Of a stretch of 64,000 nucleotides of DNA, positions 1-64,000 are shown piece by piece. The notes beneath the pieces were generated by a model that worked only from the letters and a program-made list of their open reading frames with translations, was not told the origin of the DNA and did not search any database. Positions within the stretch are counted from its first letter, which is position 1, and every line of letters begins with the position of its first letter. This stretch comes from Klebsiella phage ZCKP1. Location of the stretch: sequence record MH252123.1, one strand, 5' to 3'. The position numbers were made by a program, and so were the translations under genes.

Positions 1-1185
1 GTTCTTCCTCGCTCTTTTTAATCTTGGTGCCAGATTTAAGAGTCAAATCTTTATCTTTATATTCAGATGGTACCCAACCTAATCCTACAAGCCAGTTTTT
101 AATATGGGTAGTATCGTTCAATGTTGCAGGGATATTAGGATCACACAAAGGCTCATCTGCTGCAACTGGCAGTTTCCACTCTTTCCCCAACATCACTAAC
201 CACCAATCTCCATCCCTCTCTTCCAAATGACCATCATGTTTCTTAGCAAAATTGATCATATGGTTAGTTGGCTCTAAGTTCTTTTTAATTTGCAACTTAG
301 GTGGAATAAAAGCCTTAAGATAACCTTTTGTTGCTGGTTTAGGTGGCAAAATAGGCTCAACGAGTAAACGAAGACGCTCCATTTCTGCATCCAAAAAAGC
401 AAGGTTCTCTTCTGCTTGCTTCATGTTAAAAGCAAACCCACGGTGTTCCTGGCGTGTAATAATGTCTGCTACACGTTGTTCAAGTTCAAATGGACCTTCC
501 CATTTATCATAATCACCCCATTCTTCCATAAGGTAATTATATACACTTGTGTTGGCTTTGTTATCATAGATACAGTAATAAAGCATATCCGCAGCAAAAG
601 TCTTAAATCGATCTTCTTCTGGAATCTCTTTACGGAAATCTATTTTTACATCACCGCCTGCTTTTCGAGAAAGTGCTGCCAAGCTATGTCCTGATTTGCC
701 CTCAATCTTTCGATCTGGGTTTAACACTTTACTCAAAATCAAAGAGTCAATAAGTTTTACCTTATTTTTGCCCCACGTGTTATATTTAACACTGTAATCT
801 AATCCATAAAACAGTTTTGTAGCCAACCAGTCATAGTTGATACCGTTGTGTGCCACAGCCATTTCAACCAAATATTCAGGCTTGTCTTTAAAATAACCTT
901 CATGATTAATAAAGTCTGGGAAATCTTTTAGTTGAAAATGTGTGTAATCTTGCGCCACATATTCTTTAAGAACATACGTGTATTTACCATCTGATTCTTC
1001 ATAAGGACGCCCGTCAAAAATATACTTAGGGCCATCGTGGAAAGCTACTATTTCTCCTGTTTCATGGTTCTCTAAGACAATACAGTGCATTTGAAATGTG
1101 TCTTTGAGACGATAAGGACTAGCTAAATAATCGATAGTGTCATTATTCAACAATCCGTTTGCTTCAATATCCCATGTAAACTTAC
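1..1185 (-). CDS. DNA polymerase family A (T7 gp5-like), N-terminal 3'-5' exonuclease region; the rest of the gene lies beyond the window start (partial)
   Basis: minus-strand ORF open to window edge; GTG start at 1185 with GGAGGAATA RBS; N-term VSKFTWDIEANGLL (Exo I DxE) and HNGINYDW...LIDSLILSKV...GHSLAAL are co-linear with the T7 gp5 N-terminus. Confidence 0.75.
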
Positions 1186-1188
1186 TCA

Positions 1189-1983
1189 CTATTCCTCCTT
1201 TCTAATGTTCTCCAGAACCCACTGAAGCTCTTTTAAACTTAAACTTCTTACTCCCGCAGTTTTACTAGCTTCGGCTTTAAGTAACGGGTAAGCCTCAATG
1301 ATACGCGTTTTAAGATCAGAAGTCAAGGCTTTTAAAAAATAGGTAGATGCTTCAGATAAAGAATCTTCTTCTGATAACACTTTACCTGCACTTGCTCCCG
1401 CTCTCCTAACGGCTATGTCGTAGTCTTTACTGTTGCCTAATACGAATAGTCGATTTTCTCCTAAAACAACGGGAGAACGCTTCTCGTTGCGTTTAATCCA
1501 TACCTGGAATACACAAGGAACATCCCAAGGTTCTCCATGAAGAATAAAAGATCCTTTTGGACATTCTTCTTCGTAAAGAAGATGCATGTGGGGATTTAGT
1601 TTGTGTGCAAAAAAGATTTTTTGAAATGTGCGAGGCAAGATAAAACAAATACCACCTTCGTTATCCAGCATTTCAGCACAATGGTTAAAGAACTTAATGG
1701 CAAGACTAGCATTTTTTCCAAATGGAGGATTACCGACAAAAGCAGTTACACTACCAACAGATTCAACAGATTGAGCTAAAAAATCTGCCTCAATACAATC
1801 TTCAAACTTAGGGTCAATATCAAAAGAAGTTATGTTTTTAAAACAAGAAGAGAAAGCTCCTTCTCCCGCAGATGGTTCTACGTAGTTAGCTTCCTCTCCA
1901 AAAATTTCTTTGATCTTATCACATAAGAACCCCGCATAAGCGGGGTTAGTGTAATATTGATCAAGTGTGTTCAACTTGCTCAA
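1189..1983 (-). CDS. N6-adenine DNA methyltransferase (gamma-class: motif X QYYT, motif I EPSAGEGAF, motif IV NPPF)
   Basis: 264 aa; motifs DQYYTNP, VEPSAGEGAF, GNPPFG. Confidence 0.8.
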   Translation of the reverse strand: MSKLNTLDQYYTNPAYAGFLCDKIKEIFGEEANYVEPSAGEGAFSSCFKNITSFDIDPKFEDCIEADFLAQSVESVGSVTAFVGNPPFGKNASLAIKFFNHCAEMLDNEGGICFILPRTFQKIFFAHKLNPHMHLLYEEECPKGSFILHGEPWDVPCVFQVWIKRNEKRSPVVLGENRLFVLGNSKDYDIAVRRAGASAGKVLSEEDSLSEASTYFLKALTSDLKTRIIEAYPLLKAEASKTAGVRSLSLKELQWVLENIRKEE

Positions 1984-1992
1984 TAGTCCTCC

Positions 1993-2424
1993 TTAGTTGT
2001 TAGCGAACTCAATAGTGAGGTCAACTTTACCATCATCAGAAATAACCATGTTTTTGGTATTTTTAAAGATGATATCTACTTTACCTTCACTTACACGACA
2101 GAATGCAACACCATCTGCAACTTTATCAATATAATATTTGTAAGAAAGAATACCTACTTTACTACGACCAGCACCTTTTGTGAAAGAAGGGCTTACATCG
2201 AAACGGAAACCTTTAGAAGAAACAACACGGTAAGAACGTCCAGTTGGAAGATGTTCAATAACAGAGACATTGTTCTCAACAACTTTTACAGCAAACTCTT
2301 CAGGATGATCCTCAACAATCATGTGTGGGATGGCAAATGCCAACGCTTGTTTGTGTTTAATAACACCAGCACCCAGAGCACCAGCAGCTTTAACTTTTGC
2401 ATTCAGATCGATTGTCATACGCAT
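1993..2424 (-). CDS. hypothetical protein, 143 aa
   Basis: ORF track; RBS AGGAGAAG upstream; a sigma70-like promoter lies just upstream. Confidence 0.5.
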   Translation of the reverse strand: MRMTIDLNAKVKAAGALGAGVIKHKQALAFAIPHMIVEDHPEEFAVKVVENNVSVIEHLPTGRSYRVVSSKGFRFDVSPSFTKGAGRSKVGILSYKYYIDKVADGVAFCRVSEGKVDIIFKNTKNMVISDDGKVDLTIEFANN

Positions 2425-2457
2425 TTTTACTTCTCCTCTTGTTTGGTTGATGAGACA

Positions 2458-2486
2458 AGTATAAGTCCCTTCCGCAAAGTTGTCAA
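2458..2486 (-). promoter_or_regulatory. sigma70-like promoter TTGACA-N17-TATACT for the minus-strand genes from 2424 downward
   Basis: seen on reverse complement. Confidence 0.5.
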
Positions 2487-2489
2487 CAG

Positions 2490-2518
2490 GTATTTTTAAT
2501 AAAAGGGCCGAAGCCCTT
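2490..2518 (-). terminator. intrinsic terminator after the primase-helicase gene (AAGGGCcgaaGCCCTT plus TTTTATTAAAAAT)
   Basis: GC hairpin followed by a T-rich tract on the minus strand. Confidence 0.6.
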
Positions 2519-4295
2519 AGTAGTTGCTATCCGTAGGCAAATTAGCAGGATTGTTGAAATACTGCTCTTTGTCATGCAGAGTTGCAGTTCTAATATCATA
2601 GTAAAACTGCCCTGCCGGACCCGTTTCCGAGAACTCACGGTTTTTTAGGATAAAGCAATGAGTCGTATTGCGTTCTACAGGGTCTTCAGCGGCTTTATCT
2701 CGTTCCAAAGCCAAGGTAATACCAGCACCTTTAGCCAAGAAACTACTACCCATTGCATCGTCCTCTGTTAAGTGTTCATTGCCACCATTAGCCGACTTCT
2801 TAACGTGTGAGATGACGATAATGGTTATAGCATACTCTTTCATGATGCGCTTCAACCATGTTGCTAACTCTTCCTGGGCTTGAACATCCATACCAGAAAG
2901 CAAATCAGAATAAGGGTCGATAACAAGAATTGTTACTCCAAAATAGATGATCATCTCCAAAACTTTTTCTTTGATAGACTCCACATCTGCTCCACGATCA
3001 TCACACACATAAAAACGTGGTGATCCATCTTCTCTTTCGTAAAAATCTAGGATTTTTTCTTTATTCTCTTCCAAGATTTGAAATTTCTCTTCCGGTGTTT
3101 TCCTGTGTAGAGGAATATGCAAGAAAGAGGACAACAGGTTACGAGAATATTTCTTATAAGTTGCTTCCAAGGACAGAATACCTAGGGTATGTTCTGGGTG
3201 TGCAACGATAATATGTTTGGTGATCTCGTTCACCATCAAAGTTTTACCGATACTGGTCTTTGCCAGGATGACTGTAATCTCTTCCTCTACTAAACCACCA
3301 CCCAGCATATTTGCAGCAACACGCATAAAAGGAGGCAAGGTAATCATCTTGGATTCCAAGCATTCTAGTGCAGCTTCATACAAGACATTAGAAGCATAAA
3401 CACCTGCGGGAGTGTATAGACGAGCACTCCAAAAAGCTTTTACGAAATCCTTTGCACGACCTTCTTCCAGATACTGATTGGCATCCTTGAGATCCATCTG
3501 CATACGGTAGACTTTGTTACGAGGCAGCACCTTAACAATATTTTCAAATGCCTCATTACCTGCTTTGTCGTTATCCATGCAAACAATAATCTTCTTAAAT
3601 TTTTCAAAGAAAGGATATTGTGCCTGGACTTGTTTATACATACTGGTTTCACCAGTTGTGCCACTTACTACAGCTGGAAGCTCATATTTACTGTCCAAGT
3701 TTTCAGATAGCATTTGATAAGCTGCCAGAGCATCGTGTTCACCACCTGTAATCACAACAGTATGAGAACGGTCTGCAAAACGAATTTGTCCAAAAAGATC
3801 TACATCTTTACCTACTTGACCAATAGGTTTACTGAAATCTTTAGGATGAATACGACGCTTAAAACCAACCAATTCTTTACCGATGGTAGTCGGATATAAA
3901 CAACTTTCTACTACCATCTGATCCCCTTCCTGACGGTATTCATAACGAACACCATAGAAAGATGAAACTTTTTCTTTAATGCCTCGATAACCACGTGGGT
4001 TGGTTGATGTTTCTTGAACAATTTTACGATGAATCTGTTTATTAAATTCCGAACCCACAATCTCCTCCTCTTCTTCTAAAACTTCACCATTTTCTCGTAA
4101 CCATTCTACGCTAGGAATAGTGTATTCACACGCAAAGCACTTAGCACCTTTATGCTCTCCATTAGAATCTAATCCATAAACCATCAGGTTATTACGAGAG
4201 CGATCCTTGCCATTTTTCATGCAGCGCGGACAACCTGTATGTCCTTCCTTGCTAAGATCAACATCAAATCCATATTTAGTTATAATGTGCGACAC
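2517..4295 (-). CDS. bifunctional DNA primase / DnaB-like replicative helicase (T7 gp4-like)
   Basis: 592 aa; N-terminal Cys4 zinc ribbon (CPRCM...CFACEY), central toprim-like region, C-terminal RecA/DnaB-like ATPase (AKTSIGKT). Confidence 0.8.
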   Translation of the reverse strand: MSHIITKYGFDVDLSKEGHTGCPRCMKNGKDRSRNNLMVYGLDSNGEHKGAKCFACEYTIPSVEWLRENGEVLEEEEEIVGSEFNKQIHRKIVQETSTNPRGYRGIKEKVSSFYGVRYEYRQEGDQMVVESCLYPTTIGKELVGFKRRIHPKDFSKPIGQVGKDVDLFGQIRFADRSHTVVITGGEHDALAAYQMLSENLDSKYELPAVVSGTTGETSMYKQVQAQYPFFEKFKKIIVCMDNDKAGNEAFENIVKVLPRNKVYRMQMDLKDANQYLEEGRAKDFVKAFWSARLYTPAGVYASNVLYEAALECLESKMITLPPFMRVAANMLGGGLVEEEITVILAKTSIGKTLMVNEITKHIIVAHPEHTLGILSLEATYKKYSRNLLSSFLHIPLHRKTPEEKFQILEENKEKILDFYEREDGSPRFYVCDDRGADVESIKEKVLEMIIYFGVTILVIDPYSDLLSGMDVQAQEELATWLKRIMKEYAITIIVISHVKKSANGGNEHLTEDDAMGSSFLAKGAGITLALERDKAAEDPVERNTTHCFILKNREFSETGPAGQFYYDIRTATLHDKEQYFNNPANLPTDSNY

Positions 4296-4307
4296 TTTGT
4301 TCTCCTG

Positions 4308-4586
4308 TTAAAATGGTTCGTTAGTCTCCATCATATATTCTGCTTCTAGTTCTTCCATGTGCTTTCTAAATTGGAAAGCAATTTCTGCTACAGTTACATT
4401 TAAATCTTTTTCAAAAACTTCTGTAGATCCTTCATAAAAACGAATACCGTCAATTAAAAGCCCTCCGTGGTAATCCCAATCGCTTTCACGAGAAAGTGGA
4501 TTAGGTTCTTCATAATAGTAATCCACCTCCACGACCAAGGCTTTCCCGTTACGAGTGGTGTATTCAAAATCAAAAGTGTTAATCAT
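4308..4586 (-). CDS. hypothetical protein, 92 aa
   Basis: ORF track; start/stop overlap with neighbouring genes. Confidence 0.45.
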   Translation of the reverse strand: MINTFDFEYTTRNGKALVVEVDYYYEEPNPLSRESDWDYHGGLLIDGIRFYEGSTEVFEKDLNVTVAEIAFQFRKHMEELEAEYMMETNEPF

Positions 4587-5530
4587 TATAGCTCCTCAAA
4601 TAAAAGTCTACGACGCTCATTCAACACATCAATGTGATAATGAGTCCTGACATACTTAGCTAATGCTAATCCTTTCTCCATGCAAACATCGGGAGCACTT
4701 AATAAGTATTCCGTAATATCTTTCCACTCGGAAGGTGTTTCAGCAAAGAATAACAAATCTTTAAACTCTTGTGTATGATAATTCTCACGAGGAGAGCAGA
4801 TTAAAGGTAAACCCTTAGCACCTGCCTCAAGAATTTTAAGATTGCTTTTTGCATTATTAAACACGTTATCGATCAATGGTGCAAGACTGATTTGATGACC
4901 ATCGTAAGATTCCATGTAGTTGGCATATGGTCTTACACCTTCATAAACACAAGTTGGTGCTACATTTTCTCTGATTACAGACCATTCACGACTACTTAAA
5001 ACTTCGGAATCCCTACGAAAACCACATATTGTAAGATCTTTACCAAAATCGGGCAAGATAGCCAAATCTTGTTTATGTGTTTCACTTCCAGCCCAGACTA
5101 ATGGAGTTTTGGAGTAGCGATCACGGGTCAACACAAATTGACCTTCATCGTAAGGAAGTCCATTAGGGATTATGTGCACATTATCATTGTATTGTGAAAG
5201 TTCAACTTGCAAGGCAGGTGTCGTAGTTGTAACAAGATCACTGTGCTCTAAAAACCATTTTAAATGTTCACGAATACCTGATTCAAAAATACCTTCTAAC
5301 ATGTGTCCTTTTGGAATAACTAAAGAGTCATCCAAATCCATAACCATTTTAAAGCCCAGGTTTTTAAGGGCTAAAAAGCCCTCTTTACCTTTTGTTGGCA
5401 CTCCGTTAAAAACGAAAACGTTGTGTTTAGGTTGTGAAGAGAACTGCCTTGAGTAAGGCAGCACTACCCTATGGAAATCGCAGACACTATAATTGATTCC
5501 GTTACGATTGTCAAGAATTATTTGTCCCAT
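4586..5530 (-). CDS. glycosyltransferase-like protein (GT-B type C-terminal motif), paralog 1
   Basis: 314 aa; SNLKILEAGAKGLPLICSP resembles the GT1/GT4 sugar-donor motif; paralog of 5538..6485. Confidence 0.45.
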   Translation of the reverse strand: MGQIILDNRNGINYSVCDFHRVVLPYSRQFSSQPKHNVFVFNGVPTKGKEGFLALKNLGFKMVMDLDDSLVIPKGHMLEGIFESGIREHLKWFLEHSDLVTTTTPALQVELSQYNDNVHIIPNGLPYDEGQFVLTRDRYSKTPLVWAGSETHKQDLAILPDFGKDLTICGFRRDSEVLSSREWSVIRENVAPTCVYEGVRPYANYMESYDGHQISLAPLIDNVFNNAKSNLKILEAGAKGLPLICSPRENYHTQEFKDLLFFAETPSEWKDITEYLLSAPDVCMEKGLALAKYVRTHYHIDVLNERRRLLFEEL

Positions 5531-5537
5531 ACTTCAC

Positions 5538-6485
5538 CTACAAACTTTCAATGACCTGGCGTCGCAATTCGTTTGCATCTGCCAGATTATAATGTGTTCG
5601 AACATGTTCCGCTAAGAACAAGCCGCGATCTTCCCGATAGTTCGGATTGCGAAGAAGCTTAACAATTTCGTAATGCCATTCTGCTTTATTCTCTGCATAA
5701 GCAACAGCGCGAGCATCTACAGGGTTAAAATAAGGTAATACCTTAGAACAAACAATCGGAATACCTTTTGCCCCAGCTTCAAGGATTTTGAGATTACTTT
5801 TACAATTATTAAAATCATTATCTACCAAAGGAGCTATAGCAATAGCATGACTTTCGTAAACACTCATGTAATTATCTAAATCTTTTACAGCAGCTTTATA
5901 TTTGGCATTTGGTAAATTTCTGCGAATCTTAATCCACTCTTGTCCTGTGATGCTTTGTGATGCTTCATATCCCGCAATAGTAAGAAGTTCATCATCGAAA
6001 GTATTAGAGACTAGTCGTAAGTCGGGTTCGTGACTAGCACCGCCAGCCCATACAACAGGGGTACCGGATGAACGATCATTTGACAAAGTGAATTGTCCAC
6101 TATCAAAAGGAAGTGCATTTCGGATCACAACAACATTCCTATTTAAGTGACGGATCTTATATGCCAAATATTCCGTAGTCACAATGACCACATCAGCAAG
6201 CTTAATCATAGCCACAATAGCGTGAGTGTTTGACTCATATAAACTTGCTAAATAATGTTCTGGATTAAGTTGGTAGAAATCATCTAAATCTACAACAATT
6301 TTAACACCTTGACGTTTCAGGGACAGAACATATTCTGCACCTTTAGAATGAATACGGTTAAACACGACAACATCTTTCTTAGGCTGAAAATTATTGTTGT
6401 TAAATGGTATAACAATACGATGATAATCACAACCGCTGTGAGGTTTTGCATCAATTTTCAGTTTAGTCCATTTTTTATTTGACAT
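5538..6485 (-). CDS. glycosyltransferase-like protein, paralog 2
   Basis: paralog of 4586..5530 (VVWAGGASHEPDL, SNLKILEAGAKGIPIV); start moved to the ATG at 6485, which has an AGGAGG RBS (track start 6524 has none). Confidence 0.45.
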   Translation of the reverse strand: MSNKKWTKLKIDAKPHSGCDYHRIVIPFNNNNFQPKKDVVVFNRIHSKGAEYVLSLKRQGVKIVVDLDDFYQLNPEHYLASLYESNTHAIVAMIKLADVVIVTTEYLAYKIRHLNRNVVVIRNALPFDSGQFTLSNDRSSGTPVVWAGGASHEPDLRLVSNTFDDELLTIAGYEASQSITGQEWIKIRRNLPNAKYKAAVKDLDNYMSVYESHAIAIAPLVDNDFNNCKSNLKILEAGAKGIPIVCSKVLPYFNPVDARAVAYAENKAEWHYEIVKLLRNPNYREDRGLFLAEHVRTHYNLADANELRRQVIESL

Positions 6486-7158
6486 GTGCCAGTGCCTCCT
6501 CATAAGAAATTCGGATTTTCCCATTTTTAATATCTTCTAAAGACGCTTTATATTCTTCCCAGTTAATGCCAATAGCAGCTTCTTTCTCTTCTTTTGTCAG
6601 GTTAGCAAAAGGCATAGGATTGTTTCCAAAAACATCGTCTGGGTGGATATAAGCCATGATACGAAGTGGACAAGGTATTGCCTGAATACCCTGATTCAAA
6701 CCAGCAGCTTTCAAACGGTGTACCCATTCAGCATCTTCAAAACCATAGCCGTGAGTGTAAGGGCGGAAATAACCCATCTTCTCAACAACGGCACGAGAAT
6801 ACATTGCAAATTGACACATTGCAAGCTCCCAGAGAATAACTTCTCCTTTACTCCCAACAACTTTATCTTTGAAATACTCCGGCATACCAAAGAAATCCCA
6901 TCCTCCAGAGACAGCTTGATCTACAAAATATGTTTCCCATCCCTCTATGATTGGGTAGCAATCGTCGTCAAAAATAAACCAATAATCATAACCTTCTTCA
7001 TAAAACTGGTGCATAAGTTCATTCCTGGCATAAGCTACACCTTTACGATCTGGATCGTTGAATACTCGAAAATCTGCACGTGGATCTGTTACAAGGTAGT
7101 CTTTAAGTGGACGGACACCGACAGTGATAACACCCACTCCGATTTTAATATTTTCCAT
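6475..7158 (-). CDS. glycosyltransferase, GT-A fold (family 2-like)
   Basis: 227 aa; KGVAYARNE and DxD motif FDDDCY; RBS AGGAGAGA. Confidence 0.55.
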   Translation of the reverse strand: MENIKIGVGVITVGVRPLKDYLVTDPRADFRVFNDPDRKGVAYARNELMHQFYEEGYDYWFIFDDDCYPIIEGWETYFVDQAVSGGWDFFGMPEYFKDKVVGSKGEVILWELAMCQFAMYSRAVVEKMGYFRPYTHGYGFEDAEWVHRLKAAGLNQGIQAIPCPLRIMAYIHPDDVFGNNPMPFANLTKEEKEAAIGINWEEYKASLEDIKNGKIRISYEEALAHVK

Positions 7159-7166
7159 TTTCTCTC

Positions 7167-7730
7167 CTAAATAGTTTTACTGTGATCGTGACAGTGTAAT
7201 AAATGATGTATAGACCGTTGAGGATTTGTTTGACCTAACCTGTAAATGTGAAACAGATACATTCCCCGCATCAATCCTAACCTCTTTCCTTTTTCATGTA
7301 AAGTGCGAGAGAAAATTAAGTCGAATTGGATAGATTTTTCTTCGAAAGGAATTTCATTCCACAATGATTTTCTAAAAAGCAAAAAGAAACCTGCCAGAGG
7401 TGTTCCGAAAGGAACTTCTTCAACACTCACTTTATGATATTCTCTTGCAATCTTAGCATATTCTATATGGTTTAGAATATCTGGATCATCGTTAATTTGG
7501 TTAGAGAAAAGCTGATAACCACTGCCTAACCTGTTACAAGTTGCACCTATTACATCAAAAGGCGGGTTTGACATAACAAGCTCTTCAAGCATAGATGGTT
7601 GATCAGGTAGGAGGAACATTGTATCGGTATCTCTTAAACACACCCAACTATCATCTGGAAGAACGGCAATGGCTTCATTGATAGCCTTGCCGATATTTCC
7701 TGTCAGATAGGGAGTAATATAATAAATCAT
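7167..7730 (-). CDS. putative GT-A fold glycosyltransferase
   Basis: 187 aa; N-terminal NIGKAINEAI...CLRDTDTM (DxD); RBS GGAGGGGAG. Confidence 0.4.
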   Translation of the reverse strand: MIYYITPYLTGNIGKAINEAIAVLPDDSWVCLRDTDTMFLLPDQPSMLEELVMSNPPFDVIGATCNRLGSGYQLFSNQINDDPDILNHIEYAKIAREYHKVSVEEVPFGTPLAGFFLLFRKSLWNEIPFEEKSIQFDLIFSRTLHEKGKRLGLMRGMYLFHIYRLGQTNPQRSIHHLLHCHDHSKTI

Positions 7731-7746
7731 TCTCCCCTCCGTTATA

Positions 7747-7938
7747 TTAACTGTCGGCTACAATCCCACGTTTAATCATTTCTTGTTGAATCTGGATGAC
7801 ACGATCTCGTGCTTCCATATATTCTTTAAAAGATTCTTGGAGATGGTCACGGGCTACGTCCCGTAGTTTAATAAGTTTGTCGTTTGTCACTTCTTGAAGA
7901 GAGATCTCGCCAGTTTCATTGGTCCCAAGCGTTTTCAT
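7747..7938 (-). CDS. hypothetical protein, 63 aa
   Basis: ORF track. Confidence 0.4.
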   Translation of the reverse strand: MKTLGTNETGEISLQEVTNDKLIKLRDVARDHLQESFKEYMEARDRVIQIQQEMIKRGIVADS

Positions 7939-8146
7939 TTACAACCTCCTTAATAGCTACTGCACAGTTCTTACAAATACATTGACCTTTGTTTTTAGAA
8001 ATTTCAATGTAAGGTTCATTTTCGTTTTCTCCGCGTCGTGAATCGTATATTACTGTATTGAAGCAGACAACGCAAATGTTTTTAATAACGACATATTTTT
8101 GCACTTTCTGTTTAGTGCGAAAATTGACTTCAATGACTTCTCCCAT
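7916..8146 (-). CDS. small Cys-rich putative zinc-binding protein, 76 aa
   Basis: start refined to the ATG at 8146 (RBS AGGGGAG); CxxC...CxCxxC. Confidence 0.4.
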   Translation of the reverse strand: MGEVIEVNFRTKQKVQKYVVIKNICVVCFNTVIYDSRRGENENEPYIEISKNKGQCICKNCAVAIKEVVNENAWDQ

Positions 8147-8430
8147 CAGTGAATCTCCCCTAAAATGTTGTTTTGAGACATTACTGCGGAGCATTCTACA
8201 GCATCATGAGTCCTTGCAAAACGCTCCCACAACACAGCATCTACTTTAAGAACCATACAAGGATAAATACTGTCGTTGATCATGTCAATGCTATATTTAT
8301 CTACATCCTTTTCATCTTCCATAAACAAAGTAGCGTATGCTTCCAAATGTTTACGGGTGTAGTATACGTCTTCTTCGGTAAGACCGACAACCAGGTAACT
8401 TGCTACAACAACAGTATTATCTTCTTGCAT
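8146..8430 (-). CDS. hypothetical protein, 94 aa
   Basis: start refined to the ATG at 8430 (RBS AAGGGGAG); stop overlaps the downstream ATG (TGATG). Confidence 0.4.
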   Translation of the reverse strand: MQEDNTVVVASYLVVGLTEEDVYYTRKHLEAYATLFMEDEKDVDKYSIDMINDSIYPCMVLKVDAVLWERFARTHDAVECSAVMSQNNILGEIH

Positions 8431-8431
8431 T

Positions 8432-8953
8432 TTAACTCCCCTTTGGTAGATAGAAACCATGCACTTTATCTCGATAAACAAGACGCATATCACGTTCCCA
8501 GTGTGTCCTTATATTCCGTTTCTTGAAGTATAGAGCACCTTTAGTAACATCTAAAACAGACCGCAATTCAGGAAAATGTTTCTCTAAATAAAGTAAACGC
8601 TCCGCTATTGCTTTTGCTTCCTGCCACTTATCTTTCTCTGTTACGTTAAAAGTTTTCGCATATGAGAATTGCCCTTTCTGGAACAAGACTTCTCTGACTG
8701 TGTTAGGGAAGTAGGTATCATTTCTTCTGTTGATTACCACATTCCCAACGGCATTCATTCCTTTTTTACCCAGACCGCGACCTTCTGCGTAAATTGCACA
8801 AGCTAATAGAATTTTATCATTATATTGCTTTGTACATTTGTGAACTACTTTAGCGGTTTTTACGTTTGCAGCTTCGGCTTTCGCCACAACAGGTGTAAAT
8901 GTAAAAGCAGTTAAGGATAGTAACGCAACTGTTACAAAGTTTTTTATCAGCAA
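8432..8953 (-). CDS. exported cell-wall hydrolase (SleB/CwlJ-like, Hydrolase_2 family) with N-terminal signal peptide; candidate endolysin
   Basis: TTG start with GGAGG RBS; signal peptide LLSLTAFTFTPVVAKA; motif LACAIYAEGRG...AVGNVVINR...FPNTV...FQKGQF. Confidence 0.75.
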   Translation of the reverse strand: MLIKNFVTVALLSLTAFTFTPVVAKAEAANVKTAKVVHKCTKQYNDKILLACAIYAEGRGLGKKGMNAVGNVVINRRNDTYFPNTVREVLFQKGQFSYAKTFNVTEKDKWQEAKAIAERLLYLEKHFPELRSVLDVTKGALYFKKRNIRTHWERDMRLVYRDKVHGFYLPKGS

Positions 8954-8975
8954 ATTTTGCCTCCTTTTTAAGTTA

Positions 8976-9004
8976 ACGAATTTCTAGTATAACACGATAG
9001 AGGC
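8976..9004 (-). promoter_or_regulatory. sigma70-like promoter TTGCAA-N17-TATACT upstream of the SleB-like hydrolase gene
   Basis: seen on reverse complement; immediately preceded by GC hairpin 9009..9036. Confidence 0.5.
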
Positions 9005-9008
9005 TTTA

Positions 9009-9036
9009 TTGCAAGAGGGGGATTTCTCCCCCTCAA
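9009..9036 (-). other. GC hairpin AGGGGGAGAAATCCCCCTCT between the TerD gene and the downstream promoter (possible attenuator or weak terminator)
   Basis: 7-bp G/C stem with 4-nt loop; no clear U-tract. Confidence 0.4.
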
Positions 9037-9052
9037 AATCATTTGTTAATTA

Positions 9053-9655
9053 TTATGGACATTCATACCATTCTTTTTTACCACCGAAGGCCATCACCAC
9101 ATCACAAATATCCAGACCCGCTTTGCCTACACCATATGCTTTCAGCTTCCATTCCCCATCTTCACGAACCAAGGAAGCCACGTGGCAGATTGTGTTGCCA
9201 GCTACTTCAGGAGCCAGGAAGTCAAAATCCAGAATTTCCACATTGCGCTCGGAGTCGAAGATTTTAAGCATACCTTCAGAAGCATGACCAAAACGTTTCA
9301 GACCTGTATCATCATCAATGGTCAGAACAAAGGCAATCTCTTGTGCATCAGGGGAGATTTTAGCCAGAGTAATATCAATCTGCTCCATGCTGCCAGTTCC
9401 ATCACGAACATCGTCACCAGCGAAGGTAGAACGTTCAGGATCAAACTTGTTAGCATAGCAAACCAGATGACGTGCAGACAGCATTTCAGGATTGCCAGCG
9501 GCATTGTGACGACAAACCAGTGCACTTACATCCAGATCCAGTTTAGAATCAGATTTCCAAGAGAATTCCAGGCGCAGTTCTTTCAGAGCCGGAGCAACTT
9601 TCTTCAGGGAAATTTTTTCGCTAGAGCCTTTTTTCAGGGAAATTTTATCAGTCAT
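9053..9655 (-). CDS. TerD-domain stress protein
   Basis: 200 aa, co-linear with E. coli TerD: ISLKK, LDLDVSALVC, GDDVRDGTG...IDITL, EIAFVLTI, EDGEWKLKAYGVG. Confidence 0.8.
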   Translation of the reverse strand: MTDKISLKKGSSEKISLKKVAPALKELRLEFSWKSDSKLDLDVSALVCRHNAAGNPEMLSARHLVCYANKFDPERSTFAGDDVRDGTGSMEQIDITLAKISPDAQEIAFVLTIDDDTGLKRFGHASEGMLKIFDSERNVEILDFDFLAPEVAGNTICHVASLVREDGEWKLKAYGVGKAGLDICDVVMAFGGKKEWYECP

Positions 9656-9670
9656 CTTTTGTCTCCTCTA

Positions 9671-9940
9671 TTATTTAAGTGTAATACCAGTTACAGTCAA
9701 TTCTACTTCCAAAAGCTTAGATGTGTTTTGGATTGATACTAATTGTGCATGATGGTTTAGTTCTACAGCAGAATAATCATTTTCCCCATCGTCTACTTTT
9801 AAATAAACAATGATTTCACTAAGGTCTAAACCATTTTCGTCAAATGCATTTTCATAGACGAAAGTATCTCCTACATCCAAATCTTTAATGGTAAGGCATC
9901 GTTTATTTACTTTTTGCTCATCAATTTCGAAGTTTAACAC
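9671..9940 (-). CDS. hypothetical small protein, 89 aa (paralog of 10962..11240)
   Basis: shared DLDVGxTFxYxxAxxExGLD motif. Confidence 0.5.
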   Translation of the reverse strand: MLNFEIDEQKVNKRCLTIKDLDVGDTFVYENAFDENGLDLSEIIVYLKVDDGENDYSAVELNHHAQLVSIQNTSKLLEVELTVTGITLK

Positions 9941-10169
9941 TTCTTCCTCCTAATGTTATCTCCGGTTTGTATATACGAAGAATTATAGCATTTTCATTTT
10001 CTTTGTCAACCCATTCTTCATAATCAGGCCATACATGAATCTCTACTCTACTTACAATATCTTCCATTCGCACAGTCCCAATGAAATACTCTTTGAGACT
10101 GCGCATAATGAAAGCTTCTCTCTCACGCCAATAATTTTCTATGACTTGAGAGGCAAGCTCGTCGATCAT
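9921..10169 (-). CDS. hypothetical protein, 82 aa
   Basis: ORF track. Confidence 0.4.
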   Translation of the reverse strand: MIDELASQVIENYWREREAFIMRSLKEYFIGTVRMEDIVSRVEIHVWPDYEEWVDKENENAIILRIYKPEITLGGRSVKLRN

Positions 10170-10960
10170 TTTTTAGCACCTACTTTAACAACCCACTCTC
10201 CGAACTCTTCAGATAAGAGTTTGTCATAAAGTTCTGAATCTGTCAAGTCTAAATCTTTAATGCCAATAAAACCAACATTATCATAAGCATTTGCCAGTTC
10301 TTTCAGGAAGCCAAACTTCTCATTACCAACGCCAACCATGAACCAATAAATAGGTTTATTCTTATTCTCTTCGATAAGATGACGAACAGCACTAGGATCA
10401 CCATTCTCACCATCAGTCTGGAAGAATACAACACCAGGGGTAACGTCAGCACCTGGTTCAGATACAGCTACAACTTTTTCACGCTCTACAGACACTGTTT
10501 CAGTTTTACCAAGCAGACGATTAAAGAAGCCTTTCTTTGGAGCCTCCTCTTGCACCACTTGTTTAGTGGTAATATATTTAGTAACAGTACCAAAATACTC
10601 ATCGTAGATATCCGCCATTACAGGGGCGTAATTTGTTCCACCTCCGATACGAACATTACGCATACATTTACCAACATAGTCATCGTAAACATCTGCTGTT
10701 GCTGGAGTAAGCTCTTGGGAACTCGTATTGAAGGCCCACATATCAATTTGTTGATTATCGTCGAACAGCATACCAAAAGGAAGCAGTTTACCTACAAAAT
10801 CACTCACTACCCCACTAGAATATAGACCATGCATACTACCAGAAATATCTAGAGCACATGCTACACGAAGAACAATCTTACCTTCATTCAGGTTCTTATT
10901 CTTTTTCAGAGAGAAAGCAAGGTTTTCTTGACGTTTTTTCAGGCTGATTTTCTCGGACAT
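10166..10960 (-). CDS. von Willebrand factor A (vWA) domain protein, TerY-like
   Basis: 264 aa; MIDAS motif DISGSM; N-terminus begins KISLKK as in TerD proteins. Confidence 0.7.
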   Translation of the reverse strand: MSEKISLKKRQENLAFSLKKNKNLNEGKIVLRVACALDISGSMHGLYSSGVVSDFVGKLLPFGMLFDDNQQIDMWAFNTSSQELTPATADVYDDYVGKCMRNVRIGGGTNYAPVMADIYDEYFGTVTKYITTKQVVQEEAPKKGFFNRLLGKTETVSVEREKVVAVSEPGADVTPGVVFFQTDGENGDPSAVRHLIEENKNKPIYWFMVGVGNEKFGFLKELANAYDNVGFIGIKDLDLTDSELYDKLLSEEFGEWVVKVGAKK

Positions 10961-10961
10961 A

Positions 10962-11240
10962 TTATTTCTCCTTCTTAAGTGTAATATTGGTAACTTCTAA
11001 ATCTACTTCCACCATATTTGTATCTGGTGGGATGCAATGAGTATAGCCTCGTTGTGCTAGTGATCCATTAATACAGATCGCACTGTTTGTGGAATTTTTA
11101 ATGAACACCAAGTTACGGTAGGTATCCAACCCTGCGTCTTCATAGGCATCATAATACATGAATGTGGCCCCTACGTCAAGATCTTCGAAAGCAATAGGTA
11201 AATCCTGACTTTTTTCTTCTTGAATATTGAATCTAAACAC
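10962..11240 (-). CDS. hypothetical small protein (paralog of 9671..9940)
   Basis: probable GTG start at 11240 (GGAGG 5 nt upstream); the track's longer ORF to 11306 overlaps the upstream gene by 74 nt. Confidence 0.45.
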   Translation of the reverse strand: MFRFNIQEEKSQDLPIAFEDLDVGATFMYYDAYEDAGLDTYRNLVFIKNSTNSAICINGSLAQRGYTHCIPPDTNMVEVDLEVTNITLKKEK

Positions 11241-11796
11241 GCATACCTCCTCTACCAATTTTGAAGCCCAAATCGTAAGCTTCCTTAGTGATCTTTTGTA
11301 ACTCACTTATAGGAAGTGTTACAAGAGGATCATCTTCTTCAATTTCCATCTTGTCATCTTCTGTTTCAATGAGAGTATTATGCACTTTGTGATAAGGGTT
11401 GTCAACACGTTTAAACTTATTCTTTTCTGTGCTGAAAAAACAATCTGGATCTTCTTCACCATCCCCCCAACCTTGGTTAGGATCTCCGTCAGATTGTTCT
11501 GTAGGGATTTCACCTGTAAAGTACTCTTCCAGCACCATAGCAATACCGTCTCTTGGATTTGAGGAATGCATTAAATCACAAACCTTACCCCAATCCGTAG
11601 CCCATTCGAACCGTTCACGAACGCCATTTTCACCCTCTTTTCCAGAGAAAACACAACCATAACTATCATAGTTGCCATACATCTCTTCAATAACAACACC
11701 GTCCTTCAAAAGAAAGAGGTAGCAAGGTGATCCGTCGAAAGAAGTAGAAAGGGCAGCTTTGCCCGATTCTTTGCACAAAAAGCTAAAACAACCCAT
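11233..11796 (-). CDS. hypothetical protein, 187 aa
   Basis: ORF track. Confidence 0.5.
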   Translation of the reverse strand: MGCFSFLCKESGKAALSTSFDGSPCYLFLLKDGVVIEEMYGNYDSYGCVFSGKEGENGVRERFEWATDWGKVCDLMHSSNPRDGIAMVLEEYFTGEIPTEQSDGDPNQGWGDGEEDPDCFFSTEKNKFKRVDNPYHKVHNTLIETEDDKMEIEEDDPLVTLPISELQKITKEAYDLGFKIGRGGMRV

Positions 11797-11999
11797 TACA
11801 AACCCTCCTTCAGATTATCAAGAGCTACAGTGGTTTCACAAGAGTCTCCATAAGTTTTATGATGTTCCAGAAAAGCTTCGGGTCCACCCCAGTCATTATC
11901 TTGTGTATTCCAGCCATCAATAAAAGCATCTTCAATGATTGTGATCAGTTCTTGTCGGGTTAACTGGATAATATTAGGATCGTTATCGTAGTTAAACAT
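11796..11999 (-). CDS. hypothetical protein, 67 aa
   Basis: ORF track; RBS GAGGAGGAAG. Confidence 0.45.
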   Translation of the reverse strand: MFNYDNDPNIIQLTRQELITIIEDAFIDGWNTQDNDWGGPEAFLEHHKTYGDSCETTVALDNLKEGL

Positions 12000-12165
12000 C
12001 TTCTTCCTCCTCTAAAATATGGAACCCGTAATTACAATAATCCTGAAAGGTTTCGTGCGCAAGATCTTCTATATCCTCTTGAGACATATCATCTTCAATT
12101 TCGATATCCACAACCTCATTGCATCCACACCAAGCAGTTTCAATATTCACTCGTAATATTTTCAT
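11992..12165 (-). CDS. unlisted small ORF, 57 aa (MKILRVNIETAWCGCNEV...)
   Basis: ATG overlaps the upstream stop (TAATG); RBS GAGGAGGAG; below the track's 60-aa cut-off. Confidence 0.35.
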   Translation of the reverse strand: MKILRVNIETAWCGCNEVVDIEIEDDMSQEDIEDLAHETFQDYCNYGFHILEEEEDV

Positions 12166-12359
12166 TACTCCTCCTCATTGAAGTCAATATCTGCAAGGAG
12201 TTCGAATTTACGGAAGTTACGACAACCTTCATAAATATAACAATCACGACAAACTGCTAGAACACTTGGGGGATATATACCTCCCATCGGTGCGAATCGT
12301 TTTTCGTCATCATAACGGACACCAATGTCTTCATCAATTATATAGATACGGATTCTCAT
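12165..12359 (-). CDS. hypothetical small Cys-containing protein, 64 aa
   Basis: ORF track. Confidence 0.4.
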   Translation of the reverse strand: MRIRIYIIDEDIGVRYDDEKRFAPMGGIYPPSVLAVCRDCYIYEGCRNFRKFELLADIDFNEEE

Positions 12360-13468
12360 TTACCAAGCCCTCGTTTCACAGCAGCTACCATCCCGTCTTC
12401 CAGAGATTGAACTTCATTAATATAATCAACACGAGCAGCACGGGCTTCCGTATTGATGCGGTTAGTTTCTTCCAACATCTTAACCAAGTTTTCCTGATCG
12501 TGACGCAGAGTTTCAATATCCAACACTTGACGGTTAGCCAGTGCTGCTGCTTCGATCTGATTCTGTGTGGCAAGATCGCTACCCAGTTTAATTGCCAGGT
12601 TAAATTCATCAAGAACGTTATTCTGCGTCTCTGCTGCTTTCATTTGACGTAAGCTCTCGATATACATTGAGAAGTTAGCAGAGTAAGCAGGAATAACATT
12701 ATTTACTATGTTACGCGCAGATCGCATTAAGCTTGCAGAAACTTTTTGCATACCTTGTACACGCGGTCCCATTTGGACACACAGTAGGCGCAATGCTTTT
12801 AAATCTGCAATACGAATCTCCAGAAGATCCAAAGTATCTCGGATCACTTGTCGCTGTTCTACTGCATCTTCTGGAAGAGCAGCCAAAGCTTGTTCTTCTT
12901 TTTCATAGGTTGCTGTTAGAAGCTGCATATCTCGGTTCAAACTTGCAGCATATTGTCCAATAGCTTGATGTAGCTTTTCAAGATATACCAAGGAATCTTC
13001 TTCTTTGCGAATATCCATTTGAAGGTTCTTTACCAACTCTTCAATACGGTTATTAACATTATCAAACTCCCCAAACAGGTCTTCTTTCATACCCATAACT
13101 TTTTTAATGAGTTTAGTAATACCCTTGCTTTGTTTAATAGAGTTTGGATCAAGTTGTTTTGCCTGTTTAATCAAAGCTGTGAGTCGTTCACTCATCTGAT
13201 CGCCTTGATTACTACGTTGATGTTTTAATACCTCGGCATTCAAGGAACGCAAGGTTGTTCCTGCCTCTGCCCCAATCTCTTCGATCTCTTGTCGGGTCAT
13301 AGAAGGCAAAACTGGAACTTCTTGCGGTGCTGCTGGTGCATAAACAGGACTGGCATCTAACACACTTGGAGCGAATACAGATTTACTTGCATCTGTTGTT
13401 GCAGCGAATACACTCATTTCAGACTTCTTCTGACCACCAGTAGCTGCTTTTAAAAATGGACTTGTCAT
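12356..13468 (-). CDS. TelA-like (toxic anion resistance / KlaA family) coiled-coil protein, tentative
   Basis: 370 aa, long helical Q/L/E-rich protein of TelA size within a cluster that also has TerD, TerY-like and TerC genes. Confidence 0.5.
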   Translation of the reverse strand: MTSPFLKAATGGQKKSEMSVFAATTDASKSVFAPSVLDASPVYAPAAPQEVPVLPSMTRQEIEEIGAEAGTTLRSLNAEVLKHQRSNQGDQMSERLTALIKQAKQLDPNSIKQSKGITKLIKKVMGMKEDLFGEFDNVNNRIEELVKNLQMDIRKEEDSLVYLEKLHQAIGQYAASLNRDMQLLTATYEKEEQALAALPEDAVEQRQVIRDTLDLLEIRIADLKALRLLCVQMGPRVQGMQKVSASLMRSARNIVNNVIPAYSANFSMYIESLRQMKAAETQNNVLDEFNLAIKLGSDLATQNQIEAAALANRQVLDIETLRHDQENLVKMLEETNRINTEARAARVDYINEVQSLEDGMVAAVKRGLGK

Positions 13469-14055
13469 TCTTCATTCTCCTCTTCTGCATCTCTTATATA
13501 TGGTGAAACACCGTACTCTTTAGCTACTTTAACCCAATCATCCCATTTATACAACCATAATTTTCCTTCAGTTCCTTCTTTATCTGATTTCAACCACATG
13601 TTAGGTTGCTTACCTGGGTACATGCGATTAGGTTTACGATTATAACCTCTAACACATCTTGTCGCAAACCTATCTACCAGAACAAGAACATATTTATATT
13701 CGTGGTTCAACGGCTCTTTGGAAGTGGCTTTAGGATTAGCCCCTAATTCTGCTGCCAGTTTTTGCCAATGAGCACCATGCCTACTAAACTTACCCATACA
13801 ACCATCAATAGCGTGAGCAATTTCGTGCTTCATTGTATCCACGATCATATCTCTTGTGGAGTTCTTATGCAAGTGCCAATTTACAACAACAATCTTATCT
13901 CGGTAGTTGCACCAACCAAAAGAGTTATTCACTTTGTTTCTAACGCAAGCTTTATATCCTGCTTCACGTAACATGTTGTAGTAAACAGGAAAATCTTCTT
14001 TTATTTCCTGCATCACTTCCCACCACAAAAGTTGCAAGTCTCTCTCGGTATGCAT
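13465..14055 (-). CDS. SprT-like zinc metallopeptidase domain protein
   Basis: 196 aa; HExxH motif (MKHEIAHAI) plus downstream Cys/His. Confidence 0.5.
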   Translation of the reverse strand: MHTERDLQLLWWEVMQEIKEDFPVYYNMLREAGYKACVRNKVNNSFGWCNYRDKIVVVNWHLHKNSTRDMIVDTMKHEIAHAIDGCMGKFSRHGAHWQKLAAELGANPKATSKEPLNHEYKYVLVLVDRFATRCVRGYNRKPNRMYPGKQPNMWLKSDKEGTEGKLWLYKWDDWVKVAKEYGVSPYIRDAEEENEE

Positions 14056-14058
14056 AAC

Positions 14059-14652
14059 TTACACCTTAAAAGTGAAATGCGTGGTCGTGGCTTCAAAATC
14101 AGGGCCAGATAAACGTGCACTGAAATCTGAAATATTTGTAATTAAAAAGCTTTTATGCATACCTAACACAGCCACGCTTTCAATATCTTCTACTAACATT
14201 TCAATCATGTTAGAAACATGGCTGAACGTAGGGTTTTGTTTTTTGATGGTGTAGAAAGAAAGATTCTCACCTGCTGTATAAGATACCTCTTCAAAATCTT
14301 TAATCGTATATTGTGTGCCATCAGTAAAGAAAATGGTAGCTTTATTAGTAGCACGTTTCTTGTTTTTTGGTCCTTTTTTACGTTTACTGCGAGTAGGCAA
14401 ACCGTTTGGGAACACCATAGCTACAAATTCTTCAGGAGAAACCTCCTTACCGAAATCATAACCATAAGAAACAGCATCTATAAACTCGTCGTCTTCATTT
14501 TTAAAATAATGAAAATAAGGCCAATTTGAGAGATTATCAAGCATCTTATGCTCATCCACAGCAGAGAACGTATCCCTCAAAGCGCGTGTAATTTGCAAAG
14601 CATTAGGCAAACTTTTAACACCTGTAATGGAAGTACGAATAGAAATTGTCAT
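14059..14652 (-). CDS. hypothetical protein, 197 aa, with a basic patch (RSKRKKGPKNKKR)
   Basis: ORF track. Confidence 0.5.
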   Translation of the reverse strand: MTISIRTSITGVKSLPNALQITRALRDTFSAVDEHKMLDNLSNWPYFHYFKNEDDEFIDAVSYGYDFGKEVSPEEFVAMVFPNGLPTRSKRKKGPKNKKRATNKATIFFTDGTQYTIKDFEEVSYTAGENLSFYTIKKQNPTFSHVSNMIEMLVEDIESVAVLGMHKSFLITNISDFSARLSGPDFEATTTHFTFKV

Positions 14653-14666
14653 TGTTTTTCTCCTTA

Positions 14667-15104
14667 TTAACGTCGCTTGCTACGAGATGAACTCTTTTTA
14701 CTTAAAGGGCTATTGTAAGATTTACGAGTTGTATAGCTACTATTTGTTTTAAAAGTTTGTCTCGGCTTTTCATAAGTTTTTATCTCTTGTTTAGGCTTAC
14801 CATAAAAATTAGTTTTCGGTTTAGGTGTATTATAATGCTTATTAATAATCGTTCTGTTATCGTTATAATCCCCACTGTTACGATTACTACCACCACTCAT
14901 CATATGCCCTAACAACATACCTGTAGCAAACTCACCAACACCGCTACTACTAGAACCGCCACCATTGTTGATAATAGTTGTATCTCCGTCAGATCCTTGT
15001 TGAGCGTATTGTTGAGGAGGTTGTTGGTATTGTGCAGGATTTGTTTCATCCTCGCAAGCTGTTAAAAAGATACAACCAATTAAAATCAGGGCTAGTTTTT
15101 TCAT
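14667..15104 (-). CDS. Gly/Ser-rich lipoprotein
   Basis: start refined to MKKLALILIGCIFLTAC (lipobox LTAC) with RBS GAGGAAAG. Confidence 0.55.
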   Translation of the reverse strand: MKKLALILIGCIFLTACEDETNPAQYQQPPQQYAQQGSDGDTTIINNGGGSSSSGVGEFATGMLLGHMMSGGSNRNSGDYNDNRTIINKHYNTPKPKTNFYGKPKQEIKTYEKPRQTFKTNSSYTTRKSYNSPLSKKSSSRSKRR

Positions 15105-15287
15105 ATTTGCTTTCCTCATTTTGACTATTAATACATCTGTGTTTGAAATCTCCAGAGAAGCAATAAAGTTGCTCTCCATCTCGGTATAAACTTACTTTAC
15201 TGCCGTTGATTACGCTTGTCAATACAAAAATTACAACAAACAACCCTATTGCAAAACAAATATTTTCAAACACAATCAACAAGTATT

Positions 15288-15638
15288 TCATTTTAAAAAT
15301 ACCTCATCATCAGTTTCATTATCCCAGAAGAACAAATCCCAACCATTCGGATCATTCCATTTGGCTGCTGGAGAAGTCCATATTTGTTCGATATCAATAT
15401 TCAAAACTTCACCGTTTCGTTTTGAAACAGCTTTAGTTAATTCCCAATGAGATACAGGCTCTACTTCCCCTGAACCACTCCCACAACAAGCTACCACGTT
15501 AGGAGGCAACTTAATTGGATCTTTGGTCACGATCATAACGCTTACCCCAGGGTAAACTTTTGAAAGATAATCTAAAACGTAATCCACATCACCAGATAAA
15601 TCCCAAACAAGTTCTTGAATTTCATCAAAATTATTCAT
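15288..15638 (-). CDS. hypothetical protein, 116 aa
   Basis: ORF track. Confidence 0.45.
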   Translation of the reverse strand: MNNFDEIQELVWDLSGDVDYVLDYLSKVYPGVSVMIVTKDPIKLPPNVVACCGSGSGEVEPVSHWELTKAVSKRNGEVLNIDIEQIWTSPAAKWNDPNGWDLFFWDNETDDEVFLK

Positions 15639-15680
15639 AAGTCTCTCCTATAAAATAGCCTCCCGAAGGAGGCTCATCTA

Positions 15681-16655
15681 TTAAACAGCAGCTTCTTCTT
15701 TTTCAGGGAAGATAAAGCTTGCAATAACACCAAGAGCTAATGTGCCTAGAACAATCATCAGACTTACGTTAGGGGAAATATCATGCGGGAGGAATGACCA
15801 CTTGGCATGAAGTGTTTCACCGAACGGGTGATACATAAGTTTAGCACCGACAAATACCAGAACCACAGCAACAGCCTTCTCTAAGTGAACCAGATATTTC
15901 ACAGCCACACTTAACACAAAGAAAAGTGCACGTAAACCAAGAACAGCCATCAGCATTGCAGAATAAACTAGCAGAGGTTCTTGTGTCACACCGATCACAG
16001 CCGGAACTGAATCAAAAGAGAAGACAATATCTGTAAGCTCAATAACAAACACACAAAGAAGAGCAGGAGTTGCATATTTAATACCATTCTTAATGGTGAT
16101 GAACTTTTCACCATCCAGTGCATTGTGCACAGGCAGAACTTTACCTACTAAACGAACAGCCCAATGTTTAGAGTAATCAATATCCTCTTCTTCGTCACCA
16201 CCTTTGATGATAGCCACGGCAGACCAAGCTACAATCAAACCGAACAACACTTGGACCGACCAATGAAGGTTAAACAAAGCGGTCCCTGCTGCAACAAAAA
16301 TACCTCGGAAGACAATGGCTCCTGCAATCCCCCAAAGTAAAATCTTATGTTGGAGATGTGTGCTCTTAATTCCAAAGCTTGCAAAAATTGCCATGAACAC
16401 CATCAGGTTATCTACAGAAAGACTTTTTTCCAACACATAGCCACTTAGGAAAAGCGCGGCAAACTCTTTACCATGTTCTACCCAAATGAATGCGTAATAT
16501 CCTAAAGCTAAAGCAATCCAAAAAACAGACCAAAGCAAAGCAGATTTAATTCCAATTTCTTTATTCTCTTTATGACCAAAGAAATCGATACCAATAGACA
16601 ATGCCAAAATACCAACTAAAACAACTACATCAATAATTGGGAAACCGAGTTGCAT
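15681..16655 (-). CDS. terC: TerC-family integral membrane protein
   Basis: 324 aa, multiple TM helices; signature motifs LEKSLSVDNLMVF and ELTDIVFSFDSVPAVIGV. Confidence 0.8.
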   Translation of the reverse strand: MQLGFPIIDVVVLVGILALSIGIDFFGHKENKEIGIKSALLWSVFWIALALGYYAFIWVEHGKEFAALFLSGYVLEKSLSVDNLMVFMAIFASFGIKSTHLQHKILLWGIAGAIVFRGIFVAAGTALFNLHWSVQVLFGLIVAWSAVAIIKGGDEEEDIDYSKHWAVRLVGKVLPVHNALDGEKFITIKNGIKYATPALLCVFVIELTDIVFSFDSVPAVIGVTQEPLLVYSAMLMAVLGLRALFFVLSVAVKYLVHLEKAVAVVLVFVGAKLMYHPFGETLHAKWSFLPHDISPNVSLMIVLGTLALGVIASFIFPEKEEAAV

Positions 16656-16671
16656 TCTTTTCTCCTCTCTT

Positions 16672-16734
16672 TGCGGGGGAACTATTCCCCCCGCTTCATG
16701 TGATATATCTTACTCTTTTTAAGAACTATGTCAA
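16672..16734 (-). promoter_or_regulatory. minus-strand promoter and 5' hairpin unit upstream of terC: TTGACA-N16-TAAGAT-atatcac-atgaa-GCGGGGGGAAtagTTCCCCCGC
   Basis: reverse complement of 16672..16734 reproduces the array-unit architecture; terC ATG lies 16 nt downstream. Confidence 0.6.
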
Positions 16735-16737
16735 CAC

Positions 16738-16959
16738 TTATTTTGTTGAATGAGAGGAAAAGATTCCTCGTAATACCGCCAAAATAAACGAAACACAAAC
16801 CACGGTCCAGAAGGTTACTGGGACAGTGATATCTGCATGACCCATAACTTCAGCAACATAGTTGTAAGCCAGCAACAGTAACCAAGCTGGAATCAAACTA
16901 AGCATAAAAGCAATAACAAAAAAGCTTACCACTGCAACAATACCTGCAAAAACACCCAT
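16738..16959 (-). CDS. small membrane protein, 73 aa
   Basis: two predicted TM helices. Confidence 0.45.
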   Translation of the reverse strand: MGVFAGIVAVVSFFVIAFMLSLIPAWLLLLAYNYVAEVMGHADITVPVTFWTVVCVSFILAVLRGIFSSHSTK

Positions 16960-16971
16960 ACTAATCTCCTC

Positions 16972-17445
16972 TTAAAGTTTATAAATAGTCACATCGTGAC
17001 CTGTTTTTACTAAAGTTTCTTCAATCATCACTTGGATGATAGCCCAATTACCTCCAGCATGTCCCGCTCCAATCATAGGTAAACCGATCTTACATTTTTG
17101 GTCACGGAGAAGCAAATCATTAGCCATAGCTATTAGTGCATCGTACAAGGCATCATAGTCCAACTGACGACCTTTAGCATTATATCCGTAACGGTATTGC
17201 CCGTAGAGATTATATACCAAAGGGTCTGATTGTTCGTCTGGCACCCCTAAACTAAAAGAACCTAACTTACTTTGATCACCAGCCATTGTGTCTAAATCTG
17301 CCGCATATGCATAAGGGAATGCTCGTTTAATTTGCGGAGCAATTCCTGCCCCCATATTACACATACAATTGCAACAATGAGCAATAACAGTTACTTCACC
17401 TGCTTTAGCGGCATCAATAAGATTACCTGTTTTCATTTTAAGCAT
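16972..17445 (-). CDS. macro-domain protein (ADP-ribose binding / ADP-ribosyl hydrolase-like)
   Basis: start refined to the ATG at 17445 (RBS AAGGAG); VIAHCCNCMCNMGAGIAPQI and GLPMIGAGHAGGNW match the macro-domain Gly-rich loops. Confidence 0.6.
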   Translation of the reverse strand: MLKMKTGNLIDAAKAGEVTVIAHCCNCMCNMGAGIAPQIKRAFPYAYAADLDTMAGDQSKLGSFSLGVPDEQSDPLVYNLYGQYRYGYNAKGRQLDYDALYDALIAMANDLLLRDQKCKIGLPMIGAGHAGGNWAIIQVMIEETLVKTGHDVTIYKL

Positions 17446-17458
17446 TTTTAGCTCCTTA

Positions 17459-18286
17459 TTACAGAATGTGTTGTTTTGTGTAACGATCCAAGAATTCAAA
17501 GTTTTCAGCATACTTTGAAATTCGGTTGTAACCTTCTCCCAAACATCCGAAGAAAAGTTGCTCTACATAGTAGTGTGGCAATTGGCTAAGAATGATTTTG
17601 AAGTCTTCGTGATTTTGGCCCATAAGATACTTAATAGGACGAACAAGACACTGTGCATCACGTTCTTCATTAATCATTTTAACAAACGCTTCTGGTGTAT
17701 TAATATAATTAAAATTCAGTTTAGCTTCGGTATCTGCTTGATTACCTTCATATTTTGCAAAATACAAGAAGTAAACATCATTTTTAACTTGATTTTCATC
17801 AAGGATCTCAATCAGTTTGTCTTCATGAGTTCCAGTGATATTTACATCATCAATAAACACAAGCTTCTTATCACCCCAGAATTCTTTGTTGCAGTAGAAT
17901 GTATCCCCATCAATAAGTTTCTTACGACTAGCTTTATCCAAGAAACCATAATCGTTGATATAGCTAACTTTACGATGAATAATATCTAGTTCTGCTGAAC
18001 GACCTTGATCATATTGTGATTGCAACATATTAAAGTAATTAATAAAATGATCTGTCATCATTGTTGCAGCATTATGCACATGGTTGTAAGGAGAAGGAAT
18101 GATAACAAATTGTTCCCCAATATGTTTCATTGCCACTTGAGCAAAAAACTGAAGTGCCAATTCTTTACCCATACGACGCGCAGCCTGGTTACTACCAAAT
18201 TTCAATTTTGAATAATCTTTAATATCAAAAGTAGCAGTTTCCAGGTCATCAAATTTATTTGCAAAAATTTGAGTTTGATTACGCAT
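17459..18286 (-). CDS. phosphoribosyltransferase (type I PRTase) domain protein
   Basis: 275 aa; PRPP-binding loop VFIDDVNITGTHEDK. Confidence 0.55.
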   Translation of the reverse strand: MRNQTQIFANKFDDLETATFDIKDYSKLKFGSNQAARRMGKELALQFFAQVAMKHIGEQFVIIPSPYNHVHNAATMMTDHFINYFNMLQSQYDQGRSAELDIIHRKVSYINDYGFLDKASRKKLIDGDTFYCNKEFWGDKKLVFIDDVNITGTHEDKLIEILDENQVKNDVYFLYFAKYEGNQADTEAKLNFNYINTPEAFVKMINEERDAQCLVRPIKYLMGQNHEDFKIILSQLPHYYVEQLFFGCLGEGYNRISKYAENFEFLDRYTKQHIL

Positions 18287-18935
18287 TTACAATTTCTCCT
18301 CTTTTAAGTTTCTCTAGTAAGTCGTTAGGGTTCTTAATATGACAGAAGTTAATACCTATGTCAACACATTTACCATCAAATTCTTCGCTGTCCCCAACAT
18401 GTAAAATCTCTTCAGCCTTCAAAGGAATGCTTGAATATGTGGCGGTCCTAACAAAGAATCTAGGATCTGGTTTACACAACAGATGTTCGTCTGAAAAATG
18501 CATAAATTCAAAACAATTCCAACTGTCGAACATGCAAGCACGACGCAAAATATCCCCAGATATAAAATTAGTATTGCTTTTAATACTAAGATCATATTTA
18601 CCAGACAAGTATAGCAAACAAACTGGCAAATCTAAAGCAATATGTGGAGGAAATTTAAGAAACCATTGCTCACACTCAAAACGCATTTGTGCAGATTCTA
18701 CAGGGGTTAAACCTATCTTTCTTCCCAACATATTCCATGCATATGCTACACCTTCTGCACACCCATTTAGTGCAGCATTATCCATAATTTCTTTGGCATC
18801 TTTATATGCTTCTTTTGCCGCACGTTCAGACATTCTACCATATGTAGCAATAGTGTGCGTACGTGCATCTGCATAGTTTTGATTGGCAGAAATAAGAGTA
18901 TTCCATACATCAAAAGAAATATGTTTTATTGTCAT
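18279..18935 (-). CDS. HAD-superfamily phosphatase
   Basis: motif I FDVWNTL near the N-terminus (start refined to MTIKH); motif IV VGDSEEFD. Confidence 0.55.
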   Translation of the reverse strand: MTIKHISFDVWNTLISANQNYADARTHTIATYGRMSERAAKEAYKDAKEIMDNAALNGCAEGVAYAWNMLGRKIGLTPVESAQMRFECEQWFLKFPPHIALDLPVCLLYLSGKYDLSIKSNTNFISGDILRRACMFDSWNCFEFMHFSDEHLLCKPDPRFFVRTATYSSIPLKAEEILHVGDSEEFDGKCVDIGINFCHIKNPNDLLEKLKRGEIVNA

Positions 18936-18936
18936 A

Positions 18937-19542
18937 CTAGGCCCACCACGCATCAAGATTTAAGTTACTGTCTACCACAACTTGTTCTATGTGGTAGCCT
19001 TTTATCTGTATCCCACTGTTCAAGAGCATATCATACGCTTCATTGAAACGCAACTTATCTTCTGCGGAATATAAGCGAGCATTATAAAATCGGTAATCAA
19101 TTTCTTCTGCATTAGAAGAAATACGGAAGAAGTTTGTTTCTACTTCGGGATCACTTGCTGAAGTCTTAATGTGAACTTCTCCATAATTTTCTTTACTTAG
19201 ATCCATGAAAAGAACACAGGCAACATGTTTAAACATTCGTTCCAGTTTGTAACGAACAACATTGAAACCTGCATTCTCAAGTTTTTCTACACACTGCAAC
19301 ATTAAAGTAGTGTCGAGATCGCTTTGATACTTTGTTAACATACGATCACGTTGAGACTTTGTATCCCGATGTAAATCAATTGTTGTGCATTTGGCACCAA
19401 TAATCTTAGCTGCTTTCATCAACTCTTCAGAACTAACGTTAGATAAAGTAAGATGAAAATGGGCTTTCCACACTTTTTTAGCAGGGACACCAAAAGATTT
19501 ATCCCCACTATTCGGCATGTTGACTACTACACTATGTTGCAT
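18937..19542 (-). CDS. hypothetical protein, 201 aa
   Basis: ORF track. Confidence 0.5.
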   Translation of the reverse strand: MQHSVVVNMPNSGDKSFGVPAKKVWKAHFHLTLSNVSSEELMKAAKIIGAKCTTIDLHRDTKSQRDRMLTKYQSDLDTTLMLQCVEKLENAGFNVVRYKLERMFKHVACVLFMDLSKENYGEVHIKTSASDPEVETNFFRISSNAEEIDYRFYNARLYSAEDKLRFNEAYDMLLNSGIQIKGYHIEQVVVDSNLNLDAWWA

Positions 19543-19557
19543 TACTTATCTCCTCAC

Positions 19558-19782
19558 TTAAAATGGAAGTCTTTGAAGTTCATCTCCTCCGATATCAAGT
19601 AATTTAGCAACATCTCGATCAGAAAGCAACTCTTTTCTTTGTAAAATATCCACAAGGGTTGCAAGAATGTCCTTAACGTCCCGATCACTGTTCTTCAAAA
19701 GTTCTCCTGCCGTCCCTACTCTATCTCCTACAGCAAAATATGTAACCATGAAACCTCCTAAGTTAATCTGATTGCCAACCAC
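19558..19782 (-). CDS. hypothetical protein, 74 aa
   Basis: ORF track; overlaps the nrdG stop. Confidence 0.35.
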   Translation of the reverse strand: MVGNQINLGGFMVTYFAVGDRVGTAGELLKNSDRDVKDILATLVDILQRKELLSDRDVAKLLDIGGDELQRLPF

Positions 19783-20233
19783 TTGCCGTTTTGGTCCATA
19801 ATCTTTGATTATCTGACCCTCTGAAAGGTTTTGTAGTTGGATTGTTTATTTCATACTTTCCGTCTACAATAATGTCAACAAGATTTTTAATATACAAAGG
19901 CACTTCCTCAAAAGTATATCCTGTATACACCATTATATCTTTGCTTGACCCATAAACGTCTCTAACCTTTTCTATAAGGCTTTTAACATTGTAAATATTC
20001 TGCGGATCTAATGGTTCTCCTCCTAAAATTGTTAAACCTTTTACAAACGGTCTTGACAAATCTTTTAAAACTTGCTCTACATTTTCGTGAGTAAACGGTT
20101 TCCCGTAAGAATAAGACCAGGCTTTCTGGTTAAAACAGCCACGACAACCGTGGCTACAACCACTAACCCAGAGGGAGCACCTAACTCCCTCACCATTAAT
20201 AAGATCTACAGGTTCATATCCTGCAAAATTCAA
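19763..20233 (-). CDS. nrdG: anaerobic ribonucleotide reductase activating protein (radical SAM)
   Basis: 156 aa; CSHGCRGC = CxxxCxxC; immediately downstream of nrdD. Confidence 0.85.
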   Translation of the reverse strand: MNFAGYEPVDLINGEGVRCSLWVSGCSHGCRGCFNQKAWSYSYGKPFTHENVEQVLKDLSRPFVKGLTILGGEPLDPQNIYNVKSLIEKVRDVYGSSKDIMVYTGYTFEEVPLYIKNLVDIIVDGKYEINNPTTKPFRGSDNQRLWTKTASGWQSD

Positions 20234-22044
20234 AGATGTTTCTCCCTTTGCAAAACTTCCTGCATTTTACCTTTGTTATAAGGCCGTGAATTAGGGGCAG
20301 AAAGATACCCTGATACACGTCTAACTACAGAAATAGTTTCTTCTTCATGGTTGCCACAATCAGGGCACTCAAACCCTTTAGCCGTTGCCTTAAATTCTCC
20401 ATGAAAACCACACTTAAAGCATTGATCCACGGGCTGATTAATACCAAAATAGTGAATATGTTCATAAGCGTAGTCTACTAAAGTCTCCAAAGCTTCTAAG
20501 TTATTCTTTAAGTTTGGTGTTTCGACATAACTTATGTTACCACCATTGCTAATCTGCGCAAAACCTGCTTCATAATCCCATTTTTCAAAAGGATTTGTTA
20601 CCAACCATACAGGTTGATGAAAAGAGTTGGTAAGATAGTCTCTTTCTACCAAACCTGGGTATTTTTCATTTAAAGCTGTTGCAAACTTATAGCACAAGGA
20701 TTCTGCTGGAGTTCCATAGAGACTAAACGCCAGTTTAGATCGTTCTTTAAACACAGCACACACATCTTTCATATGTTGCAGAATGTTTTTACCAAGTTCC
20801 TTTTTATCTTTTTCTTCTGGATAAAGGATTTCCAAAGCTTCAGCAAGACCTACATAACCAATACTAATAGAAGCATAACCATCTTCAAACAAAACACCAA
20901 TTTCATCGTTGGCATTTAAACGCGCTAAAGCCCCTTCCATGAAAAGAATAGGGTTTTCAGATGCTTTGGTATGTCTAATACGGTTTACACGTAGCATGTG
21001 AGCATCATAGGCTATCTCCATATGCTTATTAAGAAGATCGGTGAAAGATTCTCCTTTGCTTCTCGCTTCCGCAGCAATCAGAGGCAAGTTGATAGAAACT
21101 ACTCCAAGGTTGAATCGTCCATCATATTTTTCTCCTTGTTCTGTGGCATAGTACGACAAAAAGGAACGACAGCCCATACTCGTAACGGTACCATCTGCTG
21201 ATCCCGTAACTTCTTTGTTCAAAGGAACAGAAATAAAATCTGGATAAATACGATCAGCACAACATGCCAAAGCTTGTTGCTTAAGGTCATAGTTAGGATC
21301 ACTAGGTTTCATGTTAACACCTTCTTGTAAAAAGAAAATAACTTTAGGGAATACAGGCGTTACATGATCTTTGCCTAGACCATTACTATGCACTTTAAGA
21401 TAGTTAGCTGTGATCATTCTGCCAAAAACAGAGGTATCCAGACCCATACTGATCGTAATAAAAGGAGATTGTCCATTTACACTCATTAAAGTATTAACCT
21501 GATACAAGAGAGTTTGCATAGCATCATATACATCTTGTTCAGTCATTTCTAGGGCTTCTTTCCTTGCATAACAACCGTAGCGACGTTTGGTTATCTCCAT
21601 GTTTTTAAGGAAACTAGCTTCAACATAAGGACTAAGACCTTTATCAATGTGCGCACACGTCTGACCGCCATACTGACTGGAGGCAACAGCTTGGATGATT
21701 TGAGTTAGCACTGTAGTAGCTACTCCAATAGATTTTGGTTTTTCTATCTGTGCAGCACCGATCTTAAAACCATTCTCTAACATATCTTGATAATTAACAA
21801 GACAACAGTTTGTAAGAGGAGAGAGTAGATAATCCAAGTCGTGAATATGTCCAAAACCTTCTGTATGCCATTCTGACAAGTTTTTTGGCAGTATCTGTGT
21901 CATTGCCATATGTTTGCTTAAAATCCCCGCCAAGAGATCCCTGTGCGTGTTAACGAGGTGGGAAGGTTTGTTTGCATTCTCTCTAGTGTATGTTTCTGAA
22001 GTGCGATCTAAAAAAGAAAAAACATCTTGGTACAAATCTTTCAT
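20230..22044 (-). CDS. nrdD: anaerobic ribonucleoside-triphosphate reductase (class III, glycyl radical)
   Basis: 604 aa (T4 NrdD size); C-terminal Cys4 zinc site CFKCGF...CPDCG and glycyl-radical motif RVSGYL. Confidence 0.9.
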   Translation of the reverse strand: MKDLYQDVFSFLDRTSETYTRENANKPSHLVNTHRDLLAGILSKHMAMTQILPKNLSEWHTEGFGHIHDLDYLLSPLTNCCLVNYQDMLENGFKIGAAQIEKPKSIGVATTVLTQIIQAVASSQYGGQTCAHIDKGLSPYVEASFLKNMEITKRRYGCYARKEALEMTEQDVYDAMQTLLYQVNTLMSVNGQSPFITISMGLDTSVFGRMITANYLKVHSNGLGKDHVTPVFPKVIFFLQEGVNMKPSDPNYDLKQQALACCADRIYPDFISVPLNKEVTGSADGTVTSMGCRSFLSYYATEQGEKYDGRFNLGVVSINLPLIAAEARSKGESFTDLLNKHMEIAYDAHMLRVNRIRHTKASENPILFMEGALARLNANDEIGVLFEDGYASISIGYVGLAEALEILYPEEKDKKELGKNILQHMKDVCAVFKERSKLAFSLYGTPAESLCYKFATALNEKYPGLVERDYLTNSFHQPVWLVTNPFEKWDYEAGFAQISNGGNISYVETPNLKNNLEALETLVDYAYEHIHYFGINQPVDQCFKCGFHGEFKATAKGFECPDCGNHEEETISVVRRVSGYLSAPNSRPYNKGKMQEVLQREKHL

Positions 22045-22109
22045 TATTAATCCTTATTTTGTGAGTAGAACTATTATTCTACCTCTTTCAACCGAAAAAA
22101 GCTTTGAGG

Positions 22110-22138
22110 GAAATCAAAAAAGGCGCAAAGTGCGCCTT
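22110..22138 (-). terminator. intrinsic terminator between the 449-aa gene and nrdD (AAGGCGCActttGCGCCTT plus TTTTTTGATTT)
   Basis: seen on reverse complement. Confidence 0.65.
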
Positions 22139-22144
22139 TAAGTT

Positions 22145-23494
22145 TTATCGTTTGGAGAGGAATTGTCTTCCCATGATCTTACCATTCTTTACAGCGGTCC
22201 CATCATGTCCATTATAATCCCAAGTTCCGTCGATATTACGCAAGAAACTATCACGAACAGTGTAGGCTTTACCGTTCTCTACTTTACTTTCTTCCACAAT
22301 GATCGCCATAACAAGCTTATTTTCAATTTCGGTAGTAACCGATTCTTTGATACCCTCTGTAACTTCACGATCATATTGGATATAAACTCGCTCCTCGGTC
22401 ACTTGCACGTCTACCACATTTTTAAATGTGTAGGTCTGTTGTGTAGTGTAGAGGACACGAACGACACTCTTCTTACCTACTGGCGGCTTCTGACGACGTT
22501 TGCGGTAACGTGGAGACGGGTTAAGTTTAATATAGCCTACAATGTCTGATCCATCTCCAGAGTGGCTCCAATAAAGTGTCTCTGCCAACAAACCTTTTCC
22601 TTGGTCCCCATTTCGAAAAAGAACATCAACAGGACCATCACAAGGGCGTTTACCTCCGATGTGGGCTTGGTATTTTGCTGTTCTTGGGAGAACAAAATAT
22701 TCTTCAATCTGCCATTCACTATCGTATTTCTCCCACTCAAAGTGGTTGGCTTTGCATACTTCTAAAACACCATTTTTGTAACGGACTTGAACAAAATCCT
22801 CACAAGGTTGAATACCTGTATTAGGAATATAGGTAGGCTCTGTGTCTTCTGGTTCAAAAGTCTCTTTTTGTTGTTCCACATCTTCCACTTTTCTTACATG
22901 CTTAGTATAAAACATATCTTTAAACTCCTGTGCTTCAACCTCAACTGCAAATTCATGTTCTCTGACAGCCGGAGGCACAAGGCTTCCACACTCAAGATGT
23001 AGAGCATCCAGACCTGCCATTTTATCGTAAAAGATAACTTTTCGATACTTCTTACCGTCTTCTGGAATAGCAGGGTCTACTCGTTTAAGACGGGAAGCAT
23101 CGCTTTTAGTCCAAAAACTCTTCCCTGTTGTATTATTGAAAGTAGTAATCATTTCTCCAATTTCTTCTTCAGAAAGGTTACTAGTGTCTGTGTAAACATC
23201 TTCAATTTTTAGCATTTTAGTTTTCTTAAAAATTAAATCTAGCATTGCATCTCCTGTAAAACGTAGTTCATTATCTCCTACTGTCGGCTCTCCAGTAAAT
23301 TCATCGGTCCCGACTGTGTGACAGATGTATGGAAAATTTGTGCAACCGTGTAAAAGAGCATATTGTCCTGTAAGTTTAGGATCTGTCTCTTTAGTCCAAC
23401 CATATGCAATCTCAATAGCTTTGCAAAGCCTATCGAACAAGCCCCGATTGTTTGCCGCTGTTACCAAATCTTGCTTATGTGCATATACATTCAT
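22145..23494 (-). CDS. hypothetical protein, 449 aa
   Basis: ORF track; followed by an intrinsic terminator. Confidence 0.55.
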   Translation of the reverse strand: MNVYAHKQDLVTAANNRGLFDRLCKAIEIAYGWTKETDPKLTGQYALLHGCTNFPYICHTVGTDEFTGEPTVGDNELRFTGDAMLDLIFKKTKMLKIEDVYTDTSNLSEEEIGEMITTFNNTTGKSFWTKSDASRLKRVDPAIPEDGKKYRKVIFYDKMAGLDALHLECGSLVPPAVREHEFAVEVEAQEFKDMFYTKHVRKVEDVEQQKETFEPEDTEPTYIPNTGIQPCEDFVQVRYKNGVLEVCKANHFEWEKYDSEWQIEEYFVLPRTAKYQAHIGGKRPCDGPVDVLFRNGDQGKGLLAETLYWSHSGDGSDIVGYIKLNPSPRYRKRRQKPPVGKKSVVRVLYTTQQTYTFKNVVDVQVTEERVYIQYDREVTEGIKESVTTEIENKLVMAIIVEESKVENGKAYTVRDSFLRNIDGTWDYNGHDGTAVKNGKIMGRQFLSKR

Positions 23495-24045
23495 AATAAC
23501 CCTCCTCGTTTTATTGCAATAGATGCCCTAGGCTCTGCGATACCAGTGGCGTATAAATATGGATGACCTTGTGGAGAAGTTCTCATCCCAAACGAACCTA
23601 ATTCTAACCCATACATATCTTCCACGTCAAGACCAATATCTGTCTCTATGATTTGAGTTTGAACTTTGTAATACGTCCAAAAGAAATAGCGCATAGTTTC
23701 GGCATATTCTTTGACGGACGCTCCTGGATAAAACTCAATAATTTCCAACTTTAAGAAAATGTTAAAATGAGCATCATCCAACTCTTCTTCTGTTCGGTAG
23801 CAAGGTGTTAGAGCCATATAAGGATGATCTGTTGAAAATTCAAACCCATCTTTCTCCATCTGGAGGAAAGACTGCTCTGCACTGGCTACGTAGAACTTAC
23901 CATTAGGATGCCCCAAGGGGCGATCCTCTTTACCTTCTGGTAATGTATATGCAAGGATATCCGCATCTACAAGATAAGGGGCTTCCAACATCTCCGCAAA
24001 TCGCCCGTAGTAATCAATAGCTTGAGCAATAACAGCTACGTTCAT
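23491..24045 (-). CDS. hypothetical protein, 184 aa
   Basis: ORF track. Confidence 0.5.
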   Translation of the reverse strand: MNVAVIAQAIDYYGRFAEMLEAPYLVDADILAYTLPEGKEDRPLGHPNGKFYVASAEQSFLQMEKDGFEFSTDHPYMALTPCYRTEEELDDAHFNIFLKLEIIEFYPGASVKEYAETMRYFFWTYYKVQTQIIETDIGLDVEDMYGLELGSFGMRTSPQGHPYLYATGIAEPRASIAIKRGGLL

Positions 24046-24293
24046 GATCTTCCTCCTGTGCGGAAAGCGCGTTTAGTAATGTTGGACATAATGATTAAGT
24101 CTTGTAAAGTCATATCTGGGAACTGTTGTTCTAAAACTCCCTCGACAGCACCTATAATATCTGATAATTCAACAAGTTGCATTATTTTGCAATCCTGCTC
24201 AACAGCATCAAAAAGTTCTTCTACTTCCTCTTTAATCTTTTCTATGCTGCCATAAGGTTGTTTCTTAATGTCTCTTATGTGATACCCTGCCAT
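24042..24293 (-). CDS. small helical protein, possibly MazG-like NTP pyrophosphohydrolase (weak)
   Basis: 83 aa; EEVEELFDAVEQD...ELSDIIGAVEGVLEQ resembles the MazG EExxE/ExxD pattern. Confidence 0.35.
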   Translation of the reverse strand: MAGYHIRDIKKQPYGSIEKIKEEVEELFDAVEQDCKIMQLVELSDIIGAVEGVLEQQFPDMTLQDLIIMSNITKRAFRTGGRS

Positions 24294-25886
24294 TTAACGA
24301 TCCTCTCTGATTTGATTAATCTTACGAGCAAGGGCAGCTATAAGCTTATCTTCTTCAGATACAGGAGCCGTGCTCTTACCTAAACGATGCATGTCTAGAA
24401 TCTCTTGAACAGTCCGGTTCCATTGTAGACATTTAATACAACGTGTATGTGCAACATACAGAAGATTTCGTTCTGATTCTTCAAGACCTACCCACTCACC
24501 CTTCTTATCATAATTAGAAGGAAAGTCATTTGCAACAATAACCTGATCCCATTCCAAACCTTTTGATTTGTGGGCTGTAGTTAAAGTAACTTTAGCCGTT
24601 GGAGAGTTACGGTGCATACGTAAAGTGTATGCAATATTATTAGCTTTACCAGAAACAACAATGTTTAAAAGTCGTTTTGCATCAGGATCTGATTCTGCAC
24701 ACTCTACAAATTCTTCCCAAGAAGTGTAAGGGAGAACTGTCTCATGCTTAACTTTGTCCAAATCACCTCTACGTAAAGCATTAACACTATCAACCATAGA
24801 AATGAAATCTTTGGTATCTACGTTAATAATAATCTCTTCTCCGTTAGCGATTCGGTCCATAGCTTCGAGCAACAGAGTCAAATTCTTACGGAAAATAATG
24901 GTGTAAGGTTTACTATAATCTACCACATCAGAATGAAAACTTCCAGTGACAGTATCATAACCTTTGCCTACCAGCGGATGCTTCAGAGGTGAACGATCAG
25001 AAAGGATCGCATTAGCAATGTCCGCAACTTTAGGACCAAAGCGAAAACAAGCTGTCAGAGGCAACTCAACCCCATATGTAGCCGTTTGCTTCATCATGTT
25101 CTGGCTTCCACGGAACTGATAAATACTCTGAAATTCATCACCCACAACAACAATACGTTTAGCCGATTTAGCATTGCGAAGGATAGACAGGAATGCAGGG
25201 TTAACATCCTGGAATTCATCTCCAAAAATAATATCGTATCCTAGATCTTCTTTGCTCAATTCAAAGAGTTTCACATAGGTGTCATGAGTCATAATGGTTT
25301 CTGATTTAGGATCAATACGCTCACGCCAAAGTTGCTTCGCATATTTAACAACTTCGTTAATAAGTTTTTGTTCGTTGATGTTCTTACGTTTAAGATCTGA
25401 CATATGCACTTTAGGAAAATGTTTATGTCCAATATGTTCATCGTCAGAAAACTCATATTTAGCTAAAGTTTGTTTTACCATTAACCCGATCATTGCACGA
25501 GTCAGTAGCACTTTACCATTCTTATCGATCAAGTTTTGAATCTTGAATTTTTTGGCAATCTCGCTACCAGTTCCAGCTACGTTAACATATTGACCTTCTG
25601 GACGAGACAATTTGTGTCGAAGGTTTTGTGGAAGACGCTGGTAACAGATTGAATGTAGCGTTCGGCACATAACATTAGGCGGCATTTTACGTCGAGCTTC
25701 CTCTGCCATACTTTTGTTAAATGCCAAATATAGAATACTATCATTTGTGCCATTAGCCAACATATACAGTGTTGACGTTTTACCTGATCCAGATTTAGCT
25801 TGAATTGTAACGAAACGATTTTCTTTATACCCGCTTTCAATAGCATATTGTTCATCAGTAGGTGTAAAACTCAATTGTGTAGACAC
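24294..25886 (-). CDS. UvrD/PcrA-like superfamily 1 DNA helicase
   Basis: 530 aa; Walker A AKSGSGKTST, motifs FGDEFQD and VVVGDEFQSIYQFRG. Confidence 0.85.
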   Translation of the reverse strand: MSTQLSFTPTDEQYAIESGYKENRFVTIQAKSGSGKTSTLYMLANGTNDSILYLAFNKSMAEEARRKMPPNVMCRTLHSICYQRLPQNLRHKLSRPEGQYVNVAGTGSEIAKKFKIQNLIDKNGKVLLTRAMIGLMVKQTLAKYEFSDDEHIGHKHFPKVHMSDLKRKNINEQKLINEVVKYAKQLWRERIDPKSETIMTHDTYVKLFELSKEDLGYDIIFGDEFQDVNPAFLSILRNAKSAKRIVVVGDEFQSIYQFRGSQNMMKQTATYGVELPLTACFRFGPKVADIANAILSDRSPLKHPLVGKGYDTVTGSFHSDVVDYSKPYTIIFRKNLTLLLEAMDRIANGEEIIINVDTKDFISMVDSVNALRRGDLDKVKHETVLPYTSWEEFVECAESDPDAKRLLNIVVSGKANNIAYTLRMHRNSPTAKVTLTTAHKSKGLEWDQVIVANDFPSNYDKKGEWVGLEESERNLLYVAHTRCIKCLQWNRTVQEILDMHRLGKSTAPVSEEDKLIAALARKINQIREDR

Positions 25887-25900
25887 GTATTTCTCCTCTC

Positions 25901-26410
25901 TTAATAAAAACTCTTGACAATCCTCATCATTTCCTTAGCTCTGCTGGCATAAGGTTCTTTTAGATTAGGTGGCAAATGTGCATTAATGTACCCCATTTGT
26001 TTTTCCCATGTCCACTTATCTTTAAATCTTGGCATGGTATCTCCTGCTAAACTGTTTTCTTTTCGTGTTTGAATGATCCAATTACATGGAAAATGCACAC
26101 CACCTTTACGGAAGGGAATATAATGCCCCAATGTGAATGCCTTATTGTTCTTTAAACGTCCAGCTAAATTAAGATTAACAATAAGACTACGAAACACGTA
26201 GTATTGATAAAGATTGTCAACAGTATATACAGAGTAGTATGCTCTAAGTGCATTATCTCTACTAAGATTACCAACATCCAAACTGCACCAGTTTAAATTA
26301 CTTGGATCGTAGTTGTGATTATCAATCCATTCTTCTCTTTCCTCAAATTCTGCATTAACAGCAGATTGCCCTGCTGTAGATACAAAAAGAGAATTTGCAT
26401 CAAAGAACAT
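25901..26410 (-). CDS. hypothetical protein, 169 aa
   Basis: ORF track. Confidence 0.5.
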   Translation of the reverse strand: MFFDANSLFVSTAGQSAVNAEFEEREEWIDNHNYDPSNLNWCSLDVGNLSRDNALRAYYSVYTVDNLYQYYVFRSLIVNLNLAGRLKNNKAFTLGHYIPFRKGGVHFPCNWIIQTRKENSLAGDTMPRFKDKWTWEKQMGYINAHLPPNLKEPYASRAKEMMRIVKSFY

Positions 26411-26420
26411 ACTCCCTCCT

Positions 26421-26831
26421 TTAGTTTACATCGTTTAGAGCATTACCAATCTTTAAGATAATAACATCGTTAAGAGCTTCTTCTCCATTAAGACCAGAGA
26501 AAGCAGGAGTAACGAAAGTTACCATATAATAATGGTCTTCTTGTAGGATTGCGATAACGCCGTCTAGTTTAACATCTCCTGTGAAACGAAAAACTTTCAA
26601 CTTTTGTTCTAAAGGAAGATCTCCTTCAACATTTAAAACCATATCTCCGACACCAAACTTTTCTGCCCCGATGTAGATGTAAGCTTGGTCCTCTTTTTTA
26701 TGGTAATACAATGTTGCTTGTTTGTCTTGTAGTGTTGTGATACCAAACACATCTACATCAATAATATTTTTCAAAAATTCTCCTCCCAAATCCAATAATT
26801 GTCTACATAAGTAGGATGCTTTTTGTCCCAC
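26421..26831 (-). CDS. hypothetical protein, 136 aa (N-terminal extent uncertain)
   Basis: ORF track; overlaps the upstream gene by 60 nt, so the true start is probably internal. Confidence 0.4.
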   Translation of the reverse strand: MGQKASYLCRQLLDLGGEFLKNIIDVDVFGITTLQDKQATLYYHKKEDQAYIYIGAEKFGVGDMVLNVEGDLPLEQKLKVFRFTGDVKLDGVIAILQEDHYYMVTFVTPAFSGLNGEEALNDVIILKIGNALNDVN

Positions 26832-27139
26832 TCTTTTCTAGCCCAGGCCACGGCTGCTACCAATACATCTCCATGACAAGGTTGAGGGGAGCAGAAGCAA
26901 ACTAAATCTTTCCCTTCTAACTCTAATAAATCTTCAAGAGTGATCTTACCACAACGAATTTGCTCCCACAACCACTCTTTATACCTTTGTATAGTTGATC
27001 CTCGTGGTTCATCATCTTTTAACTTAAAAGGGTTTGCAAACTTAGAGGCTTTTAGTCCCATATGTGGCATTGCTCTACCAATATAAACAGCACCATCTGG
27101 GATTGTTTTGCCTAAATGGTAAAAGTTTAATACCTTCAT
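26771..27139 (-). CDS. DUF4326-like protein
   Basis: 122 aa; YIGR...SKFANPF...Y..WL...GKDLVCFCSPQPCHGDVL pattern. Confidence 0.45.
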   Translation of the reverse strand: MKVLNFYHLGKTIPDGAVYIGRAMPHMGLKASKFANPFKLKDDEPRGSTIQRYKEWLWEQIRCGKITLEDLLELEGKDLVCFCSPQPCHGDVLVAAVAWARKEWDKKHPTYVDNYWIWEENF

Positions 27140-27140
27140 A

Positions 27141-27503
27141 TTAACCTAAACACATACGTGCGATCAGACCTTGGATGAGTTTATCTGCTTCTTCACGATC
27201 ATAGTCGGTATCTTCTATACCACCATCTTCGTCACGATAAACTTTACCTTCTAGGTAGCCAGCATCGATCAAACCAATAATCAAATCGAACTGCCAGCAA
27301 GAGTTACCGAAAGGGCGTTTTCCACTGAAACTATCTTCTTCTTCCCAAAGCGTAGAGAGCAGTCGTCTGAAATATTCACGCACAGTAACAGTGCCAAGAT
27401 CATCGTCTTCAAAAACAACATCTAAAGCATCTGGTTCAGCTTTCTCTACAACAGGCACATAACGTTGACCATTAATAACAACATCTACGATTGTTTCTCT
27501 CAT
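27141..27503 (-). CDS. hypothetical protein, 120 aa
   Basis: ORF track. Confidence 0.45.
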   Translation of the reverse strand: MRETIVDVVINGQRYVPVVEKAEPDALDVVFEDDDLGTVTVREYFRRLLSTLWEEEDSFSGKRPFGNSCWQFDLIIGLIDAGYLEGKVYRDEDGGIEDTDYDREEADKLIQGLIARMCLG

Positions 27504-27862
27504 TTTTCCTCCTTTTTGTATTCAATGAACATATCTGCATAGTAAGCTTTACGTTCTTCAAATTTAGCAGGGTTTACCACAATGAACAACACCTTTCGGT
27601 TGTCTTGTGGTTCTTTGACTGTAATATATAAATCTTTTGTGCAATAGAAACCTGTGGCTTTGTAAGCGTCACCCCAATTATCCACTCCACGATCTATACG
27701 ATCAAACTTGCAGTTATACTTTTTATCATCCACCTGGTAGACAGCTTCACCACCATACCAAGTGAAGAATTGGCTACCTTCCACCCCAATCTTGAAACCA
27801 TCACGGGCGGCTGTAGCATTGGTGGCAATCATCAACATCAGGACACAAAGTAGCCTTTTCAT
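27500..27862 (-). CDS. exported protein with signal peptide, 120 aa
   Basis: MKRLLCVLMLMIATNATAA. Confidence 0.5.
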   Translation of the reverse strand: MKRLLCVLMLMIATNATAARDGFKIGVEGSQFFTWYGGEAVYQVDDKKYNCKFDRIDRGVDNWGDAYKATGFYCTKDLYITVKEPQDNRKVLFIVVNPAKFEERKAYYADMFIEYKKEEK

Positions 27863-28168
27863 TTAGAATTCCTCTTCAGTCTTCTGTCGGTTTTTGAAGA
27901 ATACTACGTCATATACCTCTCCGTAACCATCATTCACACAAAACATAATAAAACGATCATCTTCTGCTGTTGGTGCACGATGTTCAAGTTCAAAACTTTC
28001 AATAAAACCGCGTGAATTTACGTAGTAGATTTCATCCTCACCAGAGAACATCCAATCCCTGTCTATCAGATAGAAAGCTAAACTCACAGGCGACAACTCA
28101 TCCTTCACAGAATCATTGTACAGCATGTGGGCTGCAACTGCCAAGCTTAAAGTCGGATTATACAACAT
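27863..28168 (-). CDS. hypothetical protein, tandem paralog 1
   Basis: shares YxxSxxFxESxELEHRxPxxEDDxFIMFxVNxGxGExxxVVF with 28168..28476. Confidence 0.5.
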   Translation of the reverse strand: MLYNPTLSLAVAAHMLYNDSVKDELSPVSLAFYLIDRDWMFSGEDEIYYVNSRGFIESFELEHRAPTAEDDRFIMFCVNDGYGEVYDVVFFKNRQKTEEEF

Positions 28169-28476
28169 TACACCTCCTCGTCAGACTCATCTGCTTTAGA
28201 GAATACAACATTAAACGTTTCACCGCAACCATTATTTACGAAATACATGATAAAGTTTTCATCTTCGTCTACAGGGCCACGGTATTCCAGTTCGTAGCTA
28301 TACAGAGAACTATCGCTTGTGGCTCCCTGCGGATACCAGAAATAGATCTCATCGAAAGATTTAACCCACTTCAAACCTGTACGATCCTCAAACACTAATG
28401 AGGAAGGATTGTCAGCATCTTTGACAGCTTCTTCATAATCCTGGTGGAACTTGACTGCTGTTGATAATGTGCTCAT
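28168..28476 (-). CDS. hypothetical protein, tandem paralog 2
   Basis: start refined to the ATG at 28476 (RBS GAGGAGG); the track's longer ORF has no RBS. Confidence 0.5.
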   Translation of the reverse strand: MSTLSTAVKFHQDYEEAVKDADNPSSLVFEDRTGLKWVKSFDEIYFWYPQGATSDSSLYSYELEYRGPVDEDENFIMYFVNNGCGETFNVVFSKADESDEEV

Positions 28477-28649
28477 TATGCCTCCTCGTAATGTTTGCAA
28501 ACAACGTGTCTCCACGTCTTCTTATAATGTTCTCGCTTCGTCATAGCTTCTTGATAAGAGGGAATACGCTGTAACAGAAGTCTCCATTCGCAGTCTACGC
28601 CCATACGTCCGTACAAAGCATAACGAACATTGTTTTTCTTGTCTTGCAT
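28476..28649 (-). CDS. unlisted small ORF, 57 aa (MQDKKNNVRYALYG...)
   Basis: ATG at 28649 with GGAGGGAG RBS; stop overlaps the downstream ATG; fills an otherwise empty 170-nt gap. Confidence 0.35.
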   Translation of the reverse strand: MQDKKNNVRYALYGRMGVDCEWRLLLQRIPSYQEAMTKREHYKKTWRHVVCKHYEEA

Positions 28650-28668
28650 ACTCCCTCCGATCAGTTAA

Positions 28669-28866
28669 TTAAACTTTTTCCCAAGTACCAAAAGCACAGG
28701 AAGGGTAGATTCCAACTTGAGGGTTTCCGTTATCATCTTTGAAAGTAAAACTGTTGTTGTCTTTATCAAGAACTGTAGAATAAATCTTACCAACAGTAAC
28801 GCAGTTGGAAGCTTGACCCAGTTCAGTGAGAGTAAGACATTTCATTTTCTGTTTCTTTGTAGCCAT
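28669..28866 (-). CDS. hypothetical protein, 65 aa
   Basis: ORF track; a sigma70-like promoter lies upstream at 28898..28927. Confidence 0.4.
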   Translation of the reverse strand: MATKKQKMKCLTLTELGQASNCVTVGKIYSTVLDKDNNSFTFKDDNGNPQVGIYPSCAFGTWEKV

Positions 28867-28897
28867 TTATAAAAATCTCCTTAGTAAGTGAATCTTT

Positions 28898-28927
28898 ATT
28901 CTACACAAAGAGCTTTACACATGTCAA
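28898..28927 (-). promoter_or_regulatory. sigma70-like promoter TTGACA-N18-TAGAAT; the -35 is embedded in inverted repeat CAAAGAG...CTCTTTG
   Basis: seen on reverse complement. Confidence 0.5.
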
Positions 28928-28949
28928 GTAACTCTTTGTCAGATTAGTC

Positions 28950-29219
28950 TTAATGATTGGTGATGTTGATGACAATCTTAGTTTCAACCTTAGCCCAACA
29001 GGAGTCTGCTTCATTAAAACGACTATTCACAATGTATTCTCCTGCACGAGAACCTGTTAAACACACTGCACCTGTATCTGTAGCCAAATAGTATTCTCGT
29101 TCTTGTTCATCTACTTCTGCAATGTAATAGTAGAAAACAGACATAGGTTCAATTTCAGATAAACGGTATAACTTTGGAACAGGGGATTTCTCGATAAACT
29201 CAACAGAAGTTTTACTCAT
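28950..29219 (-). CDS. hypothetical protein, 89 aa
   Basis: ORF track. Confidence 0.4.
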   Translation of the reverse strand: MSKTSVEFIEKSPVPKLYRLSEIEPMSVFYYYIAEVDEQEREYYLATDTGAVCLTGSRAGEYIVNSRFNEADSCWAKVETKIVINITNH

Positions 29220-29452
29220 TTGTTTTCTCCTAGATCTAAACTAATTAAAAAGTCACGAAGGATGATCATTTGTTCTGTAGATAATGATAATACACCTTCT
29301 CCATAAATATCACCAGACCATTCAGCAGTTAGATCTAGTGTACCAGTACCAGGAAACCAATCAATAGTGATCTGATTACCATTAGAGTCAGGTAGTATTT
29401 CACTAACTAACATAACACACTCTCCTATTATTGTTCTTGATCTTACGATCAT
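29216..29452 (-). CDS. hypothetical protein, 78 aa (start may be the internal ATG at 29413)
   Basis: ORF track; AGGAGAGTG RBS precedes the internal Met. Confidence 0.4.
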   Translation of the reverse strand: MIVRSRTIIGECVMLVSEILPDSNGNQITIDWFPGTGTLDLTAEWSGDIYGEGVLSLSTEQMIILRDFLISLDLGENK

Positions 29453-29527
29453 CTACCGATAAGAACAAGTACTTAAATCTCTGTTCTTCGAACATCTAAC
29501 GATAGAGATTAATCTATTACATAATCT

Positions 29528-29586
29528 ATACTCGCTATCGCTCGACCCTTCGGGGTTAGGGTAGCATATTTTTTGAAAAAAGTCAA
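29528..29586. repeat. conserved ~60-bp element copy 1 (ACTCGCTATCGCTCG...hairpin...TTAGGGTAGCATATTTTTTGAAAAAAGTCAA)
   Basis: near-identical flanks to copy 2; on the reverse complement reads TTGACT-N17-TACCCT, then hairpin, then CGAGCGATAGCGAGTA. Confidence 0.5.
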
Positions 29587-29589
29587 CAC

Positions 29590-29940
29590 TTATTTTTTGG
29601 TAAGTAGATAAATCAATTGTTCACCTGCTTCTGGTGCATATAGTGCTTTAGTATCGAAGTCAAAGAAGTGAGTGACTCCTGTTACTTTGGATGCATGAAT
29701 AGATAATCGTGCAAGCTTAAGCAGATTATCCATTTCCGCAATCTTTGCACGAAATACTGCACGTGTAGCGTCAAAAGCTGCATGTGGCATGTATTTACGA
29801 TTTAGACTACTACGTTTAAATTTACGATAATCTGCAATGATCCTGTTACGTTCTTTGTTCAAGTGCTTTACCAGTGCAGTATATACATGTGGTTCTTTGT
29901 TAGCCATTGTTAATCTCCTCTTCATATGTTGGTAGTGCAT
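29590..29940 (-). CDS. hypothetical basic protein, 116 aa
   Basis: ORF track. Confidence 0.45.
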   Translation of the reverse strand: MHYQHMKRRLTMANKEPHVYTALVKHLNKERNRIIADYRKFKRSSLNRKYMPHAAFDATRAVFRAKIAEMDNLLKLARLSIHASKVTGVTHFFDFDTKALYAPEAGEQLIYLLTKK

Positions 29941-30112
29941 GGTATGCGATCACAGGTGCCAAGTCAAAATAAAAATGACCATTGATAACAGCTATCGTGC
30001 CATTGCGTGTTTTGTTAACTTCACAGAATCCTTTCTTGCCGTCTGCCATGATTACAAGCCACTCTCCGATAGGAACATCCTTGGTGCCAGATACTTTAAT
30101 CCACCCACTCAT
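29900..30112 (-). CDS. hypothetical protein, 70 aa
   Basis: ORF track. Confidence 0.4.
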   Translation of the reverse strand: MSGWIKVSGTKDVPIGEWLVIMADGKKGFCEVNKTRNGTIAVINGHFYFDLAPVIAYHALPTYEEEINNG

Positions 30113-30366
30113 TTTACTTCCCCTTTGTAATCGGACACTATACCAGGTCTTACTTTTGCCTTAAGATGTTTCAACTCTGCCATAGGAGTTGCCACTTGTA
30201 TAGGGTTAACTTCAACCTCGTAGATAGTATACTCATAACCCGCATACTTCCCGATGGAATGCAGATATTTGATAGCATGTTCAGGTGAATCTGCTTCAAC
30301 ATACCCCAAATCTTTTGTAGTGCGGCCTTCACAGTCGCCTTCTGTAGTTACGTGATAAAGTGTCAT
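30109..30366 (-). CDS. hypothetical protein, 85 aa
   Basis: ORF track. Confidence 0.45.
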   Translation of the reverse strand: MTLYHVTTEGDCEGRTTKDLGYVEADSPEHAIKYLHSIGKYAGYEYTIYEVEVNPIQVATPMAELKHLKAKVRPGIVSDYKGEVK

Positions 30367-30512
30367 AAAACCTCCTCATAGTAAGGCAGAGCCTTGATTA
30401 ATTGTTCTGAAGTGCCATTCTGCACCCACGTAATGCCGTTGTCAAGAGAAACATAGCCTTTCTTATCAACAAACTTACGAAGACAACCAGTGAACATGTT
30501 TTTGTAGATCAT
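30363..30512 (-). CDS. unlisted small ORF, 49 aa, translationally coupled on both sides
   Basis: ATGA overlaps at both ends; RBS AAGGAAAG. Confidence 0.3.
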   Translation of the reverse strand: MIYKNMFTGCLRKFVDKKGYVSLDNGITWVQNGTSEQLIKALPYYEEVL

Positions 30513-30952
30513 TTCTTCTTTCCTTTCTTTAATTTGTTGTGACCTTTACCCTTATAAAGCTTGTGATTACGAGCAGACGGGTTATTTTGGTTCTCCAGTC
30601 GGCTAACAGGTGTATTCCAAAGGTTTCCTGCTACAAAAGATGCTGCCACAAGTTCTTCCAGGTATACAAAATCCAAAGCAGGTATCTTTGTTTCCCTCAT
30701 CTCGCGTTCTACATTAGACAACACTCCTTCTTCCTTACTGTCTTCTTTTTCAAGTACAGACCAACCCTCTTCCTGCCAAGCTTCCCCTCTGAACCAAGTT
30801 TCCATGTTATAACCTTGTTCGTCGAGAATAACACCATCTCGCATCTCAAACCATTCGCCACCACAAAAATGGCGGTGCTCAACACGTCTACCTTCCTTCA
30901 TTGCTTCTTTAGCTTCGGGCCAAGTCAGTTTGATGTTTTGGATGTTTTGCAT
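30509..30952 (-). CDS. hypothetical protein, 147 aa; first gene of the minus-strand arm
   Basis: ORF track; RBS AGGAGAAAAC. Confidence 0.5.
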   Translation of the reverse strand: MQNIQNIKLTWPEAKEAMKEGRRVEHRHFCGGEWFEMRDGVILDEQGYNMETWFRGEAWQEEGWSVLEKEDSKEEGVLSNVEREMRETKIPALDFVYLEELVAASFVAGNLWNTPVSRLENQNNPSARNHKLYKGKGHNKLKKGKKK

Positions 30953-31007
30953 TTGTTTTCTCCTTTTGTTTGGTAGGAGTTGATCTTAACAAGATTAAAA
31001 AGTATGT

Positions 31008-31045
31008 CAATACTTGATCTGAAATTATTTTCAGGTATCATGTAT
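31008..31045 (+). promoter_or_regulatory. candidate promoter for the plus-strand arm (TTGATC-N16-TATCAT) within the divergent intergenic region
   Basis: seen in sequence. Confidence 0.35.
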
Positions 31046-31066
31046 GAACATTAACAAGAGAGGTAG

Positions 31067-31360
31067 ATGATGAACATTACTTTAGCAACTAAGAATATTT
31101 CTGAGACAATTAACGGTTTTGGTGTCATTGTAGCCTTACACGGTAACAACGAGAAATGGTTGGCTTCTTTTGAAGAGGATCGTCAGCACAACATTATTTT
31201 AGATGCTCCTATAAAAGTTATGCATATCGTTGGTGAAAGCAAAGTGCTCACTTCCTCCCGTTCAAAAGAACAAATTACAAATGAATTAGTAAAACTGCTT
31301 GACAATGTTCTTAACATGTTTGATAATGCACCCATCGATACAAAACGTGTCTTAATGTGA
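31067..31360 (+). CDS. hypothetical protein, 97 aa; first gene of the plus-strand arm
   Basis: RBS AGAGGTAG. Confidence 0.5.
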   Translation: MMNITLATKNISETINGFGVIVALHGNNEKWLASFEEDRQHNIILDAPIKVMHIVGESKVLTSSRSKEQITNELVKLLDNVLNMFDNAPIDTKRVLM

Positions 31361-31372
31361 GAGGAGAACAAA

Positions 31373-31660
31373 ATGTACTATTCACAAGACGAAGTAGCAA
31401 ACATTAAACTGGCAGTGGGAGATCTTATTGTGTCACCTAACTACTATTGGGATAACACAGATTTGGTTGAAGTAGTAACCCATGTTGGAGTTGAAGGTAT
31501 TGTGCTCTACACACTAGGTGGAGGTGTTGTTGGGGAAATGGAACGTTATACGACAACGAAGAAACTGGTAAGCTCTTATCACATGTTTTTACACCAAGGT
31601 TCGGAAGAGTATACAGCTTTCTTGTTGAAATTAGATGCAGATCGGGAGAAGGCACGATGA
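31373..31660 (+). CDS. hypothetical protein, 95 aa
   Basis: RBS GAGGAGAA. Confidence 0.5.
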   Translation: MYYSQDEVANIKLAVGDLIVSPNYYWDNTDLVEVVTHVGVEGIVLYTLGGGVVGEMERYTTTKKLVSSYHMFLHQGSEEYTAFLLKLDADREKAR

Positions 31661-32013
31661 AAATTGTACACGATGAAATTCAAATAGAAGAAAGTGACCT
31701 GATGGATTTGGATGCAGCTTTGGGGAAGGTAATCTATGCAGGAATTAAAGCCTTCCGTGAGAAGGCAAACAATAGCACGTTTGTCATGATCCCCACTAAA
31801 CTGATGCGTGTTTTGTATCCAAATAGAAGTGCGCCGTATACAAATGAAGAAGAGGAGACAGGTAGAAGAGAGTGGTTAAATATTTTAGAAAAGATGGAGA
31901 ATGCTTTTATTGATAGTGGTAATCCAGAAATCGTGTATGCTGAAGATCAAAGGAAGGCACGGTTAGAGGGCCGTCTTTTATTCGCTAGTTATTTTGATAA
32001 TCTTTGGAGCTAA
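31657..32013 (+). CDS. hypothetical protein, 118 aa
   Basis: ATGA overlap with upstream gene. Confidence 0.5.
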   Translation: MKIVHDEIQIEESDLMDLDAALGKVIYAGIKAFREKANNSTFVMIPTKLMRVLYPNRSAPYTNEEEETGRREWLNILEKMENAFIDSGNPEIVYAEDQRKARLEGRLLFASYFDNLWS

Positions 32014-32192
32014 ATATGTCTGAATTCTTCACAATGGCTTTCTTAGGGATCTATCTGATTATTAGTGCTGTTGGCTTAATCATGTCTCTAATAGAGGAAA
32101 TGGGAATTAAGTGGAATTGTGCATTCGGTATAGCTCTTATGCTCACTCCAGTTTGGATCTACATTTGCAAATCGGTTGAACTAATTGGTTAA
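32004..32192 (+). CDS. small membrane protein, 62 aa
   Basis: two TM segments. Confidence 0.45.
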   Translation: MELNMSEFFTMAFLGIYLIISAVGLIMSLIEEMGIKWNCAFGIALMLTPVWIYICKSVELIG

Positions 32193-32202
32193 TGGAGGTA
32201 AT

Positions 32203-32541
32203 ATGTTTAGTAAAGAAATGAGAGAGGTGATCGCTACTCTGGTAGTTGATCATGGTGTTGAAGTTGAGCGTCACGTTTGGAAAGACGAGCCTCCTTTCTT
32301 TGATTTGGCATCACGGGCTAAAAGTCACATGTATCTCCTTGAAGATGATAAGGATTTTATTCTGCGTATGCGTTATGATCGAGAGTTTAGAATTCCTCTT
32401 GACACAGATCCTGATGATGTAGTATTGTGGTTGGCAGAGCATTTCGCATTTAACGCTCTACATGGAAGAAGTTTTGGTAATGAACGTTGGGATACCATTT
32501 GTCGTAAACATAATATTGAACCAGAATACGGGAGTATGTAA
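32203..32541 (+). CDS. hypothetical protein, 112 aa
   Basis: start refined to the ATG after a GGAGG RBS. Confidence 0.5.
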   Translation: MFSKEMREVIATLVVDHGVEVERHVWKDEPPFFDLASRAKSHMYLLEDDKDFILRMRYDREFRIPLDTDPDDVVLWLAEHFAFNALHGRSFGNERWDTICRKHNIEPEYGSM

Positions 32542-32792
32542 TGTTAAGCGTTAAGCCTAAGATGATCAGTGAAGACCAGAAAGATTTCATTTACAAGTGT
32601 GGACGAATCTGGAGAGAGTATACCAAGGGTAACGAGGTCGTGGTGGTTACTGAACACCAGATTGAAATCTCTGATCTTTTCGGTGATTATTTGCAAGTGA
32701 TCAAATTAGGCATTGACAGAGGTTTGGTGCAGGTGTTAACATTATCCCAAGTTGAAGCAGAACACTTAGACAAAATCATTGTCGAGTTCTAA
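32541..32792 (+). CDS. hypothetical protein, 83 aa
   Basis: ORF track; TAATG coupling. Confidence 0.45.
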   Translation: MLSVKPKMISEDQKDFIYKCGRIWREYTKGNEVVVVTEHQIEISDLFGDYLQVIKLGIDRGLVQVLTLSQVEAEHLDKIIVEF

Positions 32793-32805
32793 GAGGAGAA
32801 AGAAT

Positions 32806-32970
32806 ATGATCTCTTTAGAATCAATAGCTTTTAAGAAAGGGTATACCGCAGGGTTCAAGTTTGGTATGTTTAATAAAGTAAATCCATACTGTCCAATGAC
32901 ACACAAAAAGGAATTCGAAGAATGGGAAGATGGATTTTCTAAAGGCTACCAGGCAAAGGGTTGGTTGTAA
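32806..32970 (+). CDS. hypothetical protein, 54 aa
   Basis: start refined to the ATG after AAGAGGAGAAAG. Confidence 0.4.
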   Translation: MISLESIAFKKGYTAGFKFGMFNKVNPYCPMTHKKEFEEWEDGFSKGYQAKGWL

Positions 32971-32979
32971 GGAGAGAAT

Positions 32980-33144
32980 ATGATTTTAAACTTCATCATC
33001 AACTTGTGTTTGACATTGGGACTACTCTGTGCAATAGTATCCCCTCTGGTTGGTGAATATTGTTCTGAATTGGCGATGTTTATAGTTCTTGGTGCGGCTA
33101 TTGCTAATATGTTTGTCGCTGCGATTTGTATGTTGTGGGAATAG
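32980..33144 (+). CDS. unlisted small membrane protein, 54 aa (MILNFIINLCLTLGLLCAIV...)
   Basis: RBS GGAGAGAATATG; two hydrophobic helices. Confidence 0.4.
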   Translation: MILNFIINLCLTLGLLCAIVSPLVGEYCSELAMFIVLGAAIANMFVAAICMLWE

Positions 33145-33155
33145 GAGGGAAGTTT

Positions 33156-33512
33156 ATGAAAAAATTAATCTTAGCCACATTGCTGGCTACCGTAAGCTTC
33201 ACCACTTACGCTCAAAAATTTGTAGCAGTTAAAACGGATATTGGTAAAGATGTTGTGATCACAGGCAACAAGTTTTACTATACACCTGGGAATGGTGTTC
33301 TAGAAGAGTGCAAAGATGTTGAGGCATATACAGGAAAAGAAGATAACACGGAACGTCCTTTTTATTCGATTATAGCTACTTGCAAAAATGAAATAGTAGC
33401 TATTAAACAATACAAAGATGCACCTGGAGGAGAGTACTTATTAGTCAAGAATATTAAGAGTGAAAAAACTGCAAAGTTTACAGTAATTATTTTAAAAGGA
33501 GAAACGTTCTAA
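33156..33512 (+). CDS. exported protein with signal peptide, 118 aa
   Basis: start refined to MKKLILATLLATVSFTTYA with RBS AGGAGGGAAG. Confidence 0.5.
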   Translation: MKKLILATLLATVSFTTYAQKFVAVKTDIGKDVVITGNKFYYTPGNGVLEECKDVEAYTGKEDNTERPFYSIIATCKNEIVAIKQYKDAPGGEYLLVKNIKSEKTAKFTVIILKGETF

Positions 33513-34651
33513 TGAAATACACTATTTTTGGAGATGTAGCTGTTGTAAATAAGGAATATGGCGTTGAAGCTAATAAACTTCCTGCTGGAGTTTGGGTTGT
33601 CAACTGCGATCCGCACGGTAACTACTCTTTAGTGCGTGGCGAAAGTTTCTCTCTTCCGAACACTCTTTATGGGGAAACTAAAGATCGCGCCGCACATGTT
33701 ATTAAAACATTTGCTCGTCGTAGTAAAGAAGGTAAAAATACTGGGGTGTTACTGACAGGGACAAAAGGCAGTGGTAAGACGATGTTAGCTAAACTGATTA
33801 GCATGTCTCTAATGTCCACAGAAGGTTTAGGTATTCCAACCATTTTGGTTACACAGCCTTACACAGATGCTGGCTTCTTAGAATTTATGAGTAAAATTAC
33901 AGATCGTGCTGTTGTTTTATTTGACGAATTTGATAAAGTGTACGCTAAGAAAGAAGATCAGGAAGCACTGTTGACCTTGTTGGATGGAACAGGAAGTGGG
34001 AATAAACTTTACATCCTCACTAAAAATAGTGGTTATATCTCGGAATATTTTGTAAACCGTCCTAGTCGTATCTACTACAGTTTCAATTACGATAAACTGT
34101 CTAGTGAAACTATGTTAGATTACTTGGATAAGAACTTGGTAAATAAAAAGCACGTAGATAACTTCCAACGTTTATGGGATGTTAGCACAGAGTTGTCTTT
34201 CGATGTTATTCAAGGCATTGTAGAAGAATTGAATTTCTATCCAAAAATGACTTTTAAAGAATGTCTTGAAATGATGGGTATTTCTTTAGGGAACGATGCT
34301 AAATGGAATGTGGCTTCTATCGTAGCTAATGGCAAAACCTTGAAGGTGAATTGGATCAATAACTGGCACGACTTCACCCCTACTAAGTTTTTGTCGGGTG
34401 CTTGTTCCCTGAACATCTATCTACAAAGTTTGAAAGATGATGAAGTGGAAGCAATGGAAACCAACAGTTATGTTATCCTGGATGAAGATGGTGATCCACA
34501 TATTGATCTATGTGCAACGGCTGATGGTCTAACTTGTGATCTGATTGAAGGTGGTAAGATTCTGGTTATGAGCACTACACCAGGAAACACTTTGCGAGTG
34601 GTGCTGGAGCCTGTAACACAACGTTCCACTACACTTGGTAGCGTGTTCTAA
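33512..34651 (+). CDS. AAA-type ATPase
   Basis: 379 aa; Walker A GTKGSGKT, Walker B VVLFDEFD. Confidence 0.65.
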   Translation: MKYTIFGDVAVVNKEYGVEANKLPAGVWVVNCDPHGNYSLVRGESFSLPNTLYGETKDRAAHVIKTFARRSKEGKNTGVLLTGTKGSGKTMLAKLISMSLMSTEGLGIPTILVTQPYTDAGFLEFMSKITDRAVVLFDEFDKVYAKKEDQEALLTLLDGTGSGNKLYILTKNSGYISEYFVNRPSRIYYSFNYDKLSSETMLDYLDKNLVNKKHVDNFQRLWDVSTELSFDVIQGIVEELNFYPKMTFKECLEMMGISLGNDAKWNVASIVANGKTLKVNWINNWHDFTPTKFLSGACSLNIYLQSLKDDEVEAMETNSYVILDEDGDPHIDLCATADGLTCDLIEGGKILVMSTTPGNTLRVVLEPVTQRSTTLGSVF

Positions 34652-34657
34652 TAAAGA

Positions 34658-34681
34658 TGCCCCGCAAGGGGCATTTGTTAT
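34658..34681 (+). terminator. intrinsic terminator after the AAA ATPase gene (ATGCCCCgcaaGGGGCAT plus TTGTT)
   Basis: seen in sequence. Confidence 0.55.
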
Positions 34682-34739
34682 GGAGGGATTTTAGTTATTC
34701 TTTTGTTGTAGGCTCGCACTAATAGCTAAAGGGGGAGGT

Positions 34740-36200
34740 GTGCCAAAAATAGTCACTTGGGAACAATATAAAACAGATATAAAACAAGCTTATCAAGGTA
34801 AGTCTTGGACTGTTGTAGATTATATTGAGCCGTGGAACGGCAATAAAACTAAACTTAGATGCATCTGTGCTCTGCATGGAGAATGGAAAACAACAAGCAT
34901 AAATACCGCTAAACTAGGGAGGGGTTGTCCAGAATGCGGTAGGGAGATTATAAGTAAAGCAGTATCTATAAACAAATCAAAAACCTGGGAGCAATATAAA
35001 GAAGAAGTGCAAACCACTTACAATCAGGCAGGTAAGTTTTGGACTGTTACAGGATGGCACGGAGAATGGAAAGGATGGAATACTAAACTGGTTTGTTGTT
35101 GTGCTTTACATGGGGAGTGGAGGTCTACTTCTATATCTTCTGCGAAAAACGGGAGTGGATGCAGGAAGTGTATGGGAGAAGCAAACAGAGAAAGAACATC
35201 GATTGCATGGGAGAAACATAAAGAAGAAGTAGAAGAAGCTTATAAAGAAAAACCCTGGATTGTTAGAGGCTATGTGGAACCGTGGAACGGTTCCCGCACT
35301 AAGTTGATTTGTGAGTGTAAGGTTCATGGTCAATGGTGCACTACCACTGTAAACAGTGCTAAACAAGGGACTGGATGCTACAGTTGTCAAAGAGAAATGA
35401 CGAAACAAAGGAATACAATGGAGGATAAACAACATGTTGAAGATTTTATAAAAGCTTGTCCTGATAATGTAGAGCGTAAATATTATCGTAGCGATAGAGT
35501 AGATAGATTAGGTCGTCAGGTTTACTGGATTGTAGAATGTCCTATATGTGCAGAGGATGATTATTGTAAAGAAGGCTTATGCGATAATAAATTTGAGATG
35601 AAGATGAGTCATTTGAAAAGGGGTGGCCTTCCTTGCCGTTGTTCTAAATATTATCATTACACTCCTGAACAATGGGCCTACCGTATGACCAAAGCTTGCC
35701 AGGAACGAGGGGATCAATTTATAGGATTCATTGATAAGGTAAGCAATAACAGCAAGTTTAAATATCTATGTAGGGAGCATGGAGAGCAAACGATCACACC
35801 TACCGATTATCTCAATGGGAAAGGTTGTCCAGGCTGTAAGAACAGAAATATGCAAGAATTTTACATCAATATTATTCTTGATGAGTACGGAGAAGACACG
35901 GGAGCTTACAAGTTGGGGATTGCAAAGGACAGTGATATCAGGATCAAAGGGCAGAATGCAAACAACAATTACTCTATGCGCCGTATAGCATTGTTCGATC
36001 TGCCGTCCTACCAAGCTTGCAGGGCGTTAGAGAGTAAGCTAAAGTCTAAGACTGATCAGATTCTACCGTCTATTGGCTGTGTAGAACGCTTGCACATGAA
36101 AGATGGTCATAGTGAAACCTTCCTGCGCGAGGATTTGGCTATCGTCTTAAGTGCTATCAACCAAGCAGGTGGAATAATGAGAGAGGAGGAAACATGTTAG
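34740..36200 (+). CDS. tandem zinc-ribbon repeat protein
   Basis: GTG start with GGGGGAGG RBS; three or more ~70-aa repeats W(E)QYK...W.V...W.G..TKL.C.C..HGEW.T.S...AK.G.GC..C. Confidence 0.55.
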   Translation: MPKIVTWEQYKTDIKQAYQGKSWTVVDYIEPWNGNKTKLRCICALHGEWKTTSINTAKLGRGCPECGREIISKAVSINKSKTWEQYKEEVQTTYNQAGKFWTVTGWHGEWKGWNTKLVCCCALHGEWRSTSISSAKNGSGCRKCMGEANRERTSIAWEKHKEEVEEAYKEKPWIVRGYVEPWNGSRTKLICECKVHGQWCTTTVNSAKQGTGCYSCQREMTKQRNTMEDKQHVEDFIKACPDNVERKYYRSDRVDRLGRQVYWIVECPICAEDDYCKEGLCDNKFEMKMSHLKRGGLPCRCSKYYHYTPEQWAYRMTKACQERGDQFIGFIDKVSNNSKFKYLCREHGEQTITPTDYLNGKGCPGCKNRNMQEFYINIILDEYGEDTGAYKLGIAKDSDIRIKGQNANNNYSMRRIALFDLPSYQACRALESKLKSKTDQILPSIGCVERLHMKDGHSETFLREDLAIVLSAINQAGGIMREEETC

Positions 36201-36559
36201 TTGACGTTCAAATTATGCGCAACGAAAGAATGGACTTCTTTGAAGCAGTAGAGAAACATCTGATCAGATGGGACTATGAATTTGTTCCTGCTGGATGTGG
36301 ACCAGTAGAGCATTTAGCGGAAGACGACGATGTATACATGATCATTCGTCAAGTGTACCAGACAGACCAGTGTGAAGAAACTCCCGAACTGATTTTGTTT
36401 GAGTGTAAAGATCTTGCAAAATATTTTGACTATGGCGGAAAAGAGGGTCATAATCTCTCCAGATACAATAAACGTCTACTTATCTTAGACTACATGCGGA
36501 ACAACAAACACAAACTCATCGACGCAGACGCAGTTTATGGCTACTGGTGGATGGATTAA
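36194..36559 (+). CDS. hypothetical protein, 121 aa
   Basis: RBS GAGAGGAGGAAAC. Confidence 0.5.
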   Translation: MLVDVQIMRNERMDFFEAVEKHLIRWDYEFVPAGCGPVEHLAEDDDVYMIIRQVYQTDQCEETPELILFECKDLAKYFDYGGKEGHNLSRYNKRLLILDYMRNNKHKLIDADAVYGYWWMD

Positions 36560-36572
36560 CAAAGGAGAAACT

Positions 36573-36761
36573 ATGGCACGTTTAGCAGACCATGAAATCT
36601 TTAAACCTATTCTGAACCACTATGATGAACTTAAAGCAGTGTTGGATTGTTATAGAGAGGATGAAGAACGTTTGGAAATCAATCTTAAGATAGTTCTGAT
36701 GAAAGCTTTTCAAGACGGGCAAGCTAAAGTCTTAGAAGGCATGAAAAATGAGAATAACTGA
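36573..36761 (+). CDS. hypothetical protein, 62 aa
   Basis: start refined to the ATG after AAAGGAGAAACT. Confidence 0.45.
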   Translation: MARLADHEIFKPILNHYDELKAVLDCYREDEERLEINLKIVLMKAFQDGQAKVLEGMKNENN

Positions 36762-37290
36762 CGAATATGTATTCTTCTTTTCACATAAAGATGTGTTTAG
36801 TAATTGGTATATTGCACCCTTTACAGAAACCGAACCAGGTTACAATCAGACATTTAATTGTGTCGAACAATACATGATGTGGCGTAAAGCTTTGCTTTTT
36901 AATGATCACAACACTGCACAGGCTATTCTGACTCATAGTTTGATACGGAAAGATGAGAAGATCCAAGCTTATTACAAACGTATGGGTAGGGCAGTGTCGG
37001 ATTTTGATAACAACGTATGGGAAGAGAACCGTGAGCGTATTGTTATGCGAGGTTTATGCTTGAAATATGTACAGAATCCAGATTTGTATGCAGACTTACA
37101 CCTTTACCAATACAAAACGTTTGTTGAAGCAAGTCCTTACGATAAGGTTTACGGTATTGGAATGGGAATGTATGAACCAGGGGTGCTAAATCCGGTCAAC
37201 TGGAAAGGGCAGAATCTTTTAGGCAAATATCATAACAAACTGATCGAAATACTTTTCCCAGACAAAATACCGCAAAGACGATATTTGTGA
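36748..37290 (+). CDS. NADAR (YbiA-like, DUF1768) domain protein
   Basis: 180 aa; co-linear with E. coli YbiA: FFFS...FSNW, NCVEQYMMWRKALLF, VWEENRERIVMRGLCLKYVQNPDL, VEASPYDKVYGIGMG. Confidence 0.75.
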   Translation: MRITDEYVFFFSHKDVFSNWYIAPFTETEPGYNQTFNCVEQYMMWRKALLFNDHNTAQAILTHSLIRKDEKIQAYYKRMGRAVSDFDNNVWEENRERIVMRGLCLKYVQNPDLYADLHLYQYKTFVEASPYDKVYGIGMGMYEPGVLNPVNWKGQNLLGKYHNKLIEILFPDKIPQRRYL

Positions 37291-37533
37291 TATTTTAACT
37301 TTTTTCATTTTTAGAACAAAGGCGTCACTTTGTAGCACAGAAATAAGGCTCCTACAGCACCGTAGAGAGCCTATTATTTTGTCCTATACAAACCCTTGTC
37401 TTTTTCAGTTTGCATCACTAGGATTCGATCTGAGTGGGTTCCTGAAGGTCTGCCAATAAGATTAAAGGTTATCTCAAATTCCCATTACCTATTATCTCAA
37501 AAATCCCTCAAATTATTTAAACTTTTTAAGAAT

Positions 37534-37580
37534 TTACAAAAGTGAAAGTTGAAAACCAAAATTTAAAGTTTAGGAAAATT
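37534..37580 (+). repeat. ~47-bp direct repeat, copy 1 (TTACAAAAGTGAAAGTTGAAAACCAAAATTTAAAGTTTAGGAAAATT)
   Basis: imperfect copy at 37672..37719. Confidence 0.6.
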
Positions 37581-37671
37581 ATCTTAAAATGTCAGATACA
37601 AAACAAAACTCAAAAGTCAAGGAAAATTTTAAAAATTTTGCGCGCCCACAGTATTTAAAGTTTTTTTGCTT

Positions 37672-37719
37672 TTACAAAAATGAAAGTACAAAAGCAAAAT
37701 TTAAAGTTTACAAAAATTT
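37672..37719 (+). repeat. ~47-bp direct repeat, copy 2 (TTACAAAAATGAAAGTACAAAAGCAAAATTTAAAGTTTACAAAAATTT)
   Basis: matches 37534..37580 with a few substitutions. Confidence 0.6.
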
Positions 37720-37731
37720 ATGCAGATGGGA

Positions 37732-37748
37732 ATGAGAAGAGTTCTCAT
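37732..37748 (+). promoter_or_regulatory. perfect inverted repeat ATGAGAAgagTTCTCAT (operator-like)
   Basis: seen in sequence. Confidence 0.45.
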
Positions 37749-37768
37749 ATGGAAATGCAAATGATAAT
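37748..37768 (+). promoter_or_regulatory. Fur-box-like operator motif copy a (AAATGATAATGATTCGCATTT)
   Basis: matches the Fur consensus core AATGATAATCATT at 12 of 13 positions. Confidence 0.45.
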
Positions 37769-37816
37769 GATTCGCATTTAGGTTTATAAATGAGATTGAT
37801 TCTTATTTGATAAGGT

Positions 37817-37837
37817 AAATGATAATCATTCTCATTT
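37817..37837 (+). promoter_or_regulatory. Fur-box-like operator motif copy b (AAATGATAATCATTCTCATTT)
   Basis: contains the perfect 13-bp palindrome AATGATAATCATT. Confidence 0.5.
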
Positions 37838-38095
37838 AGAAAATGACGCGCAGGGGCGGTGTTTGTCTCGCGCTCCCGTGTCCCCTCGCCATGTAATAAG
37901 AATAACAGATCCAGCCAGGAAAGCAAGCGATTATTTTATCTTTACATTTCTTTACAAATATATAGCGCCCAGCCTACCGGCGATCAACCTTCCAACCAGT
38001 GCCCCTGGTATGTTAGCCCCGCCTTTACGCCGTGGGGTGGCGCTTCCTCTTCTGTATGTAAAACAGTATAAGCCCGATCCCTGGGCTTGTCAAGA

Positions 38096-38362
38096 TTATT
38101 TTTTGTTTTCTTGCCAGGATAGGACACCTAACCAAAAATACATATCGCCCCGCGCCCCTGGTGGGATCTTGCTTTCCCCGCCGCCACTGCAAGCCCATAG
38201 ATAACCATTTGCGAACGTATCAAAATGATCTATCTCTTCCACCTTATGATCGCCCAGGTTGAGAACGGTTTCAACCTTTAAGCCCGTTGCGCTTGCTACC
38301 TGGTGCACCGTGCCGCCTTGCCAGCCCAATGAGTGCATAAGGTGTAATGTAGTATTTGTCAT
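38096..38362 (-). CDS. hypothetical protein, 88 aa; the only minus-strand ORF in the GC-richer segment, doubtful
   Basis: ORF track; weak RBS AAGGGCG. Confidence 0.3.
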   Translation of the reverse strand: MTNTTLHLMHSLGWQGGTVHQVASATGLKVETVLNLGDHKVEEIDHFDTFANGYLWACSGGGESKIPPGARGDMYFWLGVLSWQENKK

Positions 38363-38471
38363 GGTATCGCCCTTTCTTTGATGTGCGCCCTGGTTGGCGC
38401 GGTAGAAAGATGATAGCCCTTTCTTTTATATATAGCAAGCAAAAAGAAAATAAAAAAGATTGAAAAAGTGG

Positions 38472-38500
38472 TTGACGTTCCTCACCTGGTAGCGTAGTAT
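38472..38500 (+). promoter_or_regulatory. sigma70-like promoter P0 (TTGACG-N17-TAGTAT) opening the array; long leader, no hairpin
   Basis: seen in sequence. Confidence 0.5.
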
Positions 38501-38635
38501 TCATCTTGTCGAGGGGGGCGCGGCACAACGACAATAAACAACAGGAGGGCGCAATGTAGGACGGGCAAAGGTGAGGATCTCCATAATCCACCGTCCACCA
38601 ACAAAAAACATCATTCATCACCTGGAGTTAAAATC

Positions 38636-38833
38636 ATGGCAACATTGCACATAGTAGCGAAAGCAGGACAAATCAGCGTCGTGGTAAACGGTTTTACTGA
38701 GTTCAGTCATCCCCAGGATGATCATGAAACGGTTTTATCTTTTATTGATTCCTTGTTAGAAATGGGAGTCATTACAGAAGACCAGCACGCTACAAAATGC
38801 AAGCGCGTTAATCAAATTGCAGGGATAGAATAA
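38636..38833 (+). CDS. array ORF 1, 65 aa
   Basis: promoter P0 plus a 135-nt leader; RBS GGAG. Confidence 0.5.
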   Translation: MATLHIVAKAGQISVVVNGFTEFSHPQDDHETVLSFIDSLLEMGVITEDQHATKCKRVNQIAGIE

Positions 38834-38839
38834 AAAGTA

Positions 38840-38899
38840 TTGACAACAAACAACAACCTGATAAGATGTATCACATAGGGCGGGAAGTGGTTTCCCGCT
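38840..38899 (+). promoter_or_regulatory. promoter and 5' hairpin unit P1: TTGACA-N16-TAAGAT, then GGGCGGGAA-gtggt-TTCCCGC
   Basis: near-consensus -35 and -10; GC hairpin starts 2-3 nt after the predicted +1. Confidence 0.6.
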
Positions 38900-38923
38900 C
38901 GTAACAGAAGAGAGATTATCATC

Positions 38924-39196
38924 ATGGCATCATATAGCGCAACAATGATCGTAGCTGGCACAACTGGTAAACCTATGAGCGGTGGCGGATCTTTCGCTAA
39001 TATCAATATTGACGGGCGTTTATCCCTGGACGCAGCGATCGCCATTGCACGGGAAACATTTAAGAAAGAATGTAATTTCAACAAGCAAGATTATCTCGGT
39101 TTCGCTATTGAAAAAACCGCGCGCTTTGTTGATTATAAAAGCCCGAAAATGGTTGACACTACATTAAAAGCGCAAGATGTAGCGTTTTTGCTTTAA
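38924..39196 (+). CDS. array ORF 2, 90 aa
   Basis: promoter and hairpin unit P1; RBS AGAGAG. Confidence 0.55.
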   Translation: MASYSATMIVAGTTGKPMSGGGSFANINIDGRLSLDAAIAIARETFKKECNFNKQDYLGFAIEKTARFVDYKSPKMVDTTLKAQDVAFLL

Positions 39197-39199
39197 GGC

Positions 39200-39255
39200 T
39201 TGACATTAACGAATAATTTGTTAATATGTTACATAAAGCGGGAATAGTTCCCGCT
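39200..39255 (+). promoter_or_regulatory. unit P2: TTGACA-N16-TAATAT, then AGCGGGAA-tag-TTCCCGCT
   Basis: seen in sequence. Confidence 0.6.
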
Positions 39256-39272
39256 GTTTGTAAGGTGGTAGA

Positions 39273-39530
39273 ATGTTTTACATCAAATTAAAAGGTCACG
39301 TGATCGCGTTCAAAGATAACGCTTTTTACAGATTAGCAAAATATGCGTTAATACATCCCCACTATGTTTATATAAGGGGGCGTGATGAAATAAATATCTT
39401 TGATCAAACAACATGCGAAAACATCGAGATCCGCAAGGTTGGCGTACGTGATTATCGTACATCTTTCTACCCTTGCAAGGATTCAGCAAGTCTTTTTAAA
39501 GTATGCCAATTGTTGAAAAAAGGTGGTTAA
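39273..39530 (+). CDS. array ORF 3, 85 aa
   Basis: unit P2; RBS AAGGTGG. Confidence 0.55.
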   Translation: MFYIKLKGHVIAFKDNAFYRLAKYALIHPHYVYIRGRDEINIFDQTTCENIEIRKVGVRDYRTSFYPCKDSASLFKVCQLLKKGG

Positions 39531-39531
39531 T

Positions 39532-40089
39532 ATGGGCCGCGAATATGTGATCCAGTCTTGGGTAAAACACGAAGCAGATGATCCGCGCATCATTCCCGAT
39601 CATCTTATCGATGAATCCACGGGATATAGCGGTGAGCAAATAGGTAACAGATCAGCACGTAGTAACGGCAACGTAAAAGCGCGCTATGTGCGCCCTGGTT
39701 GGCTGGCAAATGGTAACGCTGATTTATCCAGCGCGGGAGATCCTAGCGACGGCGCGAAAGATAATCCCTTGTACAAAGTTGATCCGGCTTTTCGTGTCCT
39801 GGATGAATACCCCAGCAAGATAGCGGCGCTTGATGAAGCTCTGGAAAGTAAGCGCATCACCTGGACCGCTTACAACATGGCAAAAAACGTACTTGATGGT
39901 AAGCTGATCCAGGCTGAAAGAAAATTAGCCAAAATTGCAGCCATAGCCCAGGAGGAAGACGAGGAGACAACGGAAGAGGAAGAGTACGAAGAGATCCCGC
40001 CGTTGTTGTGTGTTGATGCTTTTCCTGATTATCAGCCGACAGAGGAAGAAAAAAGGATCGCGCTAGAAAACTTTGAAAATAGTCTTTGA
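39532..40089 (+). CDS. array ORF 4, 186 aa, with a strongly acidic C-terminal tail (EEDEETTEEEEYEEIPP)
   Basis: start refined to the ATG after AAAGGTGG; no promoter of its own, so co-transcribed with ORF 3. Confidence 0.5.
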   Translation: MGREYVIQSWVKHEADDPRIIPDHLIDESTGYSGEQIGNRSARSNGNVKARYVRPGWLANGNADLSSAGDPSDGAKDNPLYKVDPAFRVLDEYPSKIAALDEALESKRITWTAYNMAKNVLDGKLIQAERKLAKIAAIAQEEDEETTEEEEYEEIPPLLCVDAFPDYQPTEEEKRIALENFENSL

Positions 40090-40143
40090 CATATCGCCGC
40101 CACTGGCATAATATTTACCACGTAGGGCGGCAATGGTGCCGCT
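40086..40143 (+). promoter_or_regulatory. unit P3: TTGACA-N17-TAATAT, then AGGGCGGCAATGGTGCCGCT
   Basis: seen in sequence. Confidence 0.6.
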
Positions 40144-40171
40144 CATAGTGAAATTATGCAAGAGGTTTACA

Positions 40172-40267
40172 ATGATTAATAAAGAAAATAGCTTGACGGT
40201 TGGAACGATTAACGCTATCATTTTCGCCGTTCCATTTTGGGTTGTAGTAGCGGCTATTATTTTCTAA
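40172..40267 (+). CDS. array micro-ORF, 31 aa hydrophobic peptide (MINKENSLTVGTINAIIFAVPFWVVVAAIIF)
   Basis: sole ORF downstream of unit P3; RBS AAGAGG. Confidence 0.4.
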   Translation: MINKENSLTVGTINAIIFAVPFWVVVAAIIF

Positions 40268-40276
40268 AAAATATTC

Positions 40277-40337
40277 TTGACAACGTTTTTTAATCTGATA
40301 AGATGTATCACATAGGGCGGCGGAATACTTCCCCGCC
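40277..40337 (+). promoter_or_regulatory. unit P4: TTGACA-N16-TAAGAT, then GGGCGGCGGAAtactTCCCCGCC
   Basis: seen in sequence. Confidence 0.6.
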
Positions 40338-40358
40338 AAAACAAAAAAGGGTAACACA

Positions 40359-40721
40359 ATGAGCAAGCAAATCAATACTATCATGTTTAATCTGGTATCT
40401 TTCCGCGATGATATGAAAAATTTACCACGTGAAACGGTTGATATTCATGTTTCAGCTTATCGCGCCCTTATTGATATGTTACCGCTAAAACGTGATCAAC
40501 ATGCCGCTAATATGATGCTTAATGCTATGCTTAAAAAGATGATTCAAACGGATCTTACCCTGGCATATGAGTATCAAGGGCGCTTATATGCAACTTACAA
40601 CAGAGCGGTACCTGGTCTGGGAAGTACTGAAGAGTTGCACGGCTTAAACCTGGATCAAAACACTTGGGATAGTATGCGCCGCGTTATGGTATGGGCCGAA
40701 AGCGGTAAAATTTACGAATAA
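40359..40721 (+). CDS. array ORF, 120 aa
   Basis: unit P4; RBS AAAAGGG. Confidence 0.55.
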   Translation: MSKQINTIMFNLVSFRDDMKNLPRETVDIHVSAYRALIDMLPLKRDQHAANMMLNAMLKKMIQTDLTLAYEYQGRLYATYNRAVPGLGSTEELHGLNLDQNTWDSMRRVMVWAESGKIYE

Positions 40722-40727
40722 AAACGG

Positions 40728-40787
40728 TTGACACTGTTTAAAATTCTAGTATAGTTTACCACATAGGGCGGGAAATGGTTTCCCGCC
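40728..40787 (+). promoter_or_regulatory. unit P5: TTGACA-N16-TATAGT, then GGGCGGGAAatggtTTCCCGCC
   Basis: seen in sequence. Confidence 0.6.
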
Positions 40788-40809
40788 AACAATGAAAAAG
40801 GTTATCATC

Positions 40810-41175
40810 ATGGCTATTAATATTAATGTTTCCTCTTATGCTACCCTGGCTAACACGGCTAAAATTGAATTATCCAGCATTGAGGCGGTGCATATTAGCG
40901 CCCGTCGCTGGTTCCAACAGTCCTACGGTAATACATATTTTTCTTTAATGGTTGACGTTGAGATCGGCGGTAAACTGATCGAGGTGGTTAACGTTCCGTT
41001 TCAATATGGCTATGGTGATCATTTTGATACCGTCGCCCTGGAAGAGTTTAGCAAGGTTATCAACCTGGAGGGCAAAGAGTTTTCACGCGGCGCGTATCTT
41101 TCCCGTTTTTGCCGTGATAATGGGATCGCTGTATACAGTCATGCAAGCGATGTTAAACGTAAAAAAGATTTATAA
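40810..41175 (+). CDS. array ORF, 121 aa (MAININV...)
   Basis: unit P5; start refined to the ATG after AAAAAGG. Confidence 0.55.
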   Translation: MAININVSSYATLANTAKIELSSIEAVHISARRWFQQSYGNTYFSLMVDVEIGGKLIEVVNVPFQYGYGDHFDTVALEEFSKVINLEGKEFSRGAYLSRFCRDNGIAVYSHASDVKRKKDL

Positions 41176-41182
41176 AAAGCAT

Positions 41183-41241
41183 TGACAGCACGAATAAAAA
41201 GAGTAAACTGTATTACATAGAGAGCGGGAACACTTCCCGCC
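41183..41241 (+). promoter_or_regulatory. unit P6: TTGACA-N15-TAAACT, then GCGGGAAcacTTCCCGC
   Basis: seen in sequence. Confidence 0.55.
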
Positions 41242-41264
41242 TCACTGAAAAAGAGAGAAAAATC

Positions 41265-41504
41265 ATGGCTAAATCTAAAATGTACAACGGTCACAAAAAC
41301 AGAAATCATTGGAATGTAAGCCTTTGGATTAATAACGATGAATCGTTATACCGGTTGGCCCAAGATTTTATTAACGCTAATGCTAATCGTAATGATGCGG
41401 CGCGGGATATGATGCTTTTTCTGGAACAAACTGGACAAGATAAAACGCCAGACGGTTTCAAATATAGCACTACTGCGATCCGCGCCGCGATGGTTGGAAT
41501 GTAA
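41265..41504 (+). CDS. array ORF, 79 aa
   Basis: unit P6; RBS AAAGAGAGAAAA. Confidence 0.55.
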   Translation: MAKSKMYNGHKNRNHWNVSLWINNDESLYRLAQDFINANANRNDAARDMMLFLEQTGQDKTPDGFKYSTTAIRAAMVGM

Positions 41505-41512
41505 TAAAAACA

Positions 41513-41572
41513 GTTGACAACGTTTAAAATTAGTGTAAGATGTATCGCATAGGGCGGGAAGTGGTTTCCCGC
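41513..41572 (+). promoter_or_regulatory. unit P7: TTGACA-N16-TAAGAT, then GGGCGGGAAgtggtTTCCCGCC
   Basis: seen in sequence. Confidence 0.6.
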
Positions 41573-41595
41573 CAACAACAGAGAGATTAAAGATT

Positions 41596-41823
41596 ATGGC
41601 TATCAATATTGTTCGCGTATCCGGCACCGTTGGCACTTCCCAGGTTATTGCAGTTGTAACAAACAAAAAGATTAATGATGTATGTGAGATCTTGAATAAG
41701 TGGGCTATTGCTAATTTTGGGAAATATGCAAGCGTCGAGTACATCGAATCCTACCAGGTGCCAACCATCAGCCTAACCGATCTCAACGTTGATCGCCTGT
41801 TATGCCTGGATGAATTGATCTGA
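41596..41823 (+). CDS. array ORF, 75 aa (MAINIV...)
   Basis: unit P7; RBS AGAGAG. Confidence 0.55.
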   Translation: MAINIVRVSGTVGTSQVIAVVTNKKINDVCEILNKWAIANFGKYASVEYIESYQVPTISLTDLNVDRLLCLDELI

Positions 41824-41832
41824 AAAAGATTG

Positions 41833-41889
41833 TTGACACCGGAAAGAAAAAGAGTAAACTGTATTACGTAGGGCGGCAATGGTGCCGCT
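41833..41889 (+). promoter_or_regulatory. unit P8: TTGACA-N16-TAAACT, then AGGGCGGCAATGGTGCCGCT
   Basis: seen in sequence. Confidence 0.6.
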
Positions 41890-41913
41890 CACAACAGAAG
41901 AGAGATTATTACG

Positions 41914-42129
41914 ATGGCTAATATCCGCACACTGTTAAAAAATGCAAGTCAAGTTTTATTTTCAGATGACGAGTATTTCAATAAAGACATTACAGGCGTA
42001 AAAAATCTTAAAGATGTAAAGGATGTGATAGGTATTCGCGGATCTTTACGTAAAGGTGACTACTACGGCAATAAAGTACAATATAAATTAAATCAGTCTT
42101 ATGATTTTACTTTGACAATTATTTCATAA
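41914..42129 (+). CDS. array ORF, 71 aa
   Basis: unit P8. Confidence 0.55.
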   Translation: MANIRTLLKNASQVLFSDDEYFNKDITGVKNLKDVKDVIGIRGSLRKGDYYGNKVQYKLNQSYDFTLTIIS

Positions 42130-42135
42130 AACCGC

Positions 42136-42198
42136 TTGCAATCTTAATAAAATAAAGTAAACTGTATTACATCAAGGCGGCGGAATGGTCCACCGCCT
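42136..42198 (+). promoter_or_regulatory. unit P9: TTGCAA-N16-TAAACT, then GGCGGCGGAAtggtCCACCGCC
   Basis: seen in sequence. Confidence 0.55.
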
Positions 42199-42221
42199 AA
42201 CAAAGAGAAGAGGAAAACACC

Positions 42222-42389
42222 ATGATCACTTTCGCTACCCGTGAAGCCGCTCGCAACGTTGCCCGTAAAGTTAACGCCGCCAACCTGGGCGCTACGCTTA
42301 AAGCCCCGGTGAAAGATGAATCAGGCGCGTGGATCTTTCCTGGTCTGCGTCACGCTGATAAGCTAGGCACTTTAAGCCTTAAAAAATAA
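42222..42389 (+). CDS. array ORF, 55 aa (unlisted; MITFATREAARNVARKVNAANLG...)
   Basis: unit P9; RBS AGAGAAGAGGAAAA; start MITFA shared with the next ORF. Confidence 0.45.
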   Translation: MITFATREAARNVARKVNAANLGATLKAPVKDESGAWIFPGLRHADKLGTLSLKK

Positions 42390-42392
42390 TCG

Positions 42393-42430
42393 TTGACTTT
42401 TCGTTATAGCGCCCATTATAAGGCGCTATA
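42393..42430 (+). promoter_or_regulatory. promoter P10: TTGACT-N17-TTATAA with inverted repeat TATAGCGCC/GGCGCTATA overlapping the -10 (operator-like)
   Basis: seen in sequence. Confidence 0.5.
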
Positions 42431-42462
42431 GAGAAGAGAAACACTACTAACAAGGAAACATC

Positions 42463-42684
42463 ATGATCACTTTCGCTATTGTCGCCGTTGTTGCTGGTCA
42501 GGTTTACATAAACGATACATTCACCACAGAAGACAAGGCCGCAGGAGACATAACCGCCGTTTACAATGAGTGCAAGGCAGTAGAAAGGATGTTAGCGCCT
42601 TGTATGCTAATGAGTGAACGCCAGGACGGGATAACAGTGTTTACTAACATTGAGACAGGGTACCAAATGGTAGTAACAAAATAA
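42463..42684 (+). CDS. array ORF, 73 aa (MITFAIVAVVAG...)
   Basis: unit P10; RBS AAGGAAAC. Confidence 0.5.
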   Translation: MITFAIVAVVAGQVYINDTFTTEDKAAGDITAVYNECKAVERMLAPCMLMSERQDGITVFTNIETGYQMVVTK

Positions 42685-42687
42685 AGC

Positions 42688-42744
42688 TTGACACGGATTT
42701 AATTTTCAGTAAACTGTTACACGTAGGGCGGGAATAGTTCCCGC
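42688..42744 (+). promoter_or_regulatory. unit P11: TTGACA-N16-TAAACT, then AGGGCGGGAAtagTTCCCGCT
   Basis: seen in sequence. Confidence 0.6.
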
Positions 42745-42762
42745 TAAAAAGAGAGAAAAACC

Positions 42763-43116
42763 ATGAAAGCACAAAATGCAATTAAAGAGTACATCCTTGC
42801 CGCTATCGATTTTAATGATTACGGTATTACAACCGAAAAAGAGAAGATCGCGGAATTGATGCGCCGTTTTAATTCCGAGTACTGGTACCCTGATAACCAA
42901 TCACGTTTTAATTATAGTATTGTTAAAGCACTTGCATCATGGTTACAAGGTTTGCCATCAGATATTAATATCGCTTTCGAATATTGGGAAATTGATCGCT
43001 TGTTAACATCCTGGGGATACATTAAAGAGAATAGCAGCGATGATAAAATCCAACGAGAAAGGGAAAATTATTGGCTTTATATTGCAGGCGTGATCCTTGC
43101 TTGCTCTTATGAATGA
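42763..43116 (+). CDS. array ORF, 117 aa
   Basis: unit P11; RBS AAAGAGAGAAAA. Confidence 0.55.
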   Translation: MKAQNAIKEYILAAIDFNDYGITTEKEKIAELMRRFNSEYWYPDNQSRFNYSIVKALASWLQGLPSDINIAFEYWEIDRLLTSWGYIKENSSDDKIQRERENYWLYIAGVILACSYE

Positions 43117-43122
43117 TAAACC

Positions 43123-43176
43123 TTGACAATTTTACAAAACAGTTAAAATTAATAATATAGCGGCAATGGTGCCGCT
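43123..43176 (+). promoter_or_regulatory. unit P12: TTGACA (or TTTACA-N16-TAATAT), then AGCGGCAATGGTGCCGCT; the -10 assignment is ambiguous
   Basis: seen in sequence. Confidence 0.45.
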
Positions 43177-43195
43177 CATATAAAGAGGAAACAAA

Positions 43196-43342
43196 ATGAA
43201 TACATCTAATCGCGCAGAAAAAATCCAATCTTCCAAGATCCGCAAGGCCTGGAACGAGGAAGTGATCCGCAAAGGCGACAAGCGCAATAAAACAAAGCGC
43301 GGGAAGAGTGACAAATATAATTGGATGGATTTAGAGGATTAA
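43196..43342 (+). CDS. array ORF, 48 aa, Lys/Arg-rich basic peptide (unlisted)
   Basis: unit P12; RBS AAAGAGGAAAC; followed by intrinsic terminator. Confidence 0.45.
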   Translation: MNTSNRAEKIQSSKIRKAWNEEVIRKGDKRNKTKRGKSDKYNWMDLED

Positions 43343-43348
43343 CATAAC

Positions 43349-43377
43349 AAGGGCGCACCAAGCGCCCTTTCTTTTTA
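43349..43377 (+). terminator. intrinsic terminator T4 within the array (AAGGGCGCaccaaGCGCCCTT plus TCTTTTT)
   Basis: seen in sequence; identical hairpin to T5. Confidence 0.7.
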
Positions 43378-43397
43378 CATGTAGAGGATAAATAAAA

Positions 43398-43583
43398 ATG
43401 ACTTTAAACGAGCTTAAAACAGCCTACAACGCAACGTTAAAAATAGCCGTGCGTTACCGTGACGAATACGGTTTTATTGCGCAGGGCGTGATCCTGGGCT
43501 TTTCTGACGATGGTTTGATCTATGTTGATGCACATCACAACAAGGTTAAACCTGAAAACGTCATTAACATAAAATATCTTTAA
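43398..43583 (+). CDS. array ORF, 61 aa
   Basis: RBS GAGGATAAATAAAA; no promoter of its own (follows terminator T4). Confidence 0.45.
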   Translation: MTLNELKTAYNATLKIAVRYRDEYGFIAQGVILGFSDDGLIYVDAHHNKVKPENVINIKYL

Positions 43584-43589
43584 AAACGG

Positions 43590-43650
43590 TTGACACCATA
43601 ACCGGACCTGTTAAACTGTATTACATCAGGCGGGGGAATAGTTCCCCACC
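43590..43650 (+). promoter_or_regulatory. unit P13: TTGACA-N16-TAAACT, then GGCGGGGGAAtagTTCCCCACC
   Basis: seen in sequence. Confidence 0.6.
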
Positions 43651-43669
43651 ATACAAAAAGGTAAATATT

Positions 43670-43876
43670 ATGATCACCGCAAAACAAGAAAAAATTATTA
43701 TCGACGTTGCAGCCGTTGCCGCTATTGCTATTATTGGATCTTATTATGATACCCGTTTCCCGTCGGCTATGCATGAGATCGCCGCCGTTGCATCGGTTGG
43801 CGTGCTGTTTTACGTTGGTAAACGCTATTTATCACCAATGATTAACAAGCTGACACCGTGGAAAAATAAAGGTTGA
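43670..43876 (+). CDS. array ORF, 68 aa membrane protein
   Basis: unit P13; two TM helices. Confidence 0.5.
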   Translation: MITAKQEKIIIDVAAVAAIAIIGSYYDTRFPSAMHEIAAVASVGVLFYVGKRYLSPMINKLTPWKNKG

Positions 43877-43927
43877 TCCTGTTTTATATTGTGTTATAGT
43901 TATCGTGTAGGGCGGCAATGGTGCCGC
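43873..43927 (+). promoter_or_regulatory. unit P14: TTGATC-N16-TATAGT, then AGGGCGGCAATGGTGCCGC
   Basis: seen in sequence. Confidence 0.55.
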
Positions 43928-43948
43928 GCCCCCTTTGAGGATGAAATC

Positions 43949-44233
43949 ATGAGTAAAGCTAACACCGTGCTAATGTTTTCCCTGGTTAATGATGCCGCTC
44001 GCTTGTCCAACATGACGCAGGAGGGTAACACATTAACGGCAACATTCACCAATAAGCTTAATCGAGTGATCATCATCTCACTGAAAACAGTTAGTAAAGG
44101 CTTTTACTCGTTAGCTTATCATTGGATCACTGATACCAACGAGACAAGCCAAGATTATAGCGCCCCTTTCCCTGAATCAATGGCACGGGAGATCATCGCC
44201 GCCGTTGTAAATGATGGTTTGTTTACTGAATAA
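43949..44233 (+). CDS. array ORF, 94 aa
   Basis: unit P14; start refined to the ATG after GAGGATGAAATC. Confidence 0.5.
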   Translation: MSKANTVLMFSLVNDAARLSNMTQEGNTLTATFTNKLNRVIIISLKTVSKGFYSLAYHWITDTNETSQDYSAPFPESMAREIIAAVVNDGLFTE

Positions 44234-44251
44234 AATAATTTAGAAAAAGGC

Positions 44252-44279
44252 TTGCAATCATTGTCACTATCTTATCAAT
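44252..44279 (+). promoter_or_regulatory. atypical promoter P15: TTGCAA-N16-TATCAA, no hairpin
   Basis: seen in sequence; weak. Confidence 0.3.
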
Positions 44280-44299
44280 CATCTTATAAGGTGCATACC

Positions 44300-44461
44300 A
44301 TGAAAACCGCAGACATTATCAAAGAGATCGCCCTTGCCGCTGACGTTGAGATCGAGGAAGTGATCGCGCTCAATCTTACAGAAAACGATCTGCGCAACTA
44401 TGAAGCGGAAAGCGTGAAAGCAAGCGGCGCGGTCCTGGTGTATGATCCGGCTAACAAGTAA
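44300..44461 (+). CDS. array ORF, 53 aa
   Basis: atypical promoter P15 (no hairpin); RBS AAGGTG. Confidence 0.4.
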   Translation: MKTADIIKEIALAADVEIEEVIALNLTENDLRNYEAESVKASGAVLVYDPANK

Positions 44462-44470
44462 GGGGGTAAC

Positions 44471-44581
44471 ATGAATCCGAAAGATATGCAAGCATGGAAA
44501 GGGTACGACGATCTGAGCGCCTTGCGTAATAAGTCCAGCCGTAACCTTAGACGGTTGGAAGCAAAGAAAAAGAAAAAATAG
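44471..44581 (+). CDS. array micro-ORF, 36 aa basic peptide (unlisted)
   Basis: RBS AAGGGGGTAAC directly after the upstream stop. Confidence 0.35.
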   Translation: MNPKDMQAWKGYDDLSALRNKSSRNLRRLEAKKKKK

Positions 44582-44582
44582 T

Positions 44583-44639
44583 TTGACAAGTCCGCGTAGT
44601 CTGGTAATATGTATCTTGTAGGGCGGCAATGGTGCCGCT
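44583..44639 (+). promoter_or_regulatory. unit P16: TTGACA-N16-TAATAT, then AGGGCGGCAATGGTGCCGCT
   Basis: seen in sequence. Confidence 0.6.
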
Positions 44640-44659
44640 CACAAGAAGAGAGAAAAATC

Positions 44660-44944
44660 ATGAAAATCACAAAAAGCCTAACTAATTATGCAGCACGTCG
44701 CGGATTATGTTTAACCGTTGAAAACTTAGGGAAAGAAGACTTTTTGTGTTTTTGGGAGCTTGAAAATGATTGCGAGTGGATGTTTTCCTATTCTATCTGC
44801 GAAGATCAAAACGGTTGTTTGTTAACCTGGCGCGGTAATATCTATTTACCGGAAGAAATTAAAGAAGAGTTACCAGGTACGATCATGACAGAGAGACAGC
44901 TTAAGGAAGTGATCAATTTTGTAGGGCAAAACATTAAAAAATAA
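44660..44944 (+). CDS. array ORF, 94 aa
   Basis: unit P16; RBS AGAGAGAAAAATC. Confidence 0.55.
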   Translation: MKITKSLTNYAARRGLCLTVENLGKEDFLCFWELENDCEWMFSYSICEDQNGCLLTWRGNIYLPEEIKEELPGTIMTERQLKEVINFVGQNIKK

Positions 44945-44945
44945 T

Positions 44946-45009
44946 TTGACAGTAGGCAAACAACGTAGTAAAGTTTATTACATAGAGCGGCGGAATGGTC
45001 CACCGCTCA
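44946..45009 (+). promoter_or_regulatory. unit P17: TTGACA-N17-TAAAGT, then GAGCGGCGGAAtggtCCACCGCTC
   Basis: seen in sequence. Confidence 0.55.
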
Positions 45010-45029
45010 CAACAGAAGAGAAACAAATC

Positions 45030-45200
45030 ATGATCCCGACTATGTTTTATGTATCGCGCAAAGGTCACAATATTTTTTGGTCTGAAGATTTAAATGAAGC
45101 CATGACGTTTGCCCGTAATCGTGTTGCTATCGGTGGCGTTAACATCACCGTAACCGATGAAAACGGCATTGAATACTATAACGGCGACGATGAAGAGTAA
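45030..45200 (+). CDS. array ORF, 56 aa
   Basis: unit P17; RBS AGAAGAGAAAC. Confidence 0.45.
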   Translation: MIPTMFYVSRKGHNIFWSEDLNEAMTFARNRVAIGGVNITVTDENGIEYYNGDDEE

Positions 45201-45206
45201 TTAATA

Positions 45207-45229
45207 AGGCGGGGAATACTTCCCGCCAC
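45207..45229 (+). other. orphan leader-type hairpin AAGGCGGGGAAtactTCCCGCCAC with no promoter in front
   Basis: same hairpin family as the array leaders; sits directly after the ORF stop at 45200. Confidence 0.45.
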
Positions 45230-45266
45230 GCAGTGAATTTTCCGTTTGGGAAGTAAAAAATAAATC

Positions 45267-45328
45267 TTGACGATAATTTGTTATCTGATAGAATGTATTT
45301 CGTAGGGCGGGGCAATAAGGCAACGCCC
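45267..45328 (+). promoter_or_regulatory. unit P18: TTGACG-N16-TAGAAT, then GGGCG(gggcaataaggcaa)CGCCC (divergent hairpin)
   Basis: seen in sequence. Confidence 0.5.
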
Positions 45329-45346
45329 ATTAATGAGGGTAGAATC

Positions 45347-45451
45347 ATGTTAGAGAAAATTTTCACGGTTGTAATAGTGGGCCTGGCGTTATCGGTTGGA
45401 GTGGTTGCAACTATGGCTAACATGATCCTATCTTCCCACGGTATCGGCTAA
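45347..45451 (+). CDS. array micro-ORF, 34 aa hydrophobic peptide (MLEKIFTVVIVGLALSVGVVATMANMILSSHGIG)
   Basis: unit P18; RBS GAGGGTAGAATC. Confidence 0.4.
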   Translation: MLEKIFTVVIVGLALSVGVVATMANMILSSHGIG

Positions 45452-45461
45452 GGTGAAACAA

Positions 45462-45677
45462 ATGATCACGAATAAGACAGGTAAAACGGAATTTTTACGC
45501 GGCTTGCAAGTTGGTAAACCTGAGATCTGGCATTGTACTAAATCCGCGCATAATGAAATGAAAGATTTTACCGCTACTTTACAACGTGTTAAAATATCTA
45601 TCACACAGAAAAAAGCCTTGTTAGTAGTAGAAAACGAGATCCCGAAAACTATTATTATTGTCGAGCGTACAGCATGA
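45462..45677 (+). CDS. array ORF, 71 aa
   Basis: RBS AAGGTGAAA; co-transcribed with the micro-ORF. Confidence 0.5.
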   Translation: MITNKTGKTEFLRGLQVGKPEIWHCTKSAHNEMKDFTATLQRVKISITQKKALLVVENEIPKTIIIVERTA

Positions 45678-46060
45678 AAACAGAAATCATTATTGAAATC
45701 ATCAACGGTTATAAAGAAGCCTTTATTTTTGCTGAATCAGCAAGGGATCATGAAGGTAATTTTATTGATAACTTAGACGATTATGATTTTTCTCCTAGCG
45801 CGGACGAACGGATCGCCCAGGATGTAACAGCTTTTATTAATGCTAATCTTGCCGCTATCTCTGAGGCAATGAGCGACGGCGCAACAGCCAACCAGATCGG
45901 GAATGATTTACATTTTACCCGTAACGATCACGGCGTAGGCTTTTGGGATCGCCCTGAAATATACACCACTAACACGGCGAACCGCCTAACCAATGCAGCT
46001 AAGTTTATGCCGAACGTGTCGGCTTACATTGGTGAAGATAATTTTATTTATATTGAATAA
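45674..46060 (+). CDS. array ORF, 128 aa
   Basis: ATGA overlap with upstream gene. Confidence 0.5.
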   Translation: MKTEIIIEIINGYKEAFIFAESARDHEGNFIDNLDDYDFSPSADERIAQDVTAFINANLAAISEAMSDGATANQIGNDLHFTRNDHGVGFWDRPEIYTTNTANRLTNAAKFMPNVSAYIGEDNFIYIE

Positions 46061-46066
46061 AAAGTA

Positions 46067-46123
46067 TTGACACAGATCGCCAGTGTGATAATATTTACCA
46101 CGTAGGGCGGCAATGGTGCCGCT
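46067..46123 (+). promoter_or_regulatory. unit P19: TTGACA-N16-TAATAT, then AGGGCGGCAATGGTGCCGCT
   Basis: seen in sequence. Confidence 0.6.
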
Positions 46124-46144
46124 CCCCGAAAAAGGTAAAACATC

Positions 46145-46336
46145 ATGAAAACTATCTCCTACCTGGAATCAAACAACATGTTTTTTGCCCCCGTTGATGA
46201 AATTATCGAGGCTTTAAACAATGAAGAGGGGATCAATGGATTATCTTACGACCAACTTTTACAACTGGTTGCAACAAATGAAAAACTTGCTTACTATGTT
46301 GAAAATTTTGATGAAGCTGTAATCTTTACAAAATAA
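46145..46336 (+). CDS. array ORF, 63 aa
   Basis: unit P19; RBS AAAGGTAAAAC. Confidence 0.55.
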   Translation: MKTISYLESNNMFFAPVDEIIEALNNEEGINGLSYDQLLQLVATNEKLAYYVENFDEAVIFTK

Positions 46337-46339
46337 TCC

Positions 46340-46396
46340 TTGATCTAATCTCTCAGATAACTTATATTTAATGCGTAGGGCGGCAATGGTGCCGCC
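46340..46396 (+). promoter_or_regulatory. unit P20: TTGATC-N17-TATATT, then AGGGCGGCAATGGTGCCGCC
   Basis: seen in sequence. Confidence 0.55.
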
Positions 46397-46414
46397 GATA
46401 ATGAGGAAAACAAA

Positions 46415-46714
46415 ATGGAAACTATCGCTATTGTTACCGTAGAAAAACTGGTTGTTGGTGATGTATTCGCGTTAATGGTGCCTAACAGCAGCAAGCTGGG
46501 CGCTTATGAAGTAATGGATCATAAAAATGAATCATTTGGCGACGGTTGCACAATGGCGGTAAAATCTTTAAGGGATGGAATCATCCGTCAAGCTAACTGG
46601 CACAAAGGGAATCAAGTCGGTTTAATATCAGCTAATTTCTTGCCAGAAGAGCAAACGTTAGACCAACTATCAGGCGGTAAGACGTTAGCCGAACTACTGG
46701 AAACAGCGATCTAA
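46415..46714 (+). CDS. array ORF, 99 aa
   Basis: unit P20; RBS GAGGAAAAC. Confidence 0.55.
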   Translation: METIAIVTVEKLVVGDVFALMVPNSSKLGAYEVMDHKNESFGDGCTMAVKSLRDGIIRQANWHKGNQVGLISANFLPEEQTLDQLSGGKTLAELLETAI

Positions 46715-46721
46715 TCGACAA

Positions 46722-46737
46722 GGGGCGGCAACGCCCC
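46722..46737 (+). other. orphan GC hairpin GGGGCG-gcaa-CGCCCC between array ORFs
   Basis: seen in sequence; no U-tract and no upstream -35/-10. Confidence 0.4.
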
Positions 46738-46767
46738 CATTAAACGCAATAGGAAGAGGATAGACAC

Positions 46768-47058
46768 ATGAAAAAGATGATCGCAGTAGTTGCCCTGGTT
46801 GTTGGTATTAACGCGCCTGTACTGGCTAATGAGTTGCCAGAATCCATCACGCTAACCGATATCAACGCAATAAACCGGATCGGCGTTAATTATCGCCTAT
46901 GCCTTGCCGCTAAAACTTTCCAGGACGGCACGACAGAATACCACGGATTCGAGGGTATCCGCTGCGGTGAGCTTGCACGCGACCTTAAGGAAGATCCAGA
47001 CCTTGAGGCCATACCGATGACCGTAAACGGTAAAGCTTACGTAAACCGCCAACAATGA
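46768..47058 (+). CDS. array ORF, 96 aa exported protein (signal peptide MKKMIAVVALVVGINAPVLA)
   Basis: RBS GGAAGAGGATAG; preceded by an orphan hairpin. Confidence 0.5.
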   Translation: MKKMIAVVALVVGINAPVLANELPESITLTDINAINRIGVNYRLCLAAKTFQDGTTEYHGFEGIRCGELARDLKEDPDLEAIPMTVNGKAYVNRQQ

Positions 47059-47069
47059 GAAAGGTAATC

Positions 47070-47189
47070 ATGACAATGGGGATCATAGTAGCAACGCTGG
47101 CGCTGATCCCCTTCCTGGTTGAATATGTGCTTATTAGTGTTGTCCTGGTAGTCAGTGACTTATTGGAAACGGTTGGCACCTGGTTTTAA
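47070..47189 (+). CDS. array micro-ORF, 39 aa hydrophobic peptide (unlisted)
   Basis: RBS GAGAAAGGTAATC. Confidence 0.35.
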   Translation: MTMGIIVATLALIPFLVEYVLISVVLVVSDLLETVGTWF

Positions 47190-47200
47190 GGAATAATAAA

Positions 47201-47392
47201 ATGAATACAGAACAAGTTAGAAAGGTATTAGCAGCGTTGCGGTATCACAACCATAGCAAGGTAAAGAATGATCCTGATTATGTGGATTCAAGCCTGGAAG
47301 AAGACACATTGCAAGCTATAAGCCATATGCGAGAATTGTTTAAGCGTATGACAGAGAAAAACAGATCTGATTATATAGGTGACGAGATCTAA
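47201..47392 (+). CDS. array ORF, 63 aa
   Basis: RBS AAGGAATAATAAA. Confidence 0.45.
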   Translation: MNTEQVRKVLAALRYHNHSKVKNDPDYVDSSLEEDTLQAISHMRELFKRMTEKNRSDYIGDEI

Positions 47393-47399
47393 AATAGCT

Positions 47400-47456
47400 T
47401 GCACAATGTATCTGATAGTGTAAGATGTATCACGTAGGGCGGCAATGATGCCGCTC
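47400..47456 (+). promoter_or_regulatory. unit P21: TTGCAC-N16-TAAGAT, then AGGGCGGCAATGATGCCGCT (loop variant)
   Basis: seen in sequence. Confidence 0.55.
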
Positions 47457-47476
47457 ACAACTGGAAGGAAAACACC

Positions 47477-47680
47477 ATGACTACAGCTAACCGCCTGATC
47501 GCCGTCCTGAACAAAGCAAAGGCTAACCGCCTGGATGTTCAAATCAAAGAGCAAGCAAATGGCGAGATCCTTGCTACGGTGTCCGATGGCGGTTATGTAT
47601 CGGAATCATTTTTATCAGGGAGCTTAGATCATCTTGTTTGGAAATTAGAAATTATCGTGGAGGATATGCAAATCATCTAA
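47477..47680 (+). CDS. array ORF, 67 aa
   Basis: unit P21; followed by terminator T6. Confidence 0.55.
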   Translation: MTTANRLIAVLNKAKANRLDVQIKEQANGEILATVSDGGYVSESFLSGSLDHLVWKLEIIVEDMQII

Positions 47681-47688
47681 TCTTTACA

Positions 47689-47720
47689 AAAACAGGGCTT
47701 GCTTTTGTCCTGTTTTTTGT
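47689..47720 (+). terminator. intrinsic terminator T6 (ACAGGGCttgcttttGTCCTGT plus TTTTTGTT)
   Basis: seen in sequence. Confidence 0.55.
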
Positions 47721-47855
47721 TATGCTTATTGAACGGGCGGCACTGGCAACGGGGGAGGTAATCACCGGACGACCCCGCTATATATTGATAGCTAACACCT
47801 ATCAAACAACAAAACATCAAAGAGATAAACTATCGAATCTTTACAATTCTACCTA

Positions 47856-47884
47856 TTGACACCGGATCACGCTTACATTATCAT
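47856..47884 (+). promoter_or_regulatory. promoter P22: TTGACA-N17-TATCAT with a decayed hairpin remnant (TAGGGCaaatc)
   Basis: seen in sequence. Confidence 0.5.
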
Positions 47885-47930
47885 TTATCACGTAGGGCAA
47901 ATCATTTTAAACGGTAAACGAGGAATCACC

Positions 47931-48314
47931 ATGAGCAATATCATCAACCTGGCAGCGACTGTAAACGGTAAAGACTTTAACGGCGCTGTAGACCGTGATC
48001 CTATGTGGTGCTTGTCAGTGTTTAAAGGCGACCTGGTTGAAGTTAGAACAACCGAAGGTTATAGCGACGATTATAAATGCGAGATTCATTTACATAATTG
48101 GTACACGGGTAAAACTTATGCGCTGAATCACGCGTTTATCGGAAAAATCGAATATCGTGAGATGATCGACGAAGAAACGGGGCAAGATTTTAGCGAAAAC
48201 GTTTATATTCGTTCAGAAACATTAGCCGAACGTTTGATCGAGAAAATGAAAGCAAAAAATAAAATTAATTTATCTCATTGGATTGATATAACAAACGATC
48301 CAGCTTATCAATAA
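47931..48314 (+). CDS. array ORF, 127 aa; last gene of the array
   Basis: promoter P22; start refined to the ATG after AACGAGGAATCACC; followed by terminator T5. Confidence 0.5.
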   Translation: MSNIINLAATVNGKDFNGAVDRDPMWCLSVFKGDLVEVRTTEGYSDDYKCEIHLHNWYTGKTYALNHAFIGKIEYREMIDEETGQDFSENVYIRSETLAERLIEKMKAKNKINLSHWIDITNDPAYQ

Positions 48315-48328
48315 ATAACATTTCATAC

Positions 48329-48357
48329 CAGGGCGCACCAAGCGCCCTTTCTTTTTG
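48329..48357 (+). terminator. intrinsic terminator T5 closing the array (CAGGGCGCaccaaGCGCCCTT plus TCTTTTTG); duplicate of T4
   Basis: seen in sequence. Confidence 0.7.
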
Positions 48358-49316
48358 CCCGAACAATGTTGATAGATTCCGCCTATGGAAAACAGACACA
48401 GAACAAAACTGAATAAATAGCGGTATCAAGCTAATCAACCATTAAACGAATAACCATACCTCCCAGGGTAACAGGCTGTTAGAGAGCCATTTATAGCGGT
48501 TAAAATCGATCAACAACCAACAACAAACTATCAAAAACACCCTTTTACCTCCTTTCCAGTGCAATGATAACCATTATCATCTATCCATGTTTATCTATGC
48601 AATATAAGTGCATAACTATAATGTTGATAACAGTTCGCAACAACTAACTAACCAACAACCTAAAACAATAAGCAAACTAATCATAATCAAAGGAATAATA
48701 GCAAGATGATTGATAACGACAAACAATCAAACCATGATGAATACTAAGCAAGATAACGATAACACGACAAAACAACCAACTAACGAACAATAACAAACGA
48801 AACCATTAAAATAATAACTATTAGCAAAATAGTGCCTGAATGAAATCATTACAAAACGAATCATTCACAGAGTCATCATTAGCACGCTATGCCGGACACA
48901 TAGCGAGCTAATAATAAGCCAACTACACCCCAACAATCATAACCATCGGTGACGGTTATTTCTTGTTATTGCGTAGCTTGCAATAATTGCAAGCGTAATT
49001 ACGCTTACACTTATTGCGCTGGCTTATTATTAGCATTATATGTAATTACCAAGATCATAACATTAGCGCAATAACAATAATCATTGTGGTAATTACATAA
49101 GGAAACAATTAGCATAGCAATAATTATGGGGGCAATGGGAGGATGATTATCATCATTCCGATACATTGCACACTATGCACATAATAGAATAAAAGTCAAT
49201 AATTTTGGGGGCGAAATGTTACCGCCACAGGCGGGAATGTTGAGCAAGTTCTCTTAAACGTAAATAAAATCAGAAAATTCTTGATTTATTTTAGTTTTTA
49301 TGTTAATAAACGTTTA

Positions 49317-49337
49317 AATAATAATCATTCTCATATA
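49317..49337 (+). promoter_or_regulatory. Fur-box-like operator motif copy c (AAATAATAATCATTCTCATAT)
   Basis: 12 of 13 match to the palindrome; shares the ATCATTCTCAT extension with copy b. Confidence 0.45.
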
Positions 49338-49495
49338 AATAATAGTCTGCTTGTCATGAGCGGGATTAGTTGACAATGTTCCGTCATATGATGAAGTTGC
49401 CAAACCATTGATAAATAAGCGTTTGTGTGATTTATAATCAAGTGGCCCACCTTGTCGCTATGTTGGCATAAGCCTTGCATAAGTCATTGAATACG

Positions 49496-49520
49496 AATGA
49501 TAATTATTCTCATTCGCATG
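49496..49520 (+). promoter_or_regulatory. Fur-box-like operator motif copy d (GAATGATAATTATTCTCATTCGCAT)
   Basis: 12 of 13 match; followed by TGAGAA, giving the inverted pair TTCTCA...TGAGAA. Confidence 0.45.
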
Positions 49521-49855
49521 ATATTTGAGAATTGTCGCTGCGTGGACCTGACGGCCCGAAAATTCGCGTTAAGCACTTCTTACGTATACGCCATGATTTT
49601 TGCCATATGATATTGATTCTATTAGATATTCTTGCCATGATTGCCATGAAACAGGGTGTGTCGAAATAATCTCTCCCCGTGGATATTTTGGGTTACTTTT
49701 TATACAAGAGTGGGGTGTCAAAAATAATCGGTATATATGGGATAATTGATAGGGAAAAGCAATGATAAATGAATTGTAATTGCCGAAGGTTGTTGGTAGG
49801 ATGTTCCTCGTTGAGAGTTACGATGTTTGTCATGAAACCAAGAGAGGAGATTATC

Positions 49856-50260
49856 ATGCAAGAGAGTAAAAATGTTCCGTTGAGTAGTCCAGTGTTGTTA
49901 GCTTTCTATGAAAGTTGGCTTGCTGATCATCATACCAAAGAGCGCACAAGGCATGGGTTATGTGTATGCTTGGATAGTTTTATCTGGGATGAGATGTGGG
50001 ACAGTAACTTCAGTGAGGAACAGGCAAATCAGCTTTGTGCCCTAAGTGATGCGACATTAAAAGAAATGAAGAAACAATTTCGTTGTGCAGGATTGTCTGT
50101 CAGTGTTCCCTTTAATGTGAACTACGAAGACTATGTGCAAGAGCATAACCACAACAGAGCGCATGAAAACAAGCTTCGTGTAGAGTGGGTTAAGGACAGA
50201 ATTCAAGATTGTTTGAATAATTATGAAGAGGTGTTATGCGAACAAAACAAATCTCATTAA
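49856..50260 (+). CDS. family-A paralog 1 (FY..WL...GLC..L...R..WVKDR family), 134 aa
   Basis: start refined to the ATG after AGAGAGGAGATTATC. Confidence 0.55.
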   Translation: MQESKNVPLSSPVLLAFYESWLADHHTKERTRHGLCVCLDSFIWDEMWDSNFSEEQANQLCALSDATLKEMKKQFRCAGLSVSVPFNVNYEDYVQEHNHNRAHENKLRVEWVKDRIQDCLNNYEEVLCEQNKSH

Positions 50261-50601
50261 GTAGTACGATGTTGTTGATGTTTTATAAAAGGTGGTTCGA
50301 AGGGGATACCTCCCTTAATCGCACAGAGCACGGGTTATGTTTATGTATTAATCATTTTGTGCGAAGTCATTATGCAGAGGATGTGCCTAGTCCCAGATGG
50401 TATGATGACATGGTGAACAGTTTGTTATATGAAATGCGCAAGCAATTTGAAGAAGCTGGTCTTAGTGTTGTTAATCCGTTTAACAAAGCATATGCAGATT
50501 ACTTCTTTGAAGTTGAGAACAAAATATGTCATCTGAACCCGCTTCGCATTCAATGGGTGAAAGACAGAATCGAAGATGCAAATAATGCTTGCATTGAATA
50601 A
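50236..50601 (+). CDS. family-A paralog 2, 121 aa
   Basis: MFYKRWF...GLCLCINHF...NPLRIQWVKDRIED. Confidence 0.55.
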   Translation: MRTKQISLSSTMLLMFYKRWFEGDTSLNRTEHGLCLCINHFVRSHYAEDVPSPRWYDDMVNSLLYEMRKQFEEAGLSVVNPFNKAYADYFFEVENKICHLNPLRIQWVKDRIEDANNACIE

Positions 50602-50670
50602 AAATGTCTGTATGCTGTTTGTATAAGATATGCAATGCCGCGCATAACAGATAGCCAATGAGGAGATGAA

Positions 50671-50901
50671 ATGAAAATTCGTATAGAAGATCCGTGTGGG
50701 TATGAGGGATTACAAGGCGCAACATTCCCACTTATCCTTGATGCTAAACTGGGTGACAAGGGGCTTGCCTATGTGCGATTCTCAACCATGATGCAAGTGA
50801 AAGGCTGGTGGTGGGATGAGGAAGATACGAAAGAAGGTCATGATTATAGTTTCTTCTCTCATGAGTATACGATTGTAGAGGAGACGAGCGATGATCTGTA
50901 A
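50671..50901 (+). CDS. family-B paralog 1, 76 aa
   Basis: MKIRIEDPCGYEGL...VKGWWWDEEDT; RBS GAGGAG. Confidence 0.5.
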   Translation: MKIRIEDPCGYEGLQGATFPLILDAKLGDKGLAYVRFSTMMQVKGWWWDEEDTKEGHDYSFFSHEYTIVEETSDDL

Positions 50902-51109
50902 AATTCGTATTGAGCATAATTGTGGTTACTTAGGATTGCTTCATGTAGATTTTCCTGTTACACTGGATGCAAATATTGGTTATGGCAGAAATGCTTACGT
51001 GCAGTTCACAACGATGAGCCATGTGCAAGGTTGGAAATGGGAAGAAGGGGATACTGTTGAAGGAGGTGAGTATGTTTTCCTTCGTGATGAATATGAAATT
51101 GTCTATTAA
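50891..51109 (+). CDS. family-B paralog 2, 72 aa
   Basis: KIRIEHNCGYLGL...VQGWKWEEGDT. Confidence 0.5.
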   Translation: MICKIRIEHNCGYLGLLHVDFPVTLDANIGYGRNAYVQFTTMSHVQGWKWEEGDTVEGGEYVFLRDEYEIVY

Positions 51110-51112
51110 AGG

Positions 51113-51361
51113 TTGTGTGCAATGATCACACCACAACAGAATGAAGCAGCAATGGATCTTCTTGATAGTTTGTATTTCGATAATTGGTACTCTGAATGTG
51201 AATGGATGAATATGCAAACTCTGAAAGAGAAGACAAAAGCGTTGATTACAGTAGATCAATTTCTTGCAGAGACGGAAAGAATGAATTATGATATGGCATC
51301 TCGCGCACGACGCGTTTCCATTTTCAATAAGATGTTAGCATTATGGGGAGGTAGAAAATGA
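51113..51361 (+). CDS. hypothetical protein, 82 aa
   Basis: ORF track. Confidence 0.45.
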   Translation: MCAMITPQQNEAAMDLLDSLYFDNWYSECEWMNMQTLKEKTKALITVDQFLAETERMNYDMASRARRVSIFNKMLALWGGRK

Positions 51362-51819
51362 GACAATTCACTATACTGGCAGCTTATGTGCAATGTGTTC
51401 ACGATTATGTTAGTGCTCATACAGGTTTGCTGGAAGTTAATAGTAAAATTGAAGGCAATATGGGTACTGTCTATGTGCAACATACTTTATCCAACGTGCC
51501 GTATAAAGTGTTCACTGTTGTAGCTGCCGATTACAATCGTGTAGATGTGCGTTTCTTGGATCATAATTTTCGTAACGCACTAGATAATATCGAAGATTAT
51601 CTTCCCGTGAAACCTTTGTCATTTCCACCGAGTCGTGCAAATAATGTAGTGACAAACCTTAATGAAAGGAATGTGGCTATGCACAAAAAAGTCCGTCAAT
51701 TGAAAACGCTGATAGAAATGCAAGAAGAGATTGAAAAAGAACTGAAAGAAGATTTTGGTATGCTTCCAAAAGACGCTTTGAAATGGTATGATGAATTAGG
51801 AGGAGAAAGTTATGAATAA
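51358..51819 (+). CDS. hypothetical protein, 153 aa
   Basis: ATGA overlap; RBS GGAGGTAGAAA. Confidence 0.5.
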   Translation: MRQFTILAAYVQCVHDYVSAHTGLLEVNSKIEGNMGTVYVQHTLSNVPYKVFTVVAADYNRVDVRFLDHNFRNALDNIEDYLPVKPLSFPPSRANNVVTNLNERNVAMHKKVRQLKTLIEMQEEIEKELKEDFGMLPKDALKWYDELGGESYE

Positions 51820-52006
51820 AGGAACTACTGTATATTTAGTAACAAAGAATACCCCAGGCTGGAGCCAATGCAGCACTGTCCCTTACAAGATCTGTGCAAC
51901 ATTAGAACTAGCACAACGTGCAGAAGCAGAAGTGGATGCTATGCGATACAGCTACGGTGAAATCATTCCTTTTACTCTTGAACAAGAAGGAGCACATCAT
52001 GTTTAA
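51812..52006 (+). CDS. hypothetical protein, 64 aa
   Basis: RBS GGAGGAGAAAGTT. Confidence 0.45.
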   Translation: MNKGTTVYLVTKNTPGWSQCSTVPYKICATLELAQRAEAEVDAMRYSYGEIIPFTLEQEGAHHV

Positions 52007-52457
52007 AGAAGGTCATGTCTACCGTTTCCAGGATGAGGATTATATGCGACTGTATTCTACCTTTGATAAAGGTATTGCAACTATCATCGGAGAGAATTTT
52101 TTCGAGGTGTTGAGTACTGATACAAATGGTAATATCTTGTCAATGGTTGTAATAGGTATGAGAGACGGTATTATCACTGCTGGCGATGGGGATCGTTACA
52201 TAATCAATTCTGCTCATATAGATTATTTTGTTGACGGTGGTATTCGTGGTGGTCGTGGAAAACCCCAAGAAGAACCTGTTGATACAACAAAAGAAGAGTG
52301 GTATGTTGTAATGACTGATGACACCTGTATTTCTGGATTTGAAAGTTATGAAGAAGCTTTGAAAGAAGCAGCAGAGCATAAAATGGCTAATCCTACAGAA
52401 GAGGTTGAAGTTTATAAACGTTTGGTTGTTGCTACCATCGGTGTATCTTTTGTTTAA
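51999..52457 (+). CDS. hypothetical protein, 152 aa
   Basis: start refined to the ATG after GAAGGAGCACATC. Confidence 0.5.
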   Translation: MFKEGHVYRFQDEDYMRLYSTFDKGIATIIGENFFEVLSTDTNGNILSMVVIGMRDGIITAGDGDRYIINSAHIDYFVDGGIRGGRGKPQEEPVDTTKEEWYVVMTDDTCISGFESYEEALKEAAEHKMANPTEEVEVYKRLVVATIGVSFV

Positions 52458-52469
52458 AAGGGGAATGTT

Positions 52470-52907
52470 ATGTTCAAAGCTAATGCTGTTTACTGTTTCA
52501 AAAGCAAAGCTGCATGTGAAGCTTACTCTATGATCTCTGATGAAAATTTCAAAATGGCAGCTTTGATTGAAGGGTCTTGTTTCCGCGTCGAAGATGTTAG
52601 TGAATCAGGGTCTGTTTGCTCATTGACTTTATTGGACAGTGGAGATATTATTGAAGCTGGACAGTATCCGTTCAGGAGTTGGGAGATATTGTTAGCTCGC
52701 GGAGAGCGTAACTTTTTTATGTGCGTGTCTGCGGGGGAAGTTGTGAAAGAAACTAAGGATGTTTCTGTTTACAATTCTGAATTTATAAGTTATAGTGAGT
52801 ATCAACATCTGGAAGGCATTGTTGGTCACTTGTTATCTCTGATTGACATTGAATGTGACCTGCCTGAATCATTGAAAGAAGAGTTGAAAGCATTAGATCT
52901 GCTATAA
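52470..52907 (+). CDS. family-C paralog 1 (C-terminal LLSLIDIECDLPESLKEELKALDLL), 145 aa
   Basis: RBS AAAGGGGAATGTT. Confidence 0.5.
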   Translation: MFKANAVYCFKSKAACEAYSMISDENFKMAALIEGSCFRVEDVSESGSVCSLTLLDSGDIIEAGQYPFRSWEILLARGERNFFMCVSAGEVVKETKDVSVYNSEFISYSEYQHLEGIVGHLLSLIDIECDLPESLKEELKALDLL

Positions 52908-52934
52908 TGTTTCGCACAACGAAAGGAGAATAAG

Positions 52935-53234
52935 ATGAATCTGACTGAACAGTTACGCCGTATTGCAAAAGAAGCTTCCTTCAACTTCCCTGTTGAAGAA
53001 GTGATCGAGACTTGTTTTGCTGAAGCACGAGCGGGAAACTCTTCAAGGAATTTCACGCCATCCGATTTTGGTCTGGATAATTCCCCTAACCACCCAGGGG
53101 AAATCTACAATCAGGTGAAATGGATGGACGAAGCAGTAGCAATTCTTCGTGAGCGTGGGCTTGTTGTTTATAAAGAAATGGACCTAAACGGAGCATATGA
53201 GTGGATCACTGTTGATTGGTCAGAGGTGAAATAA
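52935..53234 (+). CDS. hypothetical protein, 99 aa
   Basis: RBS AAAGGAGAATAAG. Confidence 0.5.
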   Translation: MNLTEQLRRIAKEASFNFPVEEVIETCFAEARAGNSSRNFTPSDFGLDNSPNHPGEIYNQVKWMDEAVAILRERGLVVYKEMDLNGAYEWITVDWSEVK

Positions 53235-53446
53235 TGGCTGTTGAACGTTATGACATTGAAGAAACGAGCAAAAACCATTTTGCATCTTATCGTTGCATCG
53301 TAGAGGTTGACGAAGGGGATTATGTGTTGTATGATGATTACCAGAAGTTAGCCGAAGCCACCTCTTGGTTGGTTTCGATGCTGGATGTGGAGTGTGATCT
53401 TCCGCCTTCACTGAAAGAAGCACTTGAAGAGCTTGAAATTTTATAA
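53234..53446 (+). CDS. family-C paralog 2 (C-terminal LVSMLDVECDLPPSLKEALEELEIL), 70 aa
   Basis: start refined to the ATG overlapping the upstream stop. Confidence 0.45.
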   Translation: MAVERYDIEETSKNHFASYRCIVEVDEGDYVLYDDYQKLAEATSWLVSMLDVECDLPPSLKEALEELEIL

Positions 53447-53457
53447 GAGGAGATCGT

Positions 53458-53691
53458 ATGAAAGGTAACAAGATGAAAGTTAAGCAAGTGCCGAGCGCAT
53501 ACACTTTGTGGCTTGCGCGAGCGTTAAACCAGACGATCAAAGATCCTAAGAAGCCAATGAAGAGTGGGAAGAAGTTTATGTCTAAGGGCAAAACAACCTT
53601 TGGCTTCACTCGTATGTCTGTTAAGATGAAAAGACTGGGGTACAAGCCAAACTACGCTCGTTACCCTTCTGAATACAACTGGTTTGACTAA
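53458..53691 (+). CDS. hypothetical basic protein, 77 aa
   Basis: RBS AGAGGAGATCGT. Confidence 0.45.
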   Translation: MKGNKMKVKQVPSAYTLWLARALNQTIKDPKKPMKSGKKFMSKGKTTFGFTRMSVKMKRLGYKPNYARYPSEYNWFD

Positions 53692-53703
53692 AAGGAGAAA
53701 GCA

Positions 53704-54177
53704 ATGGCAGGTTTGAAACTGGAGATGTTGACAAAGCAAGAATTTGTTCCCGAACACGGTGAAACTTACATTGCTTTCTTGATTAGTGATTTTTATGGGG
53801 ATTTAGAGTATGTTGAACTGGAATGTGAGTTTCACTACCAAATGATCGACGCAGAAACTGGTTATTGTCTGGGTACGTCTGCGGTGTATAATGGTGATAA
53901 TGGCATTCCTTTTCATACCCCAATGAGGTACGAAGCGAAAAGCCGATTCAAACTTCTCACAGAAGAAGAAAAAGAGACATATAAATATCACGAAGAGGAG
54001 GATCAACGCTTCTGGTGGGAGAAAACTTGGTTCCTGTCTGATCGCCGTAATCTTCAGATTCATCCAGAAGAACTGGATGAAATGTCTATTGGCATTATGA
54101 AGAAGAAAGACTTCATGTACCAGGTGAGAGAAGCTAATAAGTTCCGTGTTGCAACTAAAGAGGAGAACAAAACATGA
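53704..54177 (+). CDS. hypothetical protein, 157 aa
   Basis: RBS AAAGGAGAAAGCA. Confidence 0.5.
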   Translation: MAGLKLEMLTKQEFVPEHGETYIAFLISDFYGDLEYVELECEFHYQMIDAETGYCLGTSAVYNGDNGIPFHTPMRYEAKSRFKLLTEEEKETYKYHEEEDQRFWWEKTWFLSDRRNLQIHPEELDEMSIGIMKKKDFMYQVREANKFRVATKEENKT

Positions 54178-54458
54178 AAACATCTATTCGCGTAAAACAT
54201 GATCCAAACAGCAGTTACCCATACGCGGATGTTGAACGTCATGAAGGAGACTATTACACCATAAAACGTAAAGTCCCAACTGATACAGGGTTTAACTTTG
54301 ATGTTATTGCACTGGATGATCAAGGTGTTGATAATCTGGTGAATGCATTACTCGCATTGAAGGAAGTACGATATGAAAATCAGACTAAAGGTAAAGTGGC
54401 TTTCGATTCTTGTGATCGTTTAGCCGAAGAGATTGCCGAATGGCGTGATACTCACTAA
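54174..54458 (+). CDS. hypothetical protein, 94 aa
   Basis: ATGA overlap. Confidence 0.5.
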   Translation: MKTSIRVKHDPNSSYPYADVERHEGDYYTIKRKVPTDTGFNFDVIALDDQGVDNLVNALLALKEVRYENQTKGKVAFDSCDRLAEEIAEWRDTH

Positions 54459-54473
54459 AACAGGAGAAAGATT

Positions 54474-54650
54474 ATGGCTACTTTTCAACAATTGAAAGAT
54501 GTTTCACGTTTAGTAAGAAAAATCCGAGAAGCAGACGCTGCTGTGCGGAATGCATTAACGCCAGCAGAGCGTGAAGATCTTGAAGAGGAGGTGAAAACAG
54601 CCGAGAATGCTTTTGCTGCGTATCTTTCAACATTGTATACAGGAGGTTAA
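54474..54650 (+). CDS. unlisted small ORF, 58 aa (MATFQQLKDVSRLVRKIREADAAV...)
   Basis: RBS CAGGAGAAAGATT; fills the gap between neighbouring genes. Confidence 0.4.
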   Translation: MATFQQLKDVSRLVRKIREADAAVRNALTPAEREDLEEEVKTAENAFAAYLSTLYTGG

Positions 54651-54965
54651 ATGTCAGAGGAACTTAAAGAATTTTATCAGGCATATCATAACTGGCTATT
54701 AGCTGGTGCTCCAGATAATAATCCTTTCTGGCATGATAAAGGATTATGTAGTTGCCTCTACCTTTGGACTGGTGGTTACGATGATCTAAATTATGAAATG
54801 CAAATGCAATTCCGTGAGGCAGGATTGTCTGAAGAATACCCGTTTGATGACGGAGACTGGTTTAAATATGATTTTGCACAAAGAAACGGGCTATTGCATT
54901 TGAATGCTGCCCGTATAAAATGGGTAAAAGATCATGCTACACAGGAGGATGTGCAATGCCAATAG
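54651..54965 (+). CDS. family-A paralog 3, 104 aa
   Basis: FYQAYHNWLLAG...KGLCSCLYLW...NAARIKWVKDHA; RBS AGGAGG. Confidence 0.55.
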   Translation: MSEELKEFYQAYHNWLLAGAPDNNPFWHDKGLCSCLYLWTGGYDDLNYEMQMQFREAGLSEEYPFDDGDWFKYDFAQRNGLLHLNAARIKWVKDHATQEDVQCQ

Positions 54966-55156
54966 TGTTTAGTTTCTTGGTAATTGTTATGGTTGTTCTT
55001 TTCGCGGCATGGCTTTGGGATTTTGACCCAGGAGCAGCGCAGCAAAGAGCTACAGACTGGAAAGAACAGTGTATTGTGCTCAAACATGAACGAAATGCGG
55101 AGAAATTTCTTGACCTGGAGTGTGATCGCCTTGTAAGATACAAGCAAGATAAATAA
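54956..55156 (+). CDS. small membrane protein, 66 aa
   Basis: start refined to the ATG after AGGAGGATGTGCA. Confidence 0.45.
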   Translation: MPIVFSFLVIVMVVLFAAWLWDFDPGAAQQRATDWKEQCIVLKHERNAEKFLDLECDRLVRYKQDK

Positions 55157-55158
55157 CC

Positions 55159-55359
55159 TTGAGGTGCAAAATGGTAATTGAGATTAAACTTGAATATGCT
55201 GGGGCTGTTGCCCTGATCGCACAAAGGCTTGGAGCAAAGATTGAAGAAGTGTATATCAATGCCTGGAGCGTAGAGATTGATGTTCCTATGGACAACATTG
55301 CTAATCGCTTGCTGGTGGCAGAGTGTGAACGCACCAACATAATCTACAAAGGAGCATAA
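55159..55359 (+). CDS. hypothetical protein, 66 aa
   Basis: RBS GAGGTGCAAA. Confidence 0.45.
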   Translation: MRCKMVIEIKLEYAGAVALIAQRLGAKIEEVYINAWSVEIDVPMDNIANRLLVAECERTNIIYKGA

Positions 55360-55360
55360 T

Positions 55361-55582
55361 ATGAAAATTAGAGTTTGTGATGTATTGGGTTATGTTGGTT
55401 TTGAGAATGTTCAGATTCCTTTTGTTGTTGAAGCACATCTTGTTAGTGATGATATGACAACATTCTTTGTTACGATAGAAGAAATGTCCAAAGTTGAGGG
55501 ATGGGAGTGGTTTGAAGAAGATGTTTGGGAAGGTTGTGATTACGTATTTTTCTCTGATGAAGTGAATGTTCTTTCGGAGTAG
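55361..55582 (+). CDS. family-B paralog 3, 73 aa
   Basis: MKIRVCDVLGYVGF...VEGWEWFEEDV. Confidence 0.5.
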   Translation: MKIRVCDVLGYVGFENVQIPFVVEAHLVSDDMTTFFVTIEEMSKVEGWEWFEEDVWEGCDYVFFSDEVNVLSE

Positions 55583-55584
55583 GT

Positions 55585-55791
55585 ATGTCTTGTTTTACAA
55601 AAGCAGTATCCATATGTAAGAAACAGTATGAAAGTGATTACGGAATATTTAATATTCCAGCGGATCATACGGAGTATTGTTCATGTGGTGGCAGAATGAA
55701 GAAAACAGTGATTTATGCGGATAATGAAGATGAACTTGTTCCGGTTATGGTTTGCAAAGCTTGTCATTCTGTTAAAACATTAAAAGCGTAA
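55585..55791 (+). CDS. small zinc-ribbon protein, 68 aa
   Basis: CSCGG...CKACH. Confidence 0.45.
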   Translation: MSCFTKAVSICKKQYESDYGIFNIPADHTEYCSCGGRMKKTVIYADNEDELVPVMVCKACHSVKTLKA

Positions 55792-55886
55792 GGAGTCGGG
55801 ACACCCGACGATTGGAGCTAAAAATTTTGCGTACAACCCTTTCCGCCCAACAGGGGCGCGTCGGGTAAATAAAGAGGAGAGTTTAT

Positions 55887-56285
55887 ATGAAAAAGATCAT
55901 CGTAGGTTTCTTGTTACTCATTGCATCACTTGGAACAGCAAATGCGTCTCAAGTTTATGAGTGTGTGTCAGATGTGGTTGTTAAAAATCTGAAAGGTGAA
56001 GTGATTTCTGGTCCTAAGAAAATGGCTTCTGTTGTCATTAATAAAGATAACTCCTTTATCCTTAAAAATTCAGGTGGTGCTTTGATGAGTGGCATTCTGC
56101 AATACACAGGAGAAAAAAGTAAAGATGGTAGTGCTATGTACGGTTCACAACAGTTTATTGGCACTACTGAAGTGGTAATGATGCGCACAGAATATCGAGA
56201 CACTTTGGCTTGGTTTGCATTTCTAAAAAATGATAAAACAATAACCAATGTTCTTACTCTAGAAGCTGATTGTACGCAACGATAA
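55887..56285 (+). CDS. exported protein with signal peptide, 132 aa
   Basis: MKKIIVGFLLLIASLGTANA; RBS AAAGAGGAGAG. Confidence 0.5.
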   Translation: MKKIIVGFLLLIASLGTANASQVYECVSDVVVKNLKGEVISGPKKMASVVINKDNSFILKNSGGALMSGILQYTGEKSKDGSAMYGSQQFIGTTEVVMMRTEYRDTLAWFAFLKNDKTITNVLTLEADCTQR

Positions 56286-56294
56286 GGGGGATTT

Positions 56295-56741
56295 ATGACT
56301 AAAGTGAGACATTATGCTGTAAACTGCAACGATGTTTGGCGTTTGTGTCCTGATGATCCGACAGAAGGCACATTTGTAAGATATGAGGATTATAAAGAGT
56401 TATCGGATGCTGTGATCGCATTGTTAACTGATATCCGATCACGTTATCCAGGACAAGATTTCACTTGCCCTCACATCAAACTTCTTGCTTGTCTGGTAGA
56501 AGGTGAGAAAGAAGTGGAAGATGGCTTCAAGCGTGTAGAGTATCAAGGTGAAACTTTAGAGGTTCCTGAATTTGTTAATTATATTGCAACAGATTCGAGT
56601 GGCGAGCGTTATGGCTACAGCCATAAGCCAGAGATTCCTGATTGGATTCCTGCTGGGGGATATTCCGTTAGTACCGGAGACTATATCTTCCTTGGTGTAG
56701 GTAGTAGTAAGGATTGGCGTTTCTCTTTGACAGAGGTTTAA
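56295..56741 (+). CDS. hypothetical protein, 148 aa
   Basis: RBS AAGGGGGATTT. Confidence 0.5.
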   Translation: MTKVRHYAVNCNDVWRLCPDDPTEGTFVRYEDYKELSDAVIALLTDIRSRYPGQDFTCPHIKLLACLVEGEKEVEDGFKRVEYQGETLEVPEFVNYIATDSSGERYGYSHKPEIPDWIPAGGYSVSTGDYIFLGVGSSKDWRFSLTEV

Positions 56742-56745
56742 TAAT

Positions 56746-57009
56746 ATGGAAGAAACATTGCCAGCAGCATATCGTTTGAATGATGAGCGTATTTGGGAGT
56801 GGACCGACGTTTCTTGTTTTTACCCTGAAATAGTTCAATATTGGCGAGCGAAAGGGTGTGTTGTAGTTATCAACCCTTGTGGACCAGTAGATGAAGATTG
56901 CTTGTATCTCAATGGGAAGTGGCACAGTTATTGTCGCTGGCCTTTTGAGTGGATGTGTAAAGAAGATCTCCCAGAGGGTTGGGAGTATCCAAAAGCAAAT
57001 AGGAGATAA
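56746..57009 (+). CDS. hypothetical protein, 87 aa
   Basis: ORF track. Confidence 0.45.
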   Translation: MEETLPAAYRLNDERIWEWTDVSCFYPEIVQYWRAKGCVVVINPCGPVDEDCLYLNGKWHSYCRWPFEWMCKEDLPEGWEYPKANRR

Positions 57010-57010
57010 T

Positions 57011-57373
57011 ATGTCTAAAGATTTTGTTGAAGTGTTTGTCAAAGACGAAGAAACTGGTTTAGGCACGGGTTTCATTTGTGAAGAAACTTTTAAGCGTGAA
57101 CAAGAAAAAGCTATTCTTATGTACCACTATGATCACGCATTAGAACAATGGAAAAATGCAGAACAAAGATGCAAAAACCTTTATGCAGAAAATAGAAAAC
57201 TACAAGATCAAATGGAGTTGTTAGCTATCAGTTTACGATCTCTCATTTTGGCTGTAGAAGATGGTTTTAAAAATCCAGATGGTTTTCCTGTGAGCGATAT
57301 TGAACATGATTTGTATCTTGCTCGTGGTGCTTACTTTTATGTTAAACAGAAGTCTGTAGAAGGAGAGAAATGA
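57011..57373 (+). CDS. hypothetical coiled-coil protein, 120 aa
   Basis: start refined to the ATG after ATAGGAGATAAT. Confidence 0.5.
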   Translation: MSKDFVEVFVKDEETGLGTGFICEETFKREQEKAILMYHYDHALEQWKNAEQRCKNLYAENRKLQDQMELLAISLRSLILAVEDGFKNPDGFPVSDIEHDLYLARGAYFYVKQKSVEGEK

Positions 57374-57546
57374 TGGAAGAAAAACTGGAACGTATTATCG
57401 AGTTAGCCATGTCTATCGGCTACGACGATTGTTTTCTCCAAACTATTGGAGAATCAGAGAAAGATTACGACTCTTGGGTGAAAGAGTTGGAAGAACTCAA
57501 AACTTCCTTGATTGCTGACTTTGCTGAAGCAGAGGAGGATGAATAA
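57370..57546 (+). CDS. unlisted small acidic ORF, 58 aa (MMEEKLERIIELAMSIGYDD...)
   Basis: ATGA overlap upstream, TAATG coupling downstream; RBS GGAGAGAA. Confidence 0.4.
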   Translation: MMEEKLERIIELAMSIGYDDCFLQTIGESEKDYDSWVKELEELKTSLIADFAEAEEDE

Positions 57547-57773
57547 TGTCGGATTATAACTGGTATGAACTTGAGGCTGTTTGTCAGTTTTATGACTCAA
57601 TAGTTCTGCGTGATCCAATCTGTCAAGAATTGAGTCGCCGTGCAAGTGCATTGGCAATCCGTGTTAAAATAAACAGTTGGGATGCAGATCTGGAAAAAGA
57701 ATTGGAATTCCTTTTGGAAACAACCCGTGTCTTCCGTAAAGTATTCCCTCAATGGTTTGAGATGGAGGAATAA
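57546..57773 (+). CDS. hypothetical protein, 75 aa
   Basis: RBS GAGGAGGATGAA. Confidence 0.5.
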   Translation: MSDYNWYELEAVCQFYDSIVLRDPICQELSRRASALAIRVKINSWDADLEKELEFLLETTRVFRKVFPQWFEMEE

Positions 57774-57775
57774 CC

Positions 57776-57991
57776 ATGTGGATTGTCCGTCTTAAATATG
57801 ATGGCCCAGGTTCTTGGGTGCATAACGTTTGTGGTTGTGATTCCGAAGAAGCAGCACACAAAGCAGGAAGAGCAGTAAGTGCGTTCTATAATGACAAACC
57901 TCTTTGTTTAGAGATGGCAGGTGTGGTGAGTATGAGCATGTTTGAATATTACTCCTACGATATTAAAAAACATGAAGGAGAGTGGAAATGA
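57776..57991 (+). CDS. hypothetical protein, 71 aa
   Basis: RBS GGAGGAATAACC. Confidence 0.45.
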   Translation: MWIVRLKYDGPGSWVHNVCGCDSEEAAHKAGRAVSAFYNDKPLCLEMAGVVSMSMFEYYSYDIKKHEGEWK

Positions 57992-58308
57992 GTGAAGAAC
58001 TTTTAACATTTTACCGCACGTATTTGGCATGGCTGGAAGCTGGTGCTCCTGAAGGGGAACCGTTCACCCGTTGCACAGGCTTGTGCTCGAACCTCTATGA
58101 TTTTTATGATATGGGGGAAAGCGAACGATACGAACCTGTACTGGATGAAATGCATGAGCAGTTCTACCACAAAGATTTGGTTATGGTGTTGCCTTTCAAT
58201 AGTAATTTTGGAAAGTACACCTTAGAAGCGGAAAAAAGCCGTTGTCATTTGAATGTGGATCGTGTGAACTGGGTAAAAGAACGTGTAGCAGAAGAAATAA
58301 TTGGTTGA
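57988..58308 (+). CDS. family-A paralog 4, 106 aa
   Basis: start refined to the ATG after GAAGGAGAGTGGAA; LTFYRTYLAWL...GLCSNLYDF...NVDRVNWVKERV. Confidence 0.55.
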   Translation: MSEELLTFYRTYLAWLEAGAPEGEPFTRCTGLCSNLYDFYDMGESERYEPVLDEMHEQFYHKDLVMVLPFNSNFGKYTLEAEKSRCHLNVDRVNWVKERVAEEIIG

Positions 58309-58362
58309 CAGAGGGATCTGTCTTTGTCATAATCATCTTATCGAAACAGAGAGGAGAAAATC

Positions 58363-58776
58363 ATGAAACAGTTTATCTGCACCCGTTCTACTAACAGTGA
58401 TATCCTTGTAGGCAAGGTTATCAAAGGAGAACTCTTCCACGCAAACGGTAAGAAATATATCTTGTTGAAAGATTCTTTCAACGGGGAGTATCCGCGCTGC
58501 ACTTTCTTCAATTACAACACTCCGTTTGCTTTAGAAGGAGATGCTTGGGAATGGGCTGAACTCAATCCTTGTTGTGAGGAAGAAGAATCTATGTTCTTAG
58601 GTTTAAACGTTTACCGTGTAGATTACACCATGTGCGGAGCGGAACATTCTATTCGCGTAGAAGCTGAATCCAAACTACAAGCACCTTTCAAGGCGGGGTT
58701 GACTTTGGGTCATTGTTTGGCAAACATTGAAGATGTTGTGATCCAAAGAGTTGTTTTAGAGAAAGAGGCTATTTGA
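58363..58776 (+). CDS. hypothetical protein, 137 aa
   Basis: RBS GAGAGGAGAAAATC. Confidence 0.5.
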   Translation: MKQFICTRSTNSDILVGKVIKGELFHANGKKYILLKDSFNGEYPRCTFFNYNTPFALEGDAWEWAELNPCCEEEESMFLGLNVYRVDYTMCGAEHSIRVEAESKLQAPFKAGLTLGHCLANIEDVVIQRVVLEKEAI

Positions 58777-58829
58777 TAGAAGACGGTGCAATATTTAAAA
58801 TATAAAGATTAACCACAAAGGAGATAGAT

Positions 58830-59129
58830 ATGCAAGTTGAAGACCTGATCAACATTCTGAATAAAGCCAAAGAGAAAGGGGCTATTAAGGACTGGAAACG
58901 TGAAACAAGTGAAGACCTATCTCACTGTTGCCGAGAATTTTACATCGAAGGTATTGCTGACGATCATTATATTATCGAATGGTATATCAACTTAATGACT
59001 CTTAAGCACGGTTCGTTTGAGGTTTGGTTTGATGACATTGATGTAAATGGTTTTCATCCTGGCTATAAAATTGCTATGCAGTTATCTTATCGTAGAGAAG
59101 TTGTAGCACATTTGGGTTTACATAACTAA
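58830..59129 (+). CDS. hypothetical protein, 99 aa
   Basis: RBS AAAGGAGATAGAT. Confidence 0.5.
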   Translation: MQVEDLINILNKAKEKGAIKDWKRETSEDLSHCCREFYIEGIADDHYIIEWYINLMTLKHGSFEVWFDDIDVNGFHPGYKIAMQLSYRREVVAHLGLHN

Positions 59130-59139
59130 GGAGAAAAGA

Positions 59140-59463
59140 ATGCAAGCAGTTGTTAACGAAGCTATTATGAACTTATCCTTCTTGTTAGCTGGTTTAGGAG
59201 GTGTTCTCATAGGTTTGGCTCTTATCTGGTGTATTCGTCGATTAATCGGGTACCGACAAAAAGGTGTTTCATGTTTTGTATCTTACAATTTTACAACTGC
59301 TTACAGCAATGAGGTTGGATCTGGTAATGCTCAAGCATTTTTACCAACATATCCTCCTACAGTAGAAGATATTCGAAACTTGGAAGTAGAACTTATGGGA
59401 CTAAGTGATAACTATACATCTCTAGTTATTCAAAATATTTTTCGACTAAAACAGGAGGCGTGA
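59140..59463 (+). CDS. membrane protein (one TM helix), 107 aa
   Basis: RBS AAGGAGAAAAGA. Confidence 0.5.
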   Translation: MQAVVNEAIMNLSFLLAGLGGVLIGLALIWCIRRLIGYRQKGVSCFVSYNFTTAYSNEVGSGNAQAFLPTYPPTVEDIRNLEVELMGLSDNYTSLVIQNIFRLKQEA

Positions 59464-59676
59464 ATGAAGGTACATTACCCTCATCCCTTTGATCCTAAAA
59501 ACAAAGCCGTAATTCTTCGTCAGTGGCAACGGGTTTGTCGTACTAAATGTCCAATCAATAGCCCACACAATGTAGACAAGGATTATCTTGGAACATTTGT
59601 TGAATACACTTACATAGATAAAAACAAGCGTAAACAACATGTCGAGGAATACTGCTTAAGAGTAGAATGGCTGTAA
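59464..59676 (+). CDS. hypothetical protein, 70 aa
   Basis: RBS CAGGAGGCGTGA; overlaps the upstream stop. Confidence 0.45.
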   Translation: MKVHYPHPFDPKNKAVILRQWQRVCRTKCPINSPHNVDKDYLGTFVEYTYIDKNKRKQHVEEYCLRVEWL

Positions 59677-59690
59677 ATAATAAATACCTT

Positions 59691-59725
59691 GACAAGTGTT
59701 TATTCGTTTTGTAAAGTGAGAATAC
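59691..59725 (+). promoter_or_regulatory. candidate sigma70-like promoter (TTGACA-N17-TAAAGT) upstream of the serine recombinase gene
   Basis: seen in sequence. Confidence 0.4.
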
Positions 59726-59746
59726 AGCAATGGTTTAGGAGTGGTT

Positions 59747-60418
59747 ATGAAAAAGTTTGTTGTTTACAGTCGTCTTTCTAAACAGAAAAAAGGTGAGGCA
59801 CAATATGGTATGGAGAGCCAAGAGAACGATATCCGTTACTTCTTAGACTCTGTGCCTGATGCTGAAGTTATTGGTCAATTTTCTGAATACTATTCGGGTA
59901 AGGGCGATTGGAAGCAACGTAAGGAACTGGTTAAAGCGGTTGAAATGTGTAAAGCTACCGGAGCAACTTTATTGGTAGCTAAAGTTGACCGCTTGGGTCG
60001 TAACAACGCCTCCGTAGCAACTCTTCTAGAAATGATCGATGTTAAGATAGCCATTATGCCAGACGCAGATAAAATGGTTATACAGCTTCTGTCTGTTCTG
60101 GCTGAACAAGAAGTTAGAGGTATTGCTGATCGTATTAAAAAGGGTCTTGCTGTAGCAAAAAGCAAAGGTGTTTTATTAGGCAGTGCTAATCCTAAAACTG
60201 CCGCTGCACGTAGAAAAGGAAAAATGGAATACAACTCTGTTAAAGCAGACGCTTTTGCAGAGACATTCCGTGAACGCTTGGAGATCCTTAGAGATTTAAA
60301 TACACCTTACAAAACTATTGCTGAAAAATTCAATAGTAAGAAAATAGCAACAGCACGTGGTGGTAAATGGGATGCTAAAACTGTTTCTCGTTTGTGTGCC
60401 AGACTGAACATTAAATAG
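59747..60418 (+). CDS. small serine recombinase (resolvase/invertase family) with C-terminal HTH
   Basis: start refined to the ATG after AGGAGTGGTT; catalytic Ser context VVYSRLSKQKKG, LLVAKVDRLGRN, C-terminal HTH TIAEKFNSKKIATARGGKW; its own sigma70-like promoter upstream. Confidence 0.7.
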   Translation: MKKFVVYSRLSKQKKGEAQYGMESQENDIRYFLDSVPDAEVIGQFSEYYSGKGDWKQRKELVKAVEMCKATGATLLVAKVDRLGRNNASVATLLEMIDVKIAIMPDADKMVIQLLSVLAEQEVRGIADRIKKGLAVAKSKGVLLGSANPKTAAARRKGKMEYNSVKADAFAETFRERLEILRDLNTPYKTIAEKFNSKKIATARGGKWDAKTVSRLCARLNIK

Positions 60419-60426
60419 GAGAGGAT

Positions 60427-60849
60427 ATGAAACAAGAAAATGAATCTGTAGATCACTTAATCATGCTGTCAGCCCTTTTTGCCGGATGGGACGTATTTTT
60501 TGAAAATTTGTTCAATTCTGCTACAGATGGTTCCGATTTTATGCGCCAGTTTAAACGACGAACTGTTGAGGACTATGCTTTCTATTCAGGTCGGATTGAA
60601 AAAGGTTACGAAGATACAAATACAACACTCACCATTAAAGTTTTAGATGTGATGTTTAGTGTTATAGATGCTATCGACGAAAGTCTTCCGATCCTAGACA
60701 ATTGTAATACGAAAGCCTATGTTTACAAAATAGCTCGTGCTTATGTGTCTGCAAACAGTTGTCTTCTTTCCACCCAGATTGCCGTGAACAATCTTGCCAA
60801 CTTGTTCGATGAAGGAGAAACTTTTTATGACAATCGATTTGAAGTGTAA
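60427..60849 (+). CDS. hypothetical protein, 140 aa
   Basis: RBS AGGAGAGGAT. Confidence 0.5.
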   Translation: MKQENESVDHLIMLSALFAGWDVFFENLFNSATDGSDFMRQFKRRTVEDYAFYSGRIEKGYEDTNTTLTIKVLDVMFSVIDAIDESLPILDNCNTKAYVYKIARAYVSANSCLLSTQIAVNNLANLFDEGETFYDNRFEV

Positions 60850-61192
60850 GAGGATTCTTTTAGATTTCTATAATAATTGGTTAGAACACCTCCGTCTCTT
60901 TCCAAGAGAAAGTGGTTACGCTGATGTTGGCTTATGCCGAGGTCTACGTATGTATATAAGTGATGAATTTCGGGCCGAGCATTCTTTAGCATATTCTGTT
61001 TATGGTATGCAATTAGCCAGTTTTGAAAACGCTGGCTTAGATACAACTTTCCCATTTAACACAGCAAAATCTTTTGAGCAAGAGTGTAAGGAAAAACGTT
61101 GCATGTTTAATGAAAAACGTGTACAGTGGGTTAAGGATCGAGTTAAACAACTGGAACAAGAGTTGGATTTCTTCTATGATGAGGCAGAATAA
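60827..61192 (+). CDS. family-A paralog 5, 121 aa
   Basis: start refined to the ATG after GAAGGAGAAACTTTTT; LDFYNNWLEHL...GLCRGLRMY...NEKRVQWVKDRVKQ. Confidence 0.5.
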   Translation: MTIDLKCKRILLDFYNNWLEHLRLFPRESGYADVGLCRGLRMYISDEFRAEHSLAYSVYGMQLASFENAGLDTTFPFNTAKSFEQECKEKRCMFNEKRVQWVKDRVKQLEQELDFFYDEAE

Positions 61193-61464
61193 TGGATAGA
61201 CAAACCTTAAAAACAATAGCAGATGCCACTAATTCCCCGTACTTTGAAAAAGTAAGTAAATTGGTAGCTCAAGCCGCAGAGGAAGGATATTATAACATAA
61301 ACATCCATAACCCAAGTCTTATACTAGAAATGCCAAGTGATAAGAAGATACAAGAGAGTATCTGTGAAGGTATTGTTAGTTACTGGCGCGAGCGTGGGTG
61401 TGGTGCAAACATGGCTTTAGACAGTGCAAACATTGTAAGATATATAAATATTTCTTGGGGGTGA
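61192..61464 (+). CDS. hypothetical protein, 90 aa
   Basis: TAATG coupling. Confidence 0.45.
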   Translation: MDRQTLKTIADATNSPYFEKVSKLVAQAAEEGYYNINIHNPSLILEMPSDKKIQESICEGIVSYWRERGCGANMALDSANIVRYINISWG

Positions 61465-61468
61465 TTTT

Positions 61469-62080
61469 ATGATTCAATGTACTCGTATCCAAATTACTTG
61501 GAGAGATGAACTTTACCATTTGGGACAATTTACTGTAGGGGAAACATACCCTGTCATTAAACATAATCCTAACATCGCAAACTTTGATAAGATGGTTCTT
61601 GTTGAGGACGATCTGGGTCAAACTTATTCTTTAGATCTAAAATATCCGTTTTCTTACGGCTACGATTGGATCGTTACTTTTGAAGACGTGGAGGAAAATA
61701 AAACAATGAACGAAAAAAATTCTTGGTATTATCGTTGTGAACTGCCGCCAGTAGGTGAAAAGGTTATCTTTGTTCCTGATTTGGAAAGATATTCTTGGGA
61801 CAGTTCTTATTCTGTTCCTAAAGAAGGCACCGAAGTTGAAGTTATTGCACATCGCACAACTTCGCATGGTAACGATGTAGCAGTTGTTTTCTGGGATGAT
61901 GAAGGCGCTGCTTGTGCAGGTGGCTTTGTTGCAGGTAATTTTGAACCCCTGCCAGATCCTTTGAAGGAGGCAATTTTAGGCGTAGCTTCTTTTGGACTCT
62001 CTTACACATCGGCACAAGAGATCGTAGAAGGTATTTTAAACGGTACCGTTCCAAACGAAATTTTTAAACAGATTAAATAA
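61469..62080 (+). CDS. hypothetical protein, 203 aa
   Basis: RBS GGGGGTGATTTT. Confidence 0.5.
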   Translation: MIQCTRIQITWRDELYHLGQFTVGETYPVIKHNPNIANFDKMVLVEDDLGQTYSLDLKYPFSYGYDWIVTFEDVEENKTMNEKNSWYYRCELPPVGEKVIFVPDLERYSWDSSYSVPKEGTEVEVIAHRTTSHGNDVAVVFWDDEGAACAGGFVAGNFEPLPDPLKEAILGVASFGLSYTSAQEIVEGILNGTVPNEIFKQIK

Positions 62081-62131
62081 TAGTTGCACCCCGTTCTGCG
62101 GGGTGTTATTGTATATGTAAAGGAGGCGCTA

Positions 62132-62470
62132 ATGTATTACACTGAAGACTACATATTGTATAACTTTTTTAAAGGTTGGTTGAAATGGGCGGAACAAGCT
62201 CCTGTCGGAGATTGTGTTTTTCCTTGGGATTCTCGTCAAGGCTTGTGTCGTTGTTTGGAAGATTGGCTTATAACCACAAACTACAATTCAGAAACTAAGA
62301 AATCTACATCAAACAGATTAAAAATATTGTTTGAAGAAGAGGGTTTAGATCCAATTTATCCTTTCGGTGAGGAAAGTTTCCACAATGGTCTTTTCCTTGG
62401 CACTCAACATTATGATAAAGATCGTGTAGATTGGGTAAAAGAAAAGGTAGCACAGTATGAATGGGGCTAA
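62132..62470 (+). CDS. family-A paralog 6, 112 aa
   Basis: start refined to the ATG after AGGAGGCGCTA; NFFKGWLKW...GLCRCLEDW...DKDRVDWVKEKV. Confidence 0.55.
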   Translation: MYYTEDYILYNFFKGWLKWAEQAPVGDCVFPWDSRQGLCRCLEDWLITTNYNSETKKSTSNRLKILFEEEGLDPIYPFGEESFHNGLFLGTQHYDKDRVDWVKEKVAQYEWG

Positions 62471-62660
62471 GACTTATCATCGTTGGTTAGAAAGTTATAT
62501 TAAGAAATGTGAACTTGGTGTTCCAGGTTATACTTACGACACGGACGAGATTCTTGATGAAATGGAAGTTTGGTTTAAAGAGCCTCGTGAACTATTGGAA
62601 AACATTCTAATGGCTTGGGATGGTACGGCACAAAGCATTGAAGGAGGTAGAAATGAGTAA
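62457..62660 (+). CDS. hypothetical protein, 67 aa
   Basis: ORF track. Confidence 0.45.
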   Translation: MNGAKTYHRWLESYIKKCELGVPGYTYDTDEILDEMEVWFKEPRELLENILMAWDGTAQSIEGGRNE

Positions 62661-62787
62661 GAAATTGTTTAATATTCGTGAGAATCGTGATGGATCGTTC
62701 TCTGTAGTCAATGAGTTTAATGTTTCTGTTGGAACTTTTATTACTAAACGTCAAGCAGAACAAGTAAGAGATACTTTAAACAAGTAA
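62653..62787 (+). CDS. unlisted small ORF, 44 aa (MSKKLFNIRENRDGSFSVV...)
   Basis: RBS AAGGAGGTAGAA. Confidence 0.35.
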   Translation: MSKKLFNIRENRDGSFSVVNEFNVSVGTFITKRQAEQVRDTLNK

Positions 62788-62804
62788 GTTTTTAAGGGGG
62801 ACTT

Positions 62805-63224
62805 ATGTTAGGTAAGATCAAAGCTTTTTTCAAACGTATTATTGAAGGAAGTCCAACAGAAGGTGCATTAGGAAGATCTCTAACAGGAGAACCACTTTCC
62901 ATAATTTCTATCAATCGGTATGGTGGATATTCAATTCGACAAACACCTTTAGGTATAGAAGGTAGTATGCTTTCTTGGACAATATCTCAAGTTGGTGATA
63001 ACAGACTTGCAGCTATAGCGTTACTTCGTGGGGAGTATGACCACTGTTTATCAGCATCTTGTAAGAAGCACCTCATAGAGCACATTAGAGACAGAGTAGA
63101 AAGAGAAGGCGGATACTTCTTCGAAACTAAGAGAAACGAACAAGGAACTCTTGACTTCACTAAGGTTTACTGGGACAATCATACTCGTCAAACTGTTGAA
63201 CAACTTTTGGAGGAAAGATGTTAA
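62805..63224 (+). CDS. hypothetical protein, 139 aa
   Basis: RBS AAGGGGGACTT. Confidence 0.5.
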   Translation: MLGKIKAFFKRIIEGSPTEGALGRSLTGEPLSIISINRYGGYSIRQTPLGIEGSMLSWTISQVGDNRLAAIALLRGEYDHCLSASCKKHLIEHIRDRVEREGGYFFETKRNEQGTLDFTKVYWDNHTRQTVEQLLEERC

Positions 63225-63427
63225 AAGCTTTTGCTGTATACTCTACTGTAGGATTCTTTTATTGGATTATAGTTATTGTCGGATGTTGGTTAGGTTCTTG
63301 TGTTGTGATGGGAGAATGGTTAACATACAACGTATTCGAATGGGATGTAGTTTGTAGATCATTACTTGTTATATGGACTGCTATTGTTTGTTGGATAACT
63401 GTTAGTCTAACATTAGATCTATATTGA
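63218..63427 (+). CDS. small membrane protein, 69 aa
   Basis: RBS GGAGGAAAG; two TM helices. Confidence 0.5.
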   Translation: MLKAFAVYSTVGFFYWIIVIVGCWLGSCVVMGEWLTYNVFEWDVVCRSLLVIWTAIVCWITVSLTLDLY

Positions 63428-63527
63428 TTAATAGATGGTAGATAGATGATCATAGTTTATCTACCTTCACTTACGTTTCATACCTCACTATCGTGAGTAA
63501 CATGAAACATTATTATATAGAAATCTA

Positions 63528-63586
63528 CTACTCGCTATCGCTCGTAAACATATGTTTAGGGTACCATACTTTTTTGAAAAAGTCAA
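63528..63586. repeat. conserved ~60-bp element copy 2
   Basis: shares ACTCGCTATCGCTCG and TTTAGGGTA(g/c)CATA(t/c)TTTTTTGAAAAAGTCAA with copy 1; the central hairpin differs (AAACATATGTTT versus ACCCttcgGGGT). Confidence 0.5.
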
Positions 63587-63787
63587 TGGTGACTCACCTA
63601 TCAATTATCTGTTTAAGATAAGTCTTACCTATCAATCTAACTCTTAACTAGTATTGCACCTATAGTAAGACTATTCCTATAGTTATTAACCCTCTTCTTC
63701 TGTAGAATGTAATTAGATCCTTGACAAACTCACAAAACTTGTGTTACATTGTGTCTCACAGGTGAATAATACCGAACAGGAGGAAGA

Positions 63788-64000
63788 ATGAGTTCCAATT
63801 TTCTATACAAAGCAAAAGATTCACGAGATGGAGAGAACCATTGGTGGTTGATCACAGAAGATGGTGTTATCATCCTACCGTGGGACGGAGAGACGAAAGT
63901 TCAAATATTAGAGAAAGTAAAAGGTGTTAGTTTTAATGTTAGTCATGACATAACAACTTTCAAAGCTTTTGCTATGAATCCTAGGCTTGTTGCTGAATGG
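63788..64000 (+). CDS. hypothetical protein, 5' part only (runs off the window end)
   Basis: ATG after CAGGAGGAAGA; a sigma70-like promoter TTGACA-N17-TTACAT lies at ~63723. Confidence 0.45.
   Translation, partial: MSSNFLYKAKDSRDGENHWWLITEDGVIILPWDGETKVQILEKVKGVSFNVSHDITTFKAFAMNPRLVAEW

Follow-up and report, generated by a model that had tools for sequence, protein, structure and literature searches.

GC-rich hairpins behind the early promoters of a phAPEC8-type phage as probable 5'-leader elements of recombinogenic gene cassettes

Short GC-rich hairpins recur among the small genes of Klebsiella phage ZCKP1 (MH252123.1), raising the question of what they do and why so many are nearly identical. 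The window, namely the whole 64,000-nucleotide stretch that was analysed, is a Phapecoctavirus (phAPEC8-like) genome, and about 22 of its roughly 34 GC-rich hairpin loci fall in a single 8.6-kb stretch. On the plus strand (38840-47479) there are 19 units combining a sigma-70-type promoter with a GC-rich hairpin, and the window also has two copies without a promoter and one on the minus strand. A sequence-only reading had interpreted the hairpins as 5'-terminal stem-loops that block mRNA decay and whose strict identity suggested a dedicated RNA-binding factor, an interpretation which is partly supported by our analysis.

All 19 units share the same order of elements, namely a -35, a 15-17 nt spacer, a -10 hexamer, 9-12 nt, the hairpin, 17-27 nt and an ATG, and each precedes one short gene. 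The -35 is TTGACA in 14 of them. Stems span 6-10 bp with loops mainly of 3-5 nt, slightly wider than the earlier description (6-8 bp and 4-6 nt); the hairpin at 45305 is irregular, with an internal loop. The commonest 20-mer, AGGGCGGCAATGGTGCCGCT, had been announced as exact in at least seven copies, a figure that conflates four exact copies with three one-base variants, which the accompanying text had correctly separated: it is exact on the plus strand at 40124, 41870, 44620 and 46104 (n = 4), differs by a single base at 43909 and 46377 (the last base) and at 47436 (in the loop), and by two bases at 43157, with no match in shuffled sequence. The other hairpin variants named then are all present. 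The leaders fold with energies of -12.5 to -18 kcal/mol (z-scores -1.9 to -4.2) into a single 5' hairpin that keeps the Shine-Dalgarno region unpaired. Because a conserved Y-R step (CAC-[A/G]-TAGGG) lies 7-8 nt past the -10, the stem is predicted to begin at about +4, in agreement with the earlier placement just behind the putative +1; in variants with a G start followed by CAC, the first two nucleotides are also paired in the fold. Judged by promoter geometry alone, from which the 5'-terminal position is derived, this layout agrees with a protective stem-loop at the 5' terminus.

The first unit (38840-38926) has its -35 at 38840, its -10 at 38862-38867, hairpin GGGCGGGAAGTGGTTTCCCGCTC at 38878-38900 and its ATG at 38924. 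It is followed by units at 39200-39275 (AGCGGGAATAGTTCCCGCT, 39237-39255; ATG 39273), 40086-40174 (GGGCGGCAATGGTGCCGCTC, the exact 20-mer, 40125-40144; ATG 40172), 40277-40361 (GGCGGCGGAATACTTCCCCGCC with one bulged C, 40316-40337; ATG 40359) and 40728-40812 (GGCGGGAAATGGTTTCCCGCC, 40767-40787; probable ATG 40810), the last overlapping the junction (40780-40817) of a one-gene indel relative to related phages. Further along are units at 41182-41267 (GAGAGCGGGAACACTTCCCGCCTC, 41220-41243; ATG 41265), 41514-41598 (GGCGGGAAGTGGTTTCCCGCC, 41553-41573; ATG 41596), 41833-41916 (exact 20-mer, 41871-41890; ATG 41914) and 42136-42224 (-35 TTGCAA; AGGCGGCGGAATGGTCCACCGCCT with a C.A mismatch, 42175-42198; ATG 42222). 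A related unit at 42392-42465 has another layout, in which the hairpin ATAGCGCC-cattataa-GGCGCTAT (42405-42430) overlaps the -10, and an indel junction (42434-42456) lies within its UTR. The series resumes at 42688-42765 (GGCGGGAATAGTTCCCGCT, 42727-42745; ATG 42763), 43123-43198 (AGCGGCAATGGTGCCGCT, 43159-43176; ATG 43196), 43590-43672 (GGCGGGGGAATAGTTCCCCACC with a C.A mismatch, 43629-43650; ATG 43670) and 43873-43951 (-35 TTGATC; the 20-mer with G as last base, 43910-43930; ATG 43949). Next to these, only a -35 (TTGCAA) remains of a unit at 44253-44302, where relatives have the -10, the hairpin and an extra gene (deletion junction 44258-44262). Intact units then lie at 44583-44662 (exact 20-mer, 44621-44640; ATG 44660), 44946-45032 (GAGCGGCGGAATGGTCCACCGCTC, 44985-45008; ATG 45030), 45267-45349 (-35 TTGACG; the irregular GGGCGGGGCAATAAGGCAACGCCC, 45305-45328; ATG 45347), 46067-46147 (exact 20-mer, 46105-46124; ATG 46145), 46340-46417 (-35 TTGATC; GGCGGCAATGGTGCCGCC, 46379-46396; ATG 46415) and 47399-47479 (-35 TTGCAC; loop variant ATGA, 47437-47456; ATG 47477). 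A decayed unit at 47856-47933 keeps a consensus promoter and GTAGGGC without a hairpin. The two promoter-less copies are located as previously reported: GGCGGGGAATACTTCCCGCC at 45208-45227 lies 7 nt past the stop of the upstream gene, and in relatives a 116-bp small ORF stands directly 3' of it (junction 45221-45227), while GGGGCGGCAACGCCCC occupies 46722-46737. The minus-strand copy noted upstream of terC is likewise present (16653-16734; -35 16734-16729; hairpin GCGGGGGGAATAGTTCCCCCGC, 16694-16673; ATG 16655); it is the only window unit outside the ORFan region, and the gene that follows is a TerC protein (Pfam PF03741, E = 3e-40).

The same anatomy extends beyond this genome. The complete phAPEC8 genome has 15 strong-promoter and hairpin units, all co-oriented with the downstream gene; 14 lie in a ~9-kb ORFan region and one, with the hairpin GCGGGGAGTGGTTCCCCGC, upstream of the TerC-family gene, and no promoter-hairpin unit was found in its structural or replication modules. 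In the phage of the window, an rV5/phAPEC8-type coliphage, nearly every small early gene bears such a cassette. The TerC-family gene of phAPEC8 is annotated as 'membrane protein'. With one unit as query, 637 places in 152 phage records were retrieved. Equal promoter-to-hairpin spacing is seen in phi92 (Justusliebigvirus), FV3 (Vequintavirus) and PVP-SE1 (Seunavirus) with different stem sequences, including GGGGCAA/TTGCCCC, GGGGAG/CTCCCC and GGCCGGGG/CCCCGGTC. A literature search on this phage group found no reports of transcription start sites, RNA 5' or 3' ends or half-lives.

The closest precedent is provided by the PeSLs, the promoter-early stem-loop cassettes of the T4-like phages RB49/phi1, PST/T4 and nt-1/KVP40 (Arbiol 2010, PMC2839356; Comeau 2014, PMC4122927). 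Both systems combine a near-consensus sigma-70 early promoter, set behind an AT-rich tract containing the upstream stop codon, with a G-run/C-run stem-loop, a Shine-Dalgarno sequence and the start of a small ORFan; both cluster in a hyperplastic region, where indel or replacement junctions fall inside the cassettes or next to them and decayed 'half' cassettes adjoin indels. Unlike the PeSLs, the present units belong to the Stephanstirmvirinae/Vequintavirinae, and their stem-loop always follows the -10 and the predicted start at one fixed position, and would therefore be part of the cassette's own mRNA, whereas in PeSLs it mostly precedes the promoter, lies within it or overlaps it. The stem-loops of PeSLs have moreover been described as terminators, whereas the hairpins found here have no T-tract.

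Selection on these hairpins appears to act on pairing. The 213 hairpin instances reduce to 71 distinct hairpins, which are not independent events because the copies are paralogues exchanging sequence. The first paired base lies 9-11 nt past the -10 in 158 of the 213 instances, a regularity for which common descent could partly account. When alignments are centred on the geometry, 89% and 81% of cells are paired, as compared with 36-63% once the 3' partner is slid, and both G-C and C-G occur at identical column pairs. Of 28 substitutions between orthologues, 20 hit unpaired positions, which make up 25% of sites, and the summed ddG is -4.0 kcal/mol as against +60.8 +/- 10.7 for random substitutions, with 0 of 2000 random sets as good. 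Transitions in stems are switches between A-U, G.U and G-C which preserve pairing on the sense strand alone. Among distinct hairpins, the sense RNA is more stable in 43 and the antisense in 13, although this comparison is not clean given a stem class, GGCGG-C-GGA...TCC-A-CCGCC, whose C.A mismatch makes it pair better in antisense. The contrary possibility raised earlier, that only DNA sequence and not pairing is conserved, is not borne out: stems differ between units and genera with pairing kept. Since orthologue substitutions spare stems or keep them paired while loops vary, the comparisons point to selection on structure rather than on a protein-recognition sequence, a signature that RNA hairpins and hairpins extruded in single-stranded DNA would share.

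Comparison with eight relatives reveals gain and loss of cassettes, with crossovers inside the hairpin in two cases or elsewhere in the module. Five relatives lack the gene at 46145-46336 and have one chimeric unit, derived by a hairpin-to-hairpin crossover, inside the shared GTAGGGCGGCAATGGTGCCGC, between the units at 46067-46147 (left partner) and 46340-46417 (right partner). All eight have a gene of ~250-260 bp between two promoter-less hairpins, which in the window are fused into the single chimeric copy at 46722-46737 (overlap 11-19 nt). Other junctions lie in the UTR/ATG or the promoter spacer. Of about 9 indel junction sites, only 2 are inside hairpins, and several of the rest are simple deletions between microhomologies. 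Promoters and UTRs are identical among orthologues of the gene at 38924, but their hairpin tops are of four or five kinds, indicating short-patch swapping of tops between units, limited to the span between the conserved GGGCGG and CCGC. Such crossovers and homogenising patches can generate near-identical 20-mers without a sequence-specific factor, and recombination with short-patch conversion among units better explains them than a dedicated factor does.

The crossover junctions inside hairpins directly support the suggestion, made earlier as an alternative, of a recombination module, and in its strongest form the hairpins would be nothing but linkers for recombination at the DNA level, or selfish and mobile regulatory cassettes, without an RNA role, the inverted repeat driving cassette shuffling solely by offering shared homology or a target structure for a recombination nuclease. 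The confinement of short-patch exchange and the precedent of PeSL-mediated shuffling and mini-circles in RB49/phi1 (PMC2839356) agree with this. However, homology alone would conserve identity, whereas distant genera keep the distance from the -10 with unrelated stems; substitutions keep pairing through G.U on the sense strand, and most junctions do not involve the hairpin, making this reading unlikely. A site for a trans-acting factor co-regulating all early ORFan mRNAs, be it a phage RNA-binding regulator, a processing endonuclease or an antiterminator, would account for the conserved stem base GCGG...CCGC with its 5' UAG (RTAG) flank, for the near-identical 20-mers, and for the G-rich arm being 5' in 65 of the 71 non-independent distinct hairpins. 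Yet loops vary freely (ATGG, ATAG, ACGG, ATGA, CTAT, TAG, CAC, TAC, GTGGT), stem length and upper-stem sequence differ within one genome, where at least eight stem classes coexist, the same gene bears different classes in different phages, PVP-SE1 and FV3 have other stem bases, and conversion accounts for the identity. Antitermination in particular has nothing to recommend it: each unit is followed by one short gene, the hairpins are unrelated to the region's few canonical terminators, and both a boxA-like element and terminators to override are lacking. A dedicated factor is thus distinctly improbable.

The stem-loops might instead terminate or attenuate transcription from the upstream cassette, insulating each gene, as proposed for PeSLs, whose stem-loops lowered read-through in a lacZ assay (PMC2839356); the present hairpins are likewise intergenic and GC-rich. 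However, no family hairpin is followed by a T-tract on either strand, unlike the canonical terminators at 43349, 47688 and 48330, and therefore none is an intrinsic terminator; lying downstream of the cassette's own start site, such a hairpin would also attenuate its own gene, and we regard this role as very unlikely. The label 'putative promoter determined with PHIRE' in NC_020079 would make the 20-mer a phage-specific promoter, and an inverted repeat centred near +14 has the classic position of an operator for a repressor of early promoters. Against these readings, the 20-mer always lies at a fixed distance behind a near-consensus sigma-70 promoter and 17-27 nt before the ATG, with no suitably placed -10-like element, and promoter-less copies occur within operon-like pairs; one genome has at least eight arm sequences, with 6-10 bp per arm and 3-5 nt between the arms, a diversity that a single DNA-binding dimer could not read, and G.T positions in the arms are asymmetric in duplex DNA. 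Either function is only barely credible.

With modest confidence, we favour instead a modular early-gene cassette of an rV5/phAPEC8-type lytic coliphage, in which a protective 5'-leader hairpin would be embedded in a recombinogenic promoter cassette. In each cassette an A-rich tract lies upstream of a near-consensus sigma-70 promoter, which is followed by the GC-rich hairpin, an open Shine-Dalgarno region rich in purines and a single small ORFan gene. Transcription by host RNA polymerase is predicted to begin at the R of RTAGGGCGG, so that the hairpin would form the extreme 5' end of the mRNA, preceded by 0-4 unpaired nucleotides. It probably shields the mRNA end, its most likely role being to sequester the 5' end and hinder RppH/RNase E 5'-end-dependent decay; it may also leave the downstream ribosome-binding site free from upstream pairing, a putative stabilising or insulating effect. 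A 5' end with about 3 unpaired nucleotides may remain an RppH substrate, and hence protection would be partial. Promoter-less copies in operon-like gaps could serve processed or read-through transcripts equally. As the longest sequence common to neighbouring cassettes, the hairpin also provides a site for homologous exchange, with crossovers gaining or losing whole cassettes and short conversion patches homogenising copies.

The proposed leader resembles the 5'-terminal stabilising stem-loops of E. coli mRNAs, of the ompA 5' UTR type, reportedly described by Emory, Bouvet and Belasco in 1992, in having a stable hairpin a few nucleotides from the (predicted) 5' end, sequence-independent stems and loops, and then an open ribosome-binding region; it differs in that the module is exchangeable and recurs at about 20 promoters within a single phage genome, with predicted 5' ends. 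The very same 20-mers appear as 10 PHIRE features in the phAPEC8 RefSeq record NC_020079 ([G/A]TAGGGCGGCAATGGTGCCG, GTAGGGCGGGAATAGTTCCC and ATAAAGCGGGAATAGTTCCC), which files them as promoters and annotates neither the hairpin nor its constant place behind a sigma-70 promoter nor its involvement at indel junctions. Promoter-coupled terminators use their hairpin as the -35 and its T-tract as the spacer (Fletcher et al. 2026 preprint, 10.64898/2026.08.19.745784). Here, in contrast, the hairpin follows the -10 and lacks a T-tract, the similarity being that of GC-rich intergenic hairpins between tandem genes, shared also with REP-type elements. REP-type and other intercistronic hairpins block 3' exonucleases. 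The present family has no sequence relation to REP, and the single-unit search of 5,426 E. coli genomes gave no match; the two promoter-less copies are placed like a 3' stabiliser, 7 nt past a stop codon.

The predicted early region of the phage contains 19 units between 38840 and 47479 which, by sequence reading and scanning, share a common grammar and are interpreted as self-contained early expression cassettes. Each opens in an A-rich tract holding the stop codon of the preceding gene, followed by a sigma-70-type promoter with a -35 element (TTGACA in 14 of the 19), a spacer of 15-17 nt, and a -10 hexamer (TAAGAT, TAAACT, TAATAT and similar, within 2 mismatches), often with an extended-10 TG. 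A stretch of 9-12 nt ending in CAC-R-TAG then leads to a hairpin with a GC stem of 6-10 bp and a loop mostly of 3-5 nt, from which a purine-rich leader extends 17-27 nt to the ATG. When folded, the predicted leaders show one 5' hairpin only, with energies of -12.5 to -18 kcal/mol and z from -1.9 to -4.2, and the Shine-Dalgarno region stays unpaired. If the +1 is the predicted R of RTAGGG, 7-8 nt past the -10, the stem would lie within ~0-4 nt of the mRNA 5' end.

The commonest hairpin sequence, the 20-mer AGGGCGGCAATGGTGCCGCT, occurs exactly on the plus strand at 40124, 41870, 44620 and 46104, with one mismatch at 43909, 46377 and 47436, and with two mismatches at 43157 (shuffled sequence: zero matches). 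The sequence-only reading had described these copies correctly in its text, but its title counted at least 7 as exact where there are 4. Two promoter-less copies that it had proposed, at 45208-45227 and 46722-46737, are indeed present, with a distance to the following ATG (19-30 nt) similar to that in the units, as is the minus-strand hairpin at 16694-16673 upstream of a gene for a TerC-family protein. The AATGGT loop of the 40125 hairpin contains an ATG from which a spurious reading frame of 44 aa runs (40133-40267), sharing its phase with the true 31-aa gene that begins at 40172; gene callers could mis-start there. A role for this ATG as the start of a mini-ORF was rejected, as it is absent from the other loop variants and lacks a preceding Shine-Dalgarno sequence.

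The 64-kb window holds ~34 loci with GC-rich hairpins, ~22 of them within the 8.6-kb cassette stretch, and several good promoters leading long operons, for example at 31010(-), 31299(+), 10009(-) and 2486(-), have no hairpin. No tRNAs were found in the window. Bases 38600-47700 match 261 phage records, the nearest being members of Phapecoctavirus (phAPEC8-like, Stephanstirmvirinae) with ~94-97% identity (for example tuntematon, Ro121c4YLVW, ESCO13 and Mt1B1_P17), in which the region contains ~30 small 'hypothetical protein' genes with one intergenic spacer apiece. Near-identity to these coliphages also extends to 19 records named Campylobacter phage (e.g. B15, 95.6% identity), to Pseudomonas phage PsgM04F and to an Acinetobacter phage, whose host labels look doubtful. 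In the complete phAPEC8 genome, pieced together from four loci for the count, 15 strong sigma-70-like sites have a stable family hairpin downstream: 14 are in the ~9-kb ORFan region straddling the record ends, and one is upstream of the TerC-family gene, annotated there as 'membrane protein'. The same whole-genome scan recovered no units in the replication, nucleotide-metabolism or structural modules. The cassette is also found in phi92 (Justusliebigvirus), FV3 (Vequintavirus) and the Salmonella phage PVP-SE1 (Seunavirus), where the stem again starts 9-11 nt past the -10 and can differ greatly in sequence (GGGGCAA/TTGCCCC, GGGGAG/CTCCCC, AGGCGGCA/TGCCGCCT, GGCCGGGG/CCCCGGTC). A single 91-nt unit used as query recovered 637 places in 152 phage records; a cassette query against 5,426 complete E. 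coli genomes gave no match. A second block of small genes in phAPEC8 (7022-23743, ~17 kb) is tightly packed, and the window at 48000-64000 has no cassettes past ~48 kb. Since cassettes are absent and spacers nearly absent in this second block, the two ORFan regions have contrasting expression architectures.

To characterize the constraint on the hairpin, 213 promoter-anchored instances were collected from the window and 11 related loci, yielding 71 distinct hairpins. The first paired base lies 9-11 nt past the -10 in 158 cases of this set, and the G-rich arm is the 5' arm in 65 of the 71 distinct hairpins. Because stem lengths differ, MAFFT alignments of the units placed the 3' arms out of register; loop-centred gapless alignments with a random-substitution null (Python) were therefore used in place of a covariance model. 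Standard pairs occupy 89% of cells in these alignments for odd loops and 81% for 4-nt loops, and shifting the 3' partner by 1-2 columns lowers the figure to 36-63%; such counts are not independent events, since the unit copies are paralogues that exchange sequence. Both G-C and C-G are present at several column pairs. Among hairpins ahead of the same gene in different phages, 20 of 28 substitutions fall at unpaired positions, which make up a quarter of all positions, and the changes at paired positions are A-U/G.U/G-C switches or mismatch repairs. The folding-energy change summed over these substitutions is -4.0 kcal/mol, as against +60.8 +/- 10.7 for the same number placed at random, and 0 of 2000 random sets equalled the observed value. 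The TerC-associated hairpin of the window has a stem of 9 pairs and that of phAPEC8 one of 7, with different loops, and both fold stably. Loops vary freely (ATGG, ATAG, ACGG, ATGA, CTAT, TAG, CAC, TAC, GTGGT). The sense RNA is the stabler strand in 43 distinct hairpins and the antisense in 13, but this strand test is taken as supportive only, its result being reversed for the class with a C.A mismatch, which becomes a G.U pair on the opposite strand.

The sequence-only reading had held that DNA conservation with stems free of co-variation would speak against it; what we observe is pairing kept through stem changes. Selection for pairing alone would fit an RNA hairpin and a single-stranded DNA hairpin alike. 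A palindromic operator in DNA was rejected on account of the at least 8 arm classes with differing arm lengths and spacers in one genome, and of the G.T in the arms. A stand-alone phage promoter was rejected as well, since a sigma-70 promoter always precedes the hairpin at a constant spacing and the ATG follows after 17-27 nt. A downstream GATTAT, considered as the -10 of a hairpin-activated middle promoter, was rejected too, being only 3-8 nt from the ATG and missing in many units. An intrinsic terminator was rejected on sequence, as no family hairpin has a T-tract on either strand and the tails that follow, such as CACAACAGA, AACAACAGA and AAAAAGAGA, have no U-tract. Canonical terminators with a T-tract occur in the cassette region at 43349-43369, 47688-47717 and 48330-48348. 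Promoter-coupled terminators, described in a 2026 preprint, differ in layout in that their -35 is supplied by the hairpin itself, and were rejected on that basis. A nut/boxB- or put-type antitermination RNA, in line with an antiterminator suggested earlier, is not supported: the loops are variable, there is no boxA-like element, no Rfam family matches the window at gathering thresholds, each unit is followed by one short gene, and the region has only 3 terminators over 9 kb.

The most economical function for the hairpin would be one at the RNA level, given that the element must be a hairpin, lies at a fixed short distance from the predicted start site, has a constant polarity and leaves the ribosome site open; both the start site and the stabilizing effect are ones that we infer. 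Stem-loops of the ompA type at the 5' terminus stabilize E. coli mRNAs against 5'-end-dependent decay, extending their half-life in a manner that depends on RNase E/RppH. This type acts by structure and not by sequence, and the family fits that description: pairing is kept across stems and loops that differ both inside one genus and from genus to genus. By closing off their 5' end, the hairpin may shield short early mRNAs from such decay and, in addition, insulate the ribosome-binding site. The promoter-less copies, with their similar distance to the next ATG, might play the same role on processed or read-through transcripts, or act as a 3'-exonuclease barrier for the upstream gene. A different proposal is that the hairpins are a handle, either for one trans-acting factor that acts jointly on the whole set of early ORFan cassettes (an RNA-binding protein or endonuclease, of phage or host origin, timing mRNA shut-off or processing) or for a structure-specific nuclease on the extruded DNA hairpin, making shuffling programmed; we regard this as improbable.

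The strict identity of the 20-mers, from which an RNA-binding factor had been proposed, has another explanation in comparisons with relatives. When the window was compared by blastn with eight related phages over 38.6-48 kb, 5-10 breaks in colinearity were found per relative, often with overlapping query coordinates, a pattern that reads as the signature of exchange between repeats. The gene at 46145-46336 is missing in five relatives (junction f), which have instead a single chimeric unit whose promoter comes from the 46067 unit and whose leader comes from the 46340 unit; since GTAGGGCGGCAATGGTGCCGC is the only sequence common to these two units, the hairpin is where the crossover took place. 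In each of the eight relatives, a gene of ~250-260 bp is present between two promoter-less hairpins (GGGGCGGCAACGCCCC and GGGCGGTAACGCCCCC in P3322), where the window has one fused hairpin copy at 46722 (junction g). Of the remaining junctions, a and b map to the leader or the start codon, c falls in a promoter spacer and leaves an orphan -35 at 44253, e is at the 3' edge of the 45208 promoter-less hairpin, and d and h are plain microhomology events at stop codons. Across orthologues of the 38924 gene, promoter and leader are identical but four or five different hairpin tops occur, the swapped patch being bounded by conserved GGGCGG and CCGC. Short-patch exchange and unequal crossing-over would account for the near-identical 20-mers without a sequence-reading factor. 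The alternative of a recombination module, also raised in the sequence-only reading, is borne out by the crossover within a hairpin and the fused hairpins; this role, evident from comparison, probably results from the repeats and is not why they exist. The terminators at 43349-43369 and 48330-48348 have an identical 19-mer, AGGGCGCACCAAGCGCCCT, plus T-tract, and homology with several relatives restarts exactly at 48331, suggesting that exchange takes place at this repeated terminator as well.

Of the systems described so far, the promoter-early stem-loop (PeSL) cassette of T4-like phages comes closest; its stem-loop is described, as a defining feature, as a terminator or attenuator, forming a 'composite promoter-terminator motif' (PMC2839356, PMC4122927). 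A further PeSL trait is that excised mini-circles form between adjacent cassettes. The units resemble PeSLs in their sigma-70-like promoter with AT-rich upstream tract, Shine-Dalgarno sequence and small ORF start, in the adjacent stable hairpin with a G-rich 5' arm and C-rich 3' arm, in their clustering in a hyperplastic ORFan region, and in having indel junctions in hairpin, UTR and spacer. They differ in belonging to another phage lineage, in having the stem-loop at a fixed place within the transcript of the cassette itself, and in the missing terminator signature, and are on these grounds a variant of the PeSL rather than a member. A PeSL-style terminator or attenuator role is not suggested by the sequence, the hairpin being free of a T-tract and inside its own predicted transcript. 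One unit, at 42392-42465, has a different layout in which the -10 (TTATAA) is in the loop of a hairpin (ATAGCGCC/GGCGCTAT), resembling the commoner PeSL subclasses of RB49.

The phAPEC8 RefSeq record NC_020079 contains 10 features of 20 nt annotated as 'putative promoter determined with PHIRE', at loci including 143712-147561 and 556-3221, which are exactly the hairpin motif (e.g. [G/A]TAGGGCGGCAATGGTGCCG); two of the 10 come immediately after a feature labelled 'host dependent promoter determined with MEME'. Given this exact match, the repeat was already noticed in 2012, when it was entered as a promoter, a label that is probably a misnomer for a transcribed leader hairpin. Among the phage records examined, no annotation of the motif was found besides that in NC_020079, and a full-text search of the literature on phAPEC8-type phages and PeSLs yielded neither TSS data nor any account of these hairpins. 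The cassette is real, widespread and mechanistically interesting, yet it is no new category, since a public record already marks the motif and there is published precedent for the concept.

Phages of the rV5/phAPEC8 type are widely isolated and used as therapeutic candidates, and their ORFan early genes are the expected home of host-takeover and anti-defence functions. With the cassette recognized, promoters and leaders can be annotated precisely for ~20 genes in each genome of at least 150 sequenced phages. Its recognition also corrects the RefSeq 'promoter' label, and explains mosaic gene gain and loss, extending PeSL-type modular shuffling beyond T4-like phages. For phage engineering, it offers natural insulated insertion sites and compact promoter-hairpin-RBS parts. 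It also raises the question of whether phage early mRNAs are protected by a transcribed 5' hairpin during accelerated host mRNA decay.

Just upstream of the cassette region, the ~1.3 kb at 37300-38640 is devoid of long ORFs. Within it are a pair of AT-rich direct repeats of 72 nt (37509/37647) and an array of the palindromic AAATGAnAATnATTCnCATTT with a 29-nt period (37731-37842), followed by a GC-rich part with small hairpins and a minus-strand 88-aa ORF, ahead of which is a near-consensus minus-strand promoter at 38093. This region could be an origin or a regulator-binding array, and the tuntematon record has a 'repeat_region' marked at the matching place.

Follow-up and report, generated by a model that had tools for sequence, protein, structure and literature searches.

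At the concatemer junction of phage T7, a 160-bp terminal repeat is flanked by non-coding repeats, and end processing involves a hairpin intermediate. Phage T5 has a much longer repeat, of 10 kb, and a first-step-transfer region with an injection stop signal. Satellites are known to capture the packaging sites of their helpers, like P4 with its P2-type cos and the cos- or pac-bearing PICIs. During T7 infection, a DNA hairpin containing the terminal repeat was found, according to a later account (PMC4281155, citing Chung and Hinkle 1990). Closer to the phage studied here, published descriptions give a terminal repeat of 328 bp for Schickermooser (Korf et al. 2019, PMC6563267), a PhageTerm-determined direct terminal repeat (DTR) of 342 bp for BME3, of the genus Justusliebigvirus (PMC12210895), and direct terminal repeats at the ends of Stephanstirmvirinae genomes (PMC12695924). 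The existence of an end repeat is already known for this phage group. The accessible sections of the Schickermooser and BME3 papers give its existence and length only (PMC6563267, PMC12210895); an edge motif, hairpins, Fur-like boxes and ATTAGCA repeats are not mentioned there.

The DNA analyzed here, a stretch of 64,000 nucleotides of Klebsiella phage ZCKP1 (MH252123.1; hereafter the window), can be assigned by its sequence to Phapecoctavirus, a coliphage group of phAPEC8-like myoviruses of ~150 kb. About 60 Phapecoctavirus genomes match the tract at 92-96% identity. As stated in the initial annotation, positions 48358-49768 lack any ORF of at least 60 aa. The real intergenic gap is wider, spanning 1,541 bp (48315-49855) between the stop of the upstream gene at 48314 and the most likely start of the next gene, chosen as in the annotation of phAPEC8_0018. 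The flanking genes, homologues of phAPEC8_0017 and phAPEC8_0018, encode small proteins with no assigned function, and an initiator gene is not among them. Small ORFs within the gap were rejected as genes, since not one of the 14 is open throughout the four genomes compared. Nearly all of them are stopped or frameshifted in phiWec181, muut and Tr1, the stand-ins for other genera in this comparison. The small “hypothetical protein” calls placed in this gap, such as the seven in ETEC-TG, are spurious. No tRNA or tmRNA was detected in a dedicated scan, and Rfam searches at gathering and permissive thresholds returned chance-level matches only. The terminator of the upstream early operon is annotated in phAPEC8 and Schickermooser and is kept in an alignment of five genomes from at least three clades (alignment A1). 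The features of the gap are collected in Table 1.

Table 1. Sequence features of the intergenic gap, in positional order (window coordinates).
Feature	Position	Strand	Description
Intrinsic terminator ending the upstream early operon	48330-48348	+	GGGCGC-ACCAA-GCGCCC, then TTTCTTTTT
Fur-like box A	48563-48581	+	AATGATAACCATTATCATC; 1 mismatch to the 7-1-7 consensus TGATAATnATTATCA
Palindrome TATGCA-N7-TGCATA	48596-48614		Just downstream of Fur-like box A; invariant block in A1
A/C-rich, G-poor tract	48625-48875	+	A 51%, C 20%, G 11%, T 18%
ATTAGCA repeat cluster	48820-49114	+	Same-strand copies at 48820, 48878, 49029, 49108; inverted ATTATTAGC at 48907
Hairpin H1	48885-48905		7-bp stem, conserved loop CCGGACA
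Predicted branched DNA element	48907-49034		Closed by a 15-bp long-range stem, 48907-48921 / 49020-49034
Hairpin H2	48939-48959		Inside the branched element
Hairpin H3	48976-48994		Invariant palindrome GCTTGCAATAATTGCAAGC, inside the branched element
Inverted repeat TTGCAATAATTGCAA	48978-48992
Hairpin H4	48991-49006		AAGCGTAATTACGCTT, inside the branched element
Palindrome GCGTAATTACGC	48993-49004		Perfect
Two copies of AATAATTnTGGGGGC	49119-49133, 49198-49212	+	Resemble the -10 box and GGGCGG hairpin units of the early-promoter array
Small hairpin CCGCC-ACA-GGCGG	49222-49234		Precedes the left DTR edge by 8 nt
Left boundary motif GTTG|AGCA	49239-49246	+	Cut after 49242; TGTTGAGC invariant in the five A1 genomes
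Direct terminal repeat (DTR), 329 bp	49243-49571		Placed by homology to the determined ends of relatives
Fur-like box B	49317-49335	+	Within the DTR, ~83 bp from its left end; kept in 5/5 A1 genomes
Fur-like box C	49496-49514	+	Within the DTR, ~66 bp from its right end
DTR right junction	49519-49599	+	Final 53 bp of the DTR, cut site, and the next 28 bp
Right boundary motif GTTA|AGCA	49568-49575	+	Cut after 49571; TCGCGTTAAGCA invariant in the five A1 genomes
Two promoter-like units	49641-49670, 49699-49728	+	TTGCCA-18-AATAAT in the first; upstream of the first left-end gene
RBS and start of the first left-arm gene (phAPEC8_0018 homologue)	49842-49858	+	RBS GAGAGGAG, most likely start ATG 49856

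Taken as a whole, the tract is very probably the control region at the genome end (concatemer junction) of a Phapecoctavirus whose linear DNA has short DTRs. A physical terminus or packaging site was among the initial proposals for this region, and it is borne out by the DTR of close relatives, which maps inside the tract (PMC6563267, PMC12210895, PMC12695924). In the linear record of Schickermooser, bases 1-329 are identical to the last 329 bp, and this repeat differs from window positions 49243-49571 by nine mismatches (97% identity). It is the same element as the 328-bp repeat described for that phage, with the same locus, length and edges. The last base of the BI-EHEC, WPEC1, WPEC2 and Mt1B1_P17 records corresponds to window position 49570, the Ro121lw record ends at position 49242, and the right junction lies ~329 nt from the record start in Schickermooser, BI-EHEC, Ro121lw, WPEC6 and 3A1_SA_NWU. 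At least six independently deposited relatives thus begin or stop at these same nucleotides, which indicates fixed, sequence-specific ends. The edges of the PhageTerm-determined DTR of BME3 fall in the same alignment columns within 1 nt. Only a single DTR copy is present in the window, as in any collapsed assembly, because assembly collapses both ends. The position and edges of the repeat follow from homology to determined ends, which places the probable DNA ends of the present phage at 49243 and 49571. These ends give the correct orientation of this genome and of many arbitrarily started Phapecoctavirus records.

Both DTR edges have the motif GTTR|AGCA in common, spaced 329-344 bp apart in all clades, Klebsiella phages included, and the left-edge motif recurs in BME3 and the Klebsiella phages. 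GTTRAGCA occurs six times in the window, against 4.8 copies expected, and is thus not enriched genome-wide as a signal. It is too short for specificity, and recognition must therefore need further context. Since the two edge motifs are direct and not inverted repeats, staggered nicks on opposite strands are not explained by the motifs alone. At the position of the small hairpin preceding the left edge, phAPEC8, phiWec181 and Tr1 have different sequences, which still form a stem with a 3-nt loop in alignment A1.

About 210 bp from the DTR lies a multi-hairpin element of ~150 bp (48885-49034), comprising hairpin H1 and a branched element that contains H2, H3 and H4. The perfect palindrome and the inverted repeat reported earlier were both recovered inside it. 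Folding of the branched element gives z-scores of -6.1 to -8.4, and the pairing is conserved across 22 sequences, with 98.4% of the cells paired, compared to 23-47% with slid partners. In these sequences, 12 pairs are changed on both sides and none on one side only, and no G-U intermediate occurs. In H1, three of the seven pairs covary, and 100% of the cells are paired. The absence of G-U intermediates points to a structure at the DNA level rather than in RNA. The strand on which it would form is not indicated by the mismatches, as the G.T versus A.C cells split ~5 to 4 between strands. In other clades, an unrelated palindrome takes the place of H4. The ATTAGCA cluster overlaps the element: four of the 19 copies in the window fall within 295 bp, a locally significant concentration, and ~8 copies of (T)ATTAGC occupy the corresponding place in Klebsiella phage KP13-26. 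These copies are candidate protein-binding repeats. KP13-26 also has a variant of the TATGCA-N7-TGCATA palindrome.

The arrangement suggests how the genome ends could be produced. In the replicating concatemer, a single 329-bp repeat would link consecutive genomes, connecting the right arm of the first with the left arm of the following one. A packaging nuclease would cut at two fixed sites, the left GTTG|AGCA and the right GTTA|AGCA, and the repeat would be duplicated during maturation, as in T7-type DTR phages, so that every virion DNA would have it at both ends. The ~900 bp of non-coding DNA left of the repeat would make up the right extremity of the unique sequence, with the early-operon terminator, a Fur-like box, the G-poor spacer, the ATTAGCA repeats and the hairpin element in this order, while the 285 bp on its right would hold the promoters of the first left-arm operon. 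By analogy with the T7 hairpin, the hairpin element and the repeats may act in cis to signal end processing or the initiation of packaging, although the element could serve replication instead. The assignment of these sites to proteins is presumptive, as is the direction of packaging.

The resemblance to T7 extends over several aspects. Both phages have a short DTR with fixed ends, which must be duplicated during maturation, and both have structured non-coding DNA on the right-arm side and promoters beside the left end. In contrast to T7, the phage here is a 150-kb myovirus, and its hairpin element is branched and lies at some distance from the repeat. To our knowledge, this myovirus has no known phage RNA polymerase, and the transcription-coupled processing of T7 therefore need not apply. 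The edge motif, the covarying hairpin element and the right junction copied in bacterial islands (see below) are directly testable candidate cis-acting packaging signals, in a phage group that is widely used in therapy cocktails. The hairpin element, the Fur-box look-alikes, the ATTAGCA cluster and the island copy of the right junction appear to be undescribed.

Two other readings concern the base composition of the tract as well as its repeats. The ~500 bp described initially as almost devoid of G and T do contain a real A/C-rich stretch, but only ~250 nt are extreme, and G and T still account for 11% and 18% of these. Over this length, A+C reaches 72%, whereas the window averages 50.5% (sd 4.6) and nowhere else exceeds 66%; G alone is not at its lowest here. 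The stretch contains short CTAAC and AATCAT words, and all its frames are interrupted by stop codons. It is the G depletion, not the A/C richness, that is kept in Justusliebigvirus, Tr1 and the Klebsiella phages, and in more distant relatives it is absent. A replication origin with iterons, as suggested in the initial annotation, would have an initiator bind the ATTAGCA repeats and palindromes, with the AT-rich skewed tract acting as an unwinding element or as an R-loop zone of a leftward transcript (the non-template strand being G-rich relative to C), and the hairpins as single-strand priming signals near the genome end. The local significance of the ATTAGCA cluster is compatible with this, as are the A+T content of 69%, the GC skew down to -0.5 and the stable, covarying hairpins with their conserved loop; the missing G-U intermediates suit a DNA structure, and an origin could coexist with a terminus. 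However, no DnaA-box cluster is present in the tract, where a single 8/9 match occurs without enrichment, and the repeats are 7-mers spaced irregularly, 58, 151 and 79 bp apart, in contrast to classic iterons of 17-22 bp. No initiator gene adjoins, the best leftward promoter-like sites are ordinary (scores of 8-10, while 77 sites in the window reach at least 10) and not conserved across genera, and only the G depletion of the composition is conserved. An origin at this place is thus considered unlikely. Less probable still is an A/C-rich noncoding RNA, the sponge proposed initially, in which an unstructured transcript, maybe controlled by Fur via box A, would titrate Hfq, ribosomal protein S1 or a G/U-rich sRNA of the host, for example GcvB. 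AAC/CAA-rich segments without secondary structure do exist (48511-48528 and 48640-48800), Fur-like box A and the conserved palindrome are located just upstream, and the conserved hairpin H2, with the T-rich run behind it (48939-48970), could terminate a transcript. This AT-rich hairpin with its T-run is the only boundary found in a search for a promoter and terminator enclosing a transcript, and its stem is weak as a terminator. Moreover, a sigma-70-like promoter directed at the tract is lacking: among rightward candidates, the best matches 9/12 positions and scores below 7 in the weight-matrix scan, and the best sigma-70 sites in the tract as a whole (8-10) do not surpass 77 sites in other places. 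There is a strong terminator 200 bp upstream, RNA structure is at background level (z = -0.5), Rfam gives no match, and the tract is A/T-rich rather than A/C-rich in other genera, so the supposed ARN/CA motif is not conserved. The window and phiWec181 share 96-98% identity in the tract and diverge in its flanks, which could be taken as purifying selection on the A/C-rich tract. This was rejected, as the identity extends over the next gene; the equal identity of this neighbouring gene means that mosaic exchange explains it.

The third reading, regulation by the host protein Fur, would apply to part of the same DNA. The E. coli Fur operator is a 19-bp Fur box, GATAATGATAATCATTATC, or in its 7-1-7 form TGATAATnATTATCA. 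The Fur-box-like operators noticed earlier could be located, with three in the tract (boxes A, B and C), each matching the 7-1-7 consensus with one or two mismatches. Box A occupies the same position in phAPEC8, phiWec181, muut, Tr1 and the Klebsiella phages. The copy of box B in BME3 and muut is a perfect TGATAATCATTATCA, while box C is kept in four of the five A1 genomes and in BME3, with more mismatches in the KP13-26 copy. Three further boxes follow one another in tandem at 37.76-37.84 kb, spaced by 29 bp. The initial annotation had seen a mirrored boundary at 37.3-37.9 kb, but no record of a relative ends there, and only Fur-like boxes in the same orientation are shared with the tract. 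Host Fur could bind all six boxes and make transcription starting in or crossing the DTR depend on the iron supply, or it could be titrated by replicating genomes, which would de-repress host iron uptake. At up to two mismatches, the window contains seven matches instead of the 0.74 expected, five of them in two non-coding regions, and the same criterion applied to the K-12 ent-fep cluster as a positive control recovered three known Fur-regulated intergenic regions at 1-3 mismatches. The phage boxes match as well as or better than bona fide E. coli operators. Within the DTR, the boxes keep their position in different genera, with distances of 61-66 bp to the right end and 83-111 bp to the left end, none of the Stephanstirmvirinae records encodes a Fur homologue of its own, and the known hosts are all Enterobacterales. 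On the other hand, the boxes are not demonstrably placed over promoters, two of them being inside the DTR: only weak promoter-like sites are found nearby, and none convincingly overlaps box B or C. Fur-like matches come easily in AT-rich non-coding DNA, the phages grow in iron-replete laboratory media, and the common asymmetric variant with an ATTCTCA half-site might just as well serve as operator for an unrelated phage protein. The quality of the consensus matches is plain, but the boxes are only putative Fur-binding operators and control by Fur is a tentative reading, less probable than its absence. A full-text literature search returned no report of Fur boxes in these phages or inside a terminal repeat. 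If they are functional, host iron sensing would be wired into the genome ends of a lytic phage, which would be new biology.

The preferred reading, a genome-end control region, gains an independent line of evidence from bacterial genomes. A copy of the 81-bp right junction was found at 83-84% identity in 241 E. coli genomes, out of 5,426 genomes, and it is the block that stays conserved when two otherwise dissimilar islands are compared. In 50,697 phage records, the island site matches Phapecoctavirus only. The islands, ~12-13 kb in size, bear an integrase and adjoin a tRNA gene, and the right junction is the sole sequence they have in common with the phage. They encode capsid-, tape-measure- and Dit-like proteins, a Rep protein with iterons and a DNA invertase; no terminase gene was seen in them. 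A full mimicry of the phage region was rejected, as the left-cut-like site (14/17) and the CTAAC-rich patch of island 1 are not conserved in island 2 and are attributed to chance. The right junction seems to have been retained independently in this satellite-like family, and the 60-80 bp around the right cut may represent the terminase recognition site. As in the capture of packaging sites by P4 and PICIs, the islands hold a short copy of the end-processing site of the candidate helper and nothing else in common with it. The candidate helper differs in being a virulent myovirus with DTR ends, and the putative satellites differ in encoding virion-like proteins and an invertase with no terminase seen. 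No literature on satellites of Phapecoctavirus was found. A functional relationship would reveal a satellite system for a virulent coliphage, likewise new biology. One may combine both observations: Fur would be recruited to conserved operators 60-110 bp away from either end of the virion DNA, as well as to two further non-coding loci, tying iron status to end processing or earliest transcription or making the phage a Fur sink, and the islands would have captured the 60-80-bp right junction as satellites of a virulent DTR myovirus, thereby defining the terminase site. This combined proposal is speculative and rather doubtful.

Strong promoters (scores of 12-15) are all located outside the tract, in the early-promoter array at 38.8-47.9 kb and in other regions. 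This array lies within the last ~11 kb before the right end. Its strong host-type promoters drive small genes and read toward the end, with repeat-rich non-coding DNA nearby, and in this respect the genome resembles T5. In contrast to T5, the repeat measures 329 bp and not 10 kb, the promoter array is outside the repeat, and the sequence contains no sign of a two-step injection. The two AATAATTnTGGGGGC copies, only partly conserved in A1, could represent rightward promoters, weak or degenerate ones, directed into the DTR. On the other side of the repeat, the 17-mer direct repeats reported initially, GGTGTGTCGAAATAATC (49655-49671) and GGGTGTCAAAAATAATC (49713-49729), are present and sit in the two promoter-like units; they look like promoter elements. 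The motif GGGGTGTC(A/G)AAAATAAT of these units is kept in muut and phiWec181. The triple GCCATGA (49590, 49634 and 49643) is also present as described, but its conservation is restricted to the genus.

The gene-poor region (the gap) and its flanks share 92-96% identity with ~60 genomes of Phapecoctavirus, phAPEC8-like virulent myoviruses of E. coli with ~150-kb genomes, belonging to the Stephanstirmvirinae. The initial annotation had described this gap largely correctly. Its claim that ORFs of at least 60 aa are absent from 48358-49768 was borne out by an ORF check of the window, and the gene-free span is in fact wider (48315-49855), the upstream gene stopping at 48314. For the gene that follows, ATG 49856, preceded by GAGAGGAG, is the most probable start and the one annotated for the homologue in phAPEC8, Schickermooser and ESCO13. 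In phAPEC8, the equivalent gap lies between phAPEC8_0017 and phAPEC8_0018, with a terminator as sole annotation, and in the ETEC-TG record seven small "hypothetical proteins" are annotated across it. None of the 14 small ORFs of the gap, projected onto the alignment with phAPEC8, phiWec181, muut and Tr1, is open in all four genomes, and nearly all are stopped or frameshifted in those of other genera. The gap is therefore non-coding. Beyond it, the first two left-arm genes (49856-50260 and 50236-50601) look like paralogues when read from the sequence, the proteins having the N-terminal pattern ...LSS..LL.FY..W......R..HGLC.C...F... in common.

The ends determined for relatives map inside the gap, which places the physical genome ends there and makes the initial proposal of a genome terminus or packaging site correct. 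A 328-bp terminal repeat is given for the close relative Schickermooser by Korf et al. 2019 (PMC6563267). Its linear record begins 613 bp before the phAPEC8_0018 homologue and finishes 1,223 bp past the terminator that follows the 0017 homologue. The first and last 329 bases of this record are identical and correspond to window 49243-49571, with nine mismatches. The records of BI-EHEC, WPEC1, WPEC2 and Mt1B1_P17 all end at window 49570 and that of Ro121lw at 49242, while the right junction is found ~329 nt from the record start in Schickermooser, BI-EHEC, Ro121lw, WPEC6 and 3A1_SA_NWU. In another genus, a 342-bp direct terminal repeat (DTR) was determined with PhageTerm for the Justusliebigvirus BME3 (PMC12210895). 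Its edges (left TTTGTTG^AGCC, ^ marking the edge; right ...ATCGCGTT at the record end) fall in the same alignment columns, at most 1 nt off those of Phapecoctavirus. According to a 2025 paper, direct terminal repeats form the ends of Stephanstirmvirinae genomes (PMC12695924). The terminus is therefore already known, and published, for the close relatives of this phage. The window contains a single copy of the repeat, as expected where an assembler collapses the two ends. What seem to be new are an invariant edge motif, a covarying DNA hairpin element, look-alikes of Fur boxes inside the DTR and a copy of the right junction in chromosomal islands.

The edge motifs GTTG^AGCA and GTTA^AGCA are invariant in the window, phAPEC8, phiWec181, muut and Tr1, and are spaced by 329-344 bp in every clade. 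The identity to phiWec181 is a mosaic. It is 85-98% for the left half of the gap and 96-100% for the first left-arm gene (stretches compared, window 48360-49020 and 49800-50160), but falls to 58-75% over the greater part of the DTR, 45% immediately before it and ~40% for the upstream gene, a pattern that suggests breakpoints of recombination near the repeat. Upstream of the real left edge, the left-edge word TGTTGAGCA recurs at intervals of 67-69 bp in Tr1 and the Klebsiella phages and at shorter intervals in muut; its only counterpart in the window is a faint one, GGCGAAATGTTA at ~49206. Such extra words may serve as further sites for a nuclease or terminase to bind.

The palindromes, the two 17-mers, the threefold GCCATGA and the Fur-like sites listed initially are all found in the window sequence. 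The layout, based on the five-genome alignment and further loci, is given in the table.

Features of the gap, of the 37 kb region and of loci compared with them (window coordinates unless a locus is named)
Feature	Position	Remark
Terminator	48330-48348	
Fur-like box A	48563-48581	
Palindrome TATGCA-N7-TGCATA	48596-48614	conserved; after box A
G-poor tract	48625-48875	
ATTAGCA repeats	within 295 bp	four, same strand
Structured element	48885-49034	H1, long-range stem, H2, H3, H4
Hairpin H1	part of 48885-49034	conserved loop CCGGACA
Long-range stem	48907-48921 with 49020-49034	15-bp
Hairpins H2, H3, H4	within long-range stem	H3, invariant palindrome GCTTGCAATAATTGCAAGC; H4, palindrome AAGCGTAATTACGCTT
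Two AATAATTnTGGGGGC units	between structured element and left DTR edge	
Small hairpin	49222-49234	8 nt before left DTR edge
DTR	49243-49571	edges GTTG^AGCA and GTTA^AGCA
Fur-like box B	49317-49335	inside DTR
Fur-like box C	49496-49514	inside DTR
Two promoter-like units	right of DTR	include 17-mer repeats; first left-arm gene follows
AT-rich stretch	37460-37720	37 kb region, which also has a GC-rich part
Three Fur-like boxes	37759-37840	29-bp tandem array
Sigma-70 promoter TTGACA-17-TATACT	38093-38065	near-consensus, leftward
Loci of distant relatives	L012 5000-6400; L013 5600-6900; L015 5850-7050	IMG/VR and metagenome; upstream protein 62-81% identical
Extra TGTTGAGCA copies	L016 3512-3660; L017 3368-3445; L010 3266-3345; L008 ~2598-2625	
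Junction copy, island 1	NZ_CP024257.1, L041 9001-9079	strain F5505-C1, next to tRNA-Leu; corresponds to window 49519-49599
Junction copy, island 2	NZ_CP031546.1, L043 13001-13079	strain cq9, next to tRNA-Thr; corresponds to window 49519-49599
Island block, ~450 nt	L041 9540-9990 and aligned block of L043	no gene annotated in L041

The structured element folds strongly, a 181-nt segment reaching z-scores against shuffles of -6.4 as DNA, -6.1 as plus-strand RNA and -8.4 as minus-strand RNA. Covariation was analyzed in 22 distinct sequences, including metagenomic and viral contigs retrieved by conserved patterns. Standard pairs fill 98.4% of the cells in the four helices, compared to 23-47% with partners slid by 1-3 columns, and both sides have changed in 12 of 39 pairs (1-4 when slid). 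The covariation score of 0.233, against 0.014-0.040 for slid and 0.073 for shuffled alignments, was reached by none of 500 shuffles. One-sided (G-U type) changes are absent from all pairs, which is unusual for RNA helices and fits selection on a cruciform or hairpin of DNA, where pairing is required of both strands. No Rfam family matches it. H3 is invariant throughout the compared sequences, which suggests that a dimeric protein recognizes this specific sequence. Unrelated palindromes occupy the H4 position in other clades, so the hairpin is conserved and its sequence is not. The small hairpin at the left DTR edge is likewise formed from different sequences in other genomes. In still more distant relatives, the corresponding position is taken by another set of inverted repeats, long and nested (for example GCGACACAATAACACGAGGG ... 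CCCTCGTGTTATTGTGTCGC). These relatives also have TTGAGCAT motifs and repeated TGTCAAGCTTTTTAT words, recalling the 17-mers TGTC(A/G)AAAATAAT of the window.

The low-complexity core is a real A/C-rich stretch, but the ~500 bp first ascribed to it is an overstatement, as the extreme segment spans only ~250 nt (48625-48875; A 51, C 20, G 11, T 18%). Its A+C content peaks at 72%; the window averages 50.5% (sd 4.6) and elsewhere does not exceed 66%. G depletion is kept in Justusliebigvirus, Tr1 and two Klebsiella phages (G 2-10%), where the equivalent tract is A/T-rich and not A/C-rich; in the loci of the more distant relatives the G-poor tract is absent. An A/C-rich RNA acting as a sponge is very improbable, since the A/C character is not kept across genera, the tract is without RNA structure, a terminator lies just upstream and a weight-matrix scan found no promoter for it. 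A replication origin, which could coexist with the terminus, is somewhat less improbable: it would accommodate the repeat cluster, the hairpins and the AT-rich tract with its skew. However, DnaA boxes are not enriched in the gap, the ATTAGCA copies (about eight of this type at the equivalent place in KP13-26) are spaced irregularly and are not regular iterons, and no initiator gene adjoins the gap.

Fur-controlled regulation or titration is compatible with a genome terminus at this site, and the sequence evidence for it is good; we consider it a tentative possibility. Seven matches to TGATAATnATTATCA with at most two mismatches occur in the window (0.74 expected), five of them in two non-coding regions. 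The phage-specific variant AATGATAATnATTCTCATT occupies six sites, three in the gap and three in a tandem array with 29-bp spacing (37760, 37789 and 37818). Boxes B and C are conserved within the DTR across genera, and their placement differs little between clades, with 61-66 bp to the right end and 83-111 bp to the left one; the copy of box B in BME3 and muut is a perfect consensus. In the distant relatives, Fur-like boxes persist as pairs separated by 147-150 bp. As a control, the same criterion relaxed to three mismatches gave four matches in 26 kb of the E. coli K-12 ent-fep cluster, three of which, with 1-3 mismatches, lie in the Fur-regulated fepA-fes, fepD-entS and fepB-entC intergenic regions. 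By this measure, the boxes of the phage match the consensus no less well than true operators do. A Fur homologue is encoded in none of the Stephanstirmvirinae records, a sigma-70 weight-matrix scan placed no convincing promoter over boxes B or C, and full-text searches brought up no report of Fur-like boxes in these phages.

A copy of ~80 bp of the right junction (about window 49516-49599) is present in the chromosomes of 241 of 5,426 complete E. coli genomes, with 83-84% identity. In strain F5505-C1, it marks the edge of a ~12-kb island, immediately after a gene for a DNA invertase. The island encodes an integrase, a Dit-like tail protein, tape-measure-like proteins, a Rep-like protein with nearby iterons and, as a weak match, a major-head-like protein. 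The cq9 island is syntenic with it, such islands measuring ~12-13 kb. Between the two, the invertase genes and flanks have diverged and the block TGATATTTGAGAATTGTCGCTGCGTGGACCTGACG...TTCGCGTT(G/A)A is almost identical. The 64-kb window and the island have no other matches, and a search of 50,697 phage records with the island site gave matches to Phapecoctavirus alone (63 records). On the simplest reading, a satellite-like element would have acquired the site at which the ends of its helper are processed; the terminase would then recognize the 60-80 bp that surround the right cut, and the islands would be candidate satellites of a virulent phage. If true, either this or the Fur-based explanation would be a finding of greater interest. 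Although divergent elsewhere, the two islands also share a nearly identical stretch of ~450 nt, located between the tRNA and the junction copy.

The 37.3-38.1 kb region, part of which (37.3-37.9 kb) was initially described as a mirrored AT-rich repeat region, is not a terminus, because no record of a relative ends there. It comprises ~800 bp of non-coding DNA (37300-38095) between convergent genes (plus-strand end 37290, minus-strand end 38096) and may encode a Fur-linked noncoding transcript. The phAPEC8 CDS 00257 (window 37863-38204), P/R/S-rich, looks spurious. The early-promoter array, extending to 47884, takes up the final ~11 kb of the right arm, with transcription directed at the right end. 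A weight-matrix scan identified 15 strong plus-strand sigma-70 promoters in it (38840-47856), mostly TTGACA-16-TAnnnT. Most are followed ~7-10 nt downstream by a GTAGGGCGG...CCGCC hairpin and then a small gene. The hairpin part, annotated in phAPEC8 as "PHIRE promoters", has more the look of a stem-loop in the 5'-UTR, joined to early promoters of the host type.

Follow-up and report, generated by a model that had tools for sequence, protein, structure and literature searches.

What does a small serine recombinase do among the early genes of a lytic phage? The question is raised by a gene located in a stretch of 64,000 nucleotides from Klebsiella phage ZCKP1 (sequence record MH252123.1), which was analysed over its full length and is referred to as the window. 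Recombinase genes are routinely taken as a warning of temperate behaviour in phage-therapy screening, phAPEC8-like phages are popular therapy candidates, and small serine recombinases have no known role in virulent phages. A preliminary description of the locus had recognised a small serine recombinase with a promoter of its own and had proposed a DNA invertase of the Gin/Cin/Hin kind as the leading explanation, with the resolution of replication multimers and action on host DNA as further options. The presence of such an enzyme and its promoter is confirmed by the open reading frame, the sequence motifs, the PF00239 match and the promoter hexamers, and the proposed function is addressed below. 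The coordinates of the features are compiled in Table 1.

Table 1. Features of the recombinase locus, in positions of the window.
Feature	Position	Strand	Basis
Serine recombinase coding sequence	59747-60418	+	Pfam PF00239 and PHROG 125 matches
Ribosome-binding site AGGAG, 5 nt before ATG	59737-59741	+	read from sequence
Predicted sigma-70-type promoter: TTGACA 59689-59694, 17-nt spacer, TAAAGT 59712-59717	59689-59717	+	consensus scan
Catalytic domain and helix E, residues 1-146	59747-60184	+	PF00239, family alignment, AF2 model
Mosaic block: promoter and catalytic domain	59679-60180	+	local blastn, phiWec181-type L003 versus window
C-terminal DNA-binding domain, residues 147-223, helical	60185-60415	+	PF07508 fragment, profile match, Foldseek

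The coding sequence comprises 672 nucleotides including the stop codon and specifies a protein of 223 amino acids, one fewer than the 224 given initially. Translation was assigned to the ATG codon that is annotated in public records, and the GTG codon at 59741, used as the start by the ORF finder, was rejected because it lies inside the ribosome-binding site. The intergenic gap upstream of the gene measures 70 nt. The predicted promoter, which is close to the interval 59691-59725 that had been named for it, matches 10 of 12 consensus positions in the consensus scan. With respect to the 56-64 kb region, 22 promoter-like matches were observed and 21.2 were expected from shuffled sequences, so that a match to TTGACA-17-TAAAGT means little by itself. 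The promoter-like element ahead of the recombinase gene is kept in five lineages: TTGAC(A/T), a spacer of 16-18 nt and a -10-like hexamer also precede the ribosome-binding site, at the equivalent place, in the orthologous genes of phiWec181, VEcB, Klebsiella phi1_175008 and ICP1. The gene is probably transcribed early, by the host RNA polymerase, from this sigma-70-type promoter. The neighbouring genes are small and belong without exception to PHROG families of unknown function, in agreement with the original view of an enzyme encoded among anonymous early genes with no structural gene beside it.

The two motifs quoted for the enzyme at the outset, YSRLS and LLVAKVDRLGRN, were located at residues 7-11 and 75-86. 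The Pfam Resolvase profile PF00239 matched residues 5-142 with 66 bits (cut-off 23.3; E = 5e-18) and was also matched by 25 of 25 family members, and PHROG 125, named 'DNA invertase', was matched by the recombinase protein with E = 2.6e-32. In an alignment of 25 relatives that are 31-81% identical, the residues Tyr7, Arg9, Ser11, Gln25, Arg58, Asp81, Arg82 and Arg85 are invariant, and Glu120, Glu122 and Arg129 are almost so. The invariant residues represent the counterparts of the catalytic residues of gamma-delta resolvase (R8, S10, D67, R68 and R71), and over the DRLGR block the enzyme can be aligned directly with the Tn3 and gamma-delta resolvases. The catalytic serine of an enzyme of the resolvase/invertase superfamily is thus present as Ser11, in a Y-x-R-x-S context that is invariant in the alignment. 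The AF2 model, with a mean pLDDT of 87.9, displays a mixed alpha/beta catalytic fold followed by the long helix E (helix 109-139), and a Foldseek search with this model returned Sin, gamma-delta, TP901-1 and Bxb1. The alignment and the model together predict that the protein is a small site-specific recombinase of the serine type, competent for catalysis and with Ser11 as the nucleophile.

A C-terminal helix-turn-helix had likewise been noted beforehand and was found, although its predicted type is that of the large serine integrases and not that of Hin. The 'Recombinase' profile PF07508 gave a weak match at residues 187-216 that covers only profile positions 19-48 of 102; the same profile matched 13 of the 25 family members and the 'recombinase-like HTH' profile PF20552 matched two, whereas a Hin-type helix-turn-helix was absent from the Pfam matches of the recombinase and the 25 family members. 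Additionally, helix E and the C-terminal domain were matched by the family profile to residues 132-244 of SprA/YokA, the integrase of SPbeta, and the best Foldseek match overall was the Bxb1 integrase. The C-terminal part is predicted to form a three-helix DNA-binding domain like the one with which the 'recombinase domain' of large serine integrases begins, and the deduced architecture combines a protein of resolvase size with a DNA-binding domain resembling the first sub-domain of these integrases. The closest solved structures in a phmmer search with the single sequence were the Tn3 and gamma-delta resolvases (E ~1e-6) and Gin (E = 6e-3); when the family profile was compared with the PDB, Gin ranked at the top (5e-17) and the resolvases reached ~1e-15 to 2e-15. 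The recombinase thus has no close kin among the studied enzymes. The architecture itself is common, since 3,813 clusters, mostly of 215-240 amino acids and with end-to-end matches, were recovered at E <= 1e-30 when 1.84 billion representatives were searched with the profile. In two of the viral IMG/VR loci with family members (L092 and L094), two dyad sites are located directly 3' of the gene.

More than 60 records of Phapecoctavirus, the phAPEC8-like members of the Stephanstirmvirinae, which are lytic myoviruses of ~150 kb, match the region surrounding the gene with 98.6-99.5% identity. Short terminal repeats have been reported for this subfamily (PMC12210895, PMC12695924). A direct terminal repeat of 328 bp was mapped from the Mt1B1_P17 record to positions 49243-49570, and two other records begin exactly at 49243; the window therefore spans the joined physical ends of the genome. 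The recombinase gene, at a distance of ~10.2 kb from the left physical end of the genome, reads inward within a long plus-strand block of small genes that starts at the terminal repeat. The long record of WPEC1 was discarded as a sign of long terminal repeats, as it ends within replication genes and looks misassembled. Rfam and tRNA scans yielded nothing relevant.

An identical recombinase protein is encoded in about 59 of 61 Phapecoctavirus records, the flanking DNA of which differs by 1-2%, and a comparison with the gene of phage G1 revealed 10 differences in 672 nucleotides, all ten of them synonymous. By means of tblastn the recombinase was detected in ~130 records of Stephanstirmvirinae, about as many as carry the end region of the subfamily. 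The phi92-like phages and the Klebsiella relatives possess an orthologue that is 52-57% identical and is encoded at another locus under a promoter of its own; the identity to the protein of VEcB (Justusliebigvirus) amounts to 57%, and that of the syntenic neighbour proteins ranges from 31 to 88%. These distributions indicate a conserved and near-universal gene of the Stephanstirmvirinae, comprising the phAPEC8-like and phi92-like lytic myoviruses. The invariant catalytic residues, the near-identical proteins, the exclusively synonymous change and the broad presence point to purifying selection on the gene and argue against a decaying passenger. Many GenBank records label the protein as 'methionine ABC transporter ATP-binding protein', which is a mis-annotation.

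The position of the gene differs between the genera. In Justusliebigvirus and the Klebsiella relatives it stands, with its own promoter, between small genes of a block encoding HslV, a methyltransferase, a phosphatase and DprA, and it is co-oriented with the transcription of this block. G1, a Phapecoctavirus, carries the complete block but shows a gap of 46 nt with a terminator at the place of the VEcB gene. In the phiWec181-type sequence L003, the mosaic block listed in Table 1 is 82% identical to the window and represents the sole aligning stretch between 58754 and 62539; the catalytic domains are 95% identical and the DNA-binding domains only 36%. The ICP1 homologue is found in a run of genes without legacy gene numbers in the record and may be an accessory gene in a variable region. 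The comparison of these sequences indicates that a unit of promoter and recombinase moved at least once and that the DNA-binding domain was exchanged, which implies that the target specificity is not fixed. Both the relocation and the domain exchange fit the general promoter-flanked mosaicism of the region.

In systems of the Gin/Hin type, two inverted crossover sites of ~26 bp flank a segment that usually adjoins the invertase gene, and an enhancer bound by Fis typically lies in the 5' part of this gene. The reading that the preliminary description had put first, namely a Gin/Cin/Hin-style invertase acting on a segment elsewhere, finds some encouragement in the name of PHROG 125 and in the family profile, which places Gin slightly above the resolvases (5e-17 versus 2e-15). 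The segment would be a promoter or a tail-fibre cassette at another place in the phage genome, and flipping it would generate two types of phage. Inverted 26-bp crossover sites, the search for which had been proposed beforehand as a check, were found in neither G1, a genome of 151,245 bp to which the window is collinear, nor VEcB (147,702 bp) when all 26-mers of the complete genomes were compared with each other on both strands at a threshold of at least 23 of 26 matching positions. The inverted pairs that reached the threshold in G1 were limited to a terminator pair and one early promoter cassette, with ~0.5 chance pairs expected, and those in VEcB to terminators, Fur-like boxes and a few single pairs at chance level, none of them near the gene; a gix/hix-like core occurred at the chance rate and not above it. 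All genes of the tail, baseplate and tail-fibre module are located on one strand and are tightly packed, which leaves no alternative cassettes to flip. Moreover, the tail module (23.8 kb) and the early region (25 kb) gave one collinear place per record in ~64 genomes when searched by megablast, and ten independent isolate or metagenome contigs around the gene were collinear as well. Inverted repeats with an arm adjoining the gene were counted three times in 80 viral (IMG/VR) loci with family members, compared with 3.0 expected. Two distant prophage relatives (P0071 and P0089) do adjoin tail genes but were dismissed as evidence for a switch, since they lack flanking inverted repeats. With no paired sites and no heterogeneity among records or contigs, which the preliminary description had named as grounds for refutation, and with no Hin-type helix-turn-helix, the invertase reading is largely refuted already, and we consider it quite improbable.

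Several sequence elements were examined as candidate target sites and rejected. A 26-bp imperfect palindrome at 59679-59704 overlaps the -35 hexamer of the recombinase promoter; this sequence occurs only once in the window, and phiWec181 does not share its right half, both of which speak against a crossover or operator site. Strong dyads between 58.3 and 63.8 kb were at chance level (one found, 0.5 expected), in a type of scan that degenerate subsites could escape; the same reservation applies to the test for a res site, in which the 70-nt gap displayed only this unique, non-conserved palindrome. Nested inverted repeats at 48875-49043, by the terminal repeat, are kept with compensatory changes in phiWec186 and in the Justusliebigvirus inny. 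They were rejected as a res or crossover site because they are near-identical in phiWec186 (with a 1-nt central deletion) despite the swapped DNA-binding domain, and they are better explained by DNA maturation or packaging. A 66-bp direct repeat (29523-29586 and 63522-63586) that had been considered as a pair of sites reads as a minus-strand promoter, TTGACT-17-TACCCT, with its leader. Four tandem palindromes at 37731-37838, regarded as possible accessory sites, match the host Fur box and are kept across genera whatever the DNA-binding domain of the recombinase. The 26-mer, dyad and palindrome scans of the window, G1 and VEcB thus revealed no target site of the recombinase.

Our preferred reading, held tentatively and with a probability of roughly 0.3, is that during the early phase of infection the enzyme carries out a resolvase-like reaction on the DNA of the phage, each genome of which would offer one site of weak symmetry. 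Dimers of the recombinase would bind this short site, two bound sites would pair in a tetramer, and Ser11 would cut all four strands, whereupon the subunits would rotate and religate them. The reaction would join copies of the one site that each genome contains, and as a result forms that are circular, concatemeric or in replication would be resolved or fused. The absence of any repeated site would be accounted for if each genome contains only one, and a resolvase-like role would also fit, by analogy, the usual habit of phage recombinases to act on phage DNA. On the other side, the upstream gap of 70 nt is too short for a classical res site with three subsites, and the exchange of the DNA-binding domain while the non-coding end region stayed argues against a fixed housekeeping site at the end region. 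The different loci in the sister genera and the possibly accessory nature of the ICP1 homologue weigh in the same direction and, to our knowledge, multimer resolution is not a need of phages with short terminal repeats.

The relocation could also be viewed as the essential property of the unit, such that promoter and recombinase form a cassette that is kept by moving or shuffling between phage genomes and has little or no role in the phage cycle. The differing locus in sister genera, the 46-nt gap with a terminator that G1 shows at the VEcB position, the phiWec181 homology block that begins exactly at the promoter and stops mid-gene, the unnumbered genes around the ICP1 homologue, which suggest a variable region, and the large size of the family and its spread over many phages are all consistent with such a cassette. 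Within Phapecoctavirus, however, the locus is fixed and the protein invariant, with synonymous change only, whereas decay would be expected of a selfish element that has no more empty sites to occupy; the edges of the cassette lack terminal repeats and target duplications, the domain order is unlike that of IS607-type serine transposases, and the general promoter-flanked mosaicism of the region can explain the relocation. We regard this explanation as rather doubtful. No role on host or competitor DNA is known to us for a small serine recombinase, and we judge it about equally doubtful that the enzyme acts on non-phage DNA, such as host chromosome elements, prophages, satellites or co-infecting competitors, in the course of host takeover or conflict. 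The host-type promoter and the probable early expression would suit such a function, the phage itself is without a pair of sites, and the DNA-binding domain diverges faster than the catalytic domain and was swapped (36% versus 95% identity), a pattern as in conflict systems. Host serine recombinases such as PinQ can influence phage adsorption (PMC12529663). Nevertheless, a candidate host site is lacking, the PADLOC scan for defence and anti-defence systems gave no match, and the host dies within one cycle, so that rearranging its DNA would be of limited benefit.

Tn3-family resolvases are repressors of their own promoters, and the palindrome over the -35 hexamer would be in line with a protein that serves mainly as a DNA-binding regulator, either an autorepressor or a repressor of early promoters, with recombination being vestigial. 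We consider this unlikely, since the catalytic residues have stayed invariant in deeply diverged relatives although a pure repressor could do without them, and the palindrome is not kept in phiWec181. Least probable, and to be expected only by a very rare exception, is an integrase that supports a cryptic lysogenic or carrier state. Such an integrase would agree with the resemblance of the C-terminal domain to that of large serine integrases, and family members are located near the ends of viral contigs somewhat more often than expected (33 versus 20). The zinc-ribbon and coiled-coil parts used by integrases are missing, however, and a search of 5,426 complete E. coli genomes with window positions 59000-61000, covering the gene and ~700 bp on each side, gave no match that would represent a prophage form. 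The phage group has moreover been described as strictly lytic (PMC10282059).

The literature found on this recombinase consists of passing mentions and includes no experiments. In one study it was suggested as a probable resolvase for concatemers, keeping concatemers as single molecules (PMC10282059), and for two of these phages no recombinase genes were predicted (PMC10269720). One worry is removed from the therapeutic use of these phages, as the recombinase is a conserved core gene of a lytic lineage, no prophage form was seen in E. coli and the enzyme is not a host-range switch. It is conceivable, albeit at long odds, that a core early recombinase of strictly lytic terminal-repeat phages performs a job that is not known for any small serine recombinase. 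It could circularise or process the phage genome, on entry or during replication, in the manner of Cre/lox, or it could attack competing phages or elements resident in the host at specific sites, retargeted via a swappable DNA-binding domain. If a substrate is found, it would disclose an extra step in the DNA handling of terminal-repeat phages or a new weapon in the conflicts of phages with their hosts or with one another. The recombinase might furthermore serve as a compact tool with exchangeable DNA-binding domains.

The enzyme can be compared with several known systems. The Tn3 and gamma-delta resolvases share with it a size of ~185-225 amino acids, the order of catalytic domain, helix E and C-terminal DNA-binding domain, and the equivalents of Ser10, Arg8, Asp67, Arg68 and Arg71, and they are its best single-sequence matches in the PDB. 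This match is weak (E ~1e-6), however, the C-terminal domain is not the helix-turn-helix of Hin and gamma-delta, no res site with three subsites was recognised beside the gene, and the gene is located among the early genes of a lytic phage and not on a transposon or plasmid. Gin of phage Mu, Cin of P1 and the other Fis-dependent invertases such as Hin are small serine recombinases, phage-encoded in the former cases; Gin is the top profile match in the PDB, and the label 'DNA invertase' is used in PHROG and in some records. In contrast to these systems, inverted crossover sites, an invertible segment or alternative tail-fibre cassettes are absent here, the DNA-binding domain differs, and the carrier phage is lytic instead of temperate. 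The Cre/loxP system of P1 is comparable only as a functional analogue, since the circularisation of terminally redundant DNA and the resolution of multimers represent one possible role of the enzyme; Cre is a tyrosine recombinase and loxP adjoins cre, whereas no site was found here in or near the 328-bp terminal repeat. The serine transposases of the IS607 family are likewise small serine recombinases, of minimal elements, and their catalytic domains match weakly (ISC1926 TnpA), but in TnpA a MerR-like helix-turn-helix is N-terminal, whereas the catalytic domain of the phage enzyme begins at residue 5, and neither element ends nor repeats at the cassette edges were detected. The large serine integrases Bxb1, PhiC31 and SprA/YokA differ by their length of 450-600 amino acids, compared with 223, by a zinc ribbon, a coiled coil and the remainder of the recombinase domain, all absent here, and by a prophage form, of which the 5,426 E. 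coli genomes contain none for this phage; it is the start of their 'recombinase domain' that the C-terminal helices of the enzyme match. The class of the enzyme is an ordinary one, and what is new is the setting, in which a lytic lineage has it among its core early genes.

The packaged genome has a 328-bp direct terminal repeat, which was mapped from the record of phage Mt1B1_P17 and lies well inside the window; two other records start exactly at its first nucleotide. These positions indicate that the window represents an assembly joined into a circle and continues across the physical genome ends. The coordinates of the features in this and other regions are summarized in the table.

Candidate regulatory and structural features of phage ZCKP1 and related genomes
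Feature	Position	Remarks
Direct terminal repeat (packaged genome), 328 bp	49243-49570	mapped position
Non-coding DNA, about 0.9 kb	48357-49240	3' of terminator 48327-48356
Nested inverted-repeat structure	48875-49043	200-370 bp left of terminal repeat
17-bp hairpin, loop CCGGACA	within 48875-49043	part of nested structure
Long-range stem	48907-48921 with 49020-49034	part of nested structure
38-bp palindrome	48980-49017	central part of nested structure
Four tandem 21-bp palindromes	37731-37838	spacing about 29 bp; consensus AAATGATAATCATTCTCATTT
Further Fur-box-like copies	49316-49341, 49495-49508	within terminal repeat
Further Fur-box-like copies	2762-3920 (Justusliebigvirus inny)	end region
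Small early proteins, PHROG 2510 paralogues	57982-58308, 60827-61192, 62132-62470	no assigned function; repeat families D10, D15
21-bp dyad-symmetric sequence, two copies	6673-6694, 7107-7128 (L092 and L094)	AACAT.ACTCCGAGT.A.GTT
66-bp element, two copies	29523-29586, 63522-63586	minus-strand promoter TTGACT-17-TACCCT and leader, as read from sequence
64-aa ORF	63259-63453	minus strand
Promoter-hairpin cassette, about 60 nt	38825-47480	at least nine copies; repeat families D1-D7

The four tandem palindromes have the E. coli Fur-box core as their consensus, and their array ranked first among the motif clusters of the complete genome. Further copies occur within the terminal repeat as well as in the end region of the genome of Justusliebigvirus inny, a member of the phi92-like sister genus; one of these copies is a perfect AATGATAATCATTATCA. 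The distribution of these motifs suggests that the host Fur protein exerts iron-dependent control near the genome ends. The plus strand of the non-coding region that precedes the terminal repeat has a strong excess of A and C, with a GC skew of -0.36 and an AT skew of +0.35 at positions 48500-48899. It is conserved at 90-97% within the genus, its first 700 nt are conserved at about 73% in Justusliebigvirus, and a comparison of the region with Rfam yielded no family match. The hairpin, the long-range stem and the palindrome of the nested structure are all three preserved by compensatory changes in phiWec186 and Justusliebigvirus inny, and the structure may serve in the maturation or packaging of the DNA, or may instead form a structured RNA.

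With respect to the serine recombinase encoded at 59747-60418, the catalytic domain is 95% identical to that of the phiWec181-type protein (4001-4675 in genome L003), whereas the DNA-binding domains share only 36% identity, with the exchange point located near codon 145. Many GenBank records label the recombinase 'methionine ABC transporter ATP-binding protein'. An identical protein is encoded in the records of Campylobacter phage B15, Acinetobacter phage vB_AbaM_ABPW7 and Dompiswa phage TSP7_1, the host labels of which may be unreliable; the DNA of the B15 and TSP7_1 records is more than 98% identical to that of E. coli phages. A relative with 33% identity is present on the IMG/VR contigs L092 and L094, and the 21-bp dyads, located directly 3' of its gene and 434 bp beyond, are possible recombination sites for this protein.

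The PHROG 2510 paralogues share the C-terminal motif R-V-x-W-V-K-(D/E)-R-V, of which extra copies were detected at positions 50177, 50545 and 54897. The two copies of the 66-bp element are 80% identical, and the second one, which is conserved in phiWec181, is located in a 360-bp non-coding gap (63428-63787) within a block that otherwise consists of plus-strand genes. Transcription from this promoter-like copy may yield an antisense RNA or serve to express the 64-aa ORF on the minus strand.

The promoter-hairpin cassettes precede the ribosome-binding sites of successive small genes and are composed of a TTGACA promoter, a -10 region and a GC-rich hairpin (GGGCGGCAATGGTGCCGC), followed by the ribosome-binding site; one copy at about 17236 has the opposite orientation. 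In T4-type phages, promoter-stem-loop units are thought to drive gene shuffling, and the cassettes of ZCKP1 are reminiscent of these units.
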